DNA of 64,000 nucleotides from a plasmid: sequence record NZ_CP069398.1, one strand, 5' to 3'. This document shows positions 1-64,000 of the stretch, piece by piece. Every line of letters starts with the position of its first letter. The stretch's first letter is position 1. Under the pieces are notes generated by a model. It searched no databases. It was not told where the DNA came from and saw nothing but the letters and a program-made list of their open reading frames with translations. The position numbers and the translations under genes are program-made.

Positions 1-1259
1 GCGCGTTTTCCAGATCGATATCGGACATTTTTTAACTGAAAGAATTCTTTTAAATAAGCATTGACTCGTTCTACGGCACCTCTCTGATTATAAAGCTTTT
101 TCCATGCTTCTGATCCACGACCAGGGGCACTGTATTTACGAATGTCTGTTTCCATCTTGATTTTATAGACTTTTTGACAAAGAGAATCATGGACTAATGG
201 GCAAGTTTTGCATTCGCTTGGTTGTGTGTATTTTAGCGTTCTATACCTCTCGTCAAAGCTGTCGTAACGATAGGAATGCTCTCGTACACAAGTAGGAGCG
301 AAGTGCTCATCAAATCCAAGTAGTTCTCCTTCGTTTCGCTTATTATAGGCAATGATTGCTTTGGCTTCCATACGGTACAGCTGTGTATAAATGGCTTCGT
401 AATCATATCCCGCATCTAGCGTACCATATTGAATGTTCAATGAAGTAAGCCGTTCTTGTACACCCTTTAACAGAGGAATGGCGGCTTTTCCATCATTTAA
501 ACTGGCTGAAGATACGAGGGATTGAAGAATATATTGGCTCTTCGAGCCAACTGCCAAATGGATTTTAAATCCAAACCAAAAGGTATTTTTTCCTTCACTA
601 TTTTTCTTGATACCCCAGGTTGGCTGTAAAGGTATAGCTGTCCGTAAGGTTTCAAGATCAATGTCTAGTTGATGTTCAATGGCTTTCTCGTAGATCGTTT
701 TTTTCTCTTCTTGTTTTTGTTTTTCTTTTTGATAGGCTACTTGTTCCTTTTTTGGTTTCCGGCCACGCTTTTTCGGCTGTGGTTTTGACTTCTTTACTTG
801 TGGAGTAGATCGATCACGAGACTCAACATGTGTGGCATCGATCGAGACAACATCATCGTGAATAAAATCTTCTTGAATGGCTTGAAGAAGCAAAGCTTCT
901 TGAACGGTTTCTAATGCATTTGACTCACTTAGCTTCTGGGTAAACCGAGAAAAGGAAGCCTCTGAAGGGATACGATCAGAAAACAGAAATCCACACTCGA
1001 GATGGAACATAAAATCATGTCGTAACCGTCTAACAAGATCTTTAATCGTTGGAATTCGTTCCACAATACGCGCAACAAGGGCATAAATCATGGCTGGATA
1101 ATTAAGTTCAGCCGGCGCACCATACACCGTTTTCTTAGACACCGCAAATAACAACGGTTCAATATGTAGCGTCGAAAAAATCGCCTCAAATCGCTTGGTT
1201 GGTTCTAATTCATATAAATCTTTCATGTCAAACAGACTTTCTTGTCTTATAATAGGCAT
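1..1259 (-). CDS. IS1182-family-like transposase. 5' end is complete: ATG at 1259 with GGAGG RBS. The 3' end runs off the window start
   Basis: Reverse-strand translation from 1259 gives MPIIRQESLFDMKDLYELEPTKRFEAIF... and runs over 400 aa with no stop down to position 1. This long DDE-type transposase architecture is typical of IS1182/IS5-like elements in Bacillus. Missing from the ORF track because its stop lies outside the window. Confidence 0.6.
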   Translation of the reverse strand, partial: MPIIRQESLFDMKDLYELEPTKRFEAIFSTLHIEPLLFAVSKKTVYGAPAELNYPAMIYALVARIVERIPTIKDLVRRLRHDFMFHLECGFLFSDRIPSEASFSRFTQKLSESNALETVQEALLLQAIQEDFIHDDVVSIDATHVESRDRSTPQVKKSKPQPKKRGRKPKKEQVAYQKEKQKQEEKKTIYEKAIEHQLDIDLETLRTAIPLQPTWGIKKNSEGKNTFWFGFKIHLAVGSKSQYILQSLVSSASLNDGKAAIPLLKGVQERLTSLNIQYGTLDAGYDYEAIYTQLYRMEAKAIIAYNKRNEGELLGFDEHFAPTCVREHSYRYDSFDERYRTLKYTQPSECKTCPLVHDSLCQKVYKIKMETDIRKYSAPGRGSEAWKKLYNQRGAVERVNAYLKEFFQLKNVRYRSGKR

Positions 1260-1300
1260 AGGGAGTCAACCTCCATCCTTGTTTTTTGTTTGGTCACTAC
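1..1300 (-). mobile_element. Partial IS1182-like element, truncated by the window edge. Right terminus not resolved
   Basis: Transposase ORF as above. Terminal inverted repeat not identified. Confidence 0.4.
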
Positions 1301-1588
1301 ATTATACAAGAATTTGGGGAGGTACTCCCTTTTTATGTTCTCAAAACCCTTGGCACGTAAGGGCTGCGAGTTATGAAATTAATTCATTTACTAATATTTC
1401 TACCTCATGACAAATATTAGCTGTAAAAAGGAACCTCGCTTGCCAATTGTCGAGGCTCCTTTTTATTTTTTCTACAAACTATAACAGTATGCGACCTATT
1501 TTAGACTAATGGTCAAAATAGCTTTATAAAGCCAAATAAGGCAACAGAATAACCTGTTGCCTTTTAAATAATAGATGATCTTAGGATA

Positions 1589-1798
1589 TTAGTGTAGGAC
1601 CCGTACACGTACTGCTTCTAGACCCCTTTGACCTGTTTCTATGTCAAAAGAAACCTTTTGACCTTCTCTCAGATCTGCATAACCATTCCCTTCAATAGAG
1701 CGATAAGAAACAAAAATCTCAGTTTCATCTTCTGTTGTAATAAAACCATATCCTCTATTAAAGTTGTACCACTTAATTGTTCCATTTTGTCTTCCCAT
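1589..1798 (-). CDS. Cold shock protein, CspA family
   Basis: 69 aa: MGRQNGTIKWYNFNRGYGFI...FVSYRSIEG. RNP1/RNP2-like motifs of the CSD fold. Hairpin terminator at about 1537-1565. Confidence 0.9.
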   Translation of the reverse strand: MGRQNGTIKWYNFNRGYGFITTEDETEIFVSYRSIEGNGYADLREGQKVSFDIETGQRGLEAVRVRVLH

Positions 1799-2242
1799 AT
1801 AATCTTCCCCCTAAATTATCAGTCTTTTTATATTGTATAATATTTGTATTATGTCGAGGAAATTAATGGGGCAAATTGAATTGTATCTTTATTATTAAGT
1901 CTGGTTTTTCTGATCTATAAAATTAACGTAAATTCATTTTCCTTAATACGCCGACCGTAAAAACATATGTTTACGGACTATGAATTTAAATAATAAGAAA
2001 CTTTCACTAAAAAATGAATCCTTTCCAATTTTGTACAGCAAGCTCAAAGTTTAACCTAACGGACCCTTCCATAAAAAACAAGATTGACTCTCCTCTTAGG
2101 GTAGACATTAAAATTAAGTTAGAAATTAAGAGAAGGGGTGTTTGGATATAGATTGTATTAGTTCGTGAGGTTGGAAAAGTGTTTACCCGGAAATAAAGCA
2201 GCTTATTAGTACGAGGGAATTTAGAAAGGGAGGGCAATACTT

Positions 2243-3430
2243 ATGGATATAAAATCGCTTGATTTATTTTCACAACAGTTCCATCAAAACCCTTATGATT
2301 ATTATAAGAAAATTCGTCCACACCAACCTTTTGCAAAAGTGAAGATGCTTAACGAAGGACACAGTACATGGATGGCTTTTACGTATAAGGCAGCAGAAGC
2401 CGTATTAAAAGATAATAGGTTTATAAAAGATATGCGGACCGTTTTTCCTGATGAAATGACAGATGAGAATTTACCTCCAATCGCTCAAAGTATGCTCTTT
2501 GTTGACCCGCCGGATCATCATCGTTTACGCAGCCTAGTACAAAGTGGTTTTACACCCAAAAGGATTGAGAAGTTAAGGGGACGTATTGAAGAAATTGCAA
2601 GAGAACAAGCTAAGCTTATGAGTAACAAGGGAACAGTTGATTTTATCAACGCTTATGCGTTTCCGATTCCAATTAGAGTCATTTGTGAATTACTTGGTAT
2701 TCCTTCTGAAGATCAGCTTGATTTCCAGCGCTGGTCCAACGCATTAGTAGATATAAATGATGATTCTGAGTATGACAAAGTCAATCTGGAATTTATGGCT
2801 TATTTGGAGAAATTGACAGAACAAAAGCGTGTTTCTCCCGGAGAAGATTTAATGTCTTATCTAATTCAAGCTGAGGAAGGGGGAGAACGGCTGACCGTAA
2901 GTGAATTGTATGGAGTTATCATGCTTCTTATCGTGGCAGGACATGAAACGACCGTTAATCTCATTGCTAACGGTTTACTGGCTCTGCTTACACATCCAGA
3001 GCAACTTGCGTTGCTAAAAGCAGATCCTTTCCTTGTAGCTCAGGCTATCGAGGAATTGCTACGTTTTAATGGACCGGTTGAGTTCAGTACAGACCGTTGG
3101 GCGAAAGAATCCTTTACGTTTATGGGCCAGCAGGTTGAGAAGGGGGACCACGTTATTGTTTCACTTGCATCAGCTAATCATGATCCGGCGGTGTTTGTAG
3201 AACCTGGTACTCTTGATATTACAAGAGAGAAAAGTCCGCATCTTGCATTTGGTAAAGGTCTTCACTACTGTCTAGGTGCCCCACTAGCTCGACTTGAAGG
3301 GGAAATTGCCATTCGGGTTTTGCTCGAGGAATACCCAGATCTTACTCTTGCAGCTGAACTGTCTGAACTAGAATGGCGGCAAAGTCTTATAATTCGTGGT
3401 TTAAAACAGTTACCTGTTAAGCTCTTTTAA
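2243..3430 (+). CDS. Cytochrome P450 monooxygenase
   Basis: 395 aa. Heme-binding signature FGKGLHYCLG (FxxGxHxCxG), EELLR (ExxR) and the AGHETT I-helix motif. Confidence 0.9.
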   Translation: MDIKSLDLFSQQFHQNPYDYYKKIRPHQPFAKVKMLNEGHSTWMAFTYKAAEAVLKDNRFIKDMRTVFPDEMTDENLPPIAQSMLFVDPPDHHRLRSLVQSGFTPKRIEKLRGRIEEIAREQAKLMSNKGTVDFINAYAFPIPIRVICELLGIPSEDQLDFQRWSNALVDINDDSEYDKVNLEFMAYLEKLTEQKRVSPGEDLMSYLIQAEEGGERLTVSELYGVIMLLIVAGHETTVNLIANGLLALLTHPEQLALLKADPFLVAQAIEELLRFNGPVEFSTDRWAKESFTFMGQQVEKGDHVIVSLASANHDPAVFVEPGTLDITREKSPHLAFGKGLHYCLGAPLARLEGEIAIRVLLEEYPDLTLAAELSELEWRQSLIIRGLKQLPVKLF

Positions 3431-3606
3431 GGAGATATGTTAGGATCGACCCAGTTGAAGGTATTTATCAACTGGGTTGTGTCAGATTGTCACAATATAA
3501 AATTCAATGAACACCTACCTATATCTTTTAATTAGAGGAATTCCTATTTAAAACCTGTCAATATGATAATTACTATGACTAATTAGGATTTTATACGAGG
3601 GGTAAT

Positions 3607-4422
3607 ATGAAAAAAAGGTCTAAACTATATTCTATAGGTGAAACTTCCAAACTTAAGAATTTATCCATCAAAGCGTTAAGATATTATCATAAAGAAAAAA
3701 TCCTTATGCCTGCATACATTAATGAAAGTACTGGCTATAGGTATTATTCTGCTGAACAATTTATCCATATTGATATTATTAAGGCTGGACGTCAATTGAA
3801 TGTAAGTATTGAAGAAATGCGAAAGATTTTTTCTTCTGCAAATACTGAAGAATTGCTATTTTTTTTAGAACAAAAGAAGAAGGATATTGATGCACAAATA
3901 AATCAATTAAACTCTGTTAAAAATAAAATCGATATTCTCAGGAAAAGAATCGATGATTCATTCAATATAATGAATGATGAAGATTTTAAAGTAACACATT
4001 TTCAAGAGCGTTACTTGATGACTACACCTTCTACTGAAGGAAAAGAATCATCGGATTTACTAGATTATTCGACTTTAGATTGTTTAATGGAGAACTATGA
4101 AATAAAAAGTATTTATGAAAGTGGAACTTTATATTATATTGATGAAACAGGTCATCCAACACCAACATTTGTTTTTGAATTAATAAATAAAGAGGATTAT
4201 TTTAAAAATAAAGATTTGTTCTCTATCCTTCCCACAGGAAATTACTTAACTTTGTCCTACACAAATAAAAATCGAAATGAGAAAATGCTTCAATTAAGGA
4301 ACTTTATACTTGGAAATAAATTACATGTAATTCACTGTTTAGAATTATATCTATTTACCGATATTTTTGATGTAAATGCGTTTTCCTGTCAACTCCAGGT
4401 TTATATAAAGGAATACAATTAG
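3607..4422 (+). CDS. MerR-family transcriptional regulator with a C-terminal GyrI-like/effector-binding domain (BmrR/Mta-like)
   Basis: N-terminus YSIGETSKLKNLSIKALRYYHKEKIL is a MerR-type HTH followed by a coiled coil. Total 271 aa. Terminator hairpin agacgaccttttggtcgtct + T-run at 4458-4500. Confidence 0.65.
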   Translation: MKKRSKLYSIGETSKLKNLSIKALRYYHKEKILMPAYINESTGYRYYSAEQFIHIDIIKAGRQLNVSIEEMRKIFSSANTEELLFFLEQKKKDIDAQINQLNSVKNKIDILRKRIDDSFNIMNDEDFKVTHFQERYLMTTPSTEGKESSDLLDYSTLDCLMENYEIKSIYESGTLYYIDETGHPTPTFVFELINKEDYFKNKDLFSILPTGNYLTLSYTNKNRNEKMLQLRNFILGNKLHVIHCLELYLFTDIFDVNAFSCQLQVYIKEYN

Positions 4423-4856
4423 GAGTGGCCTTGTAGTTTTAACAAGCATGTCATTTCCGAAGAACAGACGACCTTTTGGTCGTCTATTTTTTAAAGTTGA
4501 TCTTAATAGTAACAAAAAGATCCTTTTTTTGCAGAAAAACGCCATATTTGTCGACAGTAAGTGTAAATGGTAAAACATTAATAATACACGAAATAATTTA
4601 GTATTTACTTAACTAACAACGTCACTTAAATAAAGTTATTTTCTGAGGAAAGAGTCAATCAGAACATTTATTTTTAAAGATATATGTATATGAATCTACA
4701 AATCTGGCTACACTAATAAAGTATTCCCCCCTATTCCAATAAATTTGAAAATCCTTTGTCTATATGGACAAAGGATTCTTTTTTTTATTAAATGTAATTT
4801 ATTATAGGTAAGTTTACGCAATACTAATTATCGGGACTAAACCACCTTAAGGTGAC

Positions 4857-5267
4857 TCATTTGACTTCGAATACACATAAAAAACGTTCCACTCCAGGGC
4901 ACTTTTCACCTAAGCTTGTTACATGAAAGCCAAAGTTAGAATAAAACATTACTGCATCTTTATCTGTCTCGGCCGAAATAGAATTTAGATTATATTCCTT
5001 ACAAATAAATCTAATCATGCTACTTCCTATTCCACTACCTCTTTCCTTTGGTAAAACAGATATATGCTTTATCACAATTTCCTTGGAATTATGAAATTCA
5101 ACTCCTATACAACTAACTATTTCTCCATTTACCTCGGCACTATATAATTTTCGACTCGGTAAACAAGTGTATTTCTTGTATTCTGCATCAACCTTCTCTT
5201 CTGAAGTTGCATAAGATAACAGCTTTTTTATGGTAGGATCAATCCTAATTGAATAAATTTCTCTCAT
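4857..5267 (-). CDS. GNAT-family N-acetyltransferase
   Basis: 136 aa. Acetyl-CoA binding motif RGSGIGSSMI (R/Q-x-x-G-x-G/A). Confidence 0.65.
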   Translation of the reverse strand: MREIYSIRIDPTIKKLLSYATSEEKVDAEYKKYTCLPSRKLYSAEVNGEIVSCIGVEFHNSKEIVIKHISVLPKERGSGIGSSMIRFICKEYNLNSISAETDKDAVMFYSNFGFHVTSLGEKCPGVERFLCVFEVK

Positions 5268-5349
5268 CTTGATACCTCTTTTTATTATTATCTTATGTAT
5301 ATTCTATTTATTTCTTGTTACTACAATTCAGATTTTCGGCAGCCAGTAT

Positions 5350-5703
5350 TTATTCTTCATCAAGAATGAAATTACCTTTTTCATCACGAATATATGCAGT
5401 ACCCGGTTTTGTATCAAGAAACGGCATTATATCTGGATCATAATTGCATATTGTATTTAGCAGATAAACACCATGATTTTTAGAATTATCCATGTAACGA
5501 TCATCTTCATCTCCAGAAAGAAATCTCCAACCACTATCTGCTTCGTTATATTCATAGGGTTCTTCTCTATACATATAACCAACCTTGCAACCATCTACTG
5601 TAATCCTATCAGTTGCAATACAGCCTTCATATGAATCAATGAGTTGTTTTATTTGGCTTGCATCTAAATAAAATTTCTTTTCTTTTTTTCTAAAATTAAA
5701 CAT
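5350..5703 (-). CDS. DUF2185-like protein. Putative immunity-type small protein
   Basis: 117 aa. Acidic, with a DSGWRFLSGDEDD motif. Resembles small orphan immunity proteins. No adjacent toxin. Confidence 0.35.
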   Translation of the reverse strand: MFNFRKKEKKFYLDASQIKQLIDSYEGCIATDRITVDGCKVGYMYREEPYEYNEADSGWRFLSGDEDDRYMDNSKNHGVYLLNTICNYDPDIMPFLDTKPGTAYIRDEKGNFILDEE

Positions 5704-5823
5704 GTTTTATGCTCCTCATTTAACCTATAATCTATCCAACTTTATTAAGATACTATAATCCTATTAGGGATGTACATCTTATTTACATAACACAGCTTAT
5801 AGGCTGTAAAGGTTTAGTTAAAA

Positions 5824-6147
5824 CTACAATTTTACAGTTTTTAATGAAAAATGTGGTTTGAAACTAATTTCTACTTCTCCGTTACCATTGTTTCCAATAA
5901 TTGTTAAGTGATTATTCTCACCTTTAATTTCGCTAATATCATCTAATTCAAAATCAAAGATTAATCCTTTAAAATGTTTATAACTTAAGCTTACACTACA
6001 TTGACTTTCATGTACCGACATCATCAATACCAAATGAAACCCATGATCGTCATCTTTGCTATATATAAACATACCAGTCTGAGAATCAACCATTACTGAA
6101 GGTTCAGTTTCAAATAACTTAAGCAGTTCGTATTCATCGTACTTCAT
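5824..6147 (-). CDS. Hypothetical protein, possibly an immunity-like protein
   Basis: 107 aa, no recognisable motif. Adjacent to the DUF2185-like gene. Confidence 0.3.
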   Translation of the reverse strand: MKYDEYELLKLFETEPSVMVDSQTGMFIYSKDDDHGFHLVLMMSVHESQCSVSLSYKHFKGLIFDFELDDISEIKGENNHLTIIGNNGNGEVEISFKPHFSLKTVKL

Positions 6148-6381
6148 TACTGTTTAAAACCTCCTATCTTAGTATTCCTGTAATGACATGGTTATTATTA
6201 TTTACAACAACCTTAAATGTATTAGATATGTTCTGTATGTACCTAGTTTTTGAACCCAATTTTTATTACTTATATATATAATTTTAGTTACTATAATGTA
6301 ATTTATCAGAAAATCTAACTAAAATACATTTTTTTCTTTTTATGGTAATATAAAAAGTGAAAATGTATAGGAGGATTTACA

Positions 6382-6600
6382 TTGATAAAAAATTTACCCT
6401 TACTAATTTCCATTTTAATAATAGGAGTTGGTTCTTCTACGATAAGTATGAATGGACATTTACCTACGTTCTTTGAATGGACATTACCAATTATGAGCAT
6501 TATTTTAAATATCATCGCAGTTATAGGGCTATCTTTACACGTAGTTGTATATAAGCCTATGAAAAAAGCAGAAGATAACCTTAATGGAGCTATTAAGTAA
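6382..6600 (+). CDS. Small hypothetical membrane protein (2 TM)
   Basis: 72 aa, hydrophobic. Followed by a perfect 16-bp-stem hairpin terminator at 6601-6638. Confidence 0.3.
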   Translation: MIKNLPLLISILIIGVGSSTISMNGHLPTFFEWTLPIMSIILNIIAVIGLSLHVVVYKPMKKAEDNLNGAIK

Positions 6601-6782
6601 GAATGAAAAAAGAGCTAACTATAGCTCTTTTTTCATTCTTATAATATATTGTAAACGCTAGAATATAATTGACAGTTTTTGCTCAACGTAATTTTACACT
6701 TTTGCTTCAATAAGCTAGAACTCTAGTAAAATAATAGAAGGTGTTATTTTACTGGGGGGACAGCGTTTTGGAGGAGAAGCTA

Positions 6783-8330
6783 ATGCTTTATTTAAATATT
6801 CAACAATTACATCAACGGAAGTTTAAAGTATCTCAAATTGCACAGGAGCTCAAAGTATCAAGACCAACCGTTTATAAATATTTAAAAATGACGTTTGAAG
6901 AGACAAAAGCATACATGGAACAGCTTCAAGGCAAAGGTAAGAAGTTGGATCCCTACAGGGATTGGATTATCGCTTGGCTTGAAGAATACCCTCATCTCAG
7001 TGCAGCACAAATCCACGATTGGCTCTTAGAGCGTTATTCCGATTTAGTTGTTGGCGAGAGTACAGTAAGAGCCTATGTGAAAGAGATGCGGGAGATTTAT
7101 CAGATTGAGAAAAAAGTAATAATTCGGCAATATGAAGCAATCCCTGAACAACCTATGGGTAAGCAAATCCAGGTGGATTGGGGAGAAACGAAACAGAAGA
7201 CAACTGAAAAGAATGAAATTAAACTATATTTTATCGCTTTTGTCTTAGCTCACTCTCGATACAAATACATGGAGTGGCAGGACCGGCCTTTTACAACAAA
7301 TGATGCCATTCGATGTCATGAAAATGCATTTCAATTTTACGGAGGACGTACAGAAGAAATTGTGTATGATCAGGATCGTTTAATTACAGTAAGTGAAAAT
7401 TCAGGTCAGCTACTTTTAACTTCTGAGTTTCAAAGCTATGTAAATGAGCGTAAGTTTAAAGTTCATTTATGTCGTAAGGCAGACCCAGAATCAAAAGGAA
7501 TGATTGAGAACGTTGTAAAGTACATAAAGGGAAATTTCGCAGATAGCCGAGTATTTAGCAATATTGAAGATTGGAATAACCGTGCATTACAGTGGCTACA
7601 TCGCACTGGAAATCAACATGTTCATCACACAACTAAAAAAAGACCAGCTGAAGTGTTCCCCGTCGAAAAGCAACACTTACAGCCCGTCTCTTCACCACTC
7701 TCATATGAAAGCGTCATTACCCAAAGTATAACAAGGAATATTAGTAAGGACAATACAATACGGTTTAAATCAAACCGTTATTCCGTTCCTCTCGGAACGT
7801 ATAGTGCAGCCTCTGATAATGAGGTTTTTATTGAAGTCACTTCGAGCCAACCGCCAACGCTGATTATCCGTAAACAGTTAGATGGAGAAGTAATTGCTGA
7901 ACATAGCATTAGTAATGAAAAGGGAAAGCTTATTCAACATCTACATCATATCCGGGATCGCTCAAAAGGTATTGAAGAATTTAAGCAACAACTGGTTTCA
8001 CATTTTGAAGATCAGGAACGTGCAACTTCTTATTTAAATGAAATTTGTTTAAGATACCCAAGGTATCGGCGTGATCAGCTCATAATCATTCAAAACACCC
8101 TTGAGAAATATCCAATGTGGATTGAAGCCACCTTGACTAAATGCATCATAGATAAACTTTACAGCGCCAATGACTTTCGAGATATCGCAAACCACCAAAA
8201 TGCATTACAAACTGAATGTACCCAAAAGGTTAAGCCTCCCTTTATAAAACATTCAGGTAAAGACAACATCATAGTGACAACTCGCTCCCTTACTGCTTAC
8301 ACAAGTATTTTAGGGGGTGACCCACAGTGA
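6783..8330 (+). CDS. istA: IS21-family transposase IstA
   Basis: N-terminal HTH (VSQIAQELKVSRPTVYKYL) and a DDE integrase core. GGAGGAG RBS before ATG 6783. The track ORF begins at 6741 in the same frame. Confidence 0.85.
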   Translation: MLYLNIQQLHQRKFKVSQIAQELKVSRPTVYKYLKMTFEETKAYMEQLQGKGKKLDPYRDWIIAWLEEYPHLSAAQIHDWLLERYSDLVVGESTVRAYVKEMREIYQIEKKVIIRQYEAIPEQPMGKQIQVDWGETKQKTTEKNEIKLYFIAFVLAHSRYKYMEWQDRPFTTNDAIRCHENAFQFYGGRTEEIVYDQDRLITVSENSGQLLLTSEFQSYVNERKFKVHLCRKADPESKGMIENVVKYIKGNFADSRVFSNIEDWNNRALQWLHRTGNQHVHHTTKKRPAEVFPVEKQHLQPVSSPLSYESVITQSITRNISKDNTIRFKSNRYSVPLGTYSAASDNEVFIEVTSSQPPTLIIRKQLDGEVIAEHSISNEKGKLIQHLHHIRDRSKGIEEFKQQLVSHFEDQERATSYLNEICLRYPRYRRDQLIIIQNTLEKYPMWIEATLTKCIIDKLYSANDFRDIANHQNALQTECTQKVKPPFIKHSGKDNIIVTTRSLTAYTSILGGDPQ

Positions 8331-9085
8331 ATAAGACTGTAAATGACTTGCAGGAACACTTTCGCCAATTAAGGTTATCTGAAACAGCTGAGGAGCTACC
8401 AAAGCTCCTACGTGAGGCTGAAAAATCTTCTTGGACGTATTTAGAATTTCTTGAATCTATTACGCGTTACGAACTTAGAAAACGCGAAGTAAAGAGTTTA
8501 GAAAGAAGAATGAAGTGGGCGCACTTCCCTTACGTGAAGTCATTAAGTGAATTTAAATTAGAAGAGCAAACAGCTTTAACGGGACGTCAATTGACCCAGC
8601 TCGCAGAGCTAAACTGGCTTGAGCAGCAGTATAATTTAATTTTATTGGGACCGCCAGGCGTTGGTAAAACATTTTTAGCGATTGGTTTGGGGGTTGAGTC
8701 TATTCACAGAGGTTTCAACGTCTATTTCGTAACTATGGGTGAGCTTATTCATCTTTTAAAAACGGAAGAGTTTCTAAACAAATCAAAAGTGCAGCTAAAG
8801 CGCTTAAGAGGCGCCGATCTGATTATCATTGATGATTTAATGTACATGGCAATGGATCAGCGAGAAGCAAATTTGTTTTTCCATTTAATTAATCATTTGT
8901 ATGAACGAAGTTCTATCATTCTTACATCCAATAAAAGCCCTGAACAGTGGGGTGAACTAATGGGAGATCAAGGAATTACTACTGCAATTTTAGATCGTTT
9001 ACTCCATCGTGTAGAAGTCATTCATATGGATGGAGATAGTTATCGAATGAAACATCGAAAAAGTGTATTTTCAGCAGAAGTGTAA
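8327..9085 (+). CDS. istB: IS21-family helper ATPase IstB
   Basis: Walker A LLGPPGVGKTFLAIGL and Walker B LIIIDD. Overlaps istA by 4 nt. Confidence 0.9.
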   Translation: MNKTVNDLQEHFRQLRLSETAEELPKLLREAEKSSWTYLEFLESITRYELRKREVKSLERRMKWAHFPYVKSLSEFKLEEQTALTGRQLTQLAELNWLEQQYNLILLGPPGVGKTFLAIGLGVESIHRGFNVYFVTMGELIHLLKTEEFLNKSKVQLKRLRGADLIIIDDLMYMAMDQREANLFFHLINHLYERSSIILTSNKSPEQWGELMGDQGITTAILDRLLHRVEVIHMDGDSYRMKHRKSVFSAEV

Positions 9086-9117
9086 AAAGCAAATAAGCAA
9101 AAAGTGTAAAATTCGAC

Positions 9118-10800
9118 GGCTCTTTCTCACTTTTGGTGAAGGCAAACGTCGCCATATGTCAAAGATATGCATTGTTTTTTTAGAAAAACAACTCTACCTA
9201 CAATAATGGTATGAGTACTCTTTTTTTCAACAATTCATCACTTGCCCGACCATACATCATACGTTTTAACGTCTTCACACGGTTTATATGCCCTTCAGAT
9301 AAACCATTGCTTAGAGGATCGACACAGGCAGCCATTACTCCTTGTAAGTCCTTTTCAATATAGGTTGTAAACGTGTTGAGAGCCGGAAATGAATAAAGTT
9401 TACATCTTTCAATCCATCCAGATAAGCCTTGATTGTTACGTTTCCTGATAATATTTTTAAAGCTGCATGTCACTTCAACTAATTGCGGTATAAGTGGAAA
9501 CTCTTTTAAACATGCCGAAGGTAATGTATTCAGCCAGTCACTATTCTTTTCACTCCATATTTTCCATAGTAAGCAATCTCTAGATATGGTATACGTTGTG
9601 GCACTAGCTCTTTGTTCCTGGCGAATTCTTGACACGGCTGCATTTAAGGTAGATCGACATCCTGTATAGCCTACCTTTCTAAGTTCTACCTCCATACGGC
9701 TTGTGGTCCATCCATACAAATTCCACTGACGTAATTGAGGCAGGTATGGATCTAAGAGCTTAACACGATTAATAGGCTCTTTCTTCTTACGTCTTAAATC
9801 TTTATAGACCGTAGGGCGAGAAATATTTAGATGACGAGAAATCCAAGCAATGGATTTCCCTTTAGCTTTCCACTCCTTTACTTTTAAGCTACGTTGCCAA
9901 ACCTTTTCTGCATACAGGTTACGTTGAATATCTGTTTTGCGAATAAGTAGTGGGTCTGGTGTAGGGTTTTTATATTCTGTTTTTCTCCATATAGATGGAA
10001 AAGAGTGTTGTAAGGTCTCTTTAATTGCTGTAAATAAACCTTTCAGTATATGCCAACGGTCCGTGATCTGATAAGCATGAGGAAGTGCTTGAGAAATAGC
10101 TTTAGCGTATGTTGAGGAACCATCCCGAGTAACTGTTTGAATAGTAGGGTGCTGTTCAAGCCATTTTACGACTGTTTCTTTATCTCTACCATTTAAAATA
10201 GCAATGGGTCTTCTGGTTTCTTGATTGATAATAATCGTACCGTAACGACAACGTTTCTTGAATGCAAAGTCATCAATCCCAATATGAACCGGAGGTTCAT
10301 AAGAAGGCAATTTCAATTTGTGAAGCAAGCGTAAAAGTGTGTGGTGACTGGTTACAATACCTAGATATTTAGACAGCCGAGATGCTACTTTGCAGCTCGT
10401 AGATAGTGCAATTGACTTCAACATCTCGTGTAAACGTTTGGTTTTGCGTTGATAGGTTCCTAACCACGTAAATCTTTCTGTGAAAATAGCTTGTAGACAA
10501 CTACGGTCATCGCAAAAAAACTTACGTGTTTGTAGTCGTATATACGTTGATTTACCATATGCAGGTACATCCTGAAGGGATCGAACATATTGGCTGTGTA
10601 TGCGGTTAGACGGAGTATGACAAGACGGGCATCTACAAGAAGAATGTTTAGATTTTACTAGATACATATAAGATTGATCTTCTTGTATAACGAGTAGACA
10701 TTCTATATTAGTGAAAGAGGAAAAAGGCATGTGGCGATTCGCTCCTTTTTATTTCACTATATCATCTTTAAAGTGCCTTCACCAAAAGTGAGAAAGAGCC
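9118..10800 (-). mobile_element. ISL3-family insertion sequence with perfect 26-bp terminal inverted repeats and an 8-bp target duplication
   Basis: Left IR ggctctttctcacttttggtgaaggc at 9118-9143 is the exact reverse complement of 10775-10800. Flanking direct repeat aattcgac at 9110-9117 and 10801-10808. Confidence 0.85.
9198..10730 (-). CDS. ISL3-family transposase
   Basis: 510 aa. N-terminal zinc-finger region (CRCPSCH...C..C) and a DDE_Tnp_ISL3-like core. Flanked by the IR/TSD above. Confidence 0.8.
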   Translation of the reverse strand: MPFSSFTNIECLLVIQEDQSYMYLVKSKHSSCRCPSCHTPSNRIHSQYVRSLQDVPAYGKSTYIRLQTRKFFCDDRSCLQAIFTERFTWLGTYQRKTKRLHEMLKSIALSTSCKVASRLSKYLGIVTSHHTLLRLLHKLKLPSYEPPVHIGIDDFAFKKRCRYGTIIINQETRRPIAILNGRDKETVVKWLEQHPTIQTVTRDGSSTYAKAISQALPHAYQITDRWHILKGLFTAIKETLQHSFPSIWRKTEYKNPTPDPLLIRKTDIQRNLYAEKVWQRSLKVKEWKAKGKSIAWISRHLNISRPTVYKDLRRKKKEPINRVKLLDPYLPQLRQWNLYGWTTSRMEVELRKVGYTGCRSTLNAAVSRIRQEQRASATTYTISRDCLLWKIWSEKNSDWLNTLPSACLKEFPLIPQLVEVTCSFKNIIRKRNNQGLSGWIERCKLYSFPALNTFTTYIEKDLQGVMAACVDPLSNGLSEGHINRVKTLKRMMYGRASDELLKKRVLIPLL

Positions 10801-10934
10801 AATTCGACTTGACGTCTACATATATACGATATAAAGAGCTAGTTAACATAAAACGTGTTATCGGAAATAAAAAAAGCTAAGAAATTAATCCTTAGCTTTT
10901 TTATTCTTCTCAAACCTATATTCATTAACCACAA

Positions 10935-11222
10935 TTAAAGATTTTCTAGCTCAATTCGATCTAATTCTTTTTGTCTTTTTTTCTTTAATTTTTCTCTGCC
11001 TGATGCCCATATACCTAAGAATATAGTCAAACCTGCAATAATCATGAAAAACGAAGAAAATTTATCATATCCACTAACAAGTTTAGTGAAAAAGAAACTT
11101 ATAAAAATTATGTATCCTGCTGGTAAGATTCCTCCAAGATAAGGATTGTTTCTAGTAGACAAATAATGTTGAGTACCTAACACAATAATTGTAATGAGAA
11201 TCGAATTTAGATGGTCAATCAT
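10935..11222 (-). CDS. Small membrane protein, operon partner of the DUF2089-like protein
   Basis: 95 aa with 3 hydrophobic segments. Start overlaps the stop of the upstream gene by 4 nt. Confidence 0.45.
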   Translation of the reverse strand: MIDHLNSILITIIVLGTQHYLSTRNNPYLGGILPAGYIIFISFFFTKLVSGYDKFSSFFMIIAGLTIFLGIWASGREKLKKKRQKELDRIELENL

Positions 11223-11518
11223 TTTATATCCTTCTCCCCTTTATATTTCTCAATTATAACTTTTGCAACGTCTAGACTGATGCGTTCATCTATAACAAAA
11301 CTTTTAATCATATTTATAAATTCAACATCTTCTTCCTTACTATGTAACTCTATTTTTTTAATTAATCGATCTAATTTTGCCCTTACAGTTGGGTAAGAAA
11401 CATCGTACAGAGTAGACATATTTTTTAAAGAACCTGAATTTAAAATAAATTTTCTGATGAATTCTACAGATTCTTTATCCAAAGCCATAATCCACGAAGG
11501 AATTTCTTCTCTTTCCAT
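11219..11518 (-). CDS. DUF2089-like small DNA-binding protein (sigma-70 region 4-like HTH)
   Basis: 99 aa. MSTLYDVSYPTVRAKLDRLIKKI is an HTH. This family is commonly paired with a small membrane protein. Confidence 0.5.
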   Translation of the reverse strand: MEREEIPSWIMALDKESVEFIRKFILNSGSLKNMSTLYDVSYPTVRAKLDRLIKKIELHSKEEDVEFINMIKSFVIDERISLDVAKVIIEKYKGEKDIK

Positions 11519-11801
11519 AAAAATCCACCTCCTATATAAATAATATTAAAATAAACTTAAATATTATTCAAGTTAAAAATAAAAATATTTAACTTTATTT
11601 TAAAAATATTTAATTAGCCATTGGTATTATAGATAATTATTTTACTACTCATACTATATATGTCATACACTTTTAGTTACCATAATGTAGCTTATCGGCA
11701 CAGACATGACGAAGAAGCTTTACTAATTTAATTGACATAATATATTAGTCGTATATCGATAGATATAATATAATGAAATAAAAAAGGGAGAAATATCCAA
11801 G

Positions 11802-12113
11802 ATGAAAAAACGCTTGTTGAATTGGGTCATCTTCATTGGGGTTATTATTATTTTAGCTATCAGTATACCGAGAATAACAAGTAATGAAGCACGCTATTTA
11901 AGTTCACCAGAAGAAGAGAAAAAGGTAGCGCAACTTGAAGGGGATTTCAGAAAATGGTCTCTTAGACCACTAGATAAATTTATGGTGCAAGGTTATCAAG
12001 CGAAACCGAATGGATACGATTGGAACAGTGTGAAACAAAAATCAATAAAAAATTATCGCGTTACATATTACACCTTTTTTGGCATCCGTTACATGGAGGT
12101 AGAAGTCAGTTAA
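11802..12113 (+). CDS. Hypothetical secreted or membrane-anchored protein
   Basis: 103 aa. N-terminal signal anchor LLNWVIFIGVIIILAISI. AAGGGAG RBS. Confidence 0.4.
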   Translation: MKKRLLNWVIFIGVIIILAISIPRITSNEARYLSSPEEEKKVAQLEGDFRKWSLRPLDKFMVQGYQAKPNGYDWNSVKQKSIKNYRVTYYTFFGIRYMEVEVS

Positions 12114-12422
12114 ATCTAATGGTGAATATTTAAAAGTGGAGGGGTAGAAAAATGTTTATAATCGAAACTATTATAGGCCTCATTTGCTTCTTTATTGTCA
12201 ATATTTTATATGATACGTATATAACTAAAAGAAATAGTTCTTTTATACAATTAAGTATCATTTCAGTGGTCCAAACTATTGTTGCAATGAGTATTTACAG
12301 TATTGTGTAAAGATCTTGAACTACTTTAAGACTCGTACATAATAGAATTTTATACCCCATACATTCTTAGTTACCATAATCCAGATTACCGGCACCAAAA
12401 AAGGCTCTGAAAAGAGCCTTTT

Positions 12423-12977
12423 TTAGTAATTAGGTATGCCTTCAAAGGTCATAATCCCTTCAACTTCACATCTCAATTTGTAAAACGCCAAGATTAATGG
12501 ATGAACATTAGAACTGTATCTCAAATTTTTTAACTTTCTCTTACCTAGCCTTTTATCCAACAGTGCAAAGGCTTTGATAATAACACTCTCAGAATTTAAA
12601 GCATTGTCAATGGATAGTTGAGGATACTGAATAAATGCATCATAAACTAGATCGACATTAAAGATACCTTTATCCTCTAGAATCACTGTAGTGTAGTCTA
12701 AATCGTTCATCTTGCCAATAAACTCTGGAAAACATTCATATAAACAGTAGGGAAAAGGTTTGTCAGTCTCCTTTCTTATTTCCGCCCAAAGTTTATCATG
12801 TTCCATTAAATAATTTGCTGAAGACGCATTGAAGACTTCCTTTTTATCTAGAGTAATCCATATACGCTTTTGCTCACCAAGGGAAACATTATATTGAGTC
12901 AAATGGATACTTAATCTGTGTTTTAATTTATCGCAAATTAAACTCTCTATATTTCCTTTTACTTTTGTCCATTTCAT
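12423..12977 (-). CDS. Hypothetical protein
   Basis: 184 aa, no recognisable motif. Followed by a 790-bp AT-rich gene-free region. Confidence 0.4.
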   Translation of the reverse strand: MKWTKVKGNIESLICDKLKHRLSIHLTQYNVSLGEQKRIWITLDKKEVFNASSANYLMEHDKLWAEIRKETDKPFPYCLYECFPEFIGKMNDLDYTTVILEDKGIFNVDLVYDAFIQYPQLSIDNALNSESVIIKAFALLDKRLGKRKLKNLRYSSNVHPLILAFYKLRCEVEGIMTFEGIPNY

Positions 12978-13349
12978 AGCATTATCTTACTCCCATTTTT
13001 TGTTTGAAACTAAATATTACAATTGAGATCGTAGAAATACATTATACAAAACATTCTTATTTTAAATGATATTTTTACTGTATACTCTATACACGCGTAG
13101 TTAACATAAACACTCTTTCCGGTACACAATCCAAAAAAGAACCCTTGGTAGGCAAGAGTTCCAGATAAGGTGAGTTTTCTTCTTTATGCAGCTCTTTATA
13201 CATCCTTGATATTACTGGTTTGTCCCAAGATCCAGGTGGAAGGAGAATGCATAAAAAGTCTGCGTTTTATACATATGCTCTTACGGTAAAATATAGTCTT
13301 TATGGAAAGAATATGATATTATTTATTTACACATGCATTTTAATAGTGA

Positions 13350-13390
13350 AAAGCCACCTGTCCTGCAAATACTGGGTGGCTTTTTATTTT
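13350..13390. repeat. Terminator-like hairpin repeat, family A (aaagccacc...ggtggcttttt)
   Basis: 7-bp GC stem plus T-run. A closely related copy lies at 22195-22240. Confidence 0.5.
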
Positions 13391-13499
13391 GCTTACCTTT
13401 TGACTGGACAAATTATAACCTAATACTATATTTAAGATATGTACATGTATATATTTCACTTTTATTAATTATTAAAAGCATCCATGATCAACGACACAT

Positions 13500-13559
13500 A
13501 TAAGAAAAGCCCTCAATTAATCTTGAGGGCTTTTCTTATATGTGTCGTTACTGATTGTA
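13500..13559. repeat. Perfect 27-bp-stem hairpin with a 6-nt loop
   Basis: aacgacacatataagaaaagccctcaa ttaatc ttgagggcttttcttatatgtgtcgtt. Core is aaaagccctcaa/ttgagggctttt. Confidence 0.6.
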
Positions 13560-13718
13560 AAAGTTTAAACCATAAAAATATTTAAGATACTTTAGTATTT
13601 ACACATATTACATAGAGATAATGATGAATAATGGATTTTTTAAGTAATTCCTTTTCTGAGGGTTAAATAAGTAACAGAATAAGGCAAGCGATCTTTCAAT
13701 TTTCTTTTTAAAAGTAGA

Positions 13719-13766
13719 TTGACACATATTGATTACATGTGTAGTATTGTATTACACGTATAATCA
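13719..13766 (+). promoter_or_regulatory. Sigma-A-like promoter overlapped by two BlaI/MecI-type operator-like dyads
   Basis: TTGACA at 13719-13724, 17 bp spacer, TAGTAT at 13742-13747. Half-sites ATTACATGTGTAGT and ATTACACGTATAAT (TACA/TGTA motifs). The same kind of near-palindrome sits in front of blaI. Confidence 0.45.
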
Positions 13767-13846
13767 ATGTGTCTAGAAAGGAGAAACTGACTAAATTTAT
13801 TAAAAAGAATTTTAATAGAGATCAAAAGTCAAAGAGAGTGACGTAT

Positions 13847-15877
13847 ATGTGGAATAAAAAAACTAAACATCTTACTGTTATAGGCCTTACTATCATAGTA
13901 CTTGTTAGCTCTATAGTGTATATATTTTTTACTGGTAAAGCGCGACGAGAATATAATAATGCATCAGCTGTTGTAGAGAACTTCACAGAAAAAATTACAA
14001 AACAGAACTTTAATAATTTATCGGAAGATATTTCTATCGATTCACTAAGAAACAATAAATTAACACCAGAACAATACAATGCAAAGTACAGGAACATCTT
14101 TTTAGGTATTCATGCAAAAAATATAAAGGTAACTGATTTAGATGTTCAAAGGCATAAGCCAACAGGAAGGTACACATTTTCTTATGATCTAACCATGGAT
14201 ACAAGTTTAGGAAAGATGAAAAGGCAATCTTACCACGGTTTCCTAGTAAAAAAAGATAAAGAATGGAAAATACAGTGGAAGCCTAACTTAATCTTCCCCA
14301 CGATGCAACAAGGGGATCGAGTTAAGTTTGTGACACAAATCGCTACAAGAGGAAAGATTATAGATCGAAATGGCCGAAACTTGGCGGAAAATGGATATGT
14401 TCAAGAGATGGGGATTATTCCTAGACAGTTGGGATTAGGAAAGGAAAGAGAGCAGGCTATTCATCATATAAGTAAGGAATTTTCTATCTCTAAAGAGGAT
14501 ATTCTAAAAAAATTAAATCAGAGATGGGTAAGGGAAGACAGTTTTGTGCCATTAAAGGTACTAGAAAATAATACACTTTCTAATACTTCTACTGTAAAGG
14601 GAGTAATCTATTCTAGGAAAGAAGTACGGATATATTCACTTAATGAAGCAGCTGCTCACTTAATAGGCTACGTAGGGAAGGTAAGTGCAGAGGATATACA
14701 GAGGCATCCTTCTTACTCTGAAGGAGAATACATTGGAAAATCTGGCCTGGAATATACCTATGATAAAGAGTTGCGCGGGAAAAATGGTGGAGAAATTCGG
14801 ATTGTTAACTCACAAACAGGGCGAGAAACGGTACTGCAGTCTTTAAGTAAAAAGGATGGGAAAGATATTCGTACAACCATTGATGCTGGGCTGCAACAAA
14901 AAACATATGATCAATTAAATGGTGAAATTGGAGCTTCTGCAATTATGAATCCACAGACAGGAGATTTATTAGCTTTAGTGAGTACTCCTTCTTATGATCC
15001 TAATCTAATGACTAGGGGTATTTCGTCTGAACAATATGCGGAGTATAGCGAAGATCCAAGGCTCCCTTTTCTAGCTAGATATGCTACTCGCTACGCACCT
15101 GGTTCTACATTCAAAACAATTACTGCAGCAGTAGGGTTAGAAACTGGTGTTACAAAACCAGGAGAAAAACGTCAAATATCTGGACTAGAATGGAAAAAAG
15201 ATACCTCATGGGGTAATTACTTTGTGAAGAGAGTACATGAAGTAGACCAAGTGAATATGATAGATGCTCTTGTGCATTCAGATAATATTTTCTTTGCACA
15301 AGAAGCACTTAAGATAGGTAAAGAGCGATTTGAAAAGGGTGTAATGAAATTTGGTTTCAATAAGGACCTTTCTTTACCTTTCAGTATGAAAGAAGCACAA
15401 GTATCTAATAAAGGAATCTCGTCAGAAGTTCTTTTAGCAGACTCAGCCTATGGCCAAGGGGAGATGCTATTATCCCCTATACAACAGGCAATGGCCTATT
15501 CACCATTTGCAAATGGAGGAAAACTAATTTATCCAAAATTAATTAATAATCAAAAAACTCTTATTCCTAAAAGAATTATAGAAAAGAATACCGCAAACAC
15601 TATTAAACAAGCTCTTCATGAGGTGGTTTCACGGCCAGATGGGACAGCACACTCTTTACAAATCAAGGGGCAATCTATAGCTGCAAAAACAGGAACGGCT
15701 GAGTTGAAGAAAAAGAAAGGAACAAACGGGATAGAAAATGGTTTCTTATTTGCATTTGATGACAAACACTCTAATTATGTAGTTGTGAGTATGATCGAGA
15801 ATGTAAAAGGAAGAGGCGGAAGCTCCTATGTTGTTCAAAAAATGAAACCTGTTATTGAATCCTTCTATCAAAAGTAA
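13847..15877 (+). CDS. Class B penicillin-binding protein with an N-terminal MecA_N (NTF2-like) domain (PBP2a/PbpC-like transpeptidase)
   Basis: Active-site motifs STFK (SxxK), SDN and KTG(TA). N-terminal membrane anchor MWNKKTKHLTVIGLTIIVLV. The track ORF starts in-frame at GTG 13769; the true start is ambiguous because the strong RBS aaaggaga at 13777 has no ATG after it. Confidence 0.85.
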   Translation: MWNKKTKHLTVIGLTIIVLVSSIVYIFFTGKARREYNNASAVVENFTEKITKQNFNNLSEDISIDSLRNNKLTPEQYNAKYRNIFLGIHAKNIKVTDLDVQRHKPTGRYTFSYDLTMDTSLGKMKRQSYHGFLVKKDKEWKIQWKPNLIFPTMQQGDRVKFVTQIATRGKIIDRNGRNLAENGYVQEMGIIPRQLGLGKEREQAIHHISKEFSISKEDILKKLNQRWVREDSFVPLKVLENNTLSNTSTVKGVIYSRKEVRIYSLNEAAAHLIGYVGKVSAEDIQRHPSYSEGEYIGKSGLEYTYDKELRGKNGGEIRIVNSQTGRETVLQSLSKKDGKDIRTTIDAGLQQKTYDQLNGEIGASAIMNPQTGDLLALVSTPSYDPNLMTRGISSEQYAEYSEDPRLPFLARYATRYAPGSTFKTITAAVGLETGVTKPGEKRQISGLEWKKDTSWGNYFVKRVHEVDQVNMIDALVHSDNIFFAQEALKIGKERFEKGVMKFGFNKDLSLPFSMKEAQVSNKGISSEVLLADSAYGQGEMLLSPIQQAMAYSPFANGGKLIYPKLINNQKTLIPKRIIEKNTANTIKQALHEVVSRPDGTAHSLQIKGQSIAAKTGTAELKKKKGTNGIENGFLFAFDDKHSNYVVVSMIENVKGRGGSSYVVQKMKPVIESFYQK

Positions 15878-15911
15878 TAAATAAGTTTTTTAAGAAAGAG
15901 GTTAGATATTA

Positions 15912-16844
15912 ATGAAATCATGGAACACAGTCTTTAGGCCTTTAAAATTTAAAAAAATTGTACCTGCATTACTTCTCACATGTGTAACGCTTGCAGGATG
16001 TTCAGAGGGTAATGACCAATCCGTTCAAGCTAAACAAAAAAATCAAGAGTCTGTAATTAAACATCATTTTGTCAAACTTGAGGATAAATTTGATGCGAGA
16101 CTAGGCGTCTTTGCTTTAGATACTAGTACAAATCAAACAGTTACCTATCGAGCAGATGAGCGTTTTATATATGCATCCACCAGTAAAGCTCTAGCTGTAG
16201 GAGCACTTTTACAACAGAAAACAATAGATGATCTTAACCAAAGGATTACCTATACCCAAGATGATCTTGTCAATTATAATCCGATTACAGAAAAGCATGT
16301 TGATACAGGAATGACTCTTAAAGAGCTTTGTGATGCTGCTCTTCGGTATAGTGACAATACTGCCATGAATCTCATACTGAAGCAAATAGGTGGACCGAAT
16401 GGATTAGAGAAATCACTAAGAGACGTTGGAGACAATGTTACTATGCCTGAGCAATTTGAACCTGAGTTAAACGATGTTAAACCAGGAGAAACCCATGATA
16501 CTAGTACACCAAGGGCACTTGCTACAAGCCTTCAATCCTTCACATTAGGGGACGTACTTCCAATTGAAAAACGTGAACTTCTAATAGATTGGATGAAGAG
16601 AAATACCACTGGCGATTCATTAATTAGGGCTGGGGTACCAAAAGGTTGGGTGGTAGCTGATAAAACTGGATCAGGTTCATACGGAACGAGAAATGATATT
16701 GCCATTATTTGGCCACCTAAAGGAGATCCTATTATGCTTGCTATACTGTCTAGTCGCGATAAAAAAGATGCTAATTATAACGACAAACTTATTGCTGAGG
16801 CAACAAAGGAAGTAATTAATGCTTATCAAGCCATTCACAAATAG
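15912..16844 (+). CDS. bla: Class A beta-lactamase, lipoprotein type
   Basis: STSK (S70xxK), SDN and KTG triads. Lipobox TLAGCS. Only 34 bp after the PBP gene, so co-transcribed. Terminator at 16958-17010. Confidence 0.9.
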   Translation: MKSWNTVFRPLKFKKIVPALLLTCVTLAGCSEGNDQSVQAKQKNQESVIKHHFVKLEDKFDARLGVFALDTSTNQTVTYRADERFIYASTSKALAVGALLQQKTIDDLNQRITYTQDDLVNYNPITEKHVDTGMTLKELCDAALRYSDNTAMNLILKQIGGPNGLEKSLRDVGDNVTMPEQFEPELNDVKPGETHDTSTPRALATSLQSFTLGDVLPIEKRELLIDWMKRNTTGDSLIRAGVPKGWVVADKTGSGSYGTRNDIAIIWPPKGDPIMLAILSSRDKKDANYNDKLIAEATKEVINAYQAIHK

Positions 16845-16957
16845 AAAATGATAATAATCTTAATTAATAATTAAAATCCCTATCTAATCTAAATAGAAAA
16901 AATACTGTTCCTCGGGGAACTGACCAAAAAAGTTAGACGATTATCTATCCAGCAAAT

Positions 16958-17010
16958 AAGGATTGAATTCTGTATTATACAGAGCTCAATCCTTTTAATT
17001 TATTCGTTTT
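16958..17010 (+). terminator. Rho-independent terminator after bla
   Basis: aaggattga ... tcaatcctt stem with an inner palindrome ctgtattatacag, followed by a T-rich tract. Confidence 0.55.
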
Positions 17011-17101
17011 AGCAATAGATAATATAAGACTCATTATGTTGTCGATGTTAATGTCATAAGGCTTAGTCAGAACAATACTAAATGTTTCAGTAGGTGTTAG
17101 T

Positions 17102-19276
17102 ATGAAAAGGAAAAGAGAAAAGTACCAGATTCCTTACCGTGTGAATTTAATTTTCTTAGTTGTATTTGTGCTATTTTCAGTACTAATTTTACGGCTAGGA
17201 CTTATTCAAATTGTATATGGTGAGAATTATAGTAGAAAAGTAGAAAAAGCACAGAATGCTACAGTCAGTACACCAGTTCCCAGAGGTAAAATGTATGATC
17301 GTTATAATCGCGTAATTGTAGATAATACACCTTTAAATACGATTACATACACACGTTTCCAAGGAAATACAACAGAAGAAAGGCTTCGTATTGCCAAAAA
17401 GCTAGCCACTATGCTTGATATTCCTTACACGACAAATGTTATTGATATTCCAGGAAATAAAAAGAATGTAGATGCTAAAAATGTGGTTAAGATTACGGAA
17501 CGTGATATGAAAGATTATTGGATTACGATTCATCCAGAAAAAGCAGAACATAAAATCACAAAAACTGATCGCAAAAAAGTACAAGACGGTAGAATGACAG
17601 ATGCGGAGTTATATAAACGGCAGTTAGAGCGCATTTCTAAAAAAGATTTGGAAAGCTTAAAGGACGATTTGGAAATCTTAGCTATTAAGCGTCAAATGGA
17701 AGGAGGATACTCCAATACCCCCCAAATTGTTAAAAGCAATGTTACAAATGAGCAGTATGCAGTTATTAGCGAACATTTAGATGAACTACCAGGTGTAGAT
17801 ACCACAACTTACTGGGAGCGTTCTTATCCAGAAAACAGCACACTTCGTACGCTACTTGGAAATGTATCCTCTGCTAATGAAGGCTTGCCTAAAGAAAAAA
17901 TACAATACTACTTATCTAGGGGATATAGCAGAAACGACCAGGTTGGAACAAGCTACTTAGAAAAGCAATATGAAGCTCAGCTTAGAGGCCAAAAAGAAAA
18001 AGTAAGGTATGTAACAGATAAAAAGGGATCTTTACTTAATACAATTCAAGTCTCACAAGGTGAACGTGGAAGTGACCTTGTTTTAACAATTGATATGAAA
18101 TTACAAAAATCTGTTGAGGAGCAAATTACAGACCAGTTATTAGCCAAAAAACAAATGAACGGCACAGAGTTCTTAGATCGGGCGTTTGTTATCATGATGG
18201 ACCCTCATACAGGGGAGATTTTAACAATGGCAGGAAAAAAGTATACTATCGATAAAAAGACAGGCACTCCTAAAATCGAAGATTTTTCCTTAGGTAACAT
18301 TTCCACATCCTATGAAATGGGATCTGTCATTAAAGGGGCTACAGTACTTGCGGGTTTAGATTCAGGGGCTATTACACCAAATACCATCCTAGTGGATAAT
18401 CCAATAAAAATTAAAGGAACTCCCATTAAAAAATCAGCTGAAGCAGTAGGTTTGGGTCCGTTAAATTATTCATCAGCGTTAAAATATTCATCTAACGTAT
18501 TTATGTTTAAAACAGTAATGGCAATGGCTGGTCTACAATATCAGCCAAATATGACATTGCCAATAAAAGCTGATACATTTACGAAGTTGCGTTTTTACTA
18601 TAACCAATTTGGATTAGGAGTTTCAACTGGTATAGACTTAGACAATGAATCGATAGGTCTGCAAGGAGGTAACACTATTGCGGGTACAGCCCTTGATTTA
18701 GGAATTGGTCAGTATGACACATATACGCCTCTGCAGATCGTGCAGTATATATCTACAATTGCAAATGGAGGTTACCGTATTAAACCACAGATTGTGAAGG
18801 AAATTCGTAAACCAACGATAAAAACAGATGAAATCGGCGGCACACAGTATTCATTTGAACCAGATGTATTAAATCATATTACGATGAAAGAAGAATATAT
18901 TAAAGATATTCAAAATGCATTTAAACGTGTAACACAAGAAAAAGGTGGCACAGGGTATGTTGCTTTTAATACAGCAAAATACAATCCTGCAGGTAAATCA
19001 GGAACAGCACAAGCTTATCAAAAGAATTCAAAAGGTGGAGATCCGATTGAAGTTAATAATTCAACCTTTGTTGCATACGCTCCTGCTGATAAGCCACAGA
19101 TAGCAGTAGCCGTTGCTGTACCATCTGCATTTCTACCAAATACACCAAATACTATTGCAAAAGAACTTGCTCGATCTGCACTTGATACGTATTTTGATTT
19201 GAAGAAAAAAGGCGAACAGGAAGTGATAAATCAAGAAGAAAAGCAAAAGGAAGTTATTGCTAATCAGGTAGATTAA
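17102..19276 (+). CDS. Class B penicillin-binding protein (PBP2B/FtsI-like transpeptidase)
   Basis: 724 aa. N-terminal TM, PBP dimerisation region, motifs SVIK (SxxK), SSN and KSG(TA). Bidirectional terminator at 19352-19378. Confidence 0.85.
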   Translation: MKRKREKYQIPYRVNLIFLVVFVLFSVLILRLGLIQIVYGENYSRKVEKAQNATVSTPVPRGKMYDRYNRVIVDNTPLNTITYTRFQGNTTEERLRIAKKLATMLDIPYTTNVIDIPGNKKNVDAKNVVKITERDMKDYWITIHPEKAEHKITKTDRKKVQDGRMTDAELYKRQLERISKKDLESLKDDLEILAIKRQMEGGYSNTPQIVKSNVTNEQYAVISEHLDELPGVDTTTYWERSYPENSTLRTLLGNVSSANEGLPKEKIQYYLSRGYSRNDQVGTSYLEKQYEAQLRGQKEKVRYVTDKKGSLLNTIQVSQGERGSDLVLTIDMKLQKSVEEQITDQLLAKKQMNGTEFLDRAFVIMMDPHTGEILTMAGKKYTIDKKTGTPKIEDFSLGNISTSYEMGSVIKGATVLAGLDSGAITPNTILVDNPIKIKGTPIKKSAEAVGLGPLNYSSALKYSSNVFMFKTVMAMAGLQYQPNMTLPIKADTFTKLRFYYNQFGLGVSTGIDLDNESIGLQGGNTIAGTALDLGIGQYDTYTPLQIVQYISTIANGGYRIKPQIVKEIRKPTIKTDEIGGTQYSFEPDVLNHITMKEEYIKDIQNAFKRVTQEKGGTGYVAFNTAKYNPAGKSGTAQAYQKNSKGGDPIEVNNSTFVAYAPADKPQIAVAVAVPSAFLPNTPNTIAKELARSALDTYFDLKKKGEQEVINQEEKQKEVIANQVD

Positions 19277-19351
19277 CAAGTATAAACCAGCGCTGGTTAT
19301 TCAACGCTGTTTTATACCCTCTTATAGTAAGTAAGCCCAGTTATATTAAAT

Positions 19352-19378
19352 AAAAAGCACACCGAGGTGTGCTTTTTA
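19352..19378. terminator. Bidirectional terminator between the convergent PBP and blaI genes
   Basis: agcacac cgag gtgtgct flanked by A-run and T-run. Confidence 0.6.
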
Positions 19379-19500
19379 TGGGTTTATCCAGTAGAAAAGG
19401 TTCTGCATATTATAAAGTGTTATGAAAAGCCCATTAACATAAGTAAGATAATGAACCAACCCAACTTTTGTCTTCCACTAACTTCCTTCAATTTGTTCTT

Positions 19501-19884
19501 CTAAGATTTTTTAGACTTCTCATCCAAAATGGAGCGCAATTCTTTAATATCCTCTCCAGACAGGGGTTCCTCCTGGATGAACTGAACTAACATTGACTTC
19601 AGCGTCCCGCCATAAATTCGCTTAATAAAAGACTGTGCCTCGGCTTGCTGGCATTCATCCTGCGAATAAAGTGGAAAAAAAGTATAGACTCTCTGATTTT
19701 TATTTACACCAACCACTTCTTTTTGGACCAGACGATCTAAAAGAGTGCGTACTGTTTTCGGCTTCCAATCCGTTTGCTCTTGTAAGGAGAAAGTCACTTC
19801 GTTGGCCGTTTGGGGAGCCTTCTCCCAAAGCACGTTCATGACTTCCCATTCTGCTTCTGAGATGCTGGGGACTTTTTTAGACAC
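19501..19884 (-). CDS. blaI: BlaI/MecI-family penicillinase repressor
   Basis: Winged-helix N-terminus ISEAEWEVMNVLWEK..TANEV and a C-terminal dimerisation helix. GTG start at 19884 with AAGGAGG RBS. A near-palindrome TTACATACGTAA lies immediately upstream (19905-19916). Confidence 0.85.
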   Translation of the reverse strand: MSKKVPSISEAEWEVMNVLWEKAPQTANEVTFSLQEQTDWKPKTVRTLLDRLVQKEVVGVNKNQRVYTFFPLYSQDECQQAEAQSFIKRIYGGTLKSMLVQFIQEEPLSGEDIKELRSILDEKSKKS

Positions 19885-20013
19885 TCTTATCCTCCTCCTT
19901 TGATTACATACGTAATATATTAAATTAATTGATTTATAATATAGAGAAGACAACCCCTATTTCCAACTCGGCTAAATCAAAGTTATCCAGTTTTTCACTT
20001 TCTCAGCGAACGT

Positions 20014-31049: not shown

Positions 31050-31177
31050 TATTGAAAAGATTTTATCAATAAAAAAGGGAAGAGAGCTCTCTTCTCTTCA
31101 AATTAATTAGTTCCTAGAATCAAACTTATGTGAACTAGAATATAATAAGAGGCCGGGACAAAACCCAGCCTCTTAGA

Positions 31178-31423
31178 TTATCTATATAAATTTTCTACAG
31201 GTTTACCTAAATTGTTTATATCTTGAGTAATATTTAAAATGATTAAATAATGATCTTGGCTTTTTCGTTTACCAAGAAAAACAACTTGGTGAACTTCAAC
31301 TAAATCATTTTCATATTCTTTGTTAGTTTCACACATTTCATACAAAGTGCTACCAAACTCAGTATTATCCCAATTAGCTATATCAAGCTCTATAAAAACT
31401 TGGCTTTTTTTTACGTTACTCAT
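31178..31423 (-). CDS. Small cytoplasmic protein, candidate barstar-like inhibitor
   Basis: 81 aa. Begins VFIELDIANWDN... and contains KEYENDLVEV, loosely matching the barstar pattern IDL..I...YYGENLDAL. Immediately downstream of a secreted candidate RNase. Confidence 0.3.
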   Translation of the reverse strand: MSNVKKSQVFIELDIANWDNTEFGSTLYEMCETNKEYENDLVEVHQVVFLGKRKSQDHYLIILNITQDINNLGKPVENLYR

Positions 31424-31452
31424 TTGTTGTCTACCCCTTATCTATAGCACAA

Positions 31453-32142
31453 TTAGAATGCTAGTGGAAATTGCGTACTCTTTGCAGAGTTGCTTTTATT
31501 TATTATAACTCTATGATCTCTTGTCGAAGTATCTGAGGTACTAATATTAGAATCAAAACGTTTAGCGTAAAAAACTTGAGTATTTCCTTTTTTATCAGTT
31601 TGTGACCATTTATTATCGTAATTATTCATAGTTTCTTCTCTTAATTTTTTGACATCAACATTGCGACCATATTGAGTATCATTAGGTGTAGATTTTTTCT
31701 TTGGATTATACTTATGCCTATCATATGCGTGCTCATTGATAAAGCTTGATTTGTTCATTCCACCATTTAATTTATATGGAACAGTGTTATTCTTTCCCTT
31801 TTTAGGTTTACCTCTTCTTTTTAAAGCTTCAAAAGTACTTGTCGAAGCATCAGATACAACAGCCGTGATAGCCCCACTTGTGTTTGTAGTCACTTGTAAA
31901 TTGATATCGTAACTAACTCCATCTTCAAAAAAAGCAGTATATGTAACTTTGTTGATTGCATCGCTCTCTAAAATCCCTGCATTTTTAAGTTCATCTAATC
32001 CATATACTTCAATTTTTTCTTCCAAAACTAACTTCTGAAATTCATCATCGTTCCATTCATCTGCGTAAGATATACTGCTAAACGAAAATAGACCTAAAAT
32101 CATTAATAAAAAGGCTTTAACTAAAATTCGATTCTTTACCAC
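31453..32142 (-). CDS. Secreted protein with a C-terminal barnase-like (microbial RNase) region. Candidate toxin
   Basis: 229 aa. Signal peptide MVKNRILVKAFLLMILGLFSFSSISYA. C-terminal KLREETMNNY resembles the barnase TWREADINY catalytic-Glu segment. STRDHRVII resembles FRNSDRILY. Confidence 0.35.
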   Translation of the reverse strand: MVKNRILVKAFLLMILGLFSFSSISYADEWNDDEFQKLVLEEKIEVYGLDELKNAGILESDAINKVTYTAFFEDGVSYDINLQVTTNTSGAITAVVSDASTSTFEALKRRGKPKKGKNNTVPYKLNGGMNKSSFINEHAYDRHKYNPKKKSTPNDTQYGRNVDVKKLREETMNNYDNKWSQTDKKGNTQVFYAKRFDSNISTSDTSTRDHRVIINKSNSAKSTQFPLAF

Positions 32143-32335
32143 TTGATTTTCTCTCCTTTTTCATATTTTGTCAACAATGAGAAATTATACTATATAAAAA
32201 CAGAAAATGTAACAAAAATATACATAAAAATAATAATTTGTTATTTTTTTAGTTATATAGACCTGTCTGTAAGTTGACTAAAAAAGATATGTCATATTGT
32301 AGTAACAATAATCGGGAAAAGATTCCATTGAATAA

Positions 32336-32372
32336 AGAACGTTTGTTCGTATATAATAAAGAACAAACGTTC
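32336..32372 (+). promoter_or_regulatory. Two LexA (Cheo-box) operators bracketing a TATAAT -10, upstream of Y-family polymerase copy A
   Basis: aGAACgtttGTTCg at 32336-32349 and GAACaaacGTTC at 32361-32372. Matches the Bacillus SOS box GAAC-N4-GTTC. Confidence 0.75.
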
Positions 32373-32392
32373 TTTATTGAGGAGTACTTTCA

Positions 32393-33658
32393 ATGAACTA
32401 TGAGCAGCTACCTAACAGAGTCATTATTTGCATCGACATGAAGTCGTTTTTTGCTTCGGTTTCTTCTGTCATACGGGGGTTAGATCCGTTAAAAACTAAG
32501 CTTGCTGTTGTAGGAGATATCAAACGGTCGGGATCTGTTGTGTTAGCTGCCACACCTTTATTAAAGAAAGAAGGGATCAAAACCGGCAGCCGTCTTTTTG
32601 AAATTCCTAAAAGGAAAGATATCCATGTAGTAAATCCATCAATGGAGAGATATATCAAAGCATCTAACTATATTTCAAGTTTGGTGTTACAGTATGTGGC
32701 TCCTGAAGACTTTCATGCCTATAGCATTGATGAGTTGTTTATTGATGCGACTGCTTCTTTGCATTTATTTGCTCGAACACCAGAGGAACTAGCTCATCGT
32801 ATACTTAATGAGATCTATCGCAAAACACGGCTGACAGCTACCGCAGGAATCGGTCCGAATCTCTTACTGTCTAAAGTTAGCTTAGATCATGAAGCGAAGC
32901 ACAGTCCAACAGGGGTTGCGTATTGGAGATATGAGGATATTCCCTTTAAGTTATGGTCGATTCATCCAATGAAGGATTTCTGGGGGATCTCATCAGCTAC
33001 AGAAAGACGCTTAAACCGTTTAGGCATCTATACCATAAAAGAACTTGCTCTTTCCTCTAAAGAGATGTTACAAAAAGAATTTGGCATCATGGGACAGGAA
33101 CTTCACCAACATGCAAATGGTATTGATTTTAGTCGTATTTCGGATGTGTACATTCCTAGTTCCCGTTCCTTTGGGAAAAGTCAGATACTCTTTCGAGATT
33201 ATACAAGCCGAAAAGAAGTGGAATTATTACTATTGGAGCTATTGGACGATGTTTGCTTTCGTTTACGCATGCATCAAGTCGTGGCTCAAACGATCCATTT
33301 ATCGATTGGTTACAGCAAACAAACAGGTGGAGGCTTCTCCAGACAAAAGAAAATGGGGAGAGCTTCGAACTTAAGCCAAGATATTTTCCCGTACTGTTTA
33401 ACTATTTTACATACGCATGATAGTGGCATGCCGATTCGCTCCATTGGCATTTCCTTATCCAACACCAGCATTCAAGAAGAGGAGCAAATGAGCTTATTTG
33501 ATGACATCGATCAGCGTGAAAGAGCCTATGCTCTTGCCAAAACAATTGATGACATTCGGCTGCGTTATGGCAAGAATAGTGTACTACGTGCGTCTAGTCA
33601 CCTTCCTCATTCAACAGCTCGTTATCGAAATGGTCTTATGGGTGGCCATAAAGCTTAA
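32393..33658 (+). CDS. Y-family DNA polymerase (UmuC/UvrX/YqjW-like translesion polymerase), copy A
   Basis: 421 aa. IMPB/UmuC N-terminus ICIDMKSFFASV and a catalytic SIDE motif. LexA boxes upstream. Confidence 0.85.
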   Translation: MNYEQLPNRVIICIDMKSFFASVSSVIRGLDPLKTKLAVVGDIKRSGSVVLAATPLLKKEGIKTGSRLFEIPKRKDIHVVNPSMERYIKASNYISSLVLQYVAPEDFHAYSIDELFIDATASLHLFARTPEELAHRILNEIYRKTRLTATAGIGPNLLLSKVSLDHEAKHSPTGVAYWRYEDIPFKLWSIHPMKDFWGISSATERRLNRLGIYTIKELALSSKEMLQKEFGIMGQELHQHANGIDFSRISDVYIPSSRSFGKSQILFRDYTSRKEVELLLLELLDDVCFRLRMHQVVAQTIHLSIGYSKQTGGGFSRQKKMGRASNLSQDIFPYCLTILHTHDSGMPIRSIGISLSNTSIQEEEQMSLFDDIDQRERAYALAKTIDDIRLRYGKNSVLRASSHLPHSTARYRNGLMGGHKA

Positions 33659-33671
33659 GGAGGAAAAAGAA

Positions 33672-34004
33672 ATGGAACCTAGAGGAATGAAAAAATGGCG
33701 TCCGTTCGCCACTATCCCAGAGCAATACATAGGATTAAAGGAAATGATAAATAAGCAAGCAGAAGTAGCTCAACCTGTTTTAACAGAAGAGCAAATGGAA
33801 CAAATCAATTTCACCCTTATTGAAGCCTTACATACAAATAAACAAGTTTATCTTACATACTACAAAAAGGGACAATGTATTACAGAAAAGGGATTCATCC
33901 AATTTGTTGATTCCCTGGGGAATTTGTTTGTTTTTATCGATGAAGTATTCGAATTAAAAAATAAAATGAGGTTAAGTGAGCTAATTGATGCTCGATTCGT
34001 GTAA
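33672..34004 (+). CDS. yolD: YolD-like protein (UmuD functional analogue), copy A
   Basis: 110 aa starting MEPRGMKKWRPFA with AAGGAGG RBS. The track ORF is a 5'-extended frame overlapping the polymerase 3' end. Confidence 0.75.
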   Translation: MEPRGMKKWRPFATIPEQYIGLKEMINKQAEVAQPVLTEEQMEQINFTLIEALHTNKQVYLTYYKKGQCITEKGFIQFVDSLGNLFVFIDEVFELKNKMRLSELIDARFV

Positions 34005-34201
34005 AGTTAAGATTAGTTGAATTATTTATACATTTGTTTACGCAAAACTTTTTCATATGAAGATACTTCGCTTTTCTTTCTTCGACTAGCTAGGTTGTTA
34101 GTTAAATGAGATCGGTAGCTTTACATTGAGAAGCATATGGCGTGAAATATTAACAGTTGTAAAAATTATTACAAGAGAAATGATTAAAGGGAGGAATTTT
34201 T

Positions 34202-34770
34202 ATGTCCATTAACACAGGGTCTAGAAGAGTGATTTTAGATTTAGCAGTTACTTTAGATGGATTTATTGAAGGGCCAAACGGAGAAATTGACTGGTGTATC
34301 ATGGATCCTGATATGGAGTTTACTCATTTCTTGAATCAAATTGATACTATTTTATATGGAAGAAAAAGCTACGAATTATGGGGAGAATACACTCCAAAAA
34401 CTGGAGATTCTGATACCGAAAAAGAAATGTGGGGATTAGTTCACAGCAAAGAAAAGTATGTTTTTTCTAGGACACAAAAAAGGGCTGATCATAAAGCAAT
34501 ATATATAAATGATAATATTTTGGAAGAAGTAAATAAATTAAAGAAAAAGCCTGGAAAAGATATCTAGCTATATGGTGGAGCAAGTCTTATTACAAATTTT
34601 ATAAATTTAGGGCTTGTAGATGAATTTAGATTATCGGTTCATCCTGTTGTTTTGGGAAGTGGAAAACCTTTATTTATTGACATAAAACAAAGGTTAAACC
34701 TTAAATTGGTTAATACAAAAACGTTTTCTTCTGGCGTTATCCAGCTGTGCTATCGCCTTAATGATAATTA
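34202..34770 (+). pseudogene. Dihydrofolate-reductase-like (RibD C-terminal domain / YwjB family) gene interrupted by an in-frame amber codon
   Basis: The frame continues ...KKKPGKDI*LYGGASLITNF.... TAG at 34565-34567 sits where the family has a conserved Trp (DIWLYGG). Confidence 0.6.
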
Positions 34771-34814
34771 ATGAAATTCAAGAAAGCTTTTCTAATAAGA
34801 GTAAACAGAAAAGA

Positions 34815-34890
34815 GTGATTAACCTGGAAGAAATAAAGGAGCAAGAAATCGAGCTTAACGAAGTGTATGACTATACTGAATTTCCGGATA
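34815..34890 (+). pseudogene. 5' fragment of a small zinc-ribbon protein gene (intact in copy B at 54518-54703)
   Basis: VINLEEIKEQEIELNEVYDYTEFPDK matches the copy-B N-terminus. It breaks at the 8-bp repeat ataaggtc. Confidence 0.6.
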
Positions 34891-34895
34891 AGGTC

Positions 34896-36131
34896 TTAAA
34901 TGGACTAAACTAATAAGAGGATATATGTTCAATATACGAGCATATATCCTCTTTTCTTATAAGTATTAGATTCGTTATTTAGATACTATACATATAGTTT
35001 AATATGTATATATTATAAAGGAGCTTATGTTTGTTACAAATGCAGGATGTAGCCTATAGTAGGAGACTCAATGAGGTCTTCAATCCGATCATTAATATGA
35101 CTTAGGAGGTGAGTGTTATGAGTTTTGTAACTTTGTAATAATAGGTATTAAGCAATCGGGCCAGTTTATGGAGGACCGGAAACATTACTTTGGATAAAAT
35201 GAAAGCATCAAAAAAATTGGAGGGTTCATACGTGACTGTTGAAGGTAAGCATGATATTGAAGGGCTTAAGGAAATCGGAAAAATCGTCGCTTTAACAATA
35301 AGTGAAATGAAAAATCAGACACGTGCCGGAATGACGACCAAAGAATTGGATGAAATCGGGGGACGCTTTTTAAAAAGATATGGTGCGGTCTCCGCACCAA
35401 AGATAACCTACAATTTTCCCGGTAACACATGCATTAGCATTAACCATGAAGTTGCTCACGGAATACCGGGGAATCGGAAGATTCAAGAAGGTGACCTAAT
35501 AAATATTGATGTCTCTGCTGAGTTAAATGGTTACTTTGCCGATGCAGGTCATTCCTTTCAGATTCCTTTATATAACCCTTCTGTAACACGTCTCTGTCAA
35601 TACACACACAATACCATGATGAAAGTTATTTCTTCACTTAAACATGGGGTGAGATTGAATGAAATCGGAAGAATTATTCAAAATGAAGCCCAAAAAGGTG
35701 GTTACAAGGTACTTACGGATCTTTGCAGTCACGGCATTGGAAGGTCTTTACATGAGGCACCTGAAGATATTTTACCTATCTATGACAAGTATGATAAACG
35801 GGTATTGAAAGAAGGTATGGTTATTACAATTGAGCCTTTTTTATCAACTGGAGCAGAGTATACAGTTGAAAGTTCGGATGGATGGACTTTATGTGTGCCC
35901 GATAATAGTCTTTGTGCACAATATGAGCACACAATAATTATTACAAGAGATCAACCGATAATTACAACGATAGCTTAGATATTGTTTTCAGATGTTAGGT
36001 CCATAGATGTTTAAGGAAGTTCATCAAACGGGCGTATTTGTTGAGCAAAGATTAAAAGGTTAATACATATTAGTTATTTACAATATGTATTAACCTTTAT
36101 TTTCTATGTTTTTTTGATTTGAATCTTGATA
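34896..36131 (+). other. 1.24 kb inserted segment carrying map, flanked by 8-bp direct repeats (ataaggtc), splitting the zinc-ribbon gene
   Basis: Direct repeats at 34888-34895 and 36132-36139. Copy B has a single contiguous gene at the equivalent position. Confidence 0.55.
35190..35978 (+). CDS. map: Methionine aminopeptidase type I (M24 family)
   Basis: 262 aa. Metal ligands in conserved positions (D..D...H...E..E): ...INIDVS..., HGIGRSLHE, ITIEPF. Confidence 0.8.
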   Translation: MDKMKASKKLEGSYVTVEGKHDIEGLKEIGKIVALTISEMKNQTRAGMTTKELDEIGGRFLKRYGAVSAPKITYNFPGNTCISINHEVAHGIPGNRKIQEGDLINIDVSAELNGYFADAGHSFQIPLYNPSVTRLCQYTHNTMMKVISSLKHGVRLNEIGRIIQNEAQKGGYKVLTDLCSHGIGRSLHEAPEDILPIYDKYDKRVLKEGMVITIEPFLSTGAEYTVESSDGWTLCVPDNSLCAQYEHTIIITRDQPIITTIA

Positions 36132-36145
36132 ATAAGGTCAGTGGC

Positions 36146-36243
36146 AGATGAGATAAATGCAATTCATCTTACTTCAAAAGTTCAGTAAAAGGTGGTATTT
36201 TCTTACGCGAATGTCGGGAATGCGGCATGAAGAAGAGTACCTA
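36146..36243 (+). pseudogene. 3' fragment of the split zinc-ribbon gene
   Basis: Nucleotide similarity to 54597-54703 (..CNSSYFKSSVK..FLRECRECSMKKS), here disrupted. Confidence 0.55.
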
Positions 36244-36370
36244 AATATAGATGTAGTTGTGTTTACTCATTTTTAGAATCTGAAATATATACCTTACTAC
36301 ACTGCCGATGCCTTTTATTACAATCTACTTTAGAAGTTAAGGCAGCCGTTGATTGCTCTTCCATTACCCT

Positions 36371-36772
36371 CTAATGATCACCTACTACTGCCTGTCCTGT
36401 CATCGTGAAAGTACGAAGTTTCCGAGGAATAAAAGCTCTTATCTCTTCTTCTTTATATCCGATTTGCAGTATTTTACGATCTTGTATAATAATAGGGCGT
36501 TTAAGTATAAAAGGATGACTCTTTATCAAATCATACAGACCCTGTAACGACAGTGTATCAATCTCTATATTTAACTTTTGAGGAATCTTTGACCTTGTAG
36601 AAATAATTTCATCTGTACCCTTTTCTGTCATACTAAGAATATTTTTAATTTCATCTTCTGTAATAGGTTCATACGATAGATTTCTTTCAATATAATCAAT
36701 TTGATGTTCCTCAAGCCAAGCCTTTGCTTTTCGGCAAGAAACGCAGCTGGTTGTCGTATATAGATTAATCAT
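36371..36772 (-). CDS. Spx/MgsR-family (ArsC-fold) transcriptional regulator paralog, copy A
   Basis: 133 aa. N-terminal CxxC ([17 protein letters not shown]) and a conserved RPIII..K.LQIGY segment. Confidence 0.8.
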
Positions 36773-36847
36773 TCTTTACACCTCGTCTATATGGATTTTT
36801 TTCTATCTTTAATTAATCAATGTAAATAAAAGTATATAGATTTCTAA

Positions 36848-36884
36848 TAAGTAAAAGCCACTTGTATACTACAAGTGGCTTTTT
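36848..36884. repeat. Terminator-like hairpin repeat, family B (agccacttgtat..acaagtggcttttt)
   Basis: Related copy at 22640-22676. Confidence 0.5.
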
Positions 36885-37337
36885 GCTACGTTGAATACAC
36901 TAGATAATTCACGTATTATTTCCACCACTATTATAACATAGTTTATGTATCTGTTTAATGCATTTGGATCTTAATATAACTAAAATATGAAACATATGAT
37001 TCAGAACGCGAGACTAACCTTCTATGTTTTATAAACTTATTTCTTCAAATAGACATCCTCTTTGTTATTTAAGTGGGTATGTTCCTTATTCTTATTTAAA
37101 AACAGGACTTTGAATAAGAAAAGGGATAACTACTAAAGCTGTCATCCCTTTTCTTATTCATGGCAAGTGTATAGGTTTTATAACAAGGAAACGAAACATC
37201 TAATCCTACTTTTTACAGTGTCATTTGTTTCTAAGAGTTAGTATGGCGAGCACATAAGGTAAAATACATCCACTATTTACCATACATATACCTCTTCTAC
37301 AATAGGAAACTTAAAAGAAACAAGGAGGTGACACAAC

Positions 37338-37547
37338 ATGGCAAACAACAAAAGCAGCAACAACAATGAATTATTAGTATACGGTGCAGAGCAAGCAATC
37401 GATCAAATGAAATATGAAATCGCGAGCGAATTTGGTGTAAACCTTGGTGCTGACACAACTGCACGTGCAAACGGATCAGTAGGTGGCGAAATCACAAAAC
37501 GTCTTGTACAAATGGCTGAGCAACAACTTGGCGGTGGACGTTTCTAA
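37338..37547 (+). CDS. Alpha/beta-type small acid-soluble spore protein (SASP)
   Basis: 69 aa. Signature EIASEFGV and [19 protein letters not shown]. Confidence 0.9.
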
Positions 37548-37682
37548 TAAAATTTTATAATGATGGCCGAAGGAAGAATGGTTTCCCGTTCTTCCTTTTT
37601 TCGTTAGTGAAAAAGGAGGATAATAGCATGAGGGTGCAAGAGATTCTTGTATCGCACCCAATAGCTGGGAAAAATTCAGATT

Positions 37683-38342
37683 TTACGATGAAATTACTTT
37701 TTGAATCTGCTCATCAATATTCCCATTACTTAAGCCTCCGTGATAACAAACCACAGATTCAATATCCAGGTCTAGGTATTTCTTCAAAGAGAGTCGAGCC
37801 TCTTTTATATCCAGTACAGTTGGAACATGAATCCCCTCAATTATTCCGTTTACACTGTACATTGAGTCCCCAGCAATCAGTGTTTTACTCTTTTCCAAAT
37901 AGAGACTGATATGCCCTGGAGTATGTCCTGGAGTATGAATGACACGAATCCCGCCGCAATACGTAAGTTCTTGACCGTCTTTCAAGGTATCATCCACTTT
38001 GCTCTTTGGAGGATTCTCTACGTTCCCGTCTTTCAAAAGAGGTAAATCCCCTTGTATATAAGGCTTATCCAAAACGTGAGCATATACTTTAATATGATTA
38101 TACTCTTGTACTATCTCAGGAAGACTACCTATATGATCTATATCCTGATGTGTCAAAATTATAACTTTTAGTTTGTCGAACGATACTCCTACTTTATCCA
38201 TTGCCACGCGTAAATCTTCCATTTGTCCCGGGAATCCAGTGTCTATTAAAACGGCCATTTCTTGATCCCATAAAAGAGTTGGATGAATAATATATCCATG
38301 AAATTCAAGCTGGAGCATTTCTACCCCTTTAGAAATTTCCAT
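37683..38342 (-). CDS. MBL-fold metallo-hydrolase
   Basis: 219 aa. THQDIDHIG (HxHxDH) motif. Confidence 0.75.
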   Translation of the reverse strand: MEISKGVEMLQLEFHGYIIHPTLLWDQEMAVLIDTGFPGQMEDLRVAMDKVGVSFDKLKVIILTHQDIDHIGSLPEIVQEYNHIKVYAHVLDKPYIQGDLPLLKDGNVENPPKSKVDDTLKDGQELTYCGGIRVIHTPGHTPGHISLYLEKSKTLIAGDSMYSVNGIIEGIHVPTVLDIKEARLSLKKYLDLDIESVVCYHGGLSNGNIDEQIQKVISS

Positions 38343-39016
38343 AACTTTAGTCTCCTTTATAATTAGATTTTATTGATGTAGGATAATAGGTTTGACTACA
38401 CCAGAAGGTTGAAAGAATACAGCCAATTTTGCACGTAAAATACTACCATTACGTAGTACCAAAAAATATTCATTATCACACTAACCATCTTCAAATTAAA
38501 TAACATAAACATCATATTAAATTCAGTTTCCTTCTCAAAAGTTCCTGCTATTTTTTATTGTTGAATGAGACATAAGGAAGTAAAAAAGAGAACACCATCT
38601 GAAGAAGGGTTCTCTTTTTTGGGGGCTTCCAATCAGCTTACATGTTTATTGCAAGTTTTTTTTAGATATTTAATTGAGTTGTTTAGATATTTTCCAACCT
38701 TTCATCCATTTCATGAAAAAATGGGCCGTTAGGACAACCCCTAGTATCTATAAGCCAATTACCTCTTACACAATTACCTACCGATCTCTTACTGAAGTAA
38801 GGGGTCTTTATTATTTTTTTGAGTGGGCAGGCAAGCCTACTGCAGTAGATACATAGTATCTAAAGAATTCCGACTCCCTTACCTAATTGGTATCTATTTC
38901 GGTAGCGTAATACATTAACCTTTGCGTAATTGAAGCTACTCTAAAAGAGAGGCTTTTTTAGAAGAATTTTAGGGTTTTAAATCCAAATAACAGGATAATA
39001 TTTACTTACAAAGCAA

Positions 39017-39343
39017 TTGAAGGTTGTAGAAATGGAGGGGAGTAAGTTGCCTAACAAAGAATATCCATACTATTTTATAAAGTTAGGTAAGTTATATTAT
39101 GTAAATGAATCATGTAGAAACGTAAAAAGGAAAGAGATCTCTAGTTACGAATTTACAAATAATGAATTGGTCGCATTTCCCTTTGACACACAATCCATTG
39201 CGAAACAGACTGCAGATGAATGTGGTGGTTATATTGTAGTTAGAAATGCTACATTTGATGATTATATTAGTCAAGGAGAACGTTGGAGTAAGTATATAGA
39301 TTATAATGGGAAAGACATATGGAAACTTTATAATGTTAAGTAA
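39017..39343 (+). CDS. Hypothetical protein
   Basis: 108 aa. GGAG RBS. No recognisable motif. Confidence 0.35.
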   Translation: MKVVEMEGSKLPNKEYPYYFIKLGKLYYVNESCRNVKRKEISSYEFTNNELVAFPFDTQSIAKQTADECGGYIVVRNATFDDYISQGERWSKYIDYNGKDIWKLYNVK

Positions 39344-39531
39344 ATAATAAAATACTTTTACTACTGGTAATCAAACTTATGTAAATAAGTTTCCTATATA
39401 ATATATGTAATCAGCGACTGTAAAATACTCAATAACAGCGATTCCAAATTCCCCAATAATAACAGATAATCGTTTCAAGACAACATCATGGATGGAGTGG
39501 AGAAACGGTGCTGAAGATTGGGGAGTTTTTT

Positions 39532-40770
39532 ATGATTAGAGAATTGTTTCAAAAAGGTTGGACGAAAACAGCTATTGCAGAAGCAACGGGTTTCGATCGC
39601 AAAACAGTCAGTAAATACCTAAAAGATAACCAGTTACCTAAGCGTAAAGGAAGTAAACAGAAAAAAGAAAGCAAATTAACCCCTTACAAACCGTATATAC
39701 TTGGACGGCTTAAAGAGGGTACCACTAATTGCGTAGTCTTATTAGAAGAAATACAAGCAATGGGTTATGAAGGTCAGCTCACAATCTTAAGAGATTTTGT
39801 TCGTCCTCTTCGCCAACAACCAAAGAAACAGGCAACCTTACGGTTTGAAACGCCACCTGGAAAGCAAGCTCAAATGGACTGGGCGTATGTCGGGAAGTAC
39901 TTAGTAAATGATGTGCTGCAAGATGTATATGGATTTATCATGATTTTGGGTTATTCCCGGATGAAATATGTAGAATTCACAACGAATATGAACCTAGAAA
40001 CTTTAATGAAATGCCATATGAATGCTTTCTCTTATTTTAATGGGATACCAGACCAAATCCTTTACGATAACATGAAAACAGTGGTGATCAAGCACAGCCC
40101 AGTGGAAGTTCGTTTTAATCGGAAATTCGAAGATTTCTTGGCTTACTATGGAATTGTGCCAAAGGCCTGCCGTCCAAGGAGGCCTCAAACAAAAGGGAAA
40201 GTAGAAAGAACGGTAAAGTATTTAAAAGATAACTTTTTTCAAAGAAAACATGAACCAACACTGAATGCGTTAAACGAGGATATAAAAGAATGGTTAAATC
40301 AGGTGGCTAATAAAAAGGAAAATCAGACAACAAATGAAGCACCCTTTAAGAGGTTTGAGCAGGAACAGAAGTTCCTGAAGGCCTGGGGGGAAAAACCTTT
40401 ATTTCCTACTTCCCATTGGGAGCATAGAGAGGTTAGTCGAGATTGTTTTATATCATACGGGGGAAAACAATACTCCGTTCCTTATCGTTATGTTGGACAG
40501 ACCGTTAAAGTAAAGGAAACATTAAATCATCATATAGAAATATACGATGAACATGAATGTATAGCAAAACATCCTATTCTTACTGGAAACGCAACGACAC
40601 ATATCCGGATGGAACATTATCAAGGTTTACAGAAGACAGAGATGGGTCAGAAAGAGAAACACATTGAAGGTTTGGCGACCGATGTTTCTCAATCACAAGA
40701 CCCATCCCCTAAAGTAGAGAAACGTCCTCTCGCTGCTTACGCAGCATTAGAAGAAGGTGAACATGTATGA
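39532..40770 (+). CDS. istA: IS21-family transposase IstA
   Basis: HTH (TKTAIAEATGFDRKTVSKYL) and a DDE core. The track ORF starts at 39508. Confidence 0.85.
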   Translation: MIRELFQKGWTKTAIAEATGFDRKTVSKYLKDNQLPKRKGSKQKKESKLTPYKPYILGRLKEGTTNCVVLLEEIQAMGYEGQLTILRDFVRPLRQQPKKQATLRFETPPGKQAQMDWAYVGKYLVNDVLQDVYGFIMILGYSRMKYVEFTTNMNLETLMKCHMNAFSYFNGIPDQILYDNMKTVVIKHSPVEVRFNRKFEDFLAYYGIVPKACRPRRPQTKGKVERTVKYLKDNFFQRKHEPTLNALNEDIKEWLNQVANKKENQTTNEAPFKRFEQEQKFLKAWGEKPLFPTSHWEHREVSRDCFISYGGKQYSVPYRYVGQTVKVKETLNHHIEIYDEHECIAKHPILTGNATTHIRMEHYQGLQKTEMGQKEKHIEGLATDVSQSQDPSPKVEKRPLAAYAALEEGEHV

Positions 40771-41531
40771 TGAACGAGCTCTTAATTGACCGGCTAAGGA
40801 AGCTTGGTTGGCACCATACAGCTAACCAACTAGATAGTGTATTAGAAGACGTATCTAAAGATAATGTATCATATTCTGAATTTCTTCACACCATCGTTTT
40901 ACAGGAAATAGAGAAGCAAGAGTCGGGACAATTGGAAAAACGAATGAAACAGGCAAAACTCCCTTATAACAAAACGATTCACGACTTTGATTTTACATTT
41001 CAACCAAGTCTTAGTGAGAAACAAGTAAAAGAGACACTTACGTGCCGATTTATCTCGAATGGAGAAAACCGAATTTTACTTGGTCCACCTGGTGTAGGGA
41101 AAACGCATTTAGCTATTTCTTTCGCGGTGGAGGCCATTACCAAAGGATATACAGCTCTCTTCTTAACCTCAGATGACTTAGTAGAACAATGCCGAAAGGC
41201 AAATGAGAAAGGTACCCTCCATCGGCTTGTCAATCGATGGAGCCGGCCAGATATTTTAATTATAGATGAAGTAGGATATTTTCCATTTGACGAACTCACA
41301 GCAAATGTTTTCTTTCAAGTTGTATCTAAACGGTATGAGAAAGGAGCAATGGTTTTAACATCAAATAAATCCTATCTTGATTGGGGAAACGTCTTTGGAG
41401 ATGAAGTGTTGGCAACAGCTGTATTAGATCGGCTTCTTCATCATGCGATTACATTTAATATAAAGGGAGATTCATATCGTCTACGCGAAAAGAAAAAGGC
41501 AGGAATTTATCCTGCCAAGTTGACTACTTAA
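40767..41531 (+). CDS. istB: IS21-family helper ATPase IstB
   Basis: Walker A LLGPPGVGKTHLAISF. Walker B ILIIDE. Confidence 0.9.
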   Translation: MMNELLIDRLRKLGWHHTANQLDSVLEDVSKDNVSYSEFLHTIVLQEIEKQESGQLEKRMKQAKLPYNKTIHDFDFTFQPSLSEKQVKETLTCRFISNGENRILLGPPGVGKTHLAISFAVEAITKGYTALFLTSDDLVEQCRKANEKGTLHRLVNRWSRPDILIIDEVGYFPFDELTANVFFQVVSKRYEKGAMVLTSNKSYLDWGNVFGDEVLATAVLDRLLHHAITFNIKGDSYRLREKKKAGIYPAKLTT

Positions 41532-41594
41532 CCGTTTATAACGGGGAATTTGTTTTCGCTGATATTGGGTAAATTTAAAACGTTGTTGACATTA

Positions 41595-43715
41595 TCAGAT
41601 ACTATCTAGTATTTCATTACGCCAACCCATATTAAAATTAGTTGATAACTGATTAAACGATCCTTTTATCTTTTTAAGAAATTTAGTTTCATCAGTCCCA
41701 TTTTGTAACATTTTTAGAAGTTCTTCATTTTTCAAAGGCATAATCGTAACTGTCTCAGCAAACGTATCATTTTTTTTCGAAGATTGTAATGGAACAGTTG
41801 CAACAGCTCGCCAAATATTAATAGTATTTTCATCAAGTTCATCTGCAATGAATAATGTAGTTACTTCTTTAGGTGCAGATTCAATTGTTAAGTTAGTTGC
41901 ATGTCGCAAAACAGGTTCCCATTCTCCACGTTTTTGAGCGTGCTTATTCATTAATGTGACTTCAAGCATTAAAATATAATCACCATAATCAATTACTATA
42001 TCTCCTGCTCCCCCGCCAGCATGAGTCTCAGGTTCAAAATCAGCACTCATTGATAAATTTAAACTAGAAAACAAATCAAATTTTTGCGCACTAATATGAT
42101 ACCAAGCAATTCCAACAATATACTCAAAGATAGTTGGGACGTCGGTGTTTTCAGCAACAATTTTTTGTATTCTTGAATCGTTACTTCGATCTGAAAAAAG
42201 AGGCAAAATTTCGATTATCTTTTCTTTTGGATAGTGATCTTCAATATGCTTAATAAAGGCTTTACTTGTTTGATTAAATAATGTTCGGCGAATTTCTTCC
42301 TCGCTAGATAAATCTAAGTCGTCCTGAATCTCAAGAATCGCTTTATCAACTTTTTCATCTTCATACTCAAAAATCTCTTCAAGTGAAAGGTGATTTAAGA
42401 AAGGAGAAATGCTTTTCTTTTCATAGCTTTCATATTCTTCGGCTGTCGAATTTCCAAATATTAATTTCTCTAGATCAATTTCGGCAAAAAATTTCTTCCA
42501 TAAATCACGTTGTACTAGTTCAACTACACCGTTTTTAAAACTAATAATACTTGTAACTTTCATTACACGACGCGTAACATCACCATACTCTTGAATACCA
42601 TCATGACGTTTTGAAGCCTGAAATTGTAAAAATAGTTTCCGGTTTATATCTTGGTTTGTGAGAATGTCTAACTCTTCATTAAGCTCCATAAACTTAATAA
42701 CGTTTGTTTTATCACTTTTATCAAAGGCGAAAACATTACGGCCGAAACCAAATGCTTTATTAAGCATTGCTTTTTTCTGAGCATCAGAAAATAATTCTAC
42801 AATTCTTTTAAGGCTCTCCTCTGTTCGCTCAGAATTGAATACAATTAAACATTCATAAAACTCTCGATAAACCCTTATAGCTTTCTCACTTTTCCCACTT
42901 TTAAAGTTTTCAGAGAATATTTCCTCTGACATTGGTAGAGATTCATTTGCTACTGTGTCCAATGCTTCGCTCTCGAAAAATGGAATATATTCTCTTTCTA
43001 ATTTCTGAGCATGGCCATTTAAAAACTCTTTAACAAAAATAGAGGGTGTTATTGGTAGATAAGGATTCAACATTTGAATCATCGTAACAAACAAATCTTG
43101 GTCTACTCGTGGATAATTTAATAGAATATACATTGCCATCAACATAGGAGAATAATATTTTTCTCCCTCTTTTGAGTAGACTCTTAGCTTTAATAATTGT
43201 CGGAAAAATAATAAGTTTGTTTCATCAATTGGCAATAGATTCTCAAATCTACTTCTTCGTAATTTCTTTCCGTGTATCCATGATTTCCCTACTGGTGAAA
43301 TCTGACGTTGTTCATCTGCTAAACCAATTTTGACTAAGTTACTAGAGTAGTGACGTGCCCTTCCTTCAATAGAGCTATCTAAATCAGCATACAATTGCTT
43401 TAAATATGTCTTTTTCTTTAGATAACTAATATCTCTTTTAGCAAACTCAGCCTTTATAAATGGGTCTTCCATAGCTTCAACAAACTTATCGTACTTTGGA
43501 TGCTGTTTGAATACTTCTGGAGAGTTTTCTATTGCCAGCTCATAGAATCTAAACTGAGTAGATTCATTTGGATAACGTCCCCATACGCCTGATTCACTTT
43601 CAGCATAAACTTGTTCTAATATATTCGTATAAATTTTGTATGCATTAATTACATCGCTTCTACGCCCGTTCGTATCAAATAAATTAAATACCTTTTCTAA
43701 ATTATTAACTTTCAT
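41595..43715 (-). CDS. Large type IIS-like restriction endonuclease paralog 1 (AlwI/PleI/Nt.BstNBI-like architecture)
   Basis: 706 aa. C-terminal block PTIFEYIVGIAWYHIS...HAGGGAGDIVIDY...LEVTLMNK (PD-(D/E)XK-like) is shared with the ORF at 47743-49701. Adjacent to a two-domain adenine MTase. Confidence 0.55.
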   Translation of the reverse strand: MKVNNLEKVFNLFDTNGRRSDVINAYKIYTNILEQVYAESESGVWGRYPNESTQFRFYELAIENSPEVFKQHPKYDKFVEAMEDPFIKAEFAKRDISYLKKKTYLKQLYADLDSSIEGRARHYSSNLVKIGLADEQRQISPVGKSWIHGKKLRRSRFENLLPIDETNLLFFRQLLKLRVYSKEGEKYYSPMLMAMYILLNYPRVDQDLFVTMIQMLNPYLPITPSIFVKEFLNGHAQKLEREYIPFFESEALDTVANESLPMSEEIFSENFKSGKSEKAIRVYREFYECLIVFNSERTEESLKRIVELFSDAQKKAMLNKAFGFGRNVFAFDKSDKTNVIKFMELNEELDILTNQDINRKLFLQFQASKRHDGIQEYGDVTRRVMKVTSIISFKNGVVELVQRDLWKKFFAEIDLEKLIFGNSTAEEYESYEKKSISPFLNHLSLEEIFEYEDEKVDKAILEIQDDLDLSSEEEIRRTLFNQTSKAFIKHIEDHYPKEKIIEILPLFSDRSNDSRIQKIVAENTDVPTIFEYIVGIAWYHISAQKFDLFSSLNLSMSADFEPETHAGGGAGDIVIDYGDYILMLEVTLMNKHAQKRGEWEPVLRHATNLTIESAPKEVTTLFIADELDENTINIWRAVATVPLQSSKKNDTFAETVTIMPLKNEELLKMLQNGTDETKFLKKIKGSFNQLSTNFNMGWRNEILDSI

Positions 43716-43761
43716 TTCTTTCCCTCTTATCGTTGTATAATAACATTTTATAACTTAATAC

Positions 43762-44745
43762 CTATTTGTAATCCTTGCCTATATGACTTCTTTTTGGTAT
43801 TGGATACTTCTCCTGATTAGAATAATACTTAAGCCAAAATTCGATATTTCGGATTTCTTTAGGAAATGTTGTTAAGTATTGCTTCGCAGCTACAGGGTCA
43901 GTATTCATCTTTTCTAGCCATGAAACCATGTCTTTGTAAGTAACTTTATATGAAATATCACCCATTATACCTTTATCTTCATCCAAATCAACTACTTCAA
44001 TGATCGATAAATCTTCCGTCTTGTCATTTTTATTATAATTAACGAGGTATAATTCCCCTTCTAGTTTTTGCTTGGCTCTCCATAATGAGATATATTTTTG
44101 TCGATTATCAATTTTGCGAGGATTTTTCCAGGAAGGCTTTTCTTTCTTCATCTTTTTTGCAAATTCCTCTTGCTCCCTATCAGAAATCCATGCATACCGC
44201 ATAGGATGAGCCTGGGTATTTTCTATTGGATTCTTTCCTTTTTGTTTTGTTTCATTATTTAAAAATTCAACGAGAGTTTTGTTTATATCATCAAATATGT
44301 CGAAGTCGAAACCATAGGTAGACTCTTTACCCAATGCTTCCTTTGTAATACTTAAACCATTGTCATCTAAACAGAAACTAATTTCATGTACTTCCTTCAA
44401 TATTTCATTTATGTAAGGATCACCTTCATTATCAGTAGCTGAGCCAAGAGGCTTAGACTTTAAAACGGAGTTATTCAAGGCCTCTCCATTTTTCGATAAA
44501 AACCATTGTTTGTACTCATTCCATTTATATGTTTTATTTTTACCGTTACTCCAAACTCTAACACCATTTTCATTCCTATAATTATCATTATATTTAACAA
44601 AAAATAGAGATTCTTTTGAAATTTTAGAAAGAGATTCAAATTTTCTTCTTACAAACTGTTCATTATCGTTAGAATCATTATAAAACTCAAAAAAAACCAG
44701 TTGTCCACTAGCTTCAAACTGCACTCTATCTACCGTATAAATCAT
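43762..44745 (-). CDS. Hypothetical protein co-transcribed upstream of endonuclease paralog 1
   Basis: 327 aa, lysine- and asparagine-rich, no recognisable motif. 46 bp upstream of the 41595-43715 gene on the same strand. Confidence 0.4.
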   Translation of the reverse strand: MIYTVDRVQFEASGQLVFFEFYNDSNDNEQFVRRKFESLSKISKESLFFVKYNDNYRNENGVRVWSNGKNKTYKWNEYKQWFLSKNGEALNNSVLKSKPLGSATDNEGDPYINEILKEVHEISFCLDDNGLSITKEALGKESTYGFDFDIFDDINKTLVEFLNNETKQKGKNPIENTQAHPMRYAWISDREQEEFAKKMKKEKPSWKNPRKIDNRQKYISLWRAKQKLEGELYLVNYNKNDKTEDLSIIEVVDLDEDKGIMGDISYKVTYKDMVSWLEKMNTDPVAAKQYLTTFPKEIRNIEFWLKYYSNQEKYPIPKRSHIGKDYK

Positions 44746-45262
44746 TTTTTCTCCTTTTCTATGTATCTTATTTAATAATTCAAGTATAGCAAAACGGATA
44801 AGGTTACAGTTAGCTATATTAAAATTTATTTATCTTTATAATTTGTTATAAAAGCCCTTGTTATCTCGTTTTGCTTAGTTTATAATTCACAATTTTGATT
44901 ATACAAAAGAAAGAAGATTTCTCTATCTTAAAGCTATTAAAGAATAAAAACTACCTGTAGGTACTTAAACAAAGTAAATCTAATATTTCAATTAAGTAAT
45001 TGCACAAGATAGAAGGGTTGTCCTTAATAATATTATTATGGTATATTGAACATTATTAAGATGCGCGTTTTGGAAATAATTCAACCATTTAATGTATAAC
45101 TTGCTATTAACTCGAGAAATTTTAAGCGTAATCAGCTCTACATTAATATAGGGAAAGGACATATATATTTCCTTAGTAAAAGCATGCTCATTGGTGAAAC
45201 CAACTAATTTATATCTAACAGGTAAATGATTTATAAATACCTTTTATTTGGGAGGAATTCAA

Positions 45263-47344
45263 TTGCTAAAAATACAACAACGTAGATACTTGGGGAGCAA
45301 AGCAAAATTGCTTAATTTCATATCAGATATACTCAAAAAGGAAAAAATAGAATATAATCGATTTGTTGATTTATTTGGTGGTACAGGCGTGGTAGGCCAT
45401 TATTTTAATAAATCAAGCGAAATTATAATGAATGATTTACTTTATTCTAATTATTTAATCCATGTTGCTTTTATGGGTGACGAAAAAGTAAATGATGAAT
45501 TAGTCAAATCAATACTAAATGAATATAATAGTCTTAAATTTGATGAATTACCTGAAAATTACTTTTCAGATAATTTTTCCAATACGTACTTTAGTCATAA
45601 AAATTGCAAATTAATTGGTTACATACGAGAAGATATTGAAAGACGAAAGAAATCAGGAACAATTAACCATAGAGAGTTTGCCTATCTTGTTACCTCTCTT
45701 ATGTATGCTATGGATAGGATAGCTAATACTGTAGGGCATTACGACGCTTATAGAAAAAAGCAAGATGACTTAAATAGAGAGATGCGCTTAGATACTCTTG
45801 ATATTGAAGCTGCTGAATTAAATAAAGGTAATGAAATATATAATATGGACGCAAATTCACTTGTTGCCTCTCTTAAATCTGATGTTGTATATTTAGATCC
45901 TCCCTACAATTCAAGACAGTATTCAGACTGTTATCATTTACTCGAGAACGTAGCAGAATGGAAAAAACCTGACGTAAAAGGAGTAGCAAGGAAGATGGAT
46001 CGTTCTCATCGTAAAAGTAAGTATTGTATGAAAACTGCTGCTGAGACTTTCTCTGACCTTCTTGATAAATTGGATACAAAATATATTTTAGTCAGTTATA
46101 ATGATATGGGTGAGAATGGATGTAGTCGTTCTCAGGCACGTATGTCAGATCATGAGATTATTTCTGCATTAGAACGTAAAGGAAGAGTAACAGTTTACAG
46201 CACAGAATTCAAACAGTTTACTACAGGGACTTCCACTAAAGAAGATTTACAGGAACGTATATTTGTATGCGAAGTAGGGGTGTATTCCAATCCTTCTACA
46301 GAGGATTCGCAGTTGCTTAATAATGAAGGTATAGAAAGTATTTCTACCAGAAAGGGTAGTGTTAAGAGAAAAACTTCTAATAAGAAGAAATATGTAAAAT
46401 CTCCATTGAACTATACTGGTGGTAAGTATCGATTACTTGATCAAATCATTCCTTACTTCCCCAAAGATATTGAGAATTTTTATGATGTGTTTTCAGGTGG
46501 CGCTAATATAGGAATTAATTCTATAGCTCAAAATACCGTATGTATAGATTATAATGAGAAAGTTATTCGAATACAGCAACTTATTCAGAGGAAAAACTTT
46601 GATGAACTTCATAATATTCTTATTGATAAAATTGAGGAATTTGGCCTCAGTCGATCATATGAAAATGGATATGAAAAGTATGGTTGTGAGTCTACAAAAG
46701 GTTTGGGATCATACAACAAGGAGAAGTACAAACTTCTTAAACAAATGTATAATACCTTACCGATAAGCGAAGAGAAGGATATTTTACTTTTACTTCTAAT
46801 TATCTATGGCTTTAATAATCAAATTCGCTTTAACAGTAAAGGCGATTTTAATTTACCTGTTGGAAAACGTGATTACAATGGAAGTGTTCGAAATAATTTG
46901 TTACGTTTCAGTGAGGCTTCGAAAGAAAAAAGCATTACCTTTAAAGTAGATGATTTCCGTAGCTTAAAAGATATAAAATTATCTAAGAATGATTTCGTTT
47001 ATCTAGATCCCCCCTATTTGCTTGGGACTGCTAGTTATAATGAATCAGGTGGGTGGGCTATTAAGGATGAGACAGAACTTTTAGAGGTACTTGATAAATT
47101 AGATGAAAATGGGATTAAGTTTGCGCTTTCGAATGTATCTGAGCATAAAGGGCAAGAAAACATTTATTTAAAAAATTGGGTTGCCGAAAGAAGTCACTAT
47201 ATGCATAAGTTGAACTTCAATTATAATAATTCTAATTACCAATCGAAGGCTAAAGAAAAACAGACCATTGAAGTACTTGTGACAAATTACAAACCATCTA
47301 TTCTTATAGAAAACGAAGAGCAATTGAAATTAGAGTTAGTCTAA
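45263..47344 (+). CDS. Fused two-domain N6-adenine DNA methyltransferase (two D12/Dam-class domains), type IIS-style
   Basis: Two DPPY motifs (VVYLDPPYNS and FVYLDPPYLL). N-terminal RYLGSK (motif I-like of Dam-class MTases). Probable TTG start at 45263 with GGGAGG RBS. The track frame starts at 45248. Confidence 0.8.
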   Translation: MLKIQQRRYLGSKAKLLNFISDILKKEKIEYNRFVDLFGGTGVVGHYFNKSSEIIMNDLLYSNYLIHVAFMGDEKVNDELVKSILNEYNSLKFDELPENYFSDNFSNTYFSHKNCKLIGYIREDIERRKKSGTINHREFAYLVTSLMYAMDRIANTVGHYDAYRKKQDDLNREMRLDTLDIEAAELNKGNEIYNMDANSLVASLKSDVVYLDPPYNSRQYSDCYHLLENVAEWKKPDVKGVARKMDRSHRKSKYCMKTAAETFSDLLDKLDTKYILVSYNDMGENGCSRSQARMSDHEIISALERKGRVTVYSTEFKQFTTGTSTKEDLQERIFVCEVGVYSNPSTEDSQLLNNEGIESISTRKGSVKRKTSNKKKYVKSPLNYTGGKYRLLDQIIPYFPKDIENFYDVFSGGANIGINSIAQNTVCIDYNEKVIRIQQLIQRKNFDELHNILIDKIEEFGLSRSYENGYEKYGCESTKGLGSYNKEKYKLLKQMYNTLPISEEKDILLLLLIIYGFNNQIRFNSKGDFNLPVGKRDYNGSVRNNLLRFSEASKEKSITFKVDDFRSLKDIKLSKNDFVYLDPPYLLGTASYNESGGWAIKDETELLEVLDKLDENGIKFALSNVSEHKGQENIYLKNWVAERSHYMHKLNFNYNNSNYQSKAKEKQTIEVLVTNYKPSILIENEEQLKLELV

Positions 47345-47350
47345 ATAACC

Positions 47351-47400
47351 ATTAGCACAAGAATCTTTTCATGACCTTGTGCTAATGGTTATTGATTTTT
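47351..47400 (+). terminator. Terminator after the methyltransferase gene
   Basis: accattagcacaag ... cttgtgctaatggt 14-bp stem plus T-run. Confidence 0.6.
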
Positions 47401-47742
47401 ATTTGAGGCTTTATAGTTATTATTTAGATTATCCTAAAATTTTTTTTATATATTAAGGTTTCATGCTTCCAATGAAACTTCTATTTTGATTTGCATACAT
47501 AGTGAGTTTTATTAACCATTTACACTTTAACTTTTTTATAAAAATCAAATAATGAGTTATAAAATCCAGTTCGTTTATAGTGCTTGAAAATTATTATTTC
47601 AATTTCTTGACCCTTAAATAAAAGATTTATTTTATATCCAATTGCAATAAAAAGATAAGTAGTTATTTATTCGCCTTCTTTTTGTTTCTGAGAAAAGATA
47701 TACTAGAATATATAGACAATAAGTCGCAGGAGGAAAACAACC

Positions 47743-49701
47743 ATGTTTGAGTTCAAATCCTATTCATGGGTGATAGGAACCACTAGTTTTCGTGTTAAAG
47801 AAATTAATTATAAAATTGAACAGCAACTTTTTACACTCAAAGAATTATTCGGAGAATATCCAAATGAAAAATGGCAAAATCTCCAAGAAGTATATTATGA
47901 TATGCTTTTTGAAAAGAACCTTATTATAGGTAATGCCCAAAGGAAAGATAAAGATGCAAGAGAAAAAACTTCTGGCTTAAAAGAATTAGGTTTAATTACT
48001 GAAGATAGACACCTTACTGACGTAGGAGAAGAAATATTAAGGCTGGTAAAAGATGATGAAATAGATCAATCAAATGATTTTATGATTGACTTAGATGCTT
48101 TTGTTTATTTAAAACAATTATTAAAGCTTTATGTACGTGACCCTGAATTCAAGATTCGTCCCTTCGTTGCGCTATTATATTTGCTAGATAAGTTAGGTTA
48201 TCTTACAGAAGATGAATTCACCTACCTTTTACCTCTTTGTAAAAACAAAGAAGATGTTAAAAGAATGGCTAGTTTAATAGAACAGACCAGAAAGGGTAAT
48301 TTAAGTTTTAACAGTATAATTATTAAGTTTATGCGCAAAATGCCCAATTATCGAAAAGCATTAGACTATTTTTTAAAACAAGAAACAGTGACATGTGACT
48401 TGGTTTGTGAAATTGGTATGAATCGAAAATCTCGTAAATACGACGCTCCATACTATGATTTATTTATTGCACTTAAAAAGGCAGCTGTAACTGAAACTAT
48501 TACAGAAATTGAAATGAATAGCGTCTTAAATATTTTGAAAAAATTGAAAAAACCAAGTGCTGAGTGGAAACTTCTTTTATTTGGAAAAACCAAAAGGTCT
48601 TCCGAGAGATTAGAAAATTTTAAAAAAAGAATGTTTAAATTATTTTCTTCTAAAGATGAATCAGCTTTTCGTAATACTTTTTTTAATATTTTACACTTAT
48701 TTAAATGGAAAGCTAACTTAGTTGAGTATGCAGATTTAAACAAGCGATATTTTTCATTAGCAGATATTCTTTTATTCCAGGATGGTAAAGTTGAACTTAC
48801 TCTTTTCTCAAAATATTTCTTTCACTTGTGTATAGATGAATTATTAGAAGAAAAAATAGTCCCATCCCTTCTCCCTCGTAACCTAGCTTTACAAGAAATA
48901 TCGCCAGCACTTAATATTAAAACTGAAGAGGTAGTTGAACTAGTTAGTAAAGAGACTGGTAAATTATTGGATATACCTACGATGCGTACTTATTTTCAAA
49001 AAGAGAAAGAAGAGCAGTTACTTGATCTTATCAATCAGAAGTTTAACCCGAACAAACTTATTCAATTATTTACATGGATTGAAGGCAGAGAAGACAAACA
49101 AGTACAAGAATACGTTACCGACAATGCAGATATTCCGACAATTTTTGAATATCTACTAGGCATTAGCTGGTATCACATTAGTGGAGAGTCTATTAATCTC
49201 ATGGATTCATGGAATTTAAGTTTAGATGCAAATTTATTGCCTAAAAGACATGCTGGGGGAGGAGAGTCAGATATTGTTATTGATTATCCAGCCACAGATT
49301 TTTATCCACAACATAAGTTAATGATTGAAGCAACTCTTACTAATAAAACTAATCAAAGACGGGCAGAAATGGAACCTGTAAGCCGTCATTTAGGAACGCT
49401 AAAAGCCAAGCATGCAAACCAGGAAGTATATGCTGTGTTCGTTTCAAACCATTTAGATAGAAACGTTATTGTTGATCTAAGAAGTAGAAAAGCTGTGCCT
49501 TTTCACGATAGAATAACGGATACTTGGATTGAAAACAATAAAATTATTCCATTGAATACTAAAAATATAAAAATGATACTGGAAAAGAAAATACAATACT
49601 GGAGAATGTACAAATTCTTTTCAGTAGCATATGAAAATGAAATACCCTATCAAGATTGGTACGAGAAAACAATCAATTTACCTTTACAAGAGTACGTTTA
49701 A
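47743..49701 (+). CDS. Large type IIS-like restriction endonuclease paralog 2
   Basis: 652 aa. C-terminal PTIFEYLLGISWYHIS...HAGGGESDIVIDY...IEATLTNK. N-terminal region colinear with paralog 1 (for example AREKTSGLKELGLI versus ARHYSSNLVKIGLA). Confidence 0.55.
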   Translation: MFEFKSYSWVIGTTSFRVKEINYKIEQQLFTLKELFGEYPNEKWQNLQEVYYDMLFEKNLIIGNAQRKDKDAREKTSGLKELGLITEDRHLTDVGEEILRLVKDDEIDQSNDFMIDLDAFVYLKQLLKLYVRDPEFKIRPFVALLYLLDKLGYLTEDEFTYLLPLCKNKEDVKRMASLIEQTRKGNLSFNSIIIKFMRKMPNYRKALDYFLKQETVTCDLVCEIGMNRKSRKYDAPYYDLFIALKKAAVTETITEIEMNSVLNILKKLKKPSAEWKLLLFGKTKRSSERLENFKKRMFKLFSSKDESAFRNTFFNILHLFKWKANLVEYADLNKRYFSLADILLFQDGKVELTLFSKYFFHLCIDELLEEKIVPSLLPRNLALQEISPALNIKTEEVVELVSKETGKLLDIPTMRTYFQKEKEEQLLDLINQKFNPNKLIQLFTWIEGREDKQVQEYVTDNADIPTIFEYLLGISWYHISGESINLMDSWNLSLDANLLPKRHAGGGESDIVIDYPATDFYPQHKLMIEATLTNKTNQRRAEMEPVSRHLGTLKAKHANQEVYAVFVSNHLDRNVIVDLRSRKAVPFHDRITDTWIENNKIIPLNTKNIKMILEKKIQYWRMYKFFSVAYENEIPYQDWYEKTINLPLQEYV

Positions 49702-50085
49702 ATATTGTAAAGAAGAGCAAAAGCTTGATACTATTGTTTAAATTTTGCATTGAATAAGAAAATATGGTATATTAATTTAAACTTTAAAATTATAGTATTA
49801 ATTCTCCAAAAAAGATTAGGTTTAGCTCATGACCTAATCTTTTTTCATGTCTCGTTGATTGACATTTTCTATTAGTTTGAAAAAACTCTTTTAGTAGAGA
49901 TTCGCTGCCACACGTAACTTTCACTTAGGATATAAACACAAAAGCGCTTCCCTGACAAAAGGAAGCGCTAAAAGAAATACATACTTTAAGTTTATAATAC
50001 CATGTATTAGCACAATTTAAAACAACAAAATAAATATTTGCTCTTATTATAGATAACATAGTTAAAATTGTGTTTACGAATATAG

Positions 50086-50433
50086 TTAATACGGGCCTTT
50101 AATTCTTTTCAAAATTTGTTCAGTGATAGTTAAACATTGTTTTTTCGTAAGTTCAATTTTGAATGTTCCATTAAATATAGCTTGGATCTCTCCCACTAAA
50201 TCGTTTGGAGTTGGATTCTTATACGCTGCAGATAAGACTCTTAATGCTTCATAATAATATTCATCATAACTATTAGTTGAAGAAATTTCATTATATAATT
50301 CTAAGGGATCCCATGTATTAATAAGATGTAAAATTATTTCTTGATCTTCATCAAAAATTTTTTTCAATGTTTCTTTTTTCAAGTTTTTCAACCCTCCTAA
50401 ATTAAATTTATATATGCCAATACCTAAAAACAA
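50086..50433 (-). CDS. Hypothetical small protein
   Basis: 115 aa. No recognisable motif. Confidence 0.35.
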   Translation of the reverse strand: MFLGIGIYKFNLGGLKNLKKETLKKIFDEDQEIILHLINTWDPLELYNEISSTNSYDEYYYEALRVLSAAYKNPTPNDLVGEIQAIFNGTFKIELTKKQCLTITEQILKRIKGPY

Positions 50434-51100
50434 TGTTGTAACAAACGATTAAGTTTTCTTTAATATTACTAAAAATACTATCTTTATTCTCCGGAAGGTT
50501 TTTCTCTAGAAGATTATTATTAATAGTGGTTACTCAATAATTGCATACCTTGAAAATATTTTCTTCTTTAGATTATGAGTTATCTGTATTTCTGAAAATA
50601 ATTTAACTGTATCCAAAACTTAGGTTTCACTGTGAATAATAAACTATACATTGTAAAGGTGGACTCTATTCATTGAAAAGACTTGTGTATATCTTTTTTT
50701 AAAAATGGAAAGATTGATAATTGACTCTATCTTTGTTAAATAAGCATGTACACAAATACTCTTGTGCATGCTTATTTAAACTATGTTTTCTAATCTTTGC
50801 TTATAATTAGTGATTAACTATTTGTTATCTATCAATATAGCTAGTCAATTGGAATATACTCAAGTCAACATTCATAAACTTATTACTTAATCAATATTGT
50901 ATAATAAAAAGGTAAGGGTTTAATACCTTACCTTTTTCTATAGGAGAATATTATGAGCAAAACAAGTAAAGCGTAAAGAGTTTCTGGTACATTGATAGCA
51001 ATTGGAGTAATAATAACGGTAATATTACTGTTTATATTGGAGTTAGTATAGTTTCATGGACACCATTTAATTAAGTCCTTACAATGACTTTTGAGAGGAT

Positions 51101-51385
51101 GTGTCCGAAATGGAACGTAAACGTGCAGGCAAAACATACAATGATGAGTTTAAGAAAACGATTGTGGATTTATATCATGCAGGAAACTCTGTTAAAAATT
51201 TAAGCAGCGAATATGGCGTATCAGAAGTAACAATCTATAAGTGGGCGAAGGCATTTACACCTATCAGCTCAGAAGAAGGATCTCTAACGCCCAAAGAATT
51301 AGCTGAGATCCAGAAGGAAAACCTTCGGTTAAAACAAGAGTTAGACATTCTAAAAAAGGCTATGGCCATATTCGCGAAAAAGTAA
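51101..51385 (+). CDS. IS3-family transposase OrfA
   Basis: 94 aa HTH / leucine-zipper protein. Confidence 0.8.
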   Translation: MSEMERKRAGKTYNDEFKKTIVDLYHAGNSVKNLSSEYGVSEVTIYKWAKAFTPISSEEGSLTPKELAEIQKENLRLKQELDILKKAMAIFAKK

Positions 51386-51444
51386 CGGAAGCAGAGCTCA
51401 ACCATTTTATCGAGAAATATAAAGAACAATACAGTGTTCAGAAA

Positions 51445-52260
51445 ATGTGCGAAGTGTTAACGATTCCAAGAAGTAGCTACTACCATTCGTTCAAAAAGAC
51501 AGTATCAAACCGCGAACAGGAAAATCGGAAGCTAACGAAAGAAATCGAACGAATTCATGTGAAAAGTAAAGCACGTTATGGCGCTCCAAAAATTCATAAG
51601 ATGTTAGTAAACAACGGGTGTGACCTAAGCCTAAAGCGTGTTCAGCGCTTAATGAAACAAGCAGGAATTCGTTCGATTACAAAGAAAAAATACCGTCCCT
51701 ATCCGTCAAAAGAAAAGGTGGTACAACTGACGAATCTGTTAAAACGAGATTTTTCTACACAGACCATTAATGAAAAATGGGTGGCAGATATTACGTACAT
51801 TCCTACAGTAAAAGATGGTTGGTGTTATTTAGCATCCGTATTGGATTTACATTCTAAAAAAATCGTGGGCTATTCTTTTTCTCGTTCCATGACGTCTGAA
51901 CTAGTCATTGAAGCACTTCAAAACGCTTACACTAATCAAAAGCCCCGAAAGGGCTTACTTCTTCATACGGATCTTGGCTCACAATACACGAGCAGTGAGT
52001 TTACTCAGCATGTCCACAAGTATCAAATGGAACAGTCTTTCAGCCAGAAAGGCTGCCCTTATGATAATGCCTGTATCGAGTCGTTTCATGCCATATTAAA
52101 AAAAGAGGAAGTCTATCATACGCAATACCTAGATTATTCAGCTGCCAAAGTAGCCATGTTTCAGTTTATAGAAGGATGGTATAACCGAAACAGAATCCAT
52201 AGTAGCCTCGGCTATCAAACCCCTCAAGCGATTGAGGATCAAATAAGAAAAACAGCTTAA
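51445..52260 (+). CDS. IS3-family transposase OrfB (catalytic DDE domain; expressed as OrfAB by -1 frameshifting)
   Basis: rve-type integrase core (WVADITYI ... HTDLGSQYTS ... E). Confidence 0.8.
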   Translation: MCEVLTIPRSSYYHSFKKTVSNREQENRKLTKEIERIHVKSKARYGAPKIHKMLVNNGCDLSLKRVQRLMKQAGIRSITKKKYRPYPSKEKVVQLTNLLKRDFSTQTINEKWVADITYIPTVKDGWCYLASVLDLHSKKIVGYSFSRSMTSELVIEALQNAYTNQKPRKGLLLHTDLGSQYTSSEFTQHVHKYQMEQSFSQKGCPYDNACIESFHAILKKEEVYHTQYLDYSAAKVAMFQFIEGWYNRNRIHSSLGYQTPQAIEDQIRKTA

Positions 52261-52581
52261 GACTTAACTTTTTTGTGTCCAAATTATTGACTCAAGTCCA
52301 AAATAAGGTTTATTTTTTATGTTCAGTTGTTATAAATATTATTAAACGGCTTTGTTTTAGAAACCAATTATTACGATTATGAACTTTATAGTTACGTAAT
52401 TTTTGTAATTTCTAATCTATTAATCTTCTATATTGAAAGTAGAAAATTAAACTTTAAAAGATAAATTTTGAAATCTAGAAGAAGTTTACGAAAACTTATA
52501 ACTTATGTATCGTTCTTGAGTCAATATGAATTATAAGCAATAGCAATAATCGGGAAAACTTTAGAGTTTTTGTTGAATAAA

Positions 52582-52619
52582 GAACGTTTGTTCGTATATA
52601 ATATAGAGAACAAACGTTC
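52582..52619 (+). promoter_or_regulatory. Two LexA operators upstream of Y-family polymerase copy B
   Basis: GAACgtttGTTC at 52582-52593 and GAACaaacGTTC at 52608-52619 flanking tatataat. Confidence 0.75.
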
Positions 52620-52640
52620 TTTATTTAAGGAGTTCTTTTA

Positions 52641-53906
52641 ATGGATGATGGGCAGCTATCAAACAGAATCATTATTTGTATAGACATGAAATCGTTTTTC
52701 GCCTCGGTTTCCTCTGTTATACGGGGGTTAGATCCGTTGAAAACAAGGCTTGCGGTGGTAGGAGATATCAAAAGGTCAGGATCGGTTGTGTTAGCTGCCA
52801 CACCTTTATTAAAGAAAGAAGGGATCAAAACAGGAAGTCGTCTTTTTGACATTCCTAAAAGGAAAGATATCCATGTGGTAAATCCATCTATGGAGAGATA
52901 TATCAAGGCTTCGAACTATATTTCGAGTTTGGTGTTACAGTATGTGGCTCCTGAAGACTTTCATGCGTATAGCATTGATGAGTTATTTATTGATGCGACA
53001 GCTTCTTTGCATTTATTCGCTAAAACACCAGAAGAACTGGCCCATAAAATTATCAACGAGATTTATCGTAAGACACGGCTGACAGCTACCGCAGGTATCG
53101 GTCCGAATCTCTTACTGGCGAAGGTGAGCTTAGATCATGAAGCCAAGAATAGCCCAACAGGAGTTGCCTATTGGCGATATGAGGATATTCCCTTTAAGTT
53201 GTGGCCCATTCATCCGATGAAGGATTTCTGGGGGATCTCGTCTGCTACAGAAAGACGCTTAAATCGTTTGGGCATTCACTCTATCAAAGAACTCGCTCTT
53301 TCTTCAAAAGAGATGTTACAAAAGGAATTTGGCATACTAGGCGAAGAGTTGCACCAACATGCGAATGGCATTGATTACAGTCGCATTTCTGATGTGTACA
53401 TTCCTAGCTCTCGTTCCTTTGGAAAGAGTCAGATTCTATTCCGTGATTATACAAACCGAAAAGAAGTGGAGTTATTGCTGTTAGAGCTATTGGACGATGT
53501 ATGTTTTCGTTTACGCATGCATCAAGTGGTGGCTCAGACTGTTCATTTATCCATTGGCTACAGCAAACAAACAGGTGGCGGCTTCTCCAGACAAAAGAAA
53601 ATGGGGAGAGCTTCGAACTTAAGCCAAGATATCTTTCCATACTGTTTAACGATTTTACATACGCATGATAGTGGCATGCCTATTCGCTCCATTGGCATTT
53701 CATTGTCCAACACTAGTATTCAAGAAGAGGAGCAAATGAGCTTATTTGAGGACATCGATCAGCGTGAAAGAGACTATGCTCTTGCCAAAACGATTGATGA
53801 CATTCGGCTGCGTTATGGCAAGAATAGTGTACTACGTGCGTCTAGTCACCTTCCTTATTCAACAGCTCGCTATCGAAACGGCCTTATGGGTGGCCATAAG
53901 GCTTAA
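52641..53906 (+). CDS. Y-family DNA polymerase, copy B
   Basis: 421 aa, roughly 90% identical to copy A. Confidence 0.85.
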   Translation: MDDGQLSNRIIICIDMKSFFASVSSVIRGLDPLKTRLAVVGDIKRSGSVVLAATPLLKKEGIKTGSRLFDIPKRKDIHVVNPSMERYIKASNYISSLVLQYVAPEDFHAYSIDELFIDATASLHLFAKTPEELAHKIINEIYRKTRLTATAGIGPNLLLAKVSLDHEAKNSPTGVAYWRYEDIPFKLWPIHPMKDFWGISSATERRLNRLGIHSIKELALSSKEMLQKEFGILGEELHQHANGIDYSRISDVYIPSSRSFGKSQILFRDYTNRKEVELLLLELLDDVCFRLRMHQVVAQTVHLSIGYSKQTGGGFSRQKKMGRASNLSQDIFPYCLTILHTHDSGMPIRSIGISLSNTSIQEEEQMSLFEDIDQRERDYALAKTIDDIRLRYGKNSVLRASSHLPYSTARYRNGLMGGHKA

Positions 53907-53919
53907 GGAGGAAAAAGAG

Positions 53920-54252
53920 ATGGAACCTAGAGGAATGAAAAAATGGCGTCCATTCGCTACTATGCCAGAGCAATACATAGAATTAAAGGAAATGATAAAT
54001 AAGCAAGCAGAAATAGCTCAACCTGTTTTAACAGAAGAGCAAATGGAACAGATGAATTTCACCTTAATTGAAGCCTTACATACAAATAAACAAGTGTACC
54101 TTACTTATTATAAGAGAGGCCAATGCATAACAGAGACAGGATTCATTCAGTTTTTTGATTCTCTTGGGGATTTATTTATTTTCATTGATGACGTATTTGA
54201 GTTAAAGAATAGAATGAGATTAAGCGAGCTAATCGATGTTCGCTTGGCTTAG
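53920..54252 (+). CDS. yolD: YolD-like protein, copy B
   Basis: Starts MEPRGMKKWRPFA with AAGGAGG RBS. Confidence 0.75.
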   Translation: MEPRGMKKWRPFATMPEQYIELKEMINKQAEIAQPVLTEEQMEQMNFTLIEALHTNKQVYLTYYKRGQCITETGFIQFFDSLGDLFIFIDDVFELKNRMRLSELIDVRLA

Positions 54253-54303
54253 TTCCTGAAGAGATCGTATATAGGAAGCATTTATGTTGGTGGAGGTACA
54301 TTC

Positions 54304-54453
54304 ATGTACAATTTTAGAGTATACACGTTACGGGATGGTTCAAAGAGAATCATTAAACTAAAAGAAGGAGAATCATTTAAAGAGGAACTCCAAAGAGCAG
54401 GTATTCAAGAAACGCAAATTTTTCAGATGAAACTAGTGGCAAAACCAGAGTAA
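54304..54453 (+). CDS. Small hypothetical protein (49 aa)
   Basis: GGTGGAGG RBS 7 nt before the ATG. MYNFRVYTLRDGSKRIIKLKEGESF.... Below the track length cut-off. Confidence 0.3.
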   Translation: MYNFRVYTLRDGSKRIIKLKEGESFKEELQRAGIQETQIFQMKLVAKPE

Positions 54454-54517
54454 TTTTAACATGCCCCTTTTATATGGCTGTAATTGTGTTAGTCTAATAA
54501 AAGCCAAATAGAAAAGA

Positions 54518-54703
54518 GTGATCAACCTGGAAGAAATAAAAGAGCAAGAAATCGATTTTGATAAAGTGTACGACTATGCTGAATTTTCGGATAAGGTGAG
54601 TGGACGATGCGATAACTGCAATTCATCTTACTTCAAAAGTTCAGTAAAAAGTGGCGTTTTCTTGCGCGAATGTCGGGAATGCAGCATGAAGAAGAGTATC
54701 TAA
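54518..54703 (+). CDS. Small C4 zinc-ribbon protein
   Basis: 61 aa. CDNC ... CREC pairs. GTG start. The ortholog in copy A is split by the map insertion. Confidence 0.45.
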   Translation: MINLEEIKEQEIDFDKVYDYAEFSDKVSGRCDNCNSSYFKSSVKSGVFLRECRECSMKKSI

Positions 54704-54877
54704 GTATAGAGGATTATATAGTAAAAGGAGAAGGGTTTTTACCCTTCTCCTTTTTATGTAAATGTAGTTGTGTTTACTCATTTTTAGAATCTGAAATAAT
54801 CTATGCCTTCTGCTGATGCCTTTTATAACAAACTGCTTTAGAAGTTAAGGCATCCGTTGATCGCTCTTCTATTCCAC

Positions 54878-55285
54878 CTAAGAATTACCTACTTCTGACT
54901 GTTCCATAATAGTGAAGGTACGAAGTCTTCGGGGAATAAAAACTCGTATCTCCTCCTCTTTATATCCAATTTGTAACATTTTCTCATTTTGTATAATGGG
55001 TCGTTTAAGTATAGTAGGATGGGTTCTTAACAATTTATATAGCTCCGGTAACGACAGTTTATCTATCTCTATATTTAATTTTTGAAGTATCTTTGACCTT
55101 GTAGAAATGATTTCATCTGTACCCTCTTCTGTCATGCTAAGAATGCTTTTGATTTCATCTTCCTTAAGAGGATCATGTGATATATTTCTCTCAATATAAT
55201 CAATTTGATTTTCCTCAAGCCAAGCCTTTGCTTTTCGGCAAGAAGTACAGCTTGTTGTCGTATATAGATTAATCATTTTTCGCAC
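54878..55285 (-). CDS. Spx/MgsR-family regulator paralog, copy B
   Basis: 135 aa. [13 protein letters not shown] CxxC motif. Confidence 0.8.
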
Positions 55286-55498
55286 CTCATCAATATTTCT
55301 TTTCTCTTTAAAATCTTTGATTAATGAAATCGTATTTAAACCAAAAACTTATACCATGTATGTGTTACAGAAATTGAATTTAATTGCTATTCCACTAGAT
55401 GCAACAAGGTTATCCAGTTCATCACTTTTGCGCATTTTCCATAGCCTCGCTGCAGCTACAGATTTAGCAACGAGTGATTGATATATATGTTTTACATT

Positions 55499-55556
55499 AA
55501 CTAATCATAAATATTTATAACGTTGACGTCAACGTTATAAATATTTATGATTAGTT
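55499..55556. repeat. Perfect 58-bp AT-rich palindrome centred on GACGTC
   Basis: aactaatcataaatatttataacgttgacg | cgtcaacgttataaatatttatgattagtt. Confidence 0.9.
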
Positions 55557-55962
55557 TTAGGGAAAATAAAGGCCTTAGGCTAACTTTCAGCATGAGTTTT
55601 TGAACAAAACAAATAAGTATCCTGAATGACAAGACTTCTAGGCTGCAGAACAATTTATTTTAGATCTTTCATTTTTAGTTTTGCGCCACTGTTTTTCTAA
55701 ATGGAAAGCGCCGTAAAACCGAGGAACGTAATAAAAGCCTGAATGAAGGAAGTATCATACAGGCTAATTATTACTTAATAAATTCACTTTTTGATCTAAG
55801 AATTAGGTTGTCAAAAATAAATAACAACTATGGCATGAGAATCTTCCTTACCAAGAATGGAGGCCGTTTCGCTTTTTAAAATCAGTTCAAGCTACGAATT
55901 TGGCTGGGTCTTAAATTTTTGAGAGCCCCATCACAAATCGATTTTCAAGTATGAAATTTGAG

Positions 55963-56466
55963 TTATTTAAAAATCAATTGAGCAATTTCCGTTCCACTTT
56001 CAACTTCATCTGACTTTAACGGAATCATTTCAGAGATTTTTTCTTCAAAATTCGGGAAAACAAGGACTGAAATAATTTCTTTTCCCTTCTCCTCAATATA
56101 GGAAAGATCAAAAGTACCAATGTGGTCATTAACACTAACTATATCTCCAGCATTAATTTTGATATTAAATCCTTCACCTTTTAATTCAACTGTTTCAAGT
56201 CCTAAATGTAATAGCATTTCAAGGCCATCTTCCGTTACCATTCCAATTGCATGTTTAGTAGGAAACACTTGTGTAACCTTCCCATTTACAGGAGAAAAAA
56301 CTTCGCCGTTAGTTGGAATAAAGGCTAGCCCTTCGCCCATCATTTTCTGGGAAAAAACGGGATCTGGAACACTTCCTAATGGAATAACCTCGCCCTTTAA
56401 AGGGCTATGGATGAATATATTTTTTTCTTTTTTACTCTTCTTAAAAAACATCATTTCACACCTCAA
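55963..56466 (-). CDS. PTS glucose-family EIIA component
   Basis: 167 aa. HxGxET-like region HLGLETVELKGEGF with conserved His residues. Confidence 0.75.
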   Translation of the reverse strand: MRCEMMFFKKSKKEKNIFIHSPLKGEVIPLGSVPDPVFSQKMMGEGLAFIPTNGEVFSPVNGKVTQVFPTKHAIGMVTEDGLEMLLHLGLETVELKGEGFNIKINAGDIVSVNDHIGTFDLSYIEEKGKEIISVLVFPNFEEKISEMIPLKSDEVESGTEIAQLIFK

Positions 56467-56469
56467 TGT

Positions 56470-56902
56470 CTATCTTTTACTATTTATATAATCTAAATAT
56501 CCAAATGCCAATGCTTCTACCACAATAAAAAAGGAAGAGGCAGATCGTACCCACCAATTTTTCGGAATAGGATTCATCGTACTGGAAGCATATAAATTAA
56601 AATCAGCATGTCCTGACAACCAATTACTTTTAAAATTGGTAAGGGAAATCATTTTTGCACCCTTAACTGCAGGAATATCAGGTAACCCTTGTAAGTTTGG
56701 ATTTTCACCGGATAGCGAAAACAAAATAATTAAATCTTTAGAAGTTAACTTTTCAATTATAAGCCTATATTCATTTGCGTGGGCCATTGCAGGAATAATT
56801 TGAACGGGTTTGCCAATAAGTAGGAATAGTCGTTGCAGTTCTGCAGCTTGATTTTTCTGGGCTATTCCTGTTGAAATGACATAAATATTTTCGCTAGTAG
56901 GG
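56470..56902 (-). pseudogene. RpiR/MurR-family regulator truncated at its 5' end by the IS231-like copy (SIS domain only)
   Basis: The SIS-domain reading frame extends upstream of the annotated Met (…GKPVQIIPAMAHANEY…) to the IS inverted repeat at 56903. No HTH domain is found on the far side of the IS. Confidence 0.55.
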
Positions 56903-58551
56903 GTAGCGTCACATACCCATCAAGCTAACGCAATGGATTTTCCCCAAAACGAAAAAAACGTTATTCTTTTTAGTAAACTACTCGAAAAGGATGGCGTTTT
57001 TTTATGGATGTTCAGTTTTCCGAAGAATTACACCTATTTGCACAAGAATTACAACGCTCTTTGTCTCCCATTGCCTTACAAGAAATCGCTAAGAAAGTGG
57101 GATTTGTGAAACGATCGAGTAAGTATCAAGCAAATGAACTGATGGCTCTTTGCGTGTGGCTTAGCCAGGAAGTCGCTCGCACATCGCTTGCACAACTGTG
57201 TAGTCGACTAGAAGCTTCAACAGGTGTCCTGATGAGTCAGGAAGGATTGAATCAACGGTTTAATCCAGCAGCCGTCCAGTTTCTTCGTGAGGTGTTTGCT
57301 TTACTTCTCACACAGAAACTTTGTGCAACACAATCGCTATCGTCAACGCTCTTCTTGATTTTTAACCGTATTCGGATTTTAGATGCCACAGTGTTTCAGC
57401 TACCCGATGCCTTCGTAAGTGATTATCAAGGGTCTGGAGGAAGCAGTAATACGGCAGGTGTAAAGATTCAGCTTGAATATGACTTATTGAGTGGGCAATT
57501 TTTACACGTACAGCTAGGACCGGGAAAAGATAATGATAAAACGTATGGCACAACTTGTCTTGAAAGTGTGAAAGCAGGCGATTTCTGTTTACGTGATTTA
57601 GGTTATTTTGATTTACGAGATTTACAAACGATTCATGAATTAGGCGCCTTTTATCTCTCTCGATTAAAGCTAAATACCCGTATTTATGTAAAAAACCCTG
57701 AACCAGAATACTTCAAAAACGGCACACTGAAAAAGCAGAGCGAATATATTCAACTTAATATGGCACACATCTTGAACGAACTGGAACCGGGTGAGACCAT
57801 TGAACTTTCAGAAGCTTATGTTGGTCAAATTCAAAAATTACCGACACGTGTCATCATTCACCGACTAACGAACGAACAAACTAAAACCCGTTTAAACAAC
57901 CAAGCTGTACGTGAGAAAAAGAAAGGCATTGTCATGAAGGATAAAAGTAAACAGCTGATGGGAATGAACGTTTATATTACGAACACACCACCAAAAGAAG
58001 TACCGACAAACGATGTGCATTCATTGTATTCGTTACGTTGGCAGATTGAAATTTTATTTAAAACATGGAAGTCCTTCTTCGAAATAGATGAATGTAAAAC
58101 CATCAAAAAGGAACGGCTAGAGTGCCATTTATATGGGCAACTCATCGGGATTCTTCTCTGTTCTTCCACCATGTTTCAAATGCGGCAGCTCCTGTTGAAA
58201 AAGAGAAAACAAGAGCTGAGTGAATACAAATCAATTTATATGATTAAGGACTATTTTCCGTTACTATTTCCAGCAATGGCAGGTGATCTGACTGAACTCG
58301 TAACGATTCTCCAACGACTGTATCACCTGTTGAAAAAGAATGGGCGTAAGTGTCATCGGTATCAGAAAAAAACCGTTTTTGACATTCTTGGTATTGTGTA
58401 TGAGACAGCAGTAAAACAACAACAAGTTGCCTAACGAAAAAATGATAGTTTCATAGGCTTCTTTGTCATGCCGATTTTTCTGATACTCACCGATGTTAGG
58501 ACAAGGATCATTACATTTTTAATCGTTTCTGTCGTTAGCTTGATGGGTATG
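56901..58551 (+). mobile_element. Second IS231-like (IS4 family) copy, inverted relative to copy 1, with no recognisable target duplication
   Basis: IR cacatacccatcaagctaacg at 56901-56921 and its reverse complement at 58531-58551. Flanks ggtagcgt and taggaccc are not direct repeats. Confidence 0.75.
57004..58434 (+). CDS. IS4-family (IS231-like) transposase
   Basis: Identical 476 aa product to the copy at 26908-28338. Confidence 0.85.
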   Translation: MDVQFSEELHLFAQELQRSLSPIALQEIAKKVGFVKRSSKYQANELMALCVWLSQEVARTSLAQLCSRLEASTGVLMSQEGLNQRFNPAAVQFLREVFALLLTQKLCATQSLSSTLFLIFNRIRILDATVFQLPDAFVSDYQGSGGSSNTAGVKIQLEYDLLSGQFLHVQLGPGKDNDKTYGTTCLESVKAGDFCLRDLGYFDLRDLQTIHELGAFYLSRLKLNTRIYVKNPEPEYFKNGTLKKQSEYIQLNMAHILNELEPGETIELSEAYVGQIQKLPTRVIIHRLTNEQTKTRLNNQAVREKKKGIVMKDKSKQLMGMNVYITNTPPKEVPTNDVHSLYSLRWQIEILFKTWKSFFEIDECKTIKKERLECHLYGQLIGILLCSSTMFQMRQLLLKKRKQELSEYKSIYMIKDYFPLLFPAMAGDLTELVTILQRLYHLLKKNGRKCHRYQKKTVFDILGIVYETAVKQQQVA

Positions 58552-58669
58552 TGGTAGGACCCCTATAAGCATTATCATTAACCTAGAACTGAATATGAAT
58601 ACACATTTTTAAAATATAATCTAGGAAATTGGAACCCTACAAAAATGCCTGTCGGAATTAATGCGTTTA

Positions 58670-58906
58670 TTAAATATCCCAAAAATCTTCACTCTTAATA
58701 TTAGGGTCTAGTCGTCTTAATTCTTTAATAATCTTACTTGCAGTTTTTAAATTTGGTACACGATCCTTATTTGTACTTAGGTGGCTAATGGTTGAGGTAC
58801 TTAGTTTTGTTCTGTCAGCGAGAACAGATTGTGATACTCCATGTCTATCAAGCCATTTTCCAAACTTACTACGCTTTTTTCCTAATCCGAACCATTGTTC
58901 AACCAA
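58670..58906 (-). CDS. XRE-family HTH transcriptional regulator
   Basis: 78 aa. SQSVLADRTKLSTSTISHL is an HTH. An upstream 20-bp inverted repeat pair at 58928-59003 is a likely operator. Confidence 0.6.
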   Translation of the reverse strand: MVEQWFGLGKKRSKFGKWLDRHGVSQSVLADRTKLSTSTISHLSTNKDRVPNLKTASKIIKELRRLDPNIKSEDFWDI

Positions 58907-59862
58907 AACTATCCCTCCTTTAACCCTTTTAATTTAATCTTGTACAAAAATCCCTTTTTATAAACTAATAGATAAAAATAAATTTTTTTAAGAAAAGGGA
59001 ATTTTGTACAAGCTCCATATCATATCATTTATTAAGGTATCAGTATAAGCTGTAATAAAAACTCCTAAGATAACTTAGAATAATGTCGATATTTTTGTCA
59101 TAAACATATAGCATGAATACAGTTAAGACCGCCTTATACACTAATACATAATGGGCGGTCTTTGTTATAGATATGCTATGAAAGTAGGAATTTATTAAAT
59201 TAAAAGGCTCGCATTATAAAATGCGAGCCCTTCAGCAAATAAGCCAAAACTAGAAACAGGGGATTAACGTAGTTAATCCTTAGGGTTATTGACTTGAAAA
59301 GTCTCTTTCATTGTATCAATATAGCAATTATTTTAAAATATGTAAAAGTTATCATTTTATTGGTTCTAAATGTAACCAAACAAGGAATTTAGTTGCAAAT
59401 ATTATTATTCATATAATAGTAATATAAAACGTTTTATTGTTTCTTAGACGTTAATTTTTCTAAATATCCCCTAAAATTATCAGCAGTCCTTAAAGTAACT
59501 AGATTACGTTCATATGATTCTTCGTAAGCCAGAAAATTAAGAATAAGATTGTTTTTATTGTAATGAAAGTTTAATTATAAATAATTCCCCCATAGCAGCT
59601 TTGCAATAGAATTGCTCTAGATATAACATGTTCCCACTATGAAAATTACATCCCTGTTCCTCCAGAGATGCTTCGCAGCAACTTATACCATATTCGAATA
59701 AGGGTGTTCACTAACATCTTTACTACTACGCAAAAACCATTCAATTGGGTACCTCTTACTGATGGCGCTTAATAGACTCGATTGATTCCCAAGCTGCACA
59801 ACTATGATGTGTTTTTTGAAAAGCTTAATAAGGCTCAAGAAATTGAACGCGGAAATAGCTAT

Positions 59863-60651
59863 TTACTTTTGATATTCATAGACGACTGGAACTTTGTCCA
59901 TTTTCACGGTTTTCGCCACGACATAACGGCGATATCCATCCTTTAAGACTTTTGAGTCTTTTTCAATCGTTAATGGTTCATCTAAGCGTCCTGTACGCTT
60001 CACAAAATCAATGACCTTTTGTGTTTTCTCAGGGTTCGGACGTGTGTTTAAGAAGGCTTCAGGTACAATAATATCATCAAAGCTCACGAGATCCTGTGTC
60101 CCTTTTGGTTGATTCGGTAGGGTTTTCGGTTTTCGCTCAGCCTTTTTCTCTTGTACAGGTGCTTCTTTCGCTTCTAGCTGTACCGCTTCTGCTTCTTTCT
60201 TCTGTTCATTTGCTACAGGTTGAGAAACAGGTGCTTGTGCTTCTTCCTGTTTAGTAGGTTCCGTATTCTTTTGGGCTTCAGAAGGCGTAGGTGCTTCTTG
60301 TTTAGGTTCTTTTTTCGCATCTGACTCATTCTTCTCTTTATCATTTTTATTCGGGAGAACGGTAATTTGAAAACAAATCACCCCTACTTCACCAGGGCAT
60401 TCATCAATGGGAATATCCAACGTTGGTTCCCCTTGAATTAAAATCTTTTCATGCATGATACTTTTCTTCGTGAGGCCTGTTTTATTAAAGGCTTTCTTCG
60501 CAACAAACACGGTATACGAAATAAAGGTACTCTTCTTTAATCCTTTAGGCGCAGATGGTGACCCTTTTTCACGCATATCAAAAGCAACGTAGCGATCGTA
60601 TTCTCGTAAGGGTCCTGTAGCTGATCCGGTTAACGTAATTTTATGTGGCAT
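59863..60651 (-). CDS. Protein with a C-terminal ParB/Srx-like domain and a Lys/Glu/Pro-rich linker
   Basis: 262 aa. C-terminus IVPEAFLNTRPNP...LTIEKD.KVLKDGYRRYVVAK...KVPVV matches the ParB N-terminal-domain pattern. N-terminal 100 aa unknown. Confidence 0.45.
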   Translation of the reverse strand: MPHKITLTGSATGPLREYDRYVAFDMREKGSPSAPKGLKKSTFISYTVFVAKKAFNKTGLTKKSIMHEKILIQGEPTLDIPIDECPGEVGVICFQITVLPNKNDKEKNESDAKKEPKQEAPTPSEAQKNTEPTKQEEAQAPVSQPVANEQKKEAEAVQLEAKEAPVQEKKAERKPKTLPNQPKGTQDLVSFDDIIVPEAFLNTRPNPEKTQKVIDFVKRTGRLDEPLTIEKDSKVLKDGYRRYVVAKTVKMDKVPVVYEYQK

Positions 60652-60811
60652 AATAGTCTCCTCCTGCGTAGATTATTAGTTATTGTTTATTTAGAACACA
60701 GTTCTAAATAAACAAATCTCAATGAATTTTTAGCTATTAAGGGATTTCTTTACTTATTACATGTTCTCTTGTTTTGCATATAAACAGCAACTGTGCACAT
60801 ACTTTAAGTAT

Positions 60812-60896
60812 GGACTTGTAGCTCAATGGCAGAGCAGCCAGTCGTATTACACTATACAACTTTGGCGTCTTGCAGGTTCAAATCCTGCCAAGTCCT
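60812..60896 (+). ncRNA. tRNA-like element: canonical acceptor, D and T arms but a 20-nt anticodon loop (pseudo-tRNA or tRNA-like structure)
   Basis: Acceptor ggacttg/caagtcc. D arm gctc-aatggca-gagc. T arm gcagg-ttcaaat-cctgc. The anticodon stem gccag/ttggc encloses 20 nt. No encoded CCA. Confidence 0.45.
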
Positions 60897-60962
60897 CTCT
60901 TAAAACAATGAATACGTTAAAAATAATAAAAGTTCTTATGATGCTTTAACTATTTTTAAAAA

Positions 60963-64000: not shown

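Follow-up and report, generated by a model that had tools for sequence, protein, structure and literature searches.

The restriction-modification (R-M) locus described here lies on a 188-kb plasmid of Priestia megaterium (record NZ_CP069398.1), one third of which, a 64-kb stretch referred to below as the window, was examined. By sequence, the locus as a whole is an AlwI-type, type IIS-like R-M cluster with a two-domain N6-adenine methyltransferase, and an identical four-gene block recurs in the NCBI plasmid record and in two or more further sequencing runs. The genes are arranged in the order R_A(-), X(-), divergent spacer, M(+), R_B(+), so that the two large nuclease genes, R_A and R_B, flank M on opposite strands and in separate transcription units. 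All open reading frames reported in the initial annotation are present, and the features of the region are:

39508-41531, plus strand: IS21-family element (IstA, IstB), with Pfam matches to rve/Mu-transpos_C_2 and IstB_IS21 (2.2e-84)
41595-43715, minus strand: R_A, 706-aa AlwI-family nuclease (NCBI QSF35961)
43762-44745, minus strand: X, 327-aa nuclease-like protein (QSF35962), annotated 'hypothetical'
44746-45262, no strand: divergent intergenic region between the X-R_A operon and M, with consensus-like promoters on both strands
45263-47344, plus strand: M, fused two-domain N6-adenine methyltransferase (QSF35963)
47344-47393, plus strand: intrinsic-terminator-like hairpin directly 3' of the M stop codon, with an 18-bp stem and a U-rich tract after it
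47743-49701, plus strand: R_B, 652-aa AlwI-family nuclease (QSF35964), with an AGGAGG Shine-Dalgarno sequence upstream
51101-52260, plus strand: IS3-family element (OrfA, OrfB), with Pfam matches to HTH_Tnp_1 and rve, to the right of the block

Both large nucleases match the Pfam family RE_AlwI (PF09491), as the initial annotation had predicted; R_A covers profile positions 2-438 of 441 (1.6e-34, 120 bits) and R_B positions 2-439 (2.3e-54, 185 bits), far above the gathering cut-off of 23.1 bits. R_A also matches the PADLOC REase_II profile PDLC03557 (1.8e-123). The two proteins are colinear paralogs, aligning across 610 aa with 26% identity (BLASTP E=1e-45), and share the conserved block PTIFEY..., HAGGG..DIVIDY, E(V/A)TL.NK, although their recognition domains are very divergent. 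Each is full length relative to its homologues.

R_A aligns to Nt.BspD6I over the C-terminal catalytic domain only (E=1.7e-9). Residue mapping shows that the Nt.BspD6I catalytic residues Glu418, Asp456, Glu469, Glu482 and His489, of which the first two give catalysis-deficient enzymes when replaced (E418A, D456A; PMC6261011), are all kept in R_A (Glu531, Asp572, Glu585, Glu598, His605), in R_B (Glu469, Asp510, Glu529, Glu542, His549) and in 12 relatives. The substitutions that the initial annotation named as the sign of a degenerate duplicate are thus found in neither paralog. Its description of intact acidic and lysine positions holds for the acidic residues but not for the lysine, since the (D/E)XK lysine position is occupied by Thr throughout the R_A/R_B family (E-V/A-T), as it is in Nt.BspD6I itself.

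The methyltransferase M probably starts at the TTG codon at 45263, giving the 693-aa protein of the NCBI record, whereas the open reading frame list gives 698 aa from 45248; a GGGAGG Shine-Dalgarno sequence lies at 45250-45255. The expected pair of methyltransferase domains is seen as two stretches matching MethyltransfD12 (PF02086; 1e-61, 209 bits), together with an N-terminal RYLGSK sequence and a DPPY motif in each D12 domain. Residues 384-680 match the Dam family profile TIGR00571 (144.7 bits, cut-off 114.85), and similarity to T4 Dam (1e-32) is seen in the C-terminal domain. M shares 59-60% identity with the partners of R_B-type nucleases, as against 47-50% with those of R_A-type and N-type nucleases, and it has the length of the R_B partners, without the N-terminal extension of ~70 aa found in the R_A partners. 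Judged on these sequence features, M belongs to the R_B lineage. No second copy or remnant of an M-type methyltransferase is present within the 64-kb window.

The initial annotation counted two nucleases at the locus and overlooked a third nuclease-like gene, X, which lies between M and R_A, 46 nt upstream of R_A, with which it shares its strand and operon. X matches the REBASE-derived PADLOC profile PDLC03429, 'Type II restriction enzyme' (4.3e-36), and has no sequence match in Pfam, NCBIfam, PHROG or the PDB. Its family is small, with 64 representative clusters, across which Lys98, Asp149, Glu160 and Lys217 are invariant, together with Asp147 and the motif H180-P-x-R-Y; X is full length and keeps all of the invariant residues. 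An AF2 model (pTM 0.82) gives no more than weak matches to Hjc/RecU-like folds.

In the divergent intergenic region, promoter-like sites are found on the plus strand (TTGTTA-17-TATAAT, 44858-44886) and on the minus strand (TAGAGA-16-TATAAT, 44925-44898), their number in the region not exceeding shuffle expectation; there is no plausible small open reading frame for a controller protein between 44746 and 45262. The hairpin that follows M has a minimum free energy of -26.1 kcal/mol (z = -8.5), with none of 200 shuffles folding as well, and is predicted to separate M from R_B transcriptionally. Because this hairpin and its U-tract follow M, R_B probably has its own promoter, as had been proposed. 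The spacer between M and R_B measures 398 bp here, compared with about 85-96 bp at the related loci L004, L034 and L036.

The mobile-element context noted earlier, of IS21 and IS3 elements and duplicated SOS modules, is also recovered. A gap of 63 nt lies between the end of the IS21 element and the R_A stop codon, and the element forms the left boundary of the R-M block; two short-read contigs with the same four genes (L001, L002) break at this element. Two ImpB/UmuC+YolD modules lie within diverged direct repeats, and identical IS copies encoding a DDE_Tnp_1 transposase flank the segment as 1,657-bp arms with 100% complementarity (26774-28430 and 56912-58568). The R-M locus thus resides in IS-rich, probably mobile DNA, in keeping with the mobility first suggested for it.

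Comparisons with other genomes show that R_A and R_B each come from a separately widespread clade. Orthologues of R_A (65-79% identity) occur in Halalkalibacter, Psychrobacillus, Mesobacillus and Gracilibacillus, and R_A-type genes are found without any R_B-type gene at L006-L010 and L014. M, X and R_A stand alone in Mesobacillus and Psychrobacillus, and M and R_A alone, without X, in Gracilibacillus. The R_B clade is large (3265 matches), and R_B-type genes occur without any R_A-type gene at L004, L034 and L036. The closest relatives of R_B, the nuclease of L034 (70% identity) and a Fredinandcohnia protein (64%), each stand beside a methyltransferase like that of the window, as M plus R_B alone with no second AlwI gene. 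The two types were seen together in this plasmid only. Halalkalibacter, with M1, M2, a second AlwI-family gene (AlwI-731), X and R_A, represents a second, independent composite. Since relatives of R_A and of R_B occur singly, each with its own two-domain methyltransferase, we conclude that neither is likely to depend on the other.

The methyltransferases of such systems, which are either fused like M or split as M1+M2, form one tight family. Thirteen of them share 46-79% identity in both domains, in a pattern that does not track the nuclease clade; the methyltransferase of L005, which accompanies R731, X and R_A, is 79% identical to that of L015, which accompanies X and an N-type nuclease. For comparison, the isospecific enzymes M.BtsCI, M.FokI and M.StsI share 48-62% identity (PMC2831314). 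Because one tight methyltransferase family is found whichever nuclease is present, the nucleases appear to be interchangeable modules that operate under a single methylation specificity. A transitive argument likewise suggests that R_A and R_B share a specificity, in that R_B is 51% identical to the L036 nuclease, whose methyltransferase in turn shares 57-61% identity with the methyltransferases of R_A-type and N-type systems. Analysis of k-mer avoidance was uninformative on the recognition site, and GGATC can be offered only as a guess.

We therefore favour, as the probable explanation, a composite locus in which M covers a pair of AlwI-family nucleases that act independently and have the same, or a nested, specificity. 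M and R_B would constitute a complete system of the R_B lineage, the R_B promoter lying downstream of the terminator, and the X-R_A operon would have been imported from a second system with the layout M-X-R_A, presumably through IS-mediated rearrangement, the donor's methyltransferase being absent here. By methylating both strands of one asymmetric site, M would protect the host against both nucleases. Neither large nuclease would need the other, R_A and R_B both having an N-terminal domain for DNA binding and an intact C-terminal PD-(D/E)XK-type site for cleavage. X would most likely work in trans with the adjacent AlwI-type protein, cutting the second strand. This agrees with the fallback offered in the initial annotation, of two enzymes under one methyltransferase.

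Known systems provide partial parallels. In the AlwI, EacI and GmeI systems (GGATC 4/5), an AlwI-family restriction enzyme is accompanied by a single chain that joins two strand-specific m6A methyltransferases (PMC4081073, PMC3526280). In the nuclease, as here, recognition resides in the N-terminal part and cleavage in a C-terminal domain. The present locus differs in having two AlwI-family nucleases of different clades and X, with one methyltransferase. In Geobacter, an uncharacterised 333-aa open reading frame lies between the M.GmeI and GmeIP genes, an M-ORF-R order that matches in layout the M-X-R_A order at relatives of the present locus. In BspD6I/BstNBI (GAGTC 4/6), site recognition and top-strand nicking fall to an AlwI-family large subunit, and a small protein from an adjacent gene, inactive alone, cuts the other strand (PMC3017599, PMC6261011). 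The pairing of X with an AlwI-type gene has the same layout as Nt.BspD6I with ss.BspD6I. However, ss.BspD6I, at 186 aa, and the catalytic domain of its large subunit are paralogues (PMC3017599), whereas proteins of the X type (about 300-340 aa) are unrelated in sequence to ss.BspD6I; no sequence or fold similarity was found between X and ss.BspD6I, nor is X homologous to the large subunit's catalytic domain. The type IIT enzymes BtsI and BsrDI, with two methyltransferases, separate or fused, combine a large recognising subunit with a small, unrelated catalytic subunit active only in the complex (PMC3017599, PMC4081073). This is the plan proposed for X, although these enzymes are not RE_AlwI members and no similarity was detected between X and their small subunits.

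The gene neighbourhood of X, with its profile match, indicates that X is probably a trans-acting cleavage subunit, and it is a better candidate for a second-strand partner than either large paralog is for the other. In ~12 independent lineages, covering three AlwI clades (the R_A, R_B and N types), X adjoins an AlwI-family gene; either of the two may come first, and the distance between them ranges from -11 to about 490 nt. In another two lineages, X comes after a ResIII-Eco57I helicase-methylase fusion. We suggest tentatively, as an appreciable possibility, that X represents a new family of trans-acting cleavage subunits that make no sequence choice of their own and plug into ResIII-Eco57I fusions as well as AlwI-family enzymes from three or more clades. 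The plasmid would then encode a type IIT-like X+R_A heteromer beside a self-sufficient R_B under one methyltransferase, and many X-neighboured 'AlwI family' genes would by themselves encode natural strand-specific nickases.

It is rather unlikely that X is instead a self-sufficient type II enzyme, so that R_A, R_B and X would be three independent sequence-specific enzymes of identical or nested specificity under one methyltransferase. The label of its PADLOC profile would suit such a role, its 327 aa suffice in size for DNA recognition, and X is dispensable both in R_A-type (Gracilibacillus) and in R_B-type (Fredinandcohnia, L034) systems. Stacking of isoschizomeric R genes also has a precedent, reported by Sekizaki et al. 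in 2001, in SsuDAT1I of Streptococcus suis, and in similar loci, where more than one such gene reportedly shares one methyltransferase set in one horizontally acquired cassette; SsuDAT1I is a type IIP system, with DpnII/MboI-like enzymes acting on GATC, unlike the AlwI-type locus here. Against autonomy, no locus with adequate flanks has a methyltransferase and X without another partner, a large DNA-recognising protein always adjoining. Homologues of X also partner a ResIII-Eco57I fusion, whose specificity must be a different one, and intact orphan X genes exist without any methyltransferase nearby, which would be hazardous for an autonomous restriction enzyme.

It is distinctly improbable that the system is simply M+R_B, with X-R_A a silent or decaying remnant left after an IS-mediated event removed its own methyltransferase. 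The window does lack the cognate R_A-type methyltransferase, and IS21 abuts the R_A 3' end; at L034, the closest R_B relative, a truncated X lies beside an IstB gene, which indicates that X-R_A-like modules do decay. Here, however, R_A and X are full length with every catalytic or invariant residue kept, a promoter-like site and Shine-Dalgarno context are present, and the block is identical in the other sequencing runs and the NCBI record. That R_A, with or without X, has a site different from that of R_B, covered by a methyltransferase beyond the 64-kb window, is very improbable. The divergent recognition domains, the identity of only 47-52% between the clade of M and the R_A partners, and the fraction of the plasmid examined would all allow it. 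The tightness of the methyltransferase family and its incongruence with the nuclease clades, the transitive argument through L036, and Halalkalibacter, where one methyltransferase set accompanies two AlwI genes, argue against it, as does the usual tight linkage of R genes to their M genes.

The initial proposal that R_A and R_B form an obligate heterodimer or nickase pair, each cutting one strand of one asymmetric site, is hardly credible: both are full length with intact catalytic residues around a single methyltransferase, and homologous domains at one site could in principle pair, as AlwI and MlyI cut double strands by cleavage-domain dimerisation (PMC3017599), but the nearest relatives of each stand alone beside a methyltransferase of their own, the two genes lie on opposite strands in different transcription units with M bearing its own terminator, and the 26% identity, separate widespread clades and IS-rich flanks point to recent juxtaposition rather than co-evolved subunits.

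The locus thus looks like two same-specificity systems merged, and not like a novel two-paralog heterodimer; a heterodimeric type IIS enzyme of this kind would be a new architecture, which the evidence does not favour. As a composite, it offers a clear example of nuclease modules swapped and stacked around a conserved methyltransferase specificity, with a bearing on how R-M systems diversify and how nuclease genes survive after their own methyltransferase is lost. X, 'hypothetical' in GenBank, represents an uncharacterised restriction-enzyme-like family found alongside AlwI-type nucleases. Should X be a second-strand subunit, the AlwI-type enzymes paired with it would be candidate natural nicking enzymes, useful as reagents, and X would be a second, unrelated answer to the problem solved by ss.BspD6I.

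The locus holds three nuclease-like genes, namely R_A and R_B, which encode the two large AlwI-family paralogs, and X, which occupies 43762-44745 and encodes a 327-aa protein. Both large open reading frames were recovered at the exact coordinates of the initial annotation, and its description of them as colinear large-nuclease paralogs is confirmed. Their Pfam matches to RE_AlwI lie far over threshold.

41595-43715, minus strand: R_A, 706 aa; RE_AlwI match, 1.6e-34
47743-49701, plus strand: R_B, 652 aa; RE_AlwI match, 2.3e-54

Pairwise alignment of R_A with R_B gives 26% identity, colinear across 610 residues (E=1e-45). R_A aligns through its C-terminal domain with the solved structure of Nt.BspD6I, the large nicking subunit of heterodimeric BspD6I, for which the published catalysis-deficient variants are E418A and D456A (PMC6261011). 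In a MAFFT alignment over the Nt.BspD6I catalytic segment, the equivalents of E418, D456, E469, E482 and H489 are kept in R_A (E531, D572, E585, E598 and H605), in R_B (E469, D510, E529, E542 and H549) and in twelve relatives, and neither paralog thus carries a catalytic substitution. The acidic positions are therefore intact as first described, but the description needs correcting for the lysine position, which holds Thr throughout the AlwI family (E-V/A-T); this agrees with a review according to which BspD6I takes its equivalent of the classical lysine from elsewhere in the protein (PMC4081073).

The favoured reading of the initial annotation, in which R_A and R_B form a heterodimer, is not supported by the distribution of their relatives. 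R_A-type nucleases (65-79% identity) occur in several gene layouts: M-X-R_A in Mesobacillus and Psychrobacillus, with a methyltransferase M of ~720 aa, M-R_A without X in Gracilibacillus, and an R_A-like gene with X and M in a Streptococcus-like genome; no second AlwI gene is present at any of these loci. R_B-type nucleases (51-70% identity) are found as M-R_B in Fredinandcohnia, as M-R_B-X in loci L036/37 and L030, and in L034, the closest relative of the window's M and R_B, as M-R_B plus a 144-aa fragment of X (6707-7141) that adjoins an IS21 IstB gene; none of these contains an R_A-type gene. Since relatives of each occur without the other, R_A and R_B would each belong, as the nuclease, to a system complete in itself, and the absence of co-variation between them counts against an obligate heterodimer. 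The sole other locus seen with two AlwI-family genes, in Halalkalibacter, reads M1, M2, AlwI (731 aa), X and R_A, and its 731-aa protein belongs to yet another clade (28% identity to R_B, 24% to R_A).

Other features of these relatives may be recorded here. To judge by the fragment in L034, an X gene probably belonged to the R_B lineage in the past. In L035, a 259-aa ORF (6681-7460) lying 3' of an R_B-type nuclease represents the N-terminal recognition domain of an N-type protein, from a third AlwI-family clade; it is apparently the truncated remnant of a second nuclease and a further sign of nuclease turnover at such loci. We rejected it as a BspD6I-like small subunit, as it is a fragment of the recognition domain and not a catalytic domain. 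Relatives of the restriction-modification module also lie in defence islands (L005:10698-17440, L008:14094-18121, L035:11751-14636), with PLDc_2-DEAD/ResIII helicase-nuclease fusions, GmrSD and McrBC as neighbours, and DndB in L006/L007.

The single methyltransferase gene, M, lies between R_A and R_B on the plus strand. Its product has the features noticed at the outset, a pair of D12-class N6-adenine methyltransferase domains, a DPPY motif twice over and RYLGSK at the N-terminus, and is similar in its C-terminal domain to T4 Dam (E=1e-32). A Shine-Dalgarno sequence, GGGAGG, at 45250-45255 argues for a start at TTG 45263, giving 693 aa and matching the NCBI annotation. As to whose METHYLTRANSFERASE M is, it shares 59-60% identity with R_B-type partner methyltransferases (L004, L034), which are of equal length, and 47-50% with R_A-type partners, which have ~70 extra N-terminal residues. 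A six-frame scan covering all 64 kb of the window turned up no further copy, whole or vestigial, of M, X or an AlwI gene. Because M is nearer to the R_B-type partners and is the only methyltransferase of its kind in the window, the locus can be read as an entire M+R_B system to which an X-R_A module has been added, the latter missing its own methyltransferase.

Support is found instead for the alternative first offered as a fallback, that of two enzymes sharing one methyltransferase: M is the sole copy in the window, and it belongs to a family that is tight across nuclease clades. In each of their two domains, thirteen methyltransferases from these loci share 46-79% identity, and which of them are most alike does not depend on the clade of the nuclease. 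The L005 methyltransferase (accompanied by R731, X and R_A) is 79% identical to that of L015 (with X and an N-type nuclease), and the L036 enzyme (with an R_B-type nuclease and X) falls in the main clade, at 57-61% identity to methyltransferases that accompany R_A-type and N-type nucleases; for comparison, M.BtsCI, M.FokI and M.StsI, which are isospecific, share 48-62% (PMC2831314). R_B is in turn 51% identical to the L036 nuclease over its full length, the level of isoschizomers such as EcoRI/RsrI (PMC4081073). From the tight methyltransferase family and this transitive argument through L036 we infer, short of proof, that one and the same methylation restrains R_A, R_B and their relatives, in which case a single M could serve both paralogs.

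As to the site itself, AlwI, EacI and GmeI have fused methyltransferases for GGATC/GATCC (PMC4081073, PMC3526280), while other members of the AlwI family are specific for GAGTC or GCATC. Observed/expected ratios in the 64-kb window (GGATC 1.02, GAGTC 1.09, GGATG 0.90) show k-mer avoidance to be uninformative here. A characterised SfaNI-like system from Caldicellulosiruptor was rejected as a guide to specificity, its methyltransferases being of the beta class (N-terminal DPPY) and not D12. Separately, AGCGG/CCGCT is strongly under-represented in the window (3 observed against 22 expected, z = -4.1, maximal-order Markov model) and CCGC is likewise low; the scarcity of AGCGG/CCGCT may be the footprint of another host restriction system.

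The proposal that R_B has its own promoter is borne out as probable, given a terminator-like hairpin with an 18-bp stem and U-tract after the M stop codon (-26.1 kcal/mol, z=-8.5) and an M-R_B spacer of 398 bp, compared with ~85-96 bp in relatives. The X-R_A operon and M diverge across a 0.5-kb region with consensus-like promoters on both strands, such sites being no commoner there than in shuffled sequence; no controller-protein ORF is found in this region.

The NCBI record of a 188,115-bp Priestia megaterium plasmid lists R_A, X, M and R_B one after another, as QSF35961-QSF35964. An identical four-gene block is seen on short-read contigs of other runs, which break at the flanking IS elements, and the locus has no match in PLSDB. 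The IS21 and IS3 flanks and the bracketing duplicated SOS modules were both found as first reported.

Left side: IS21 element, with 63 nt between its end and the stop codon of R_A
Right side of the locus: IS3-family element
26774-28430 and 56912-58568: IS4-type (DDE_Tnp_1) inverted pair, 1,657 bp each, 100% identical
32377-36788 and 52625-55292: ImpB/UmuC + YolD modules, diverged direct repeats, 85-90% identical
50086-50433, minus strand: DUF1871-family ORF, 115 aa, between R_B and the IS3 element

The IS4-type pair brackets a ~28.5-kb segment holding the locus, in a layout like that of a composite transposon. Each direct repeat encodes a 421-aa ImpB/UmuC-type Y-family polymerase, with a YolD-like gene in the left copy at least. 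This IS-rich setting fits a recent assembly of the composite locus. A strong terminator-like hairpin (49969-49943) comes after the DUF1871-family ORF, which also accompanies the block on contigs L001 and L002.

X adjoins an AlwI-family gene in ~12 independent lineages. Either gene may come first, and the spacing runs from an 11-nt overlap to a gap of a few hundred nt.

X with R_A-type partner: window, L005, L006, L008, L014/L027
X with R_B-type partner: L030, L036/37; remnant in L034
X with N-type partner: L015, L016, L029, L042

The N-type proteins score up to 1227 bits against PDLC03393, the PADLOC profile for 'Type II nicking endonuclease'. Among loci with adequate flanks, none has methyltransferases and X alone. 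Homologues at the edge of the X family (PDLC03429, 1.4e-37) lie 3-10 nt 3' of a 1,486-aa ResIII/SNF2 + Eco57I-methylase fusion, and neither a D12 methyltransferase nor an AlwI gene is found close by. In L038-L041 (e.g. L040:1821-7933), where these X homologues of 300-320 aa lie directly 3' of the fusion, the fusion bears a DUF4145 at its N-terminus, and a 226-aa ORF of weak N6-methyltransferase resemblance comes after X; here a helicase-methylase restriction-modification enzyme may be obtaining its nuclease in trans. One gut-metagenome lineage (L018-L025, e.g. L022:3889-4833) has an intact orphan X of 314 aa, with all invariant residues kept, set among housekeeping genes between those for a Crp-like regulator and PTS EIIC; these contigs hold no methyltransferase or AlwI gene, and the orphan genes have too few substitutions for dN/dS.

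A BtsCI/BstF5I-type identity for X was rejected, since the BtsCI catalytic residues reach position 405 and the motif set differs. Against PDB sequences the X-family profile gave nothing beyond a SET-domain-like match that is not significant (E=0.18) and that arises from the motif N-x-x-A-H-P-M-R-Y ... L-V-N-Y-S-D, and the predicted model (m5b66040d629f) has a weak, non-significant fold resemblance to YTH (m6A-reader) domains and DpnI. These resemblances are probably noise, though odd beside an m6A system.

The account of X that fits best is that of a cleavage subunit which would not itself be sequence-specific, because it always has a large DNA-recognising partner, because these partners are of unrelated kinds, and because it is tolerated alone. 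The logic would be that of the type IIT enzymes BspD6I, BtsI and BsrDI, in which a large recogniser is joined by a cleavage partner. Against this, R_A-type and R_B-type systems alike can do without X, no relationship links it to ss.BspD6I, the small subunit of BspD6I, and the Lys carried by most of the family is replaced by Asn in the window's subfamily (EFLK to EFLN). An uncharacterised 333-aa ORF lies between the GGATC methyltransferase M.GmeI and an AlwI-like REase in Geobacter (2012 methylome paper, PMC3526280), the same arrangement as M-X-R_A; no Geobacter-named sequence occurs among the X-family clusters. We consider the X family to be the most interesting aspect of the locus.
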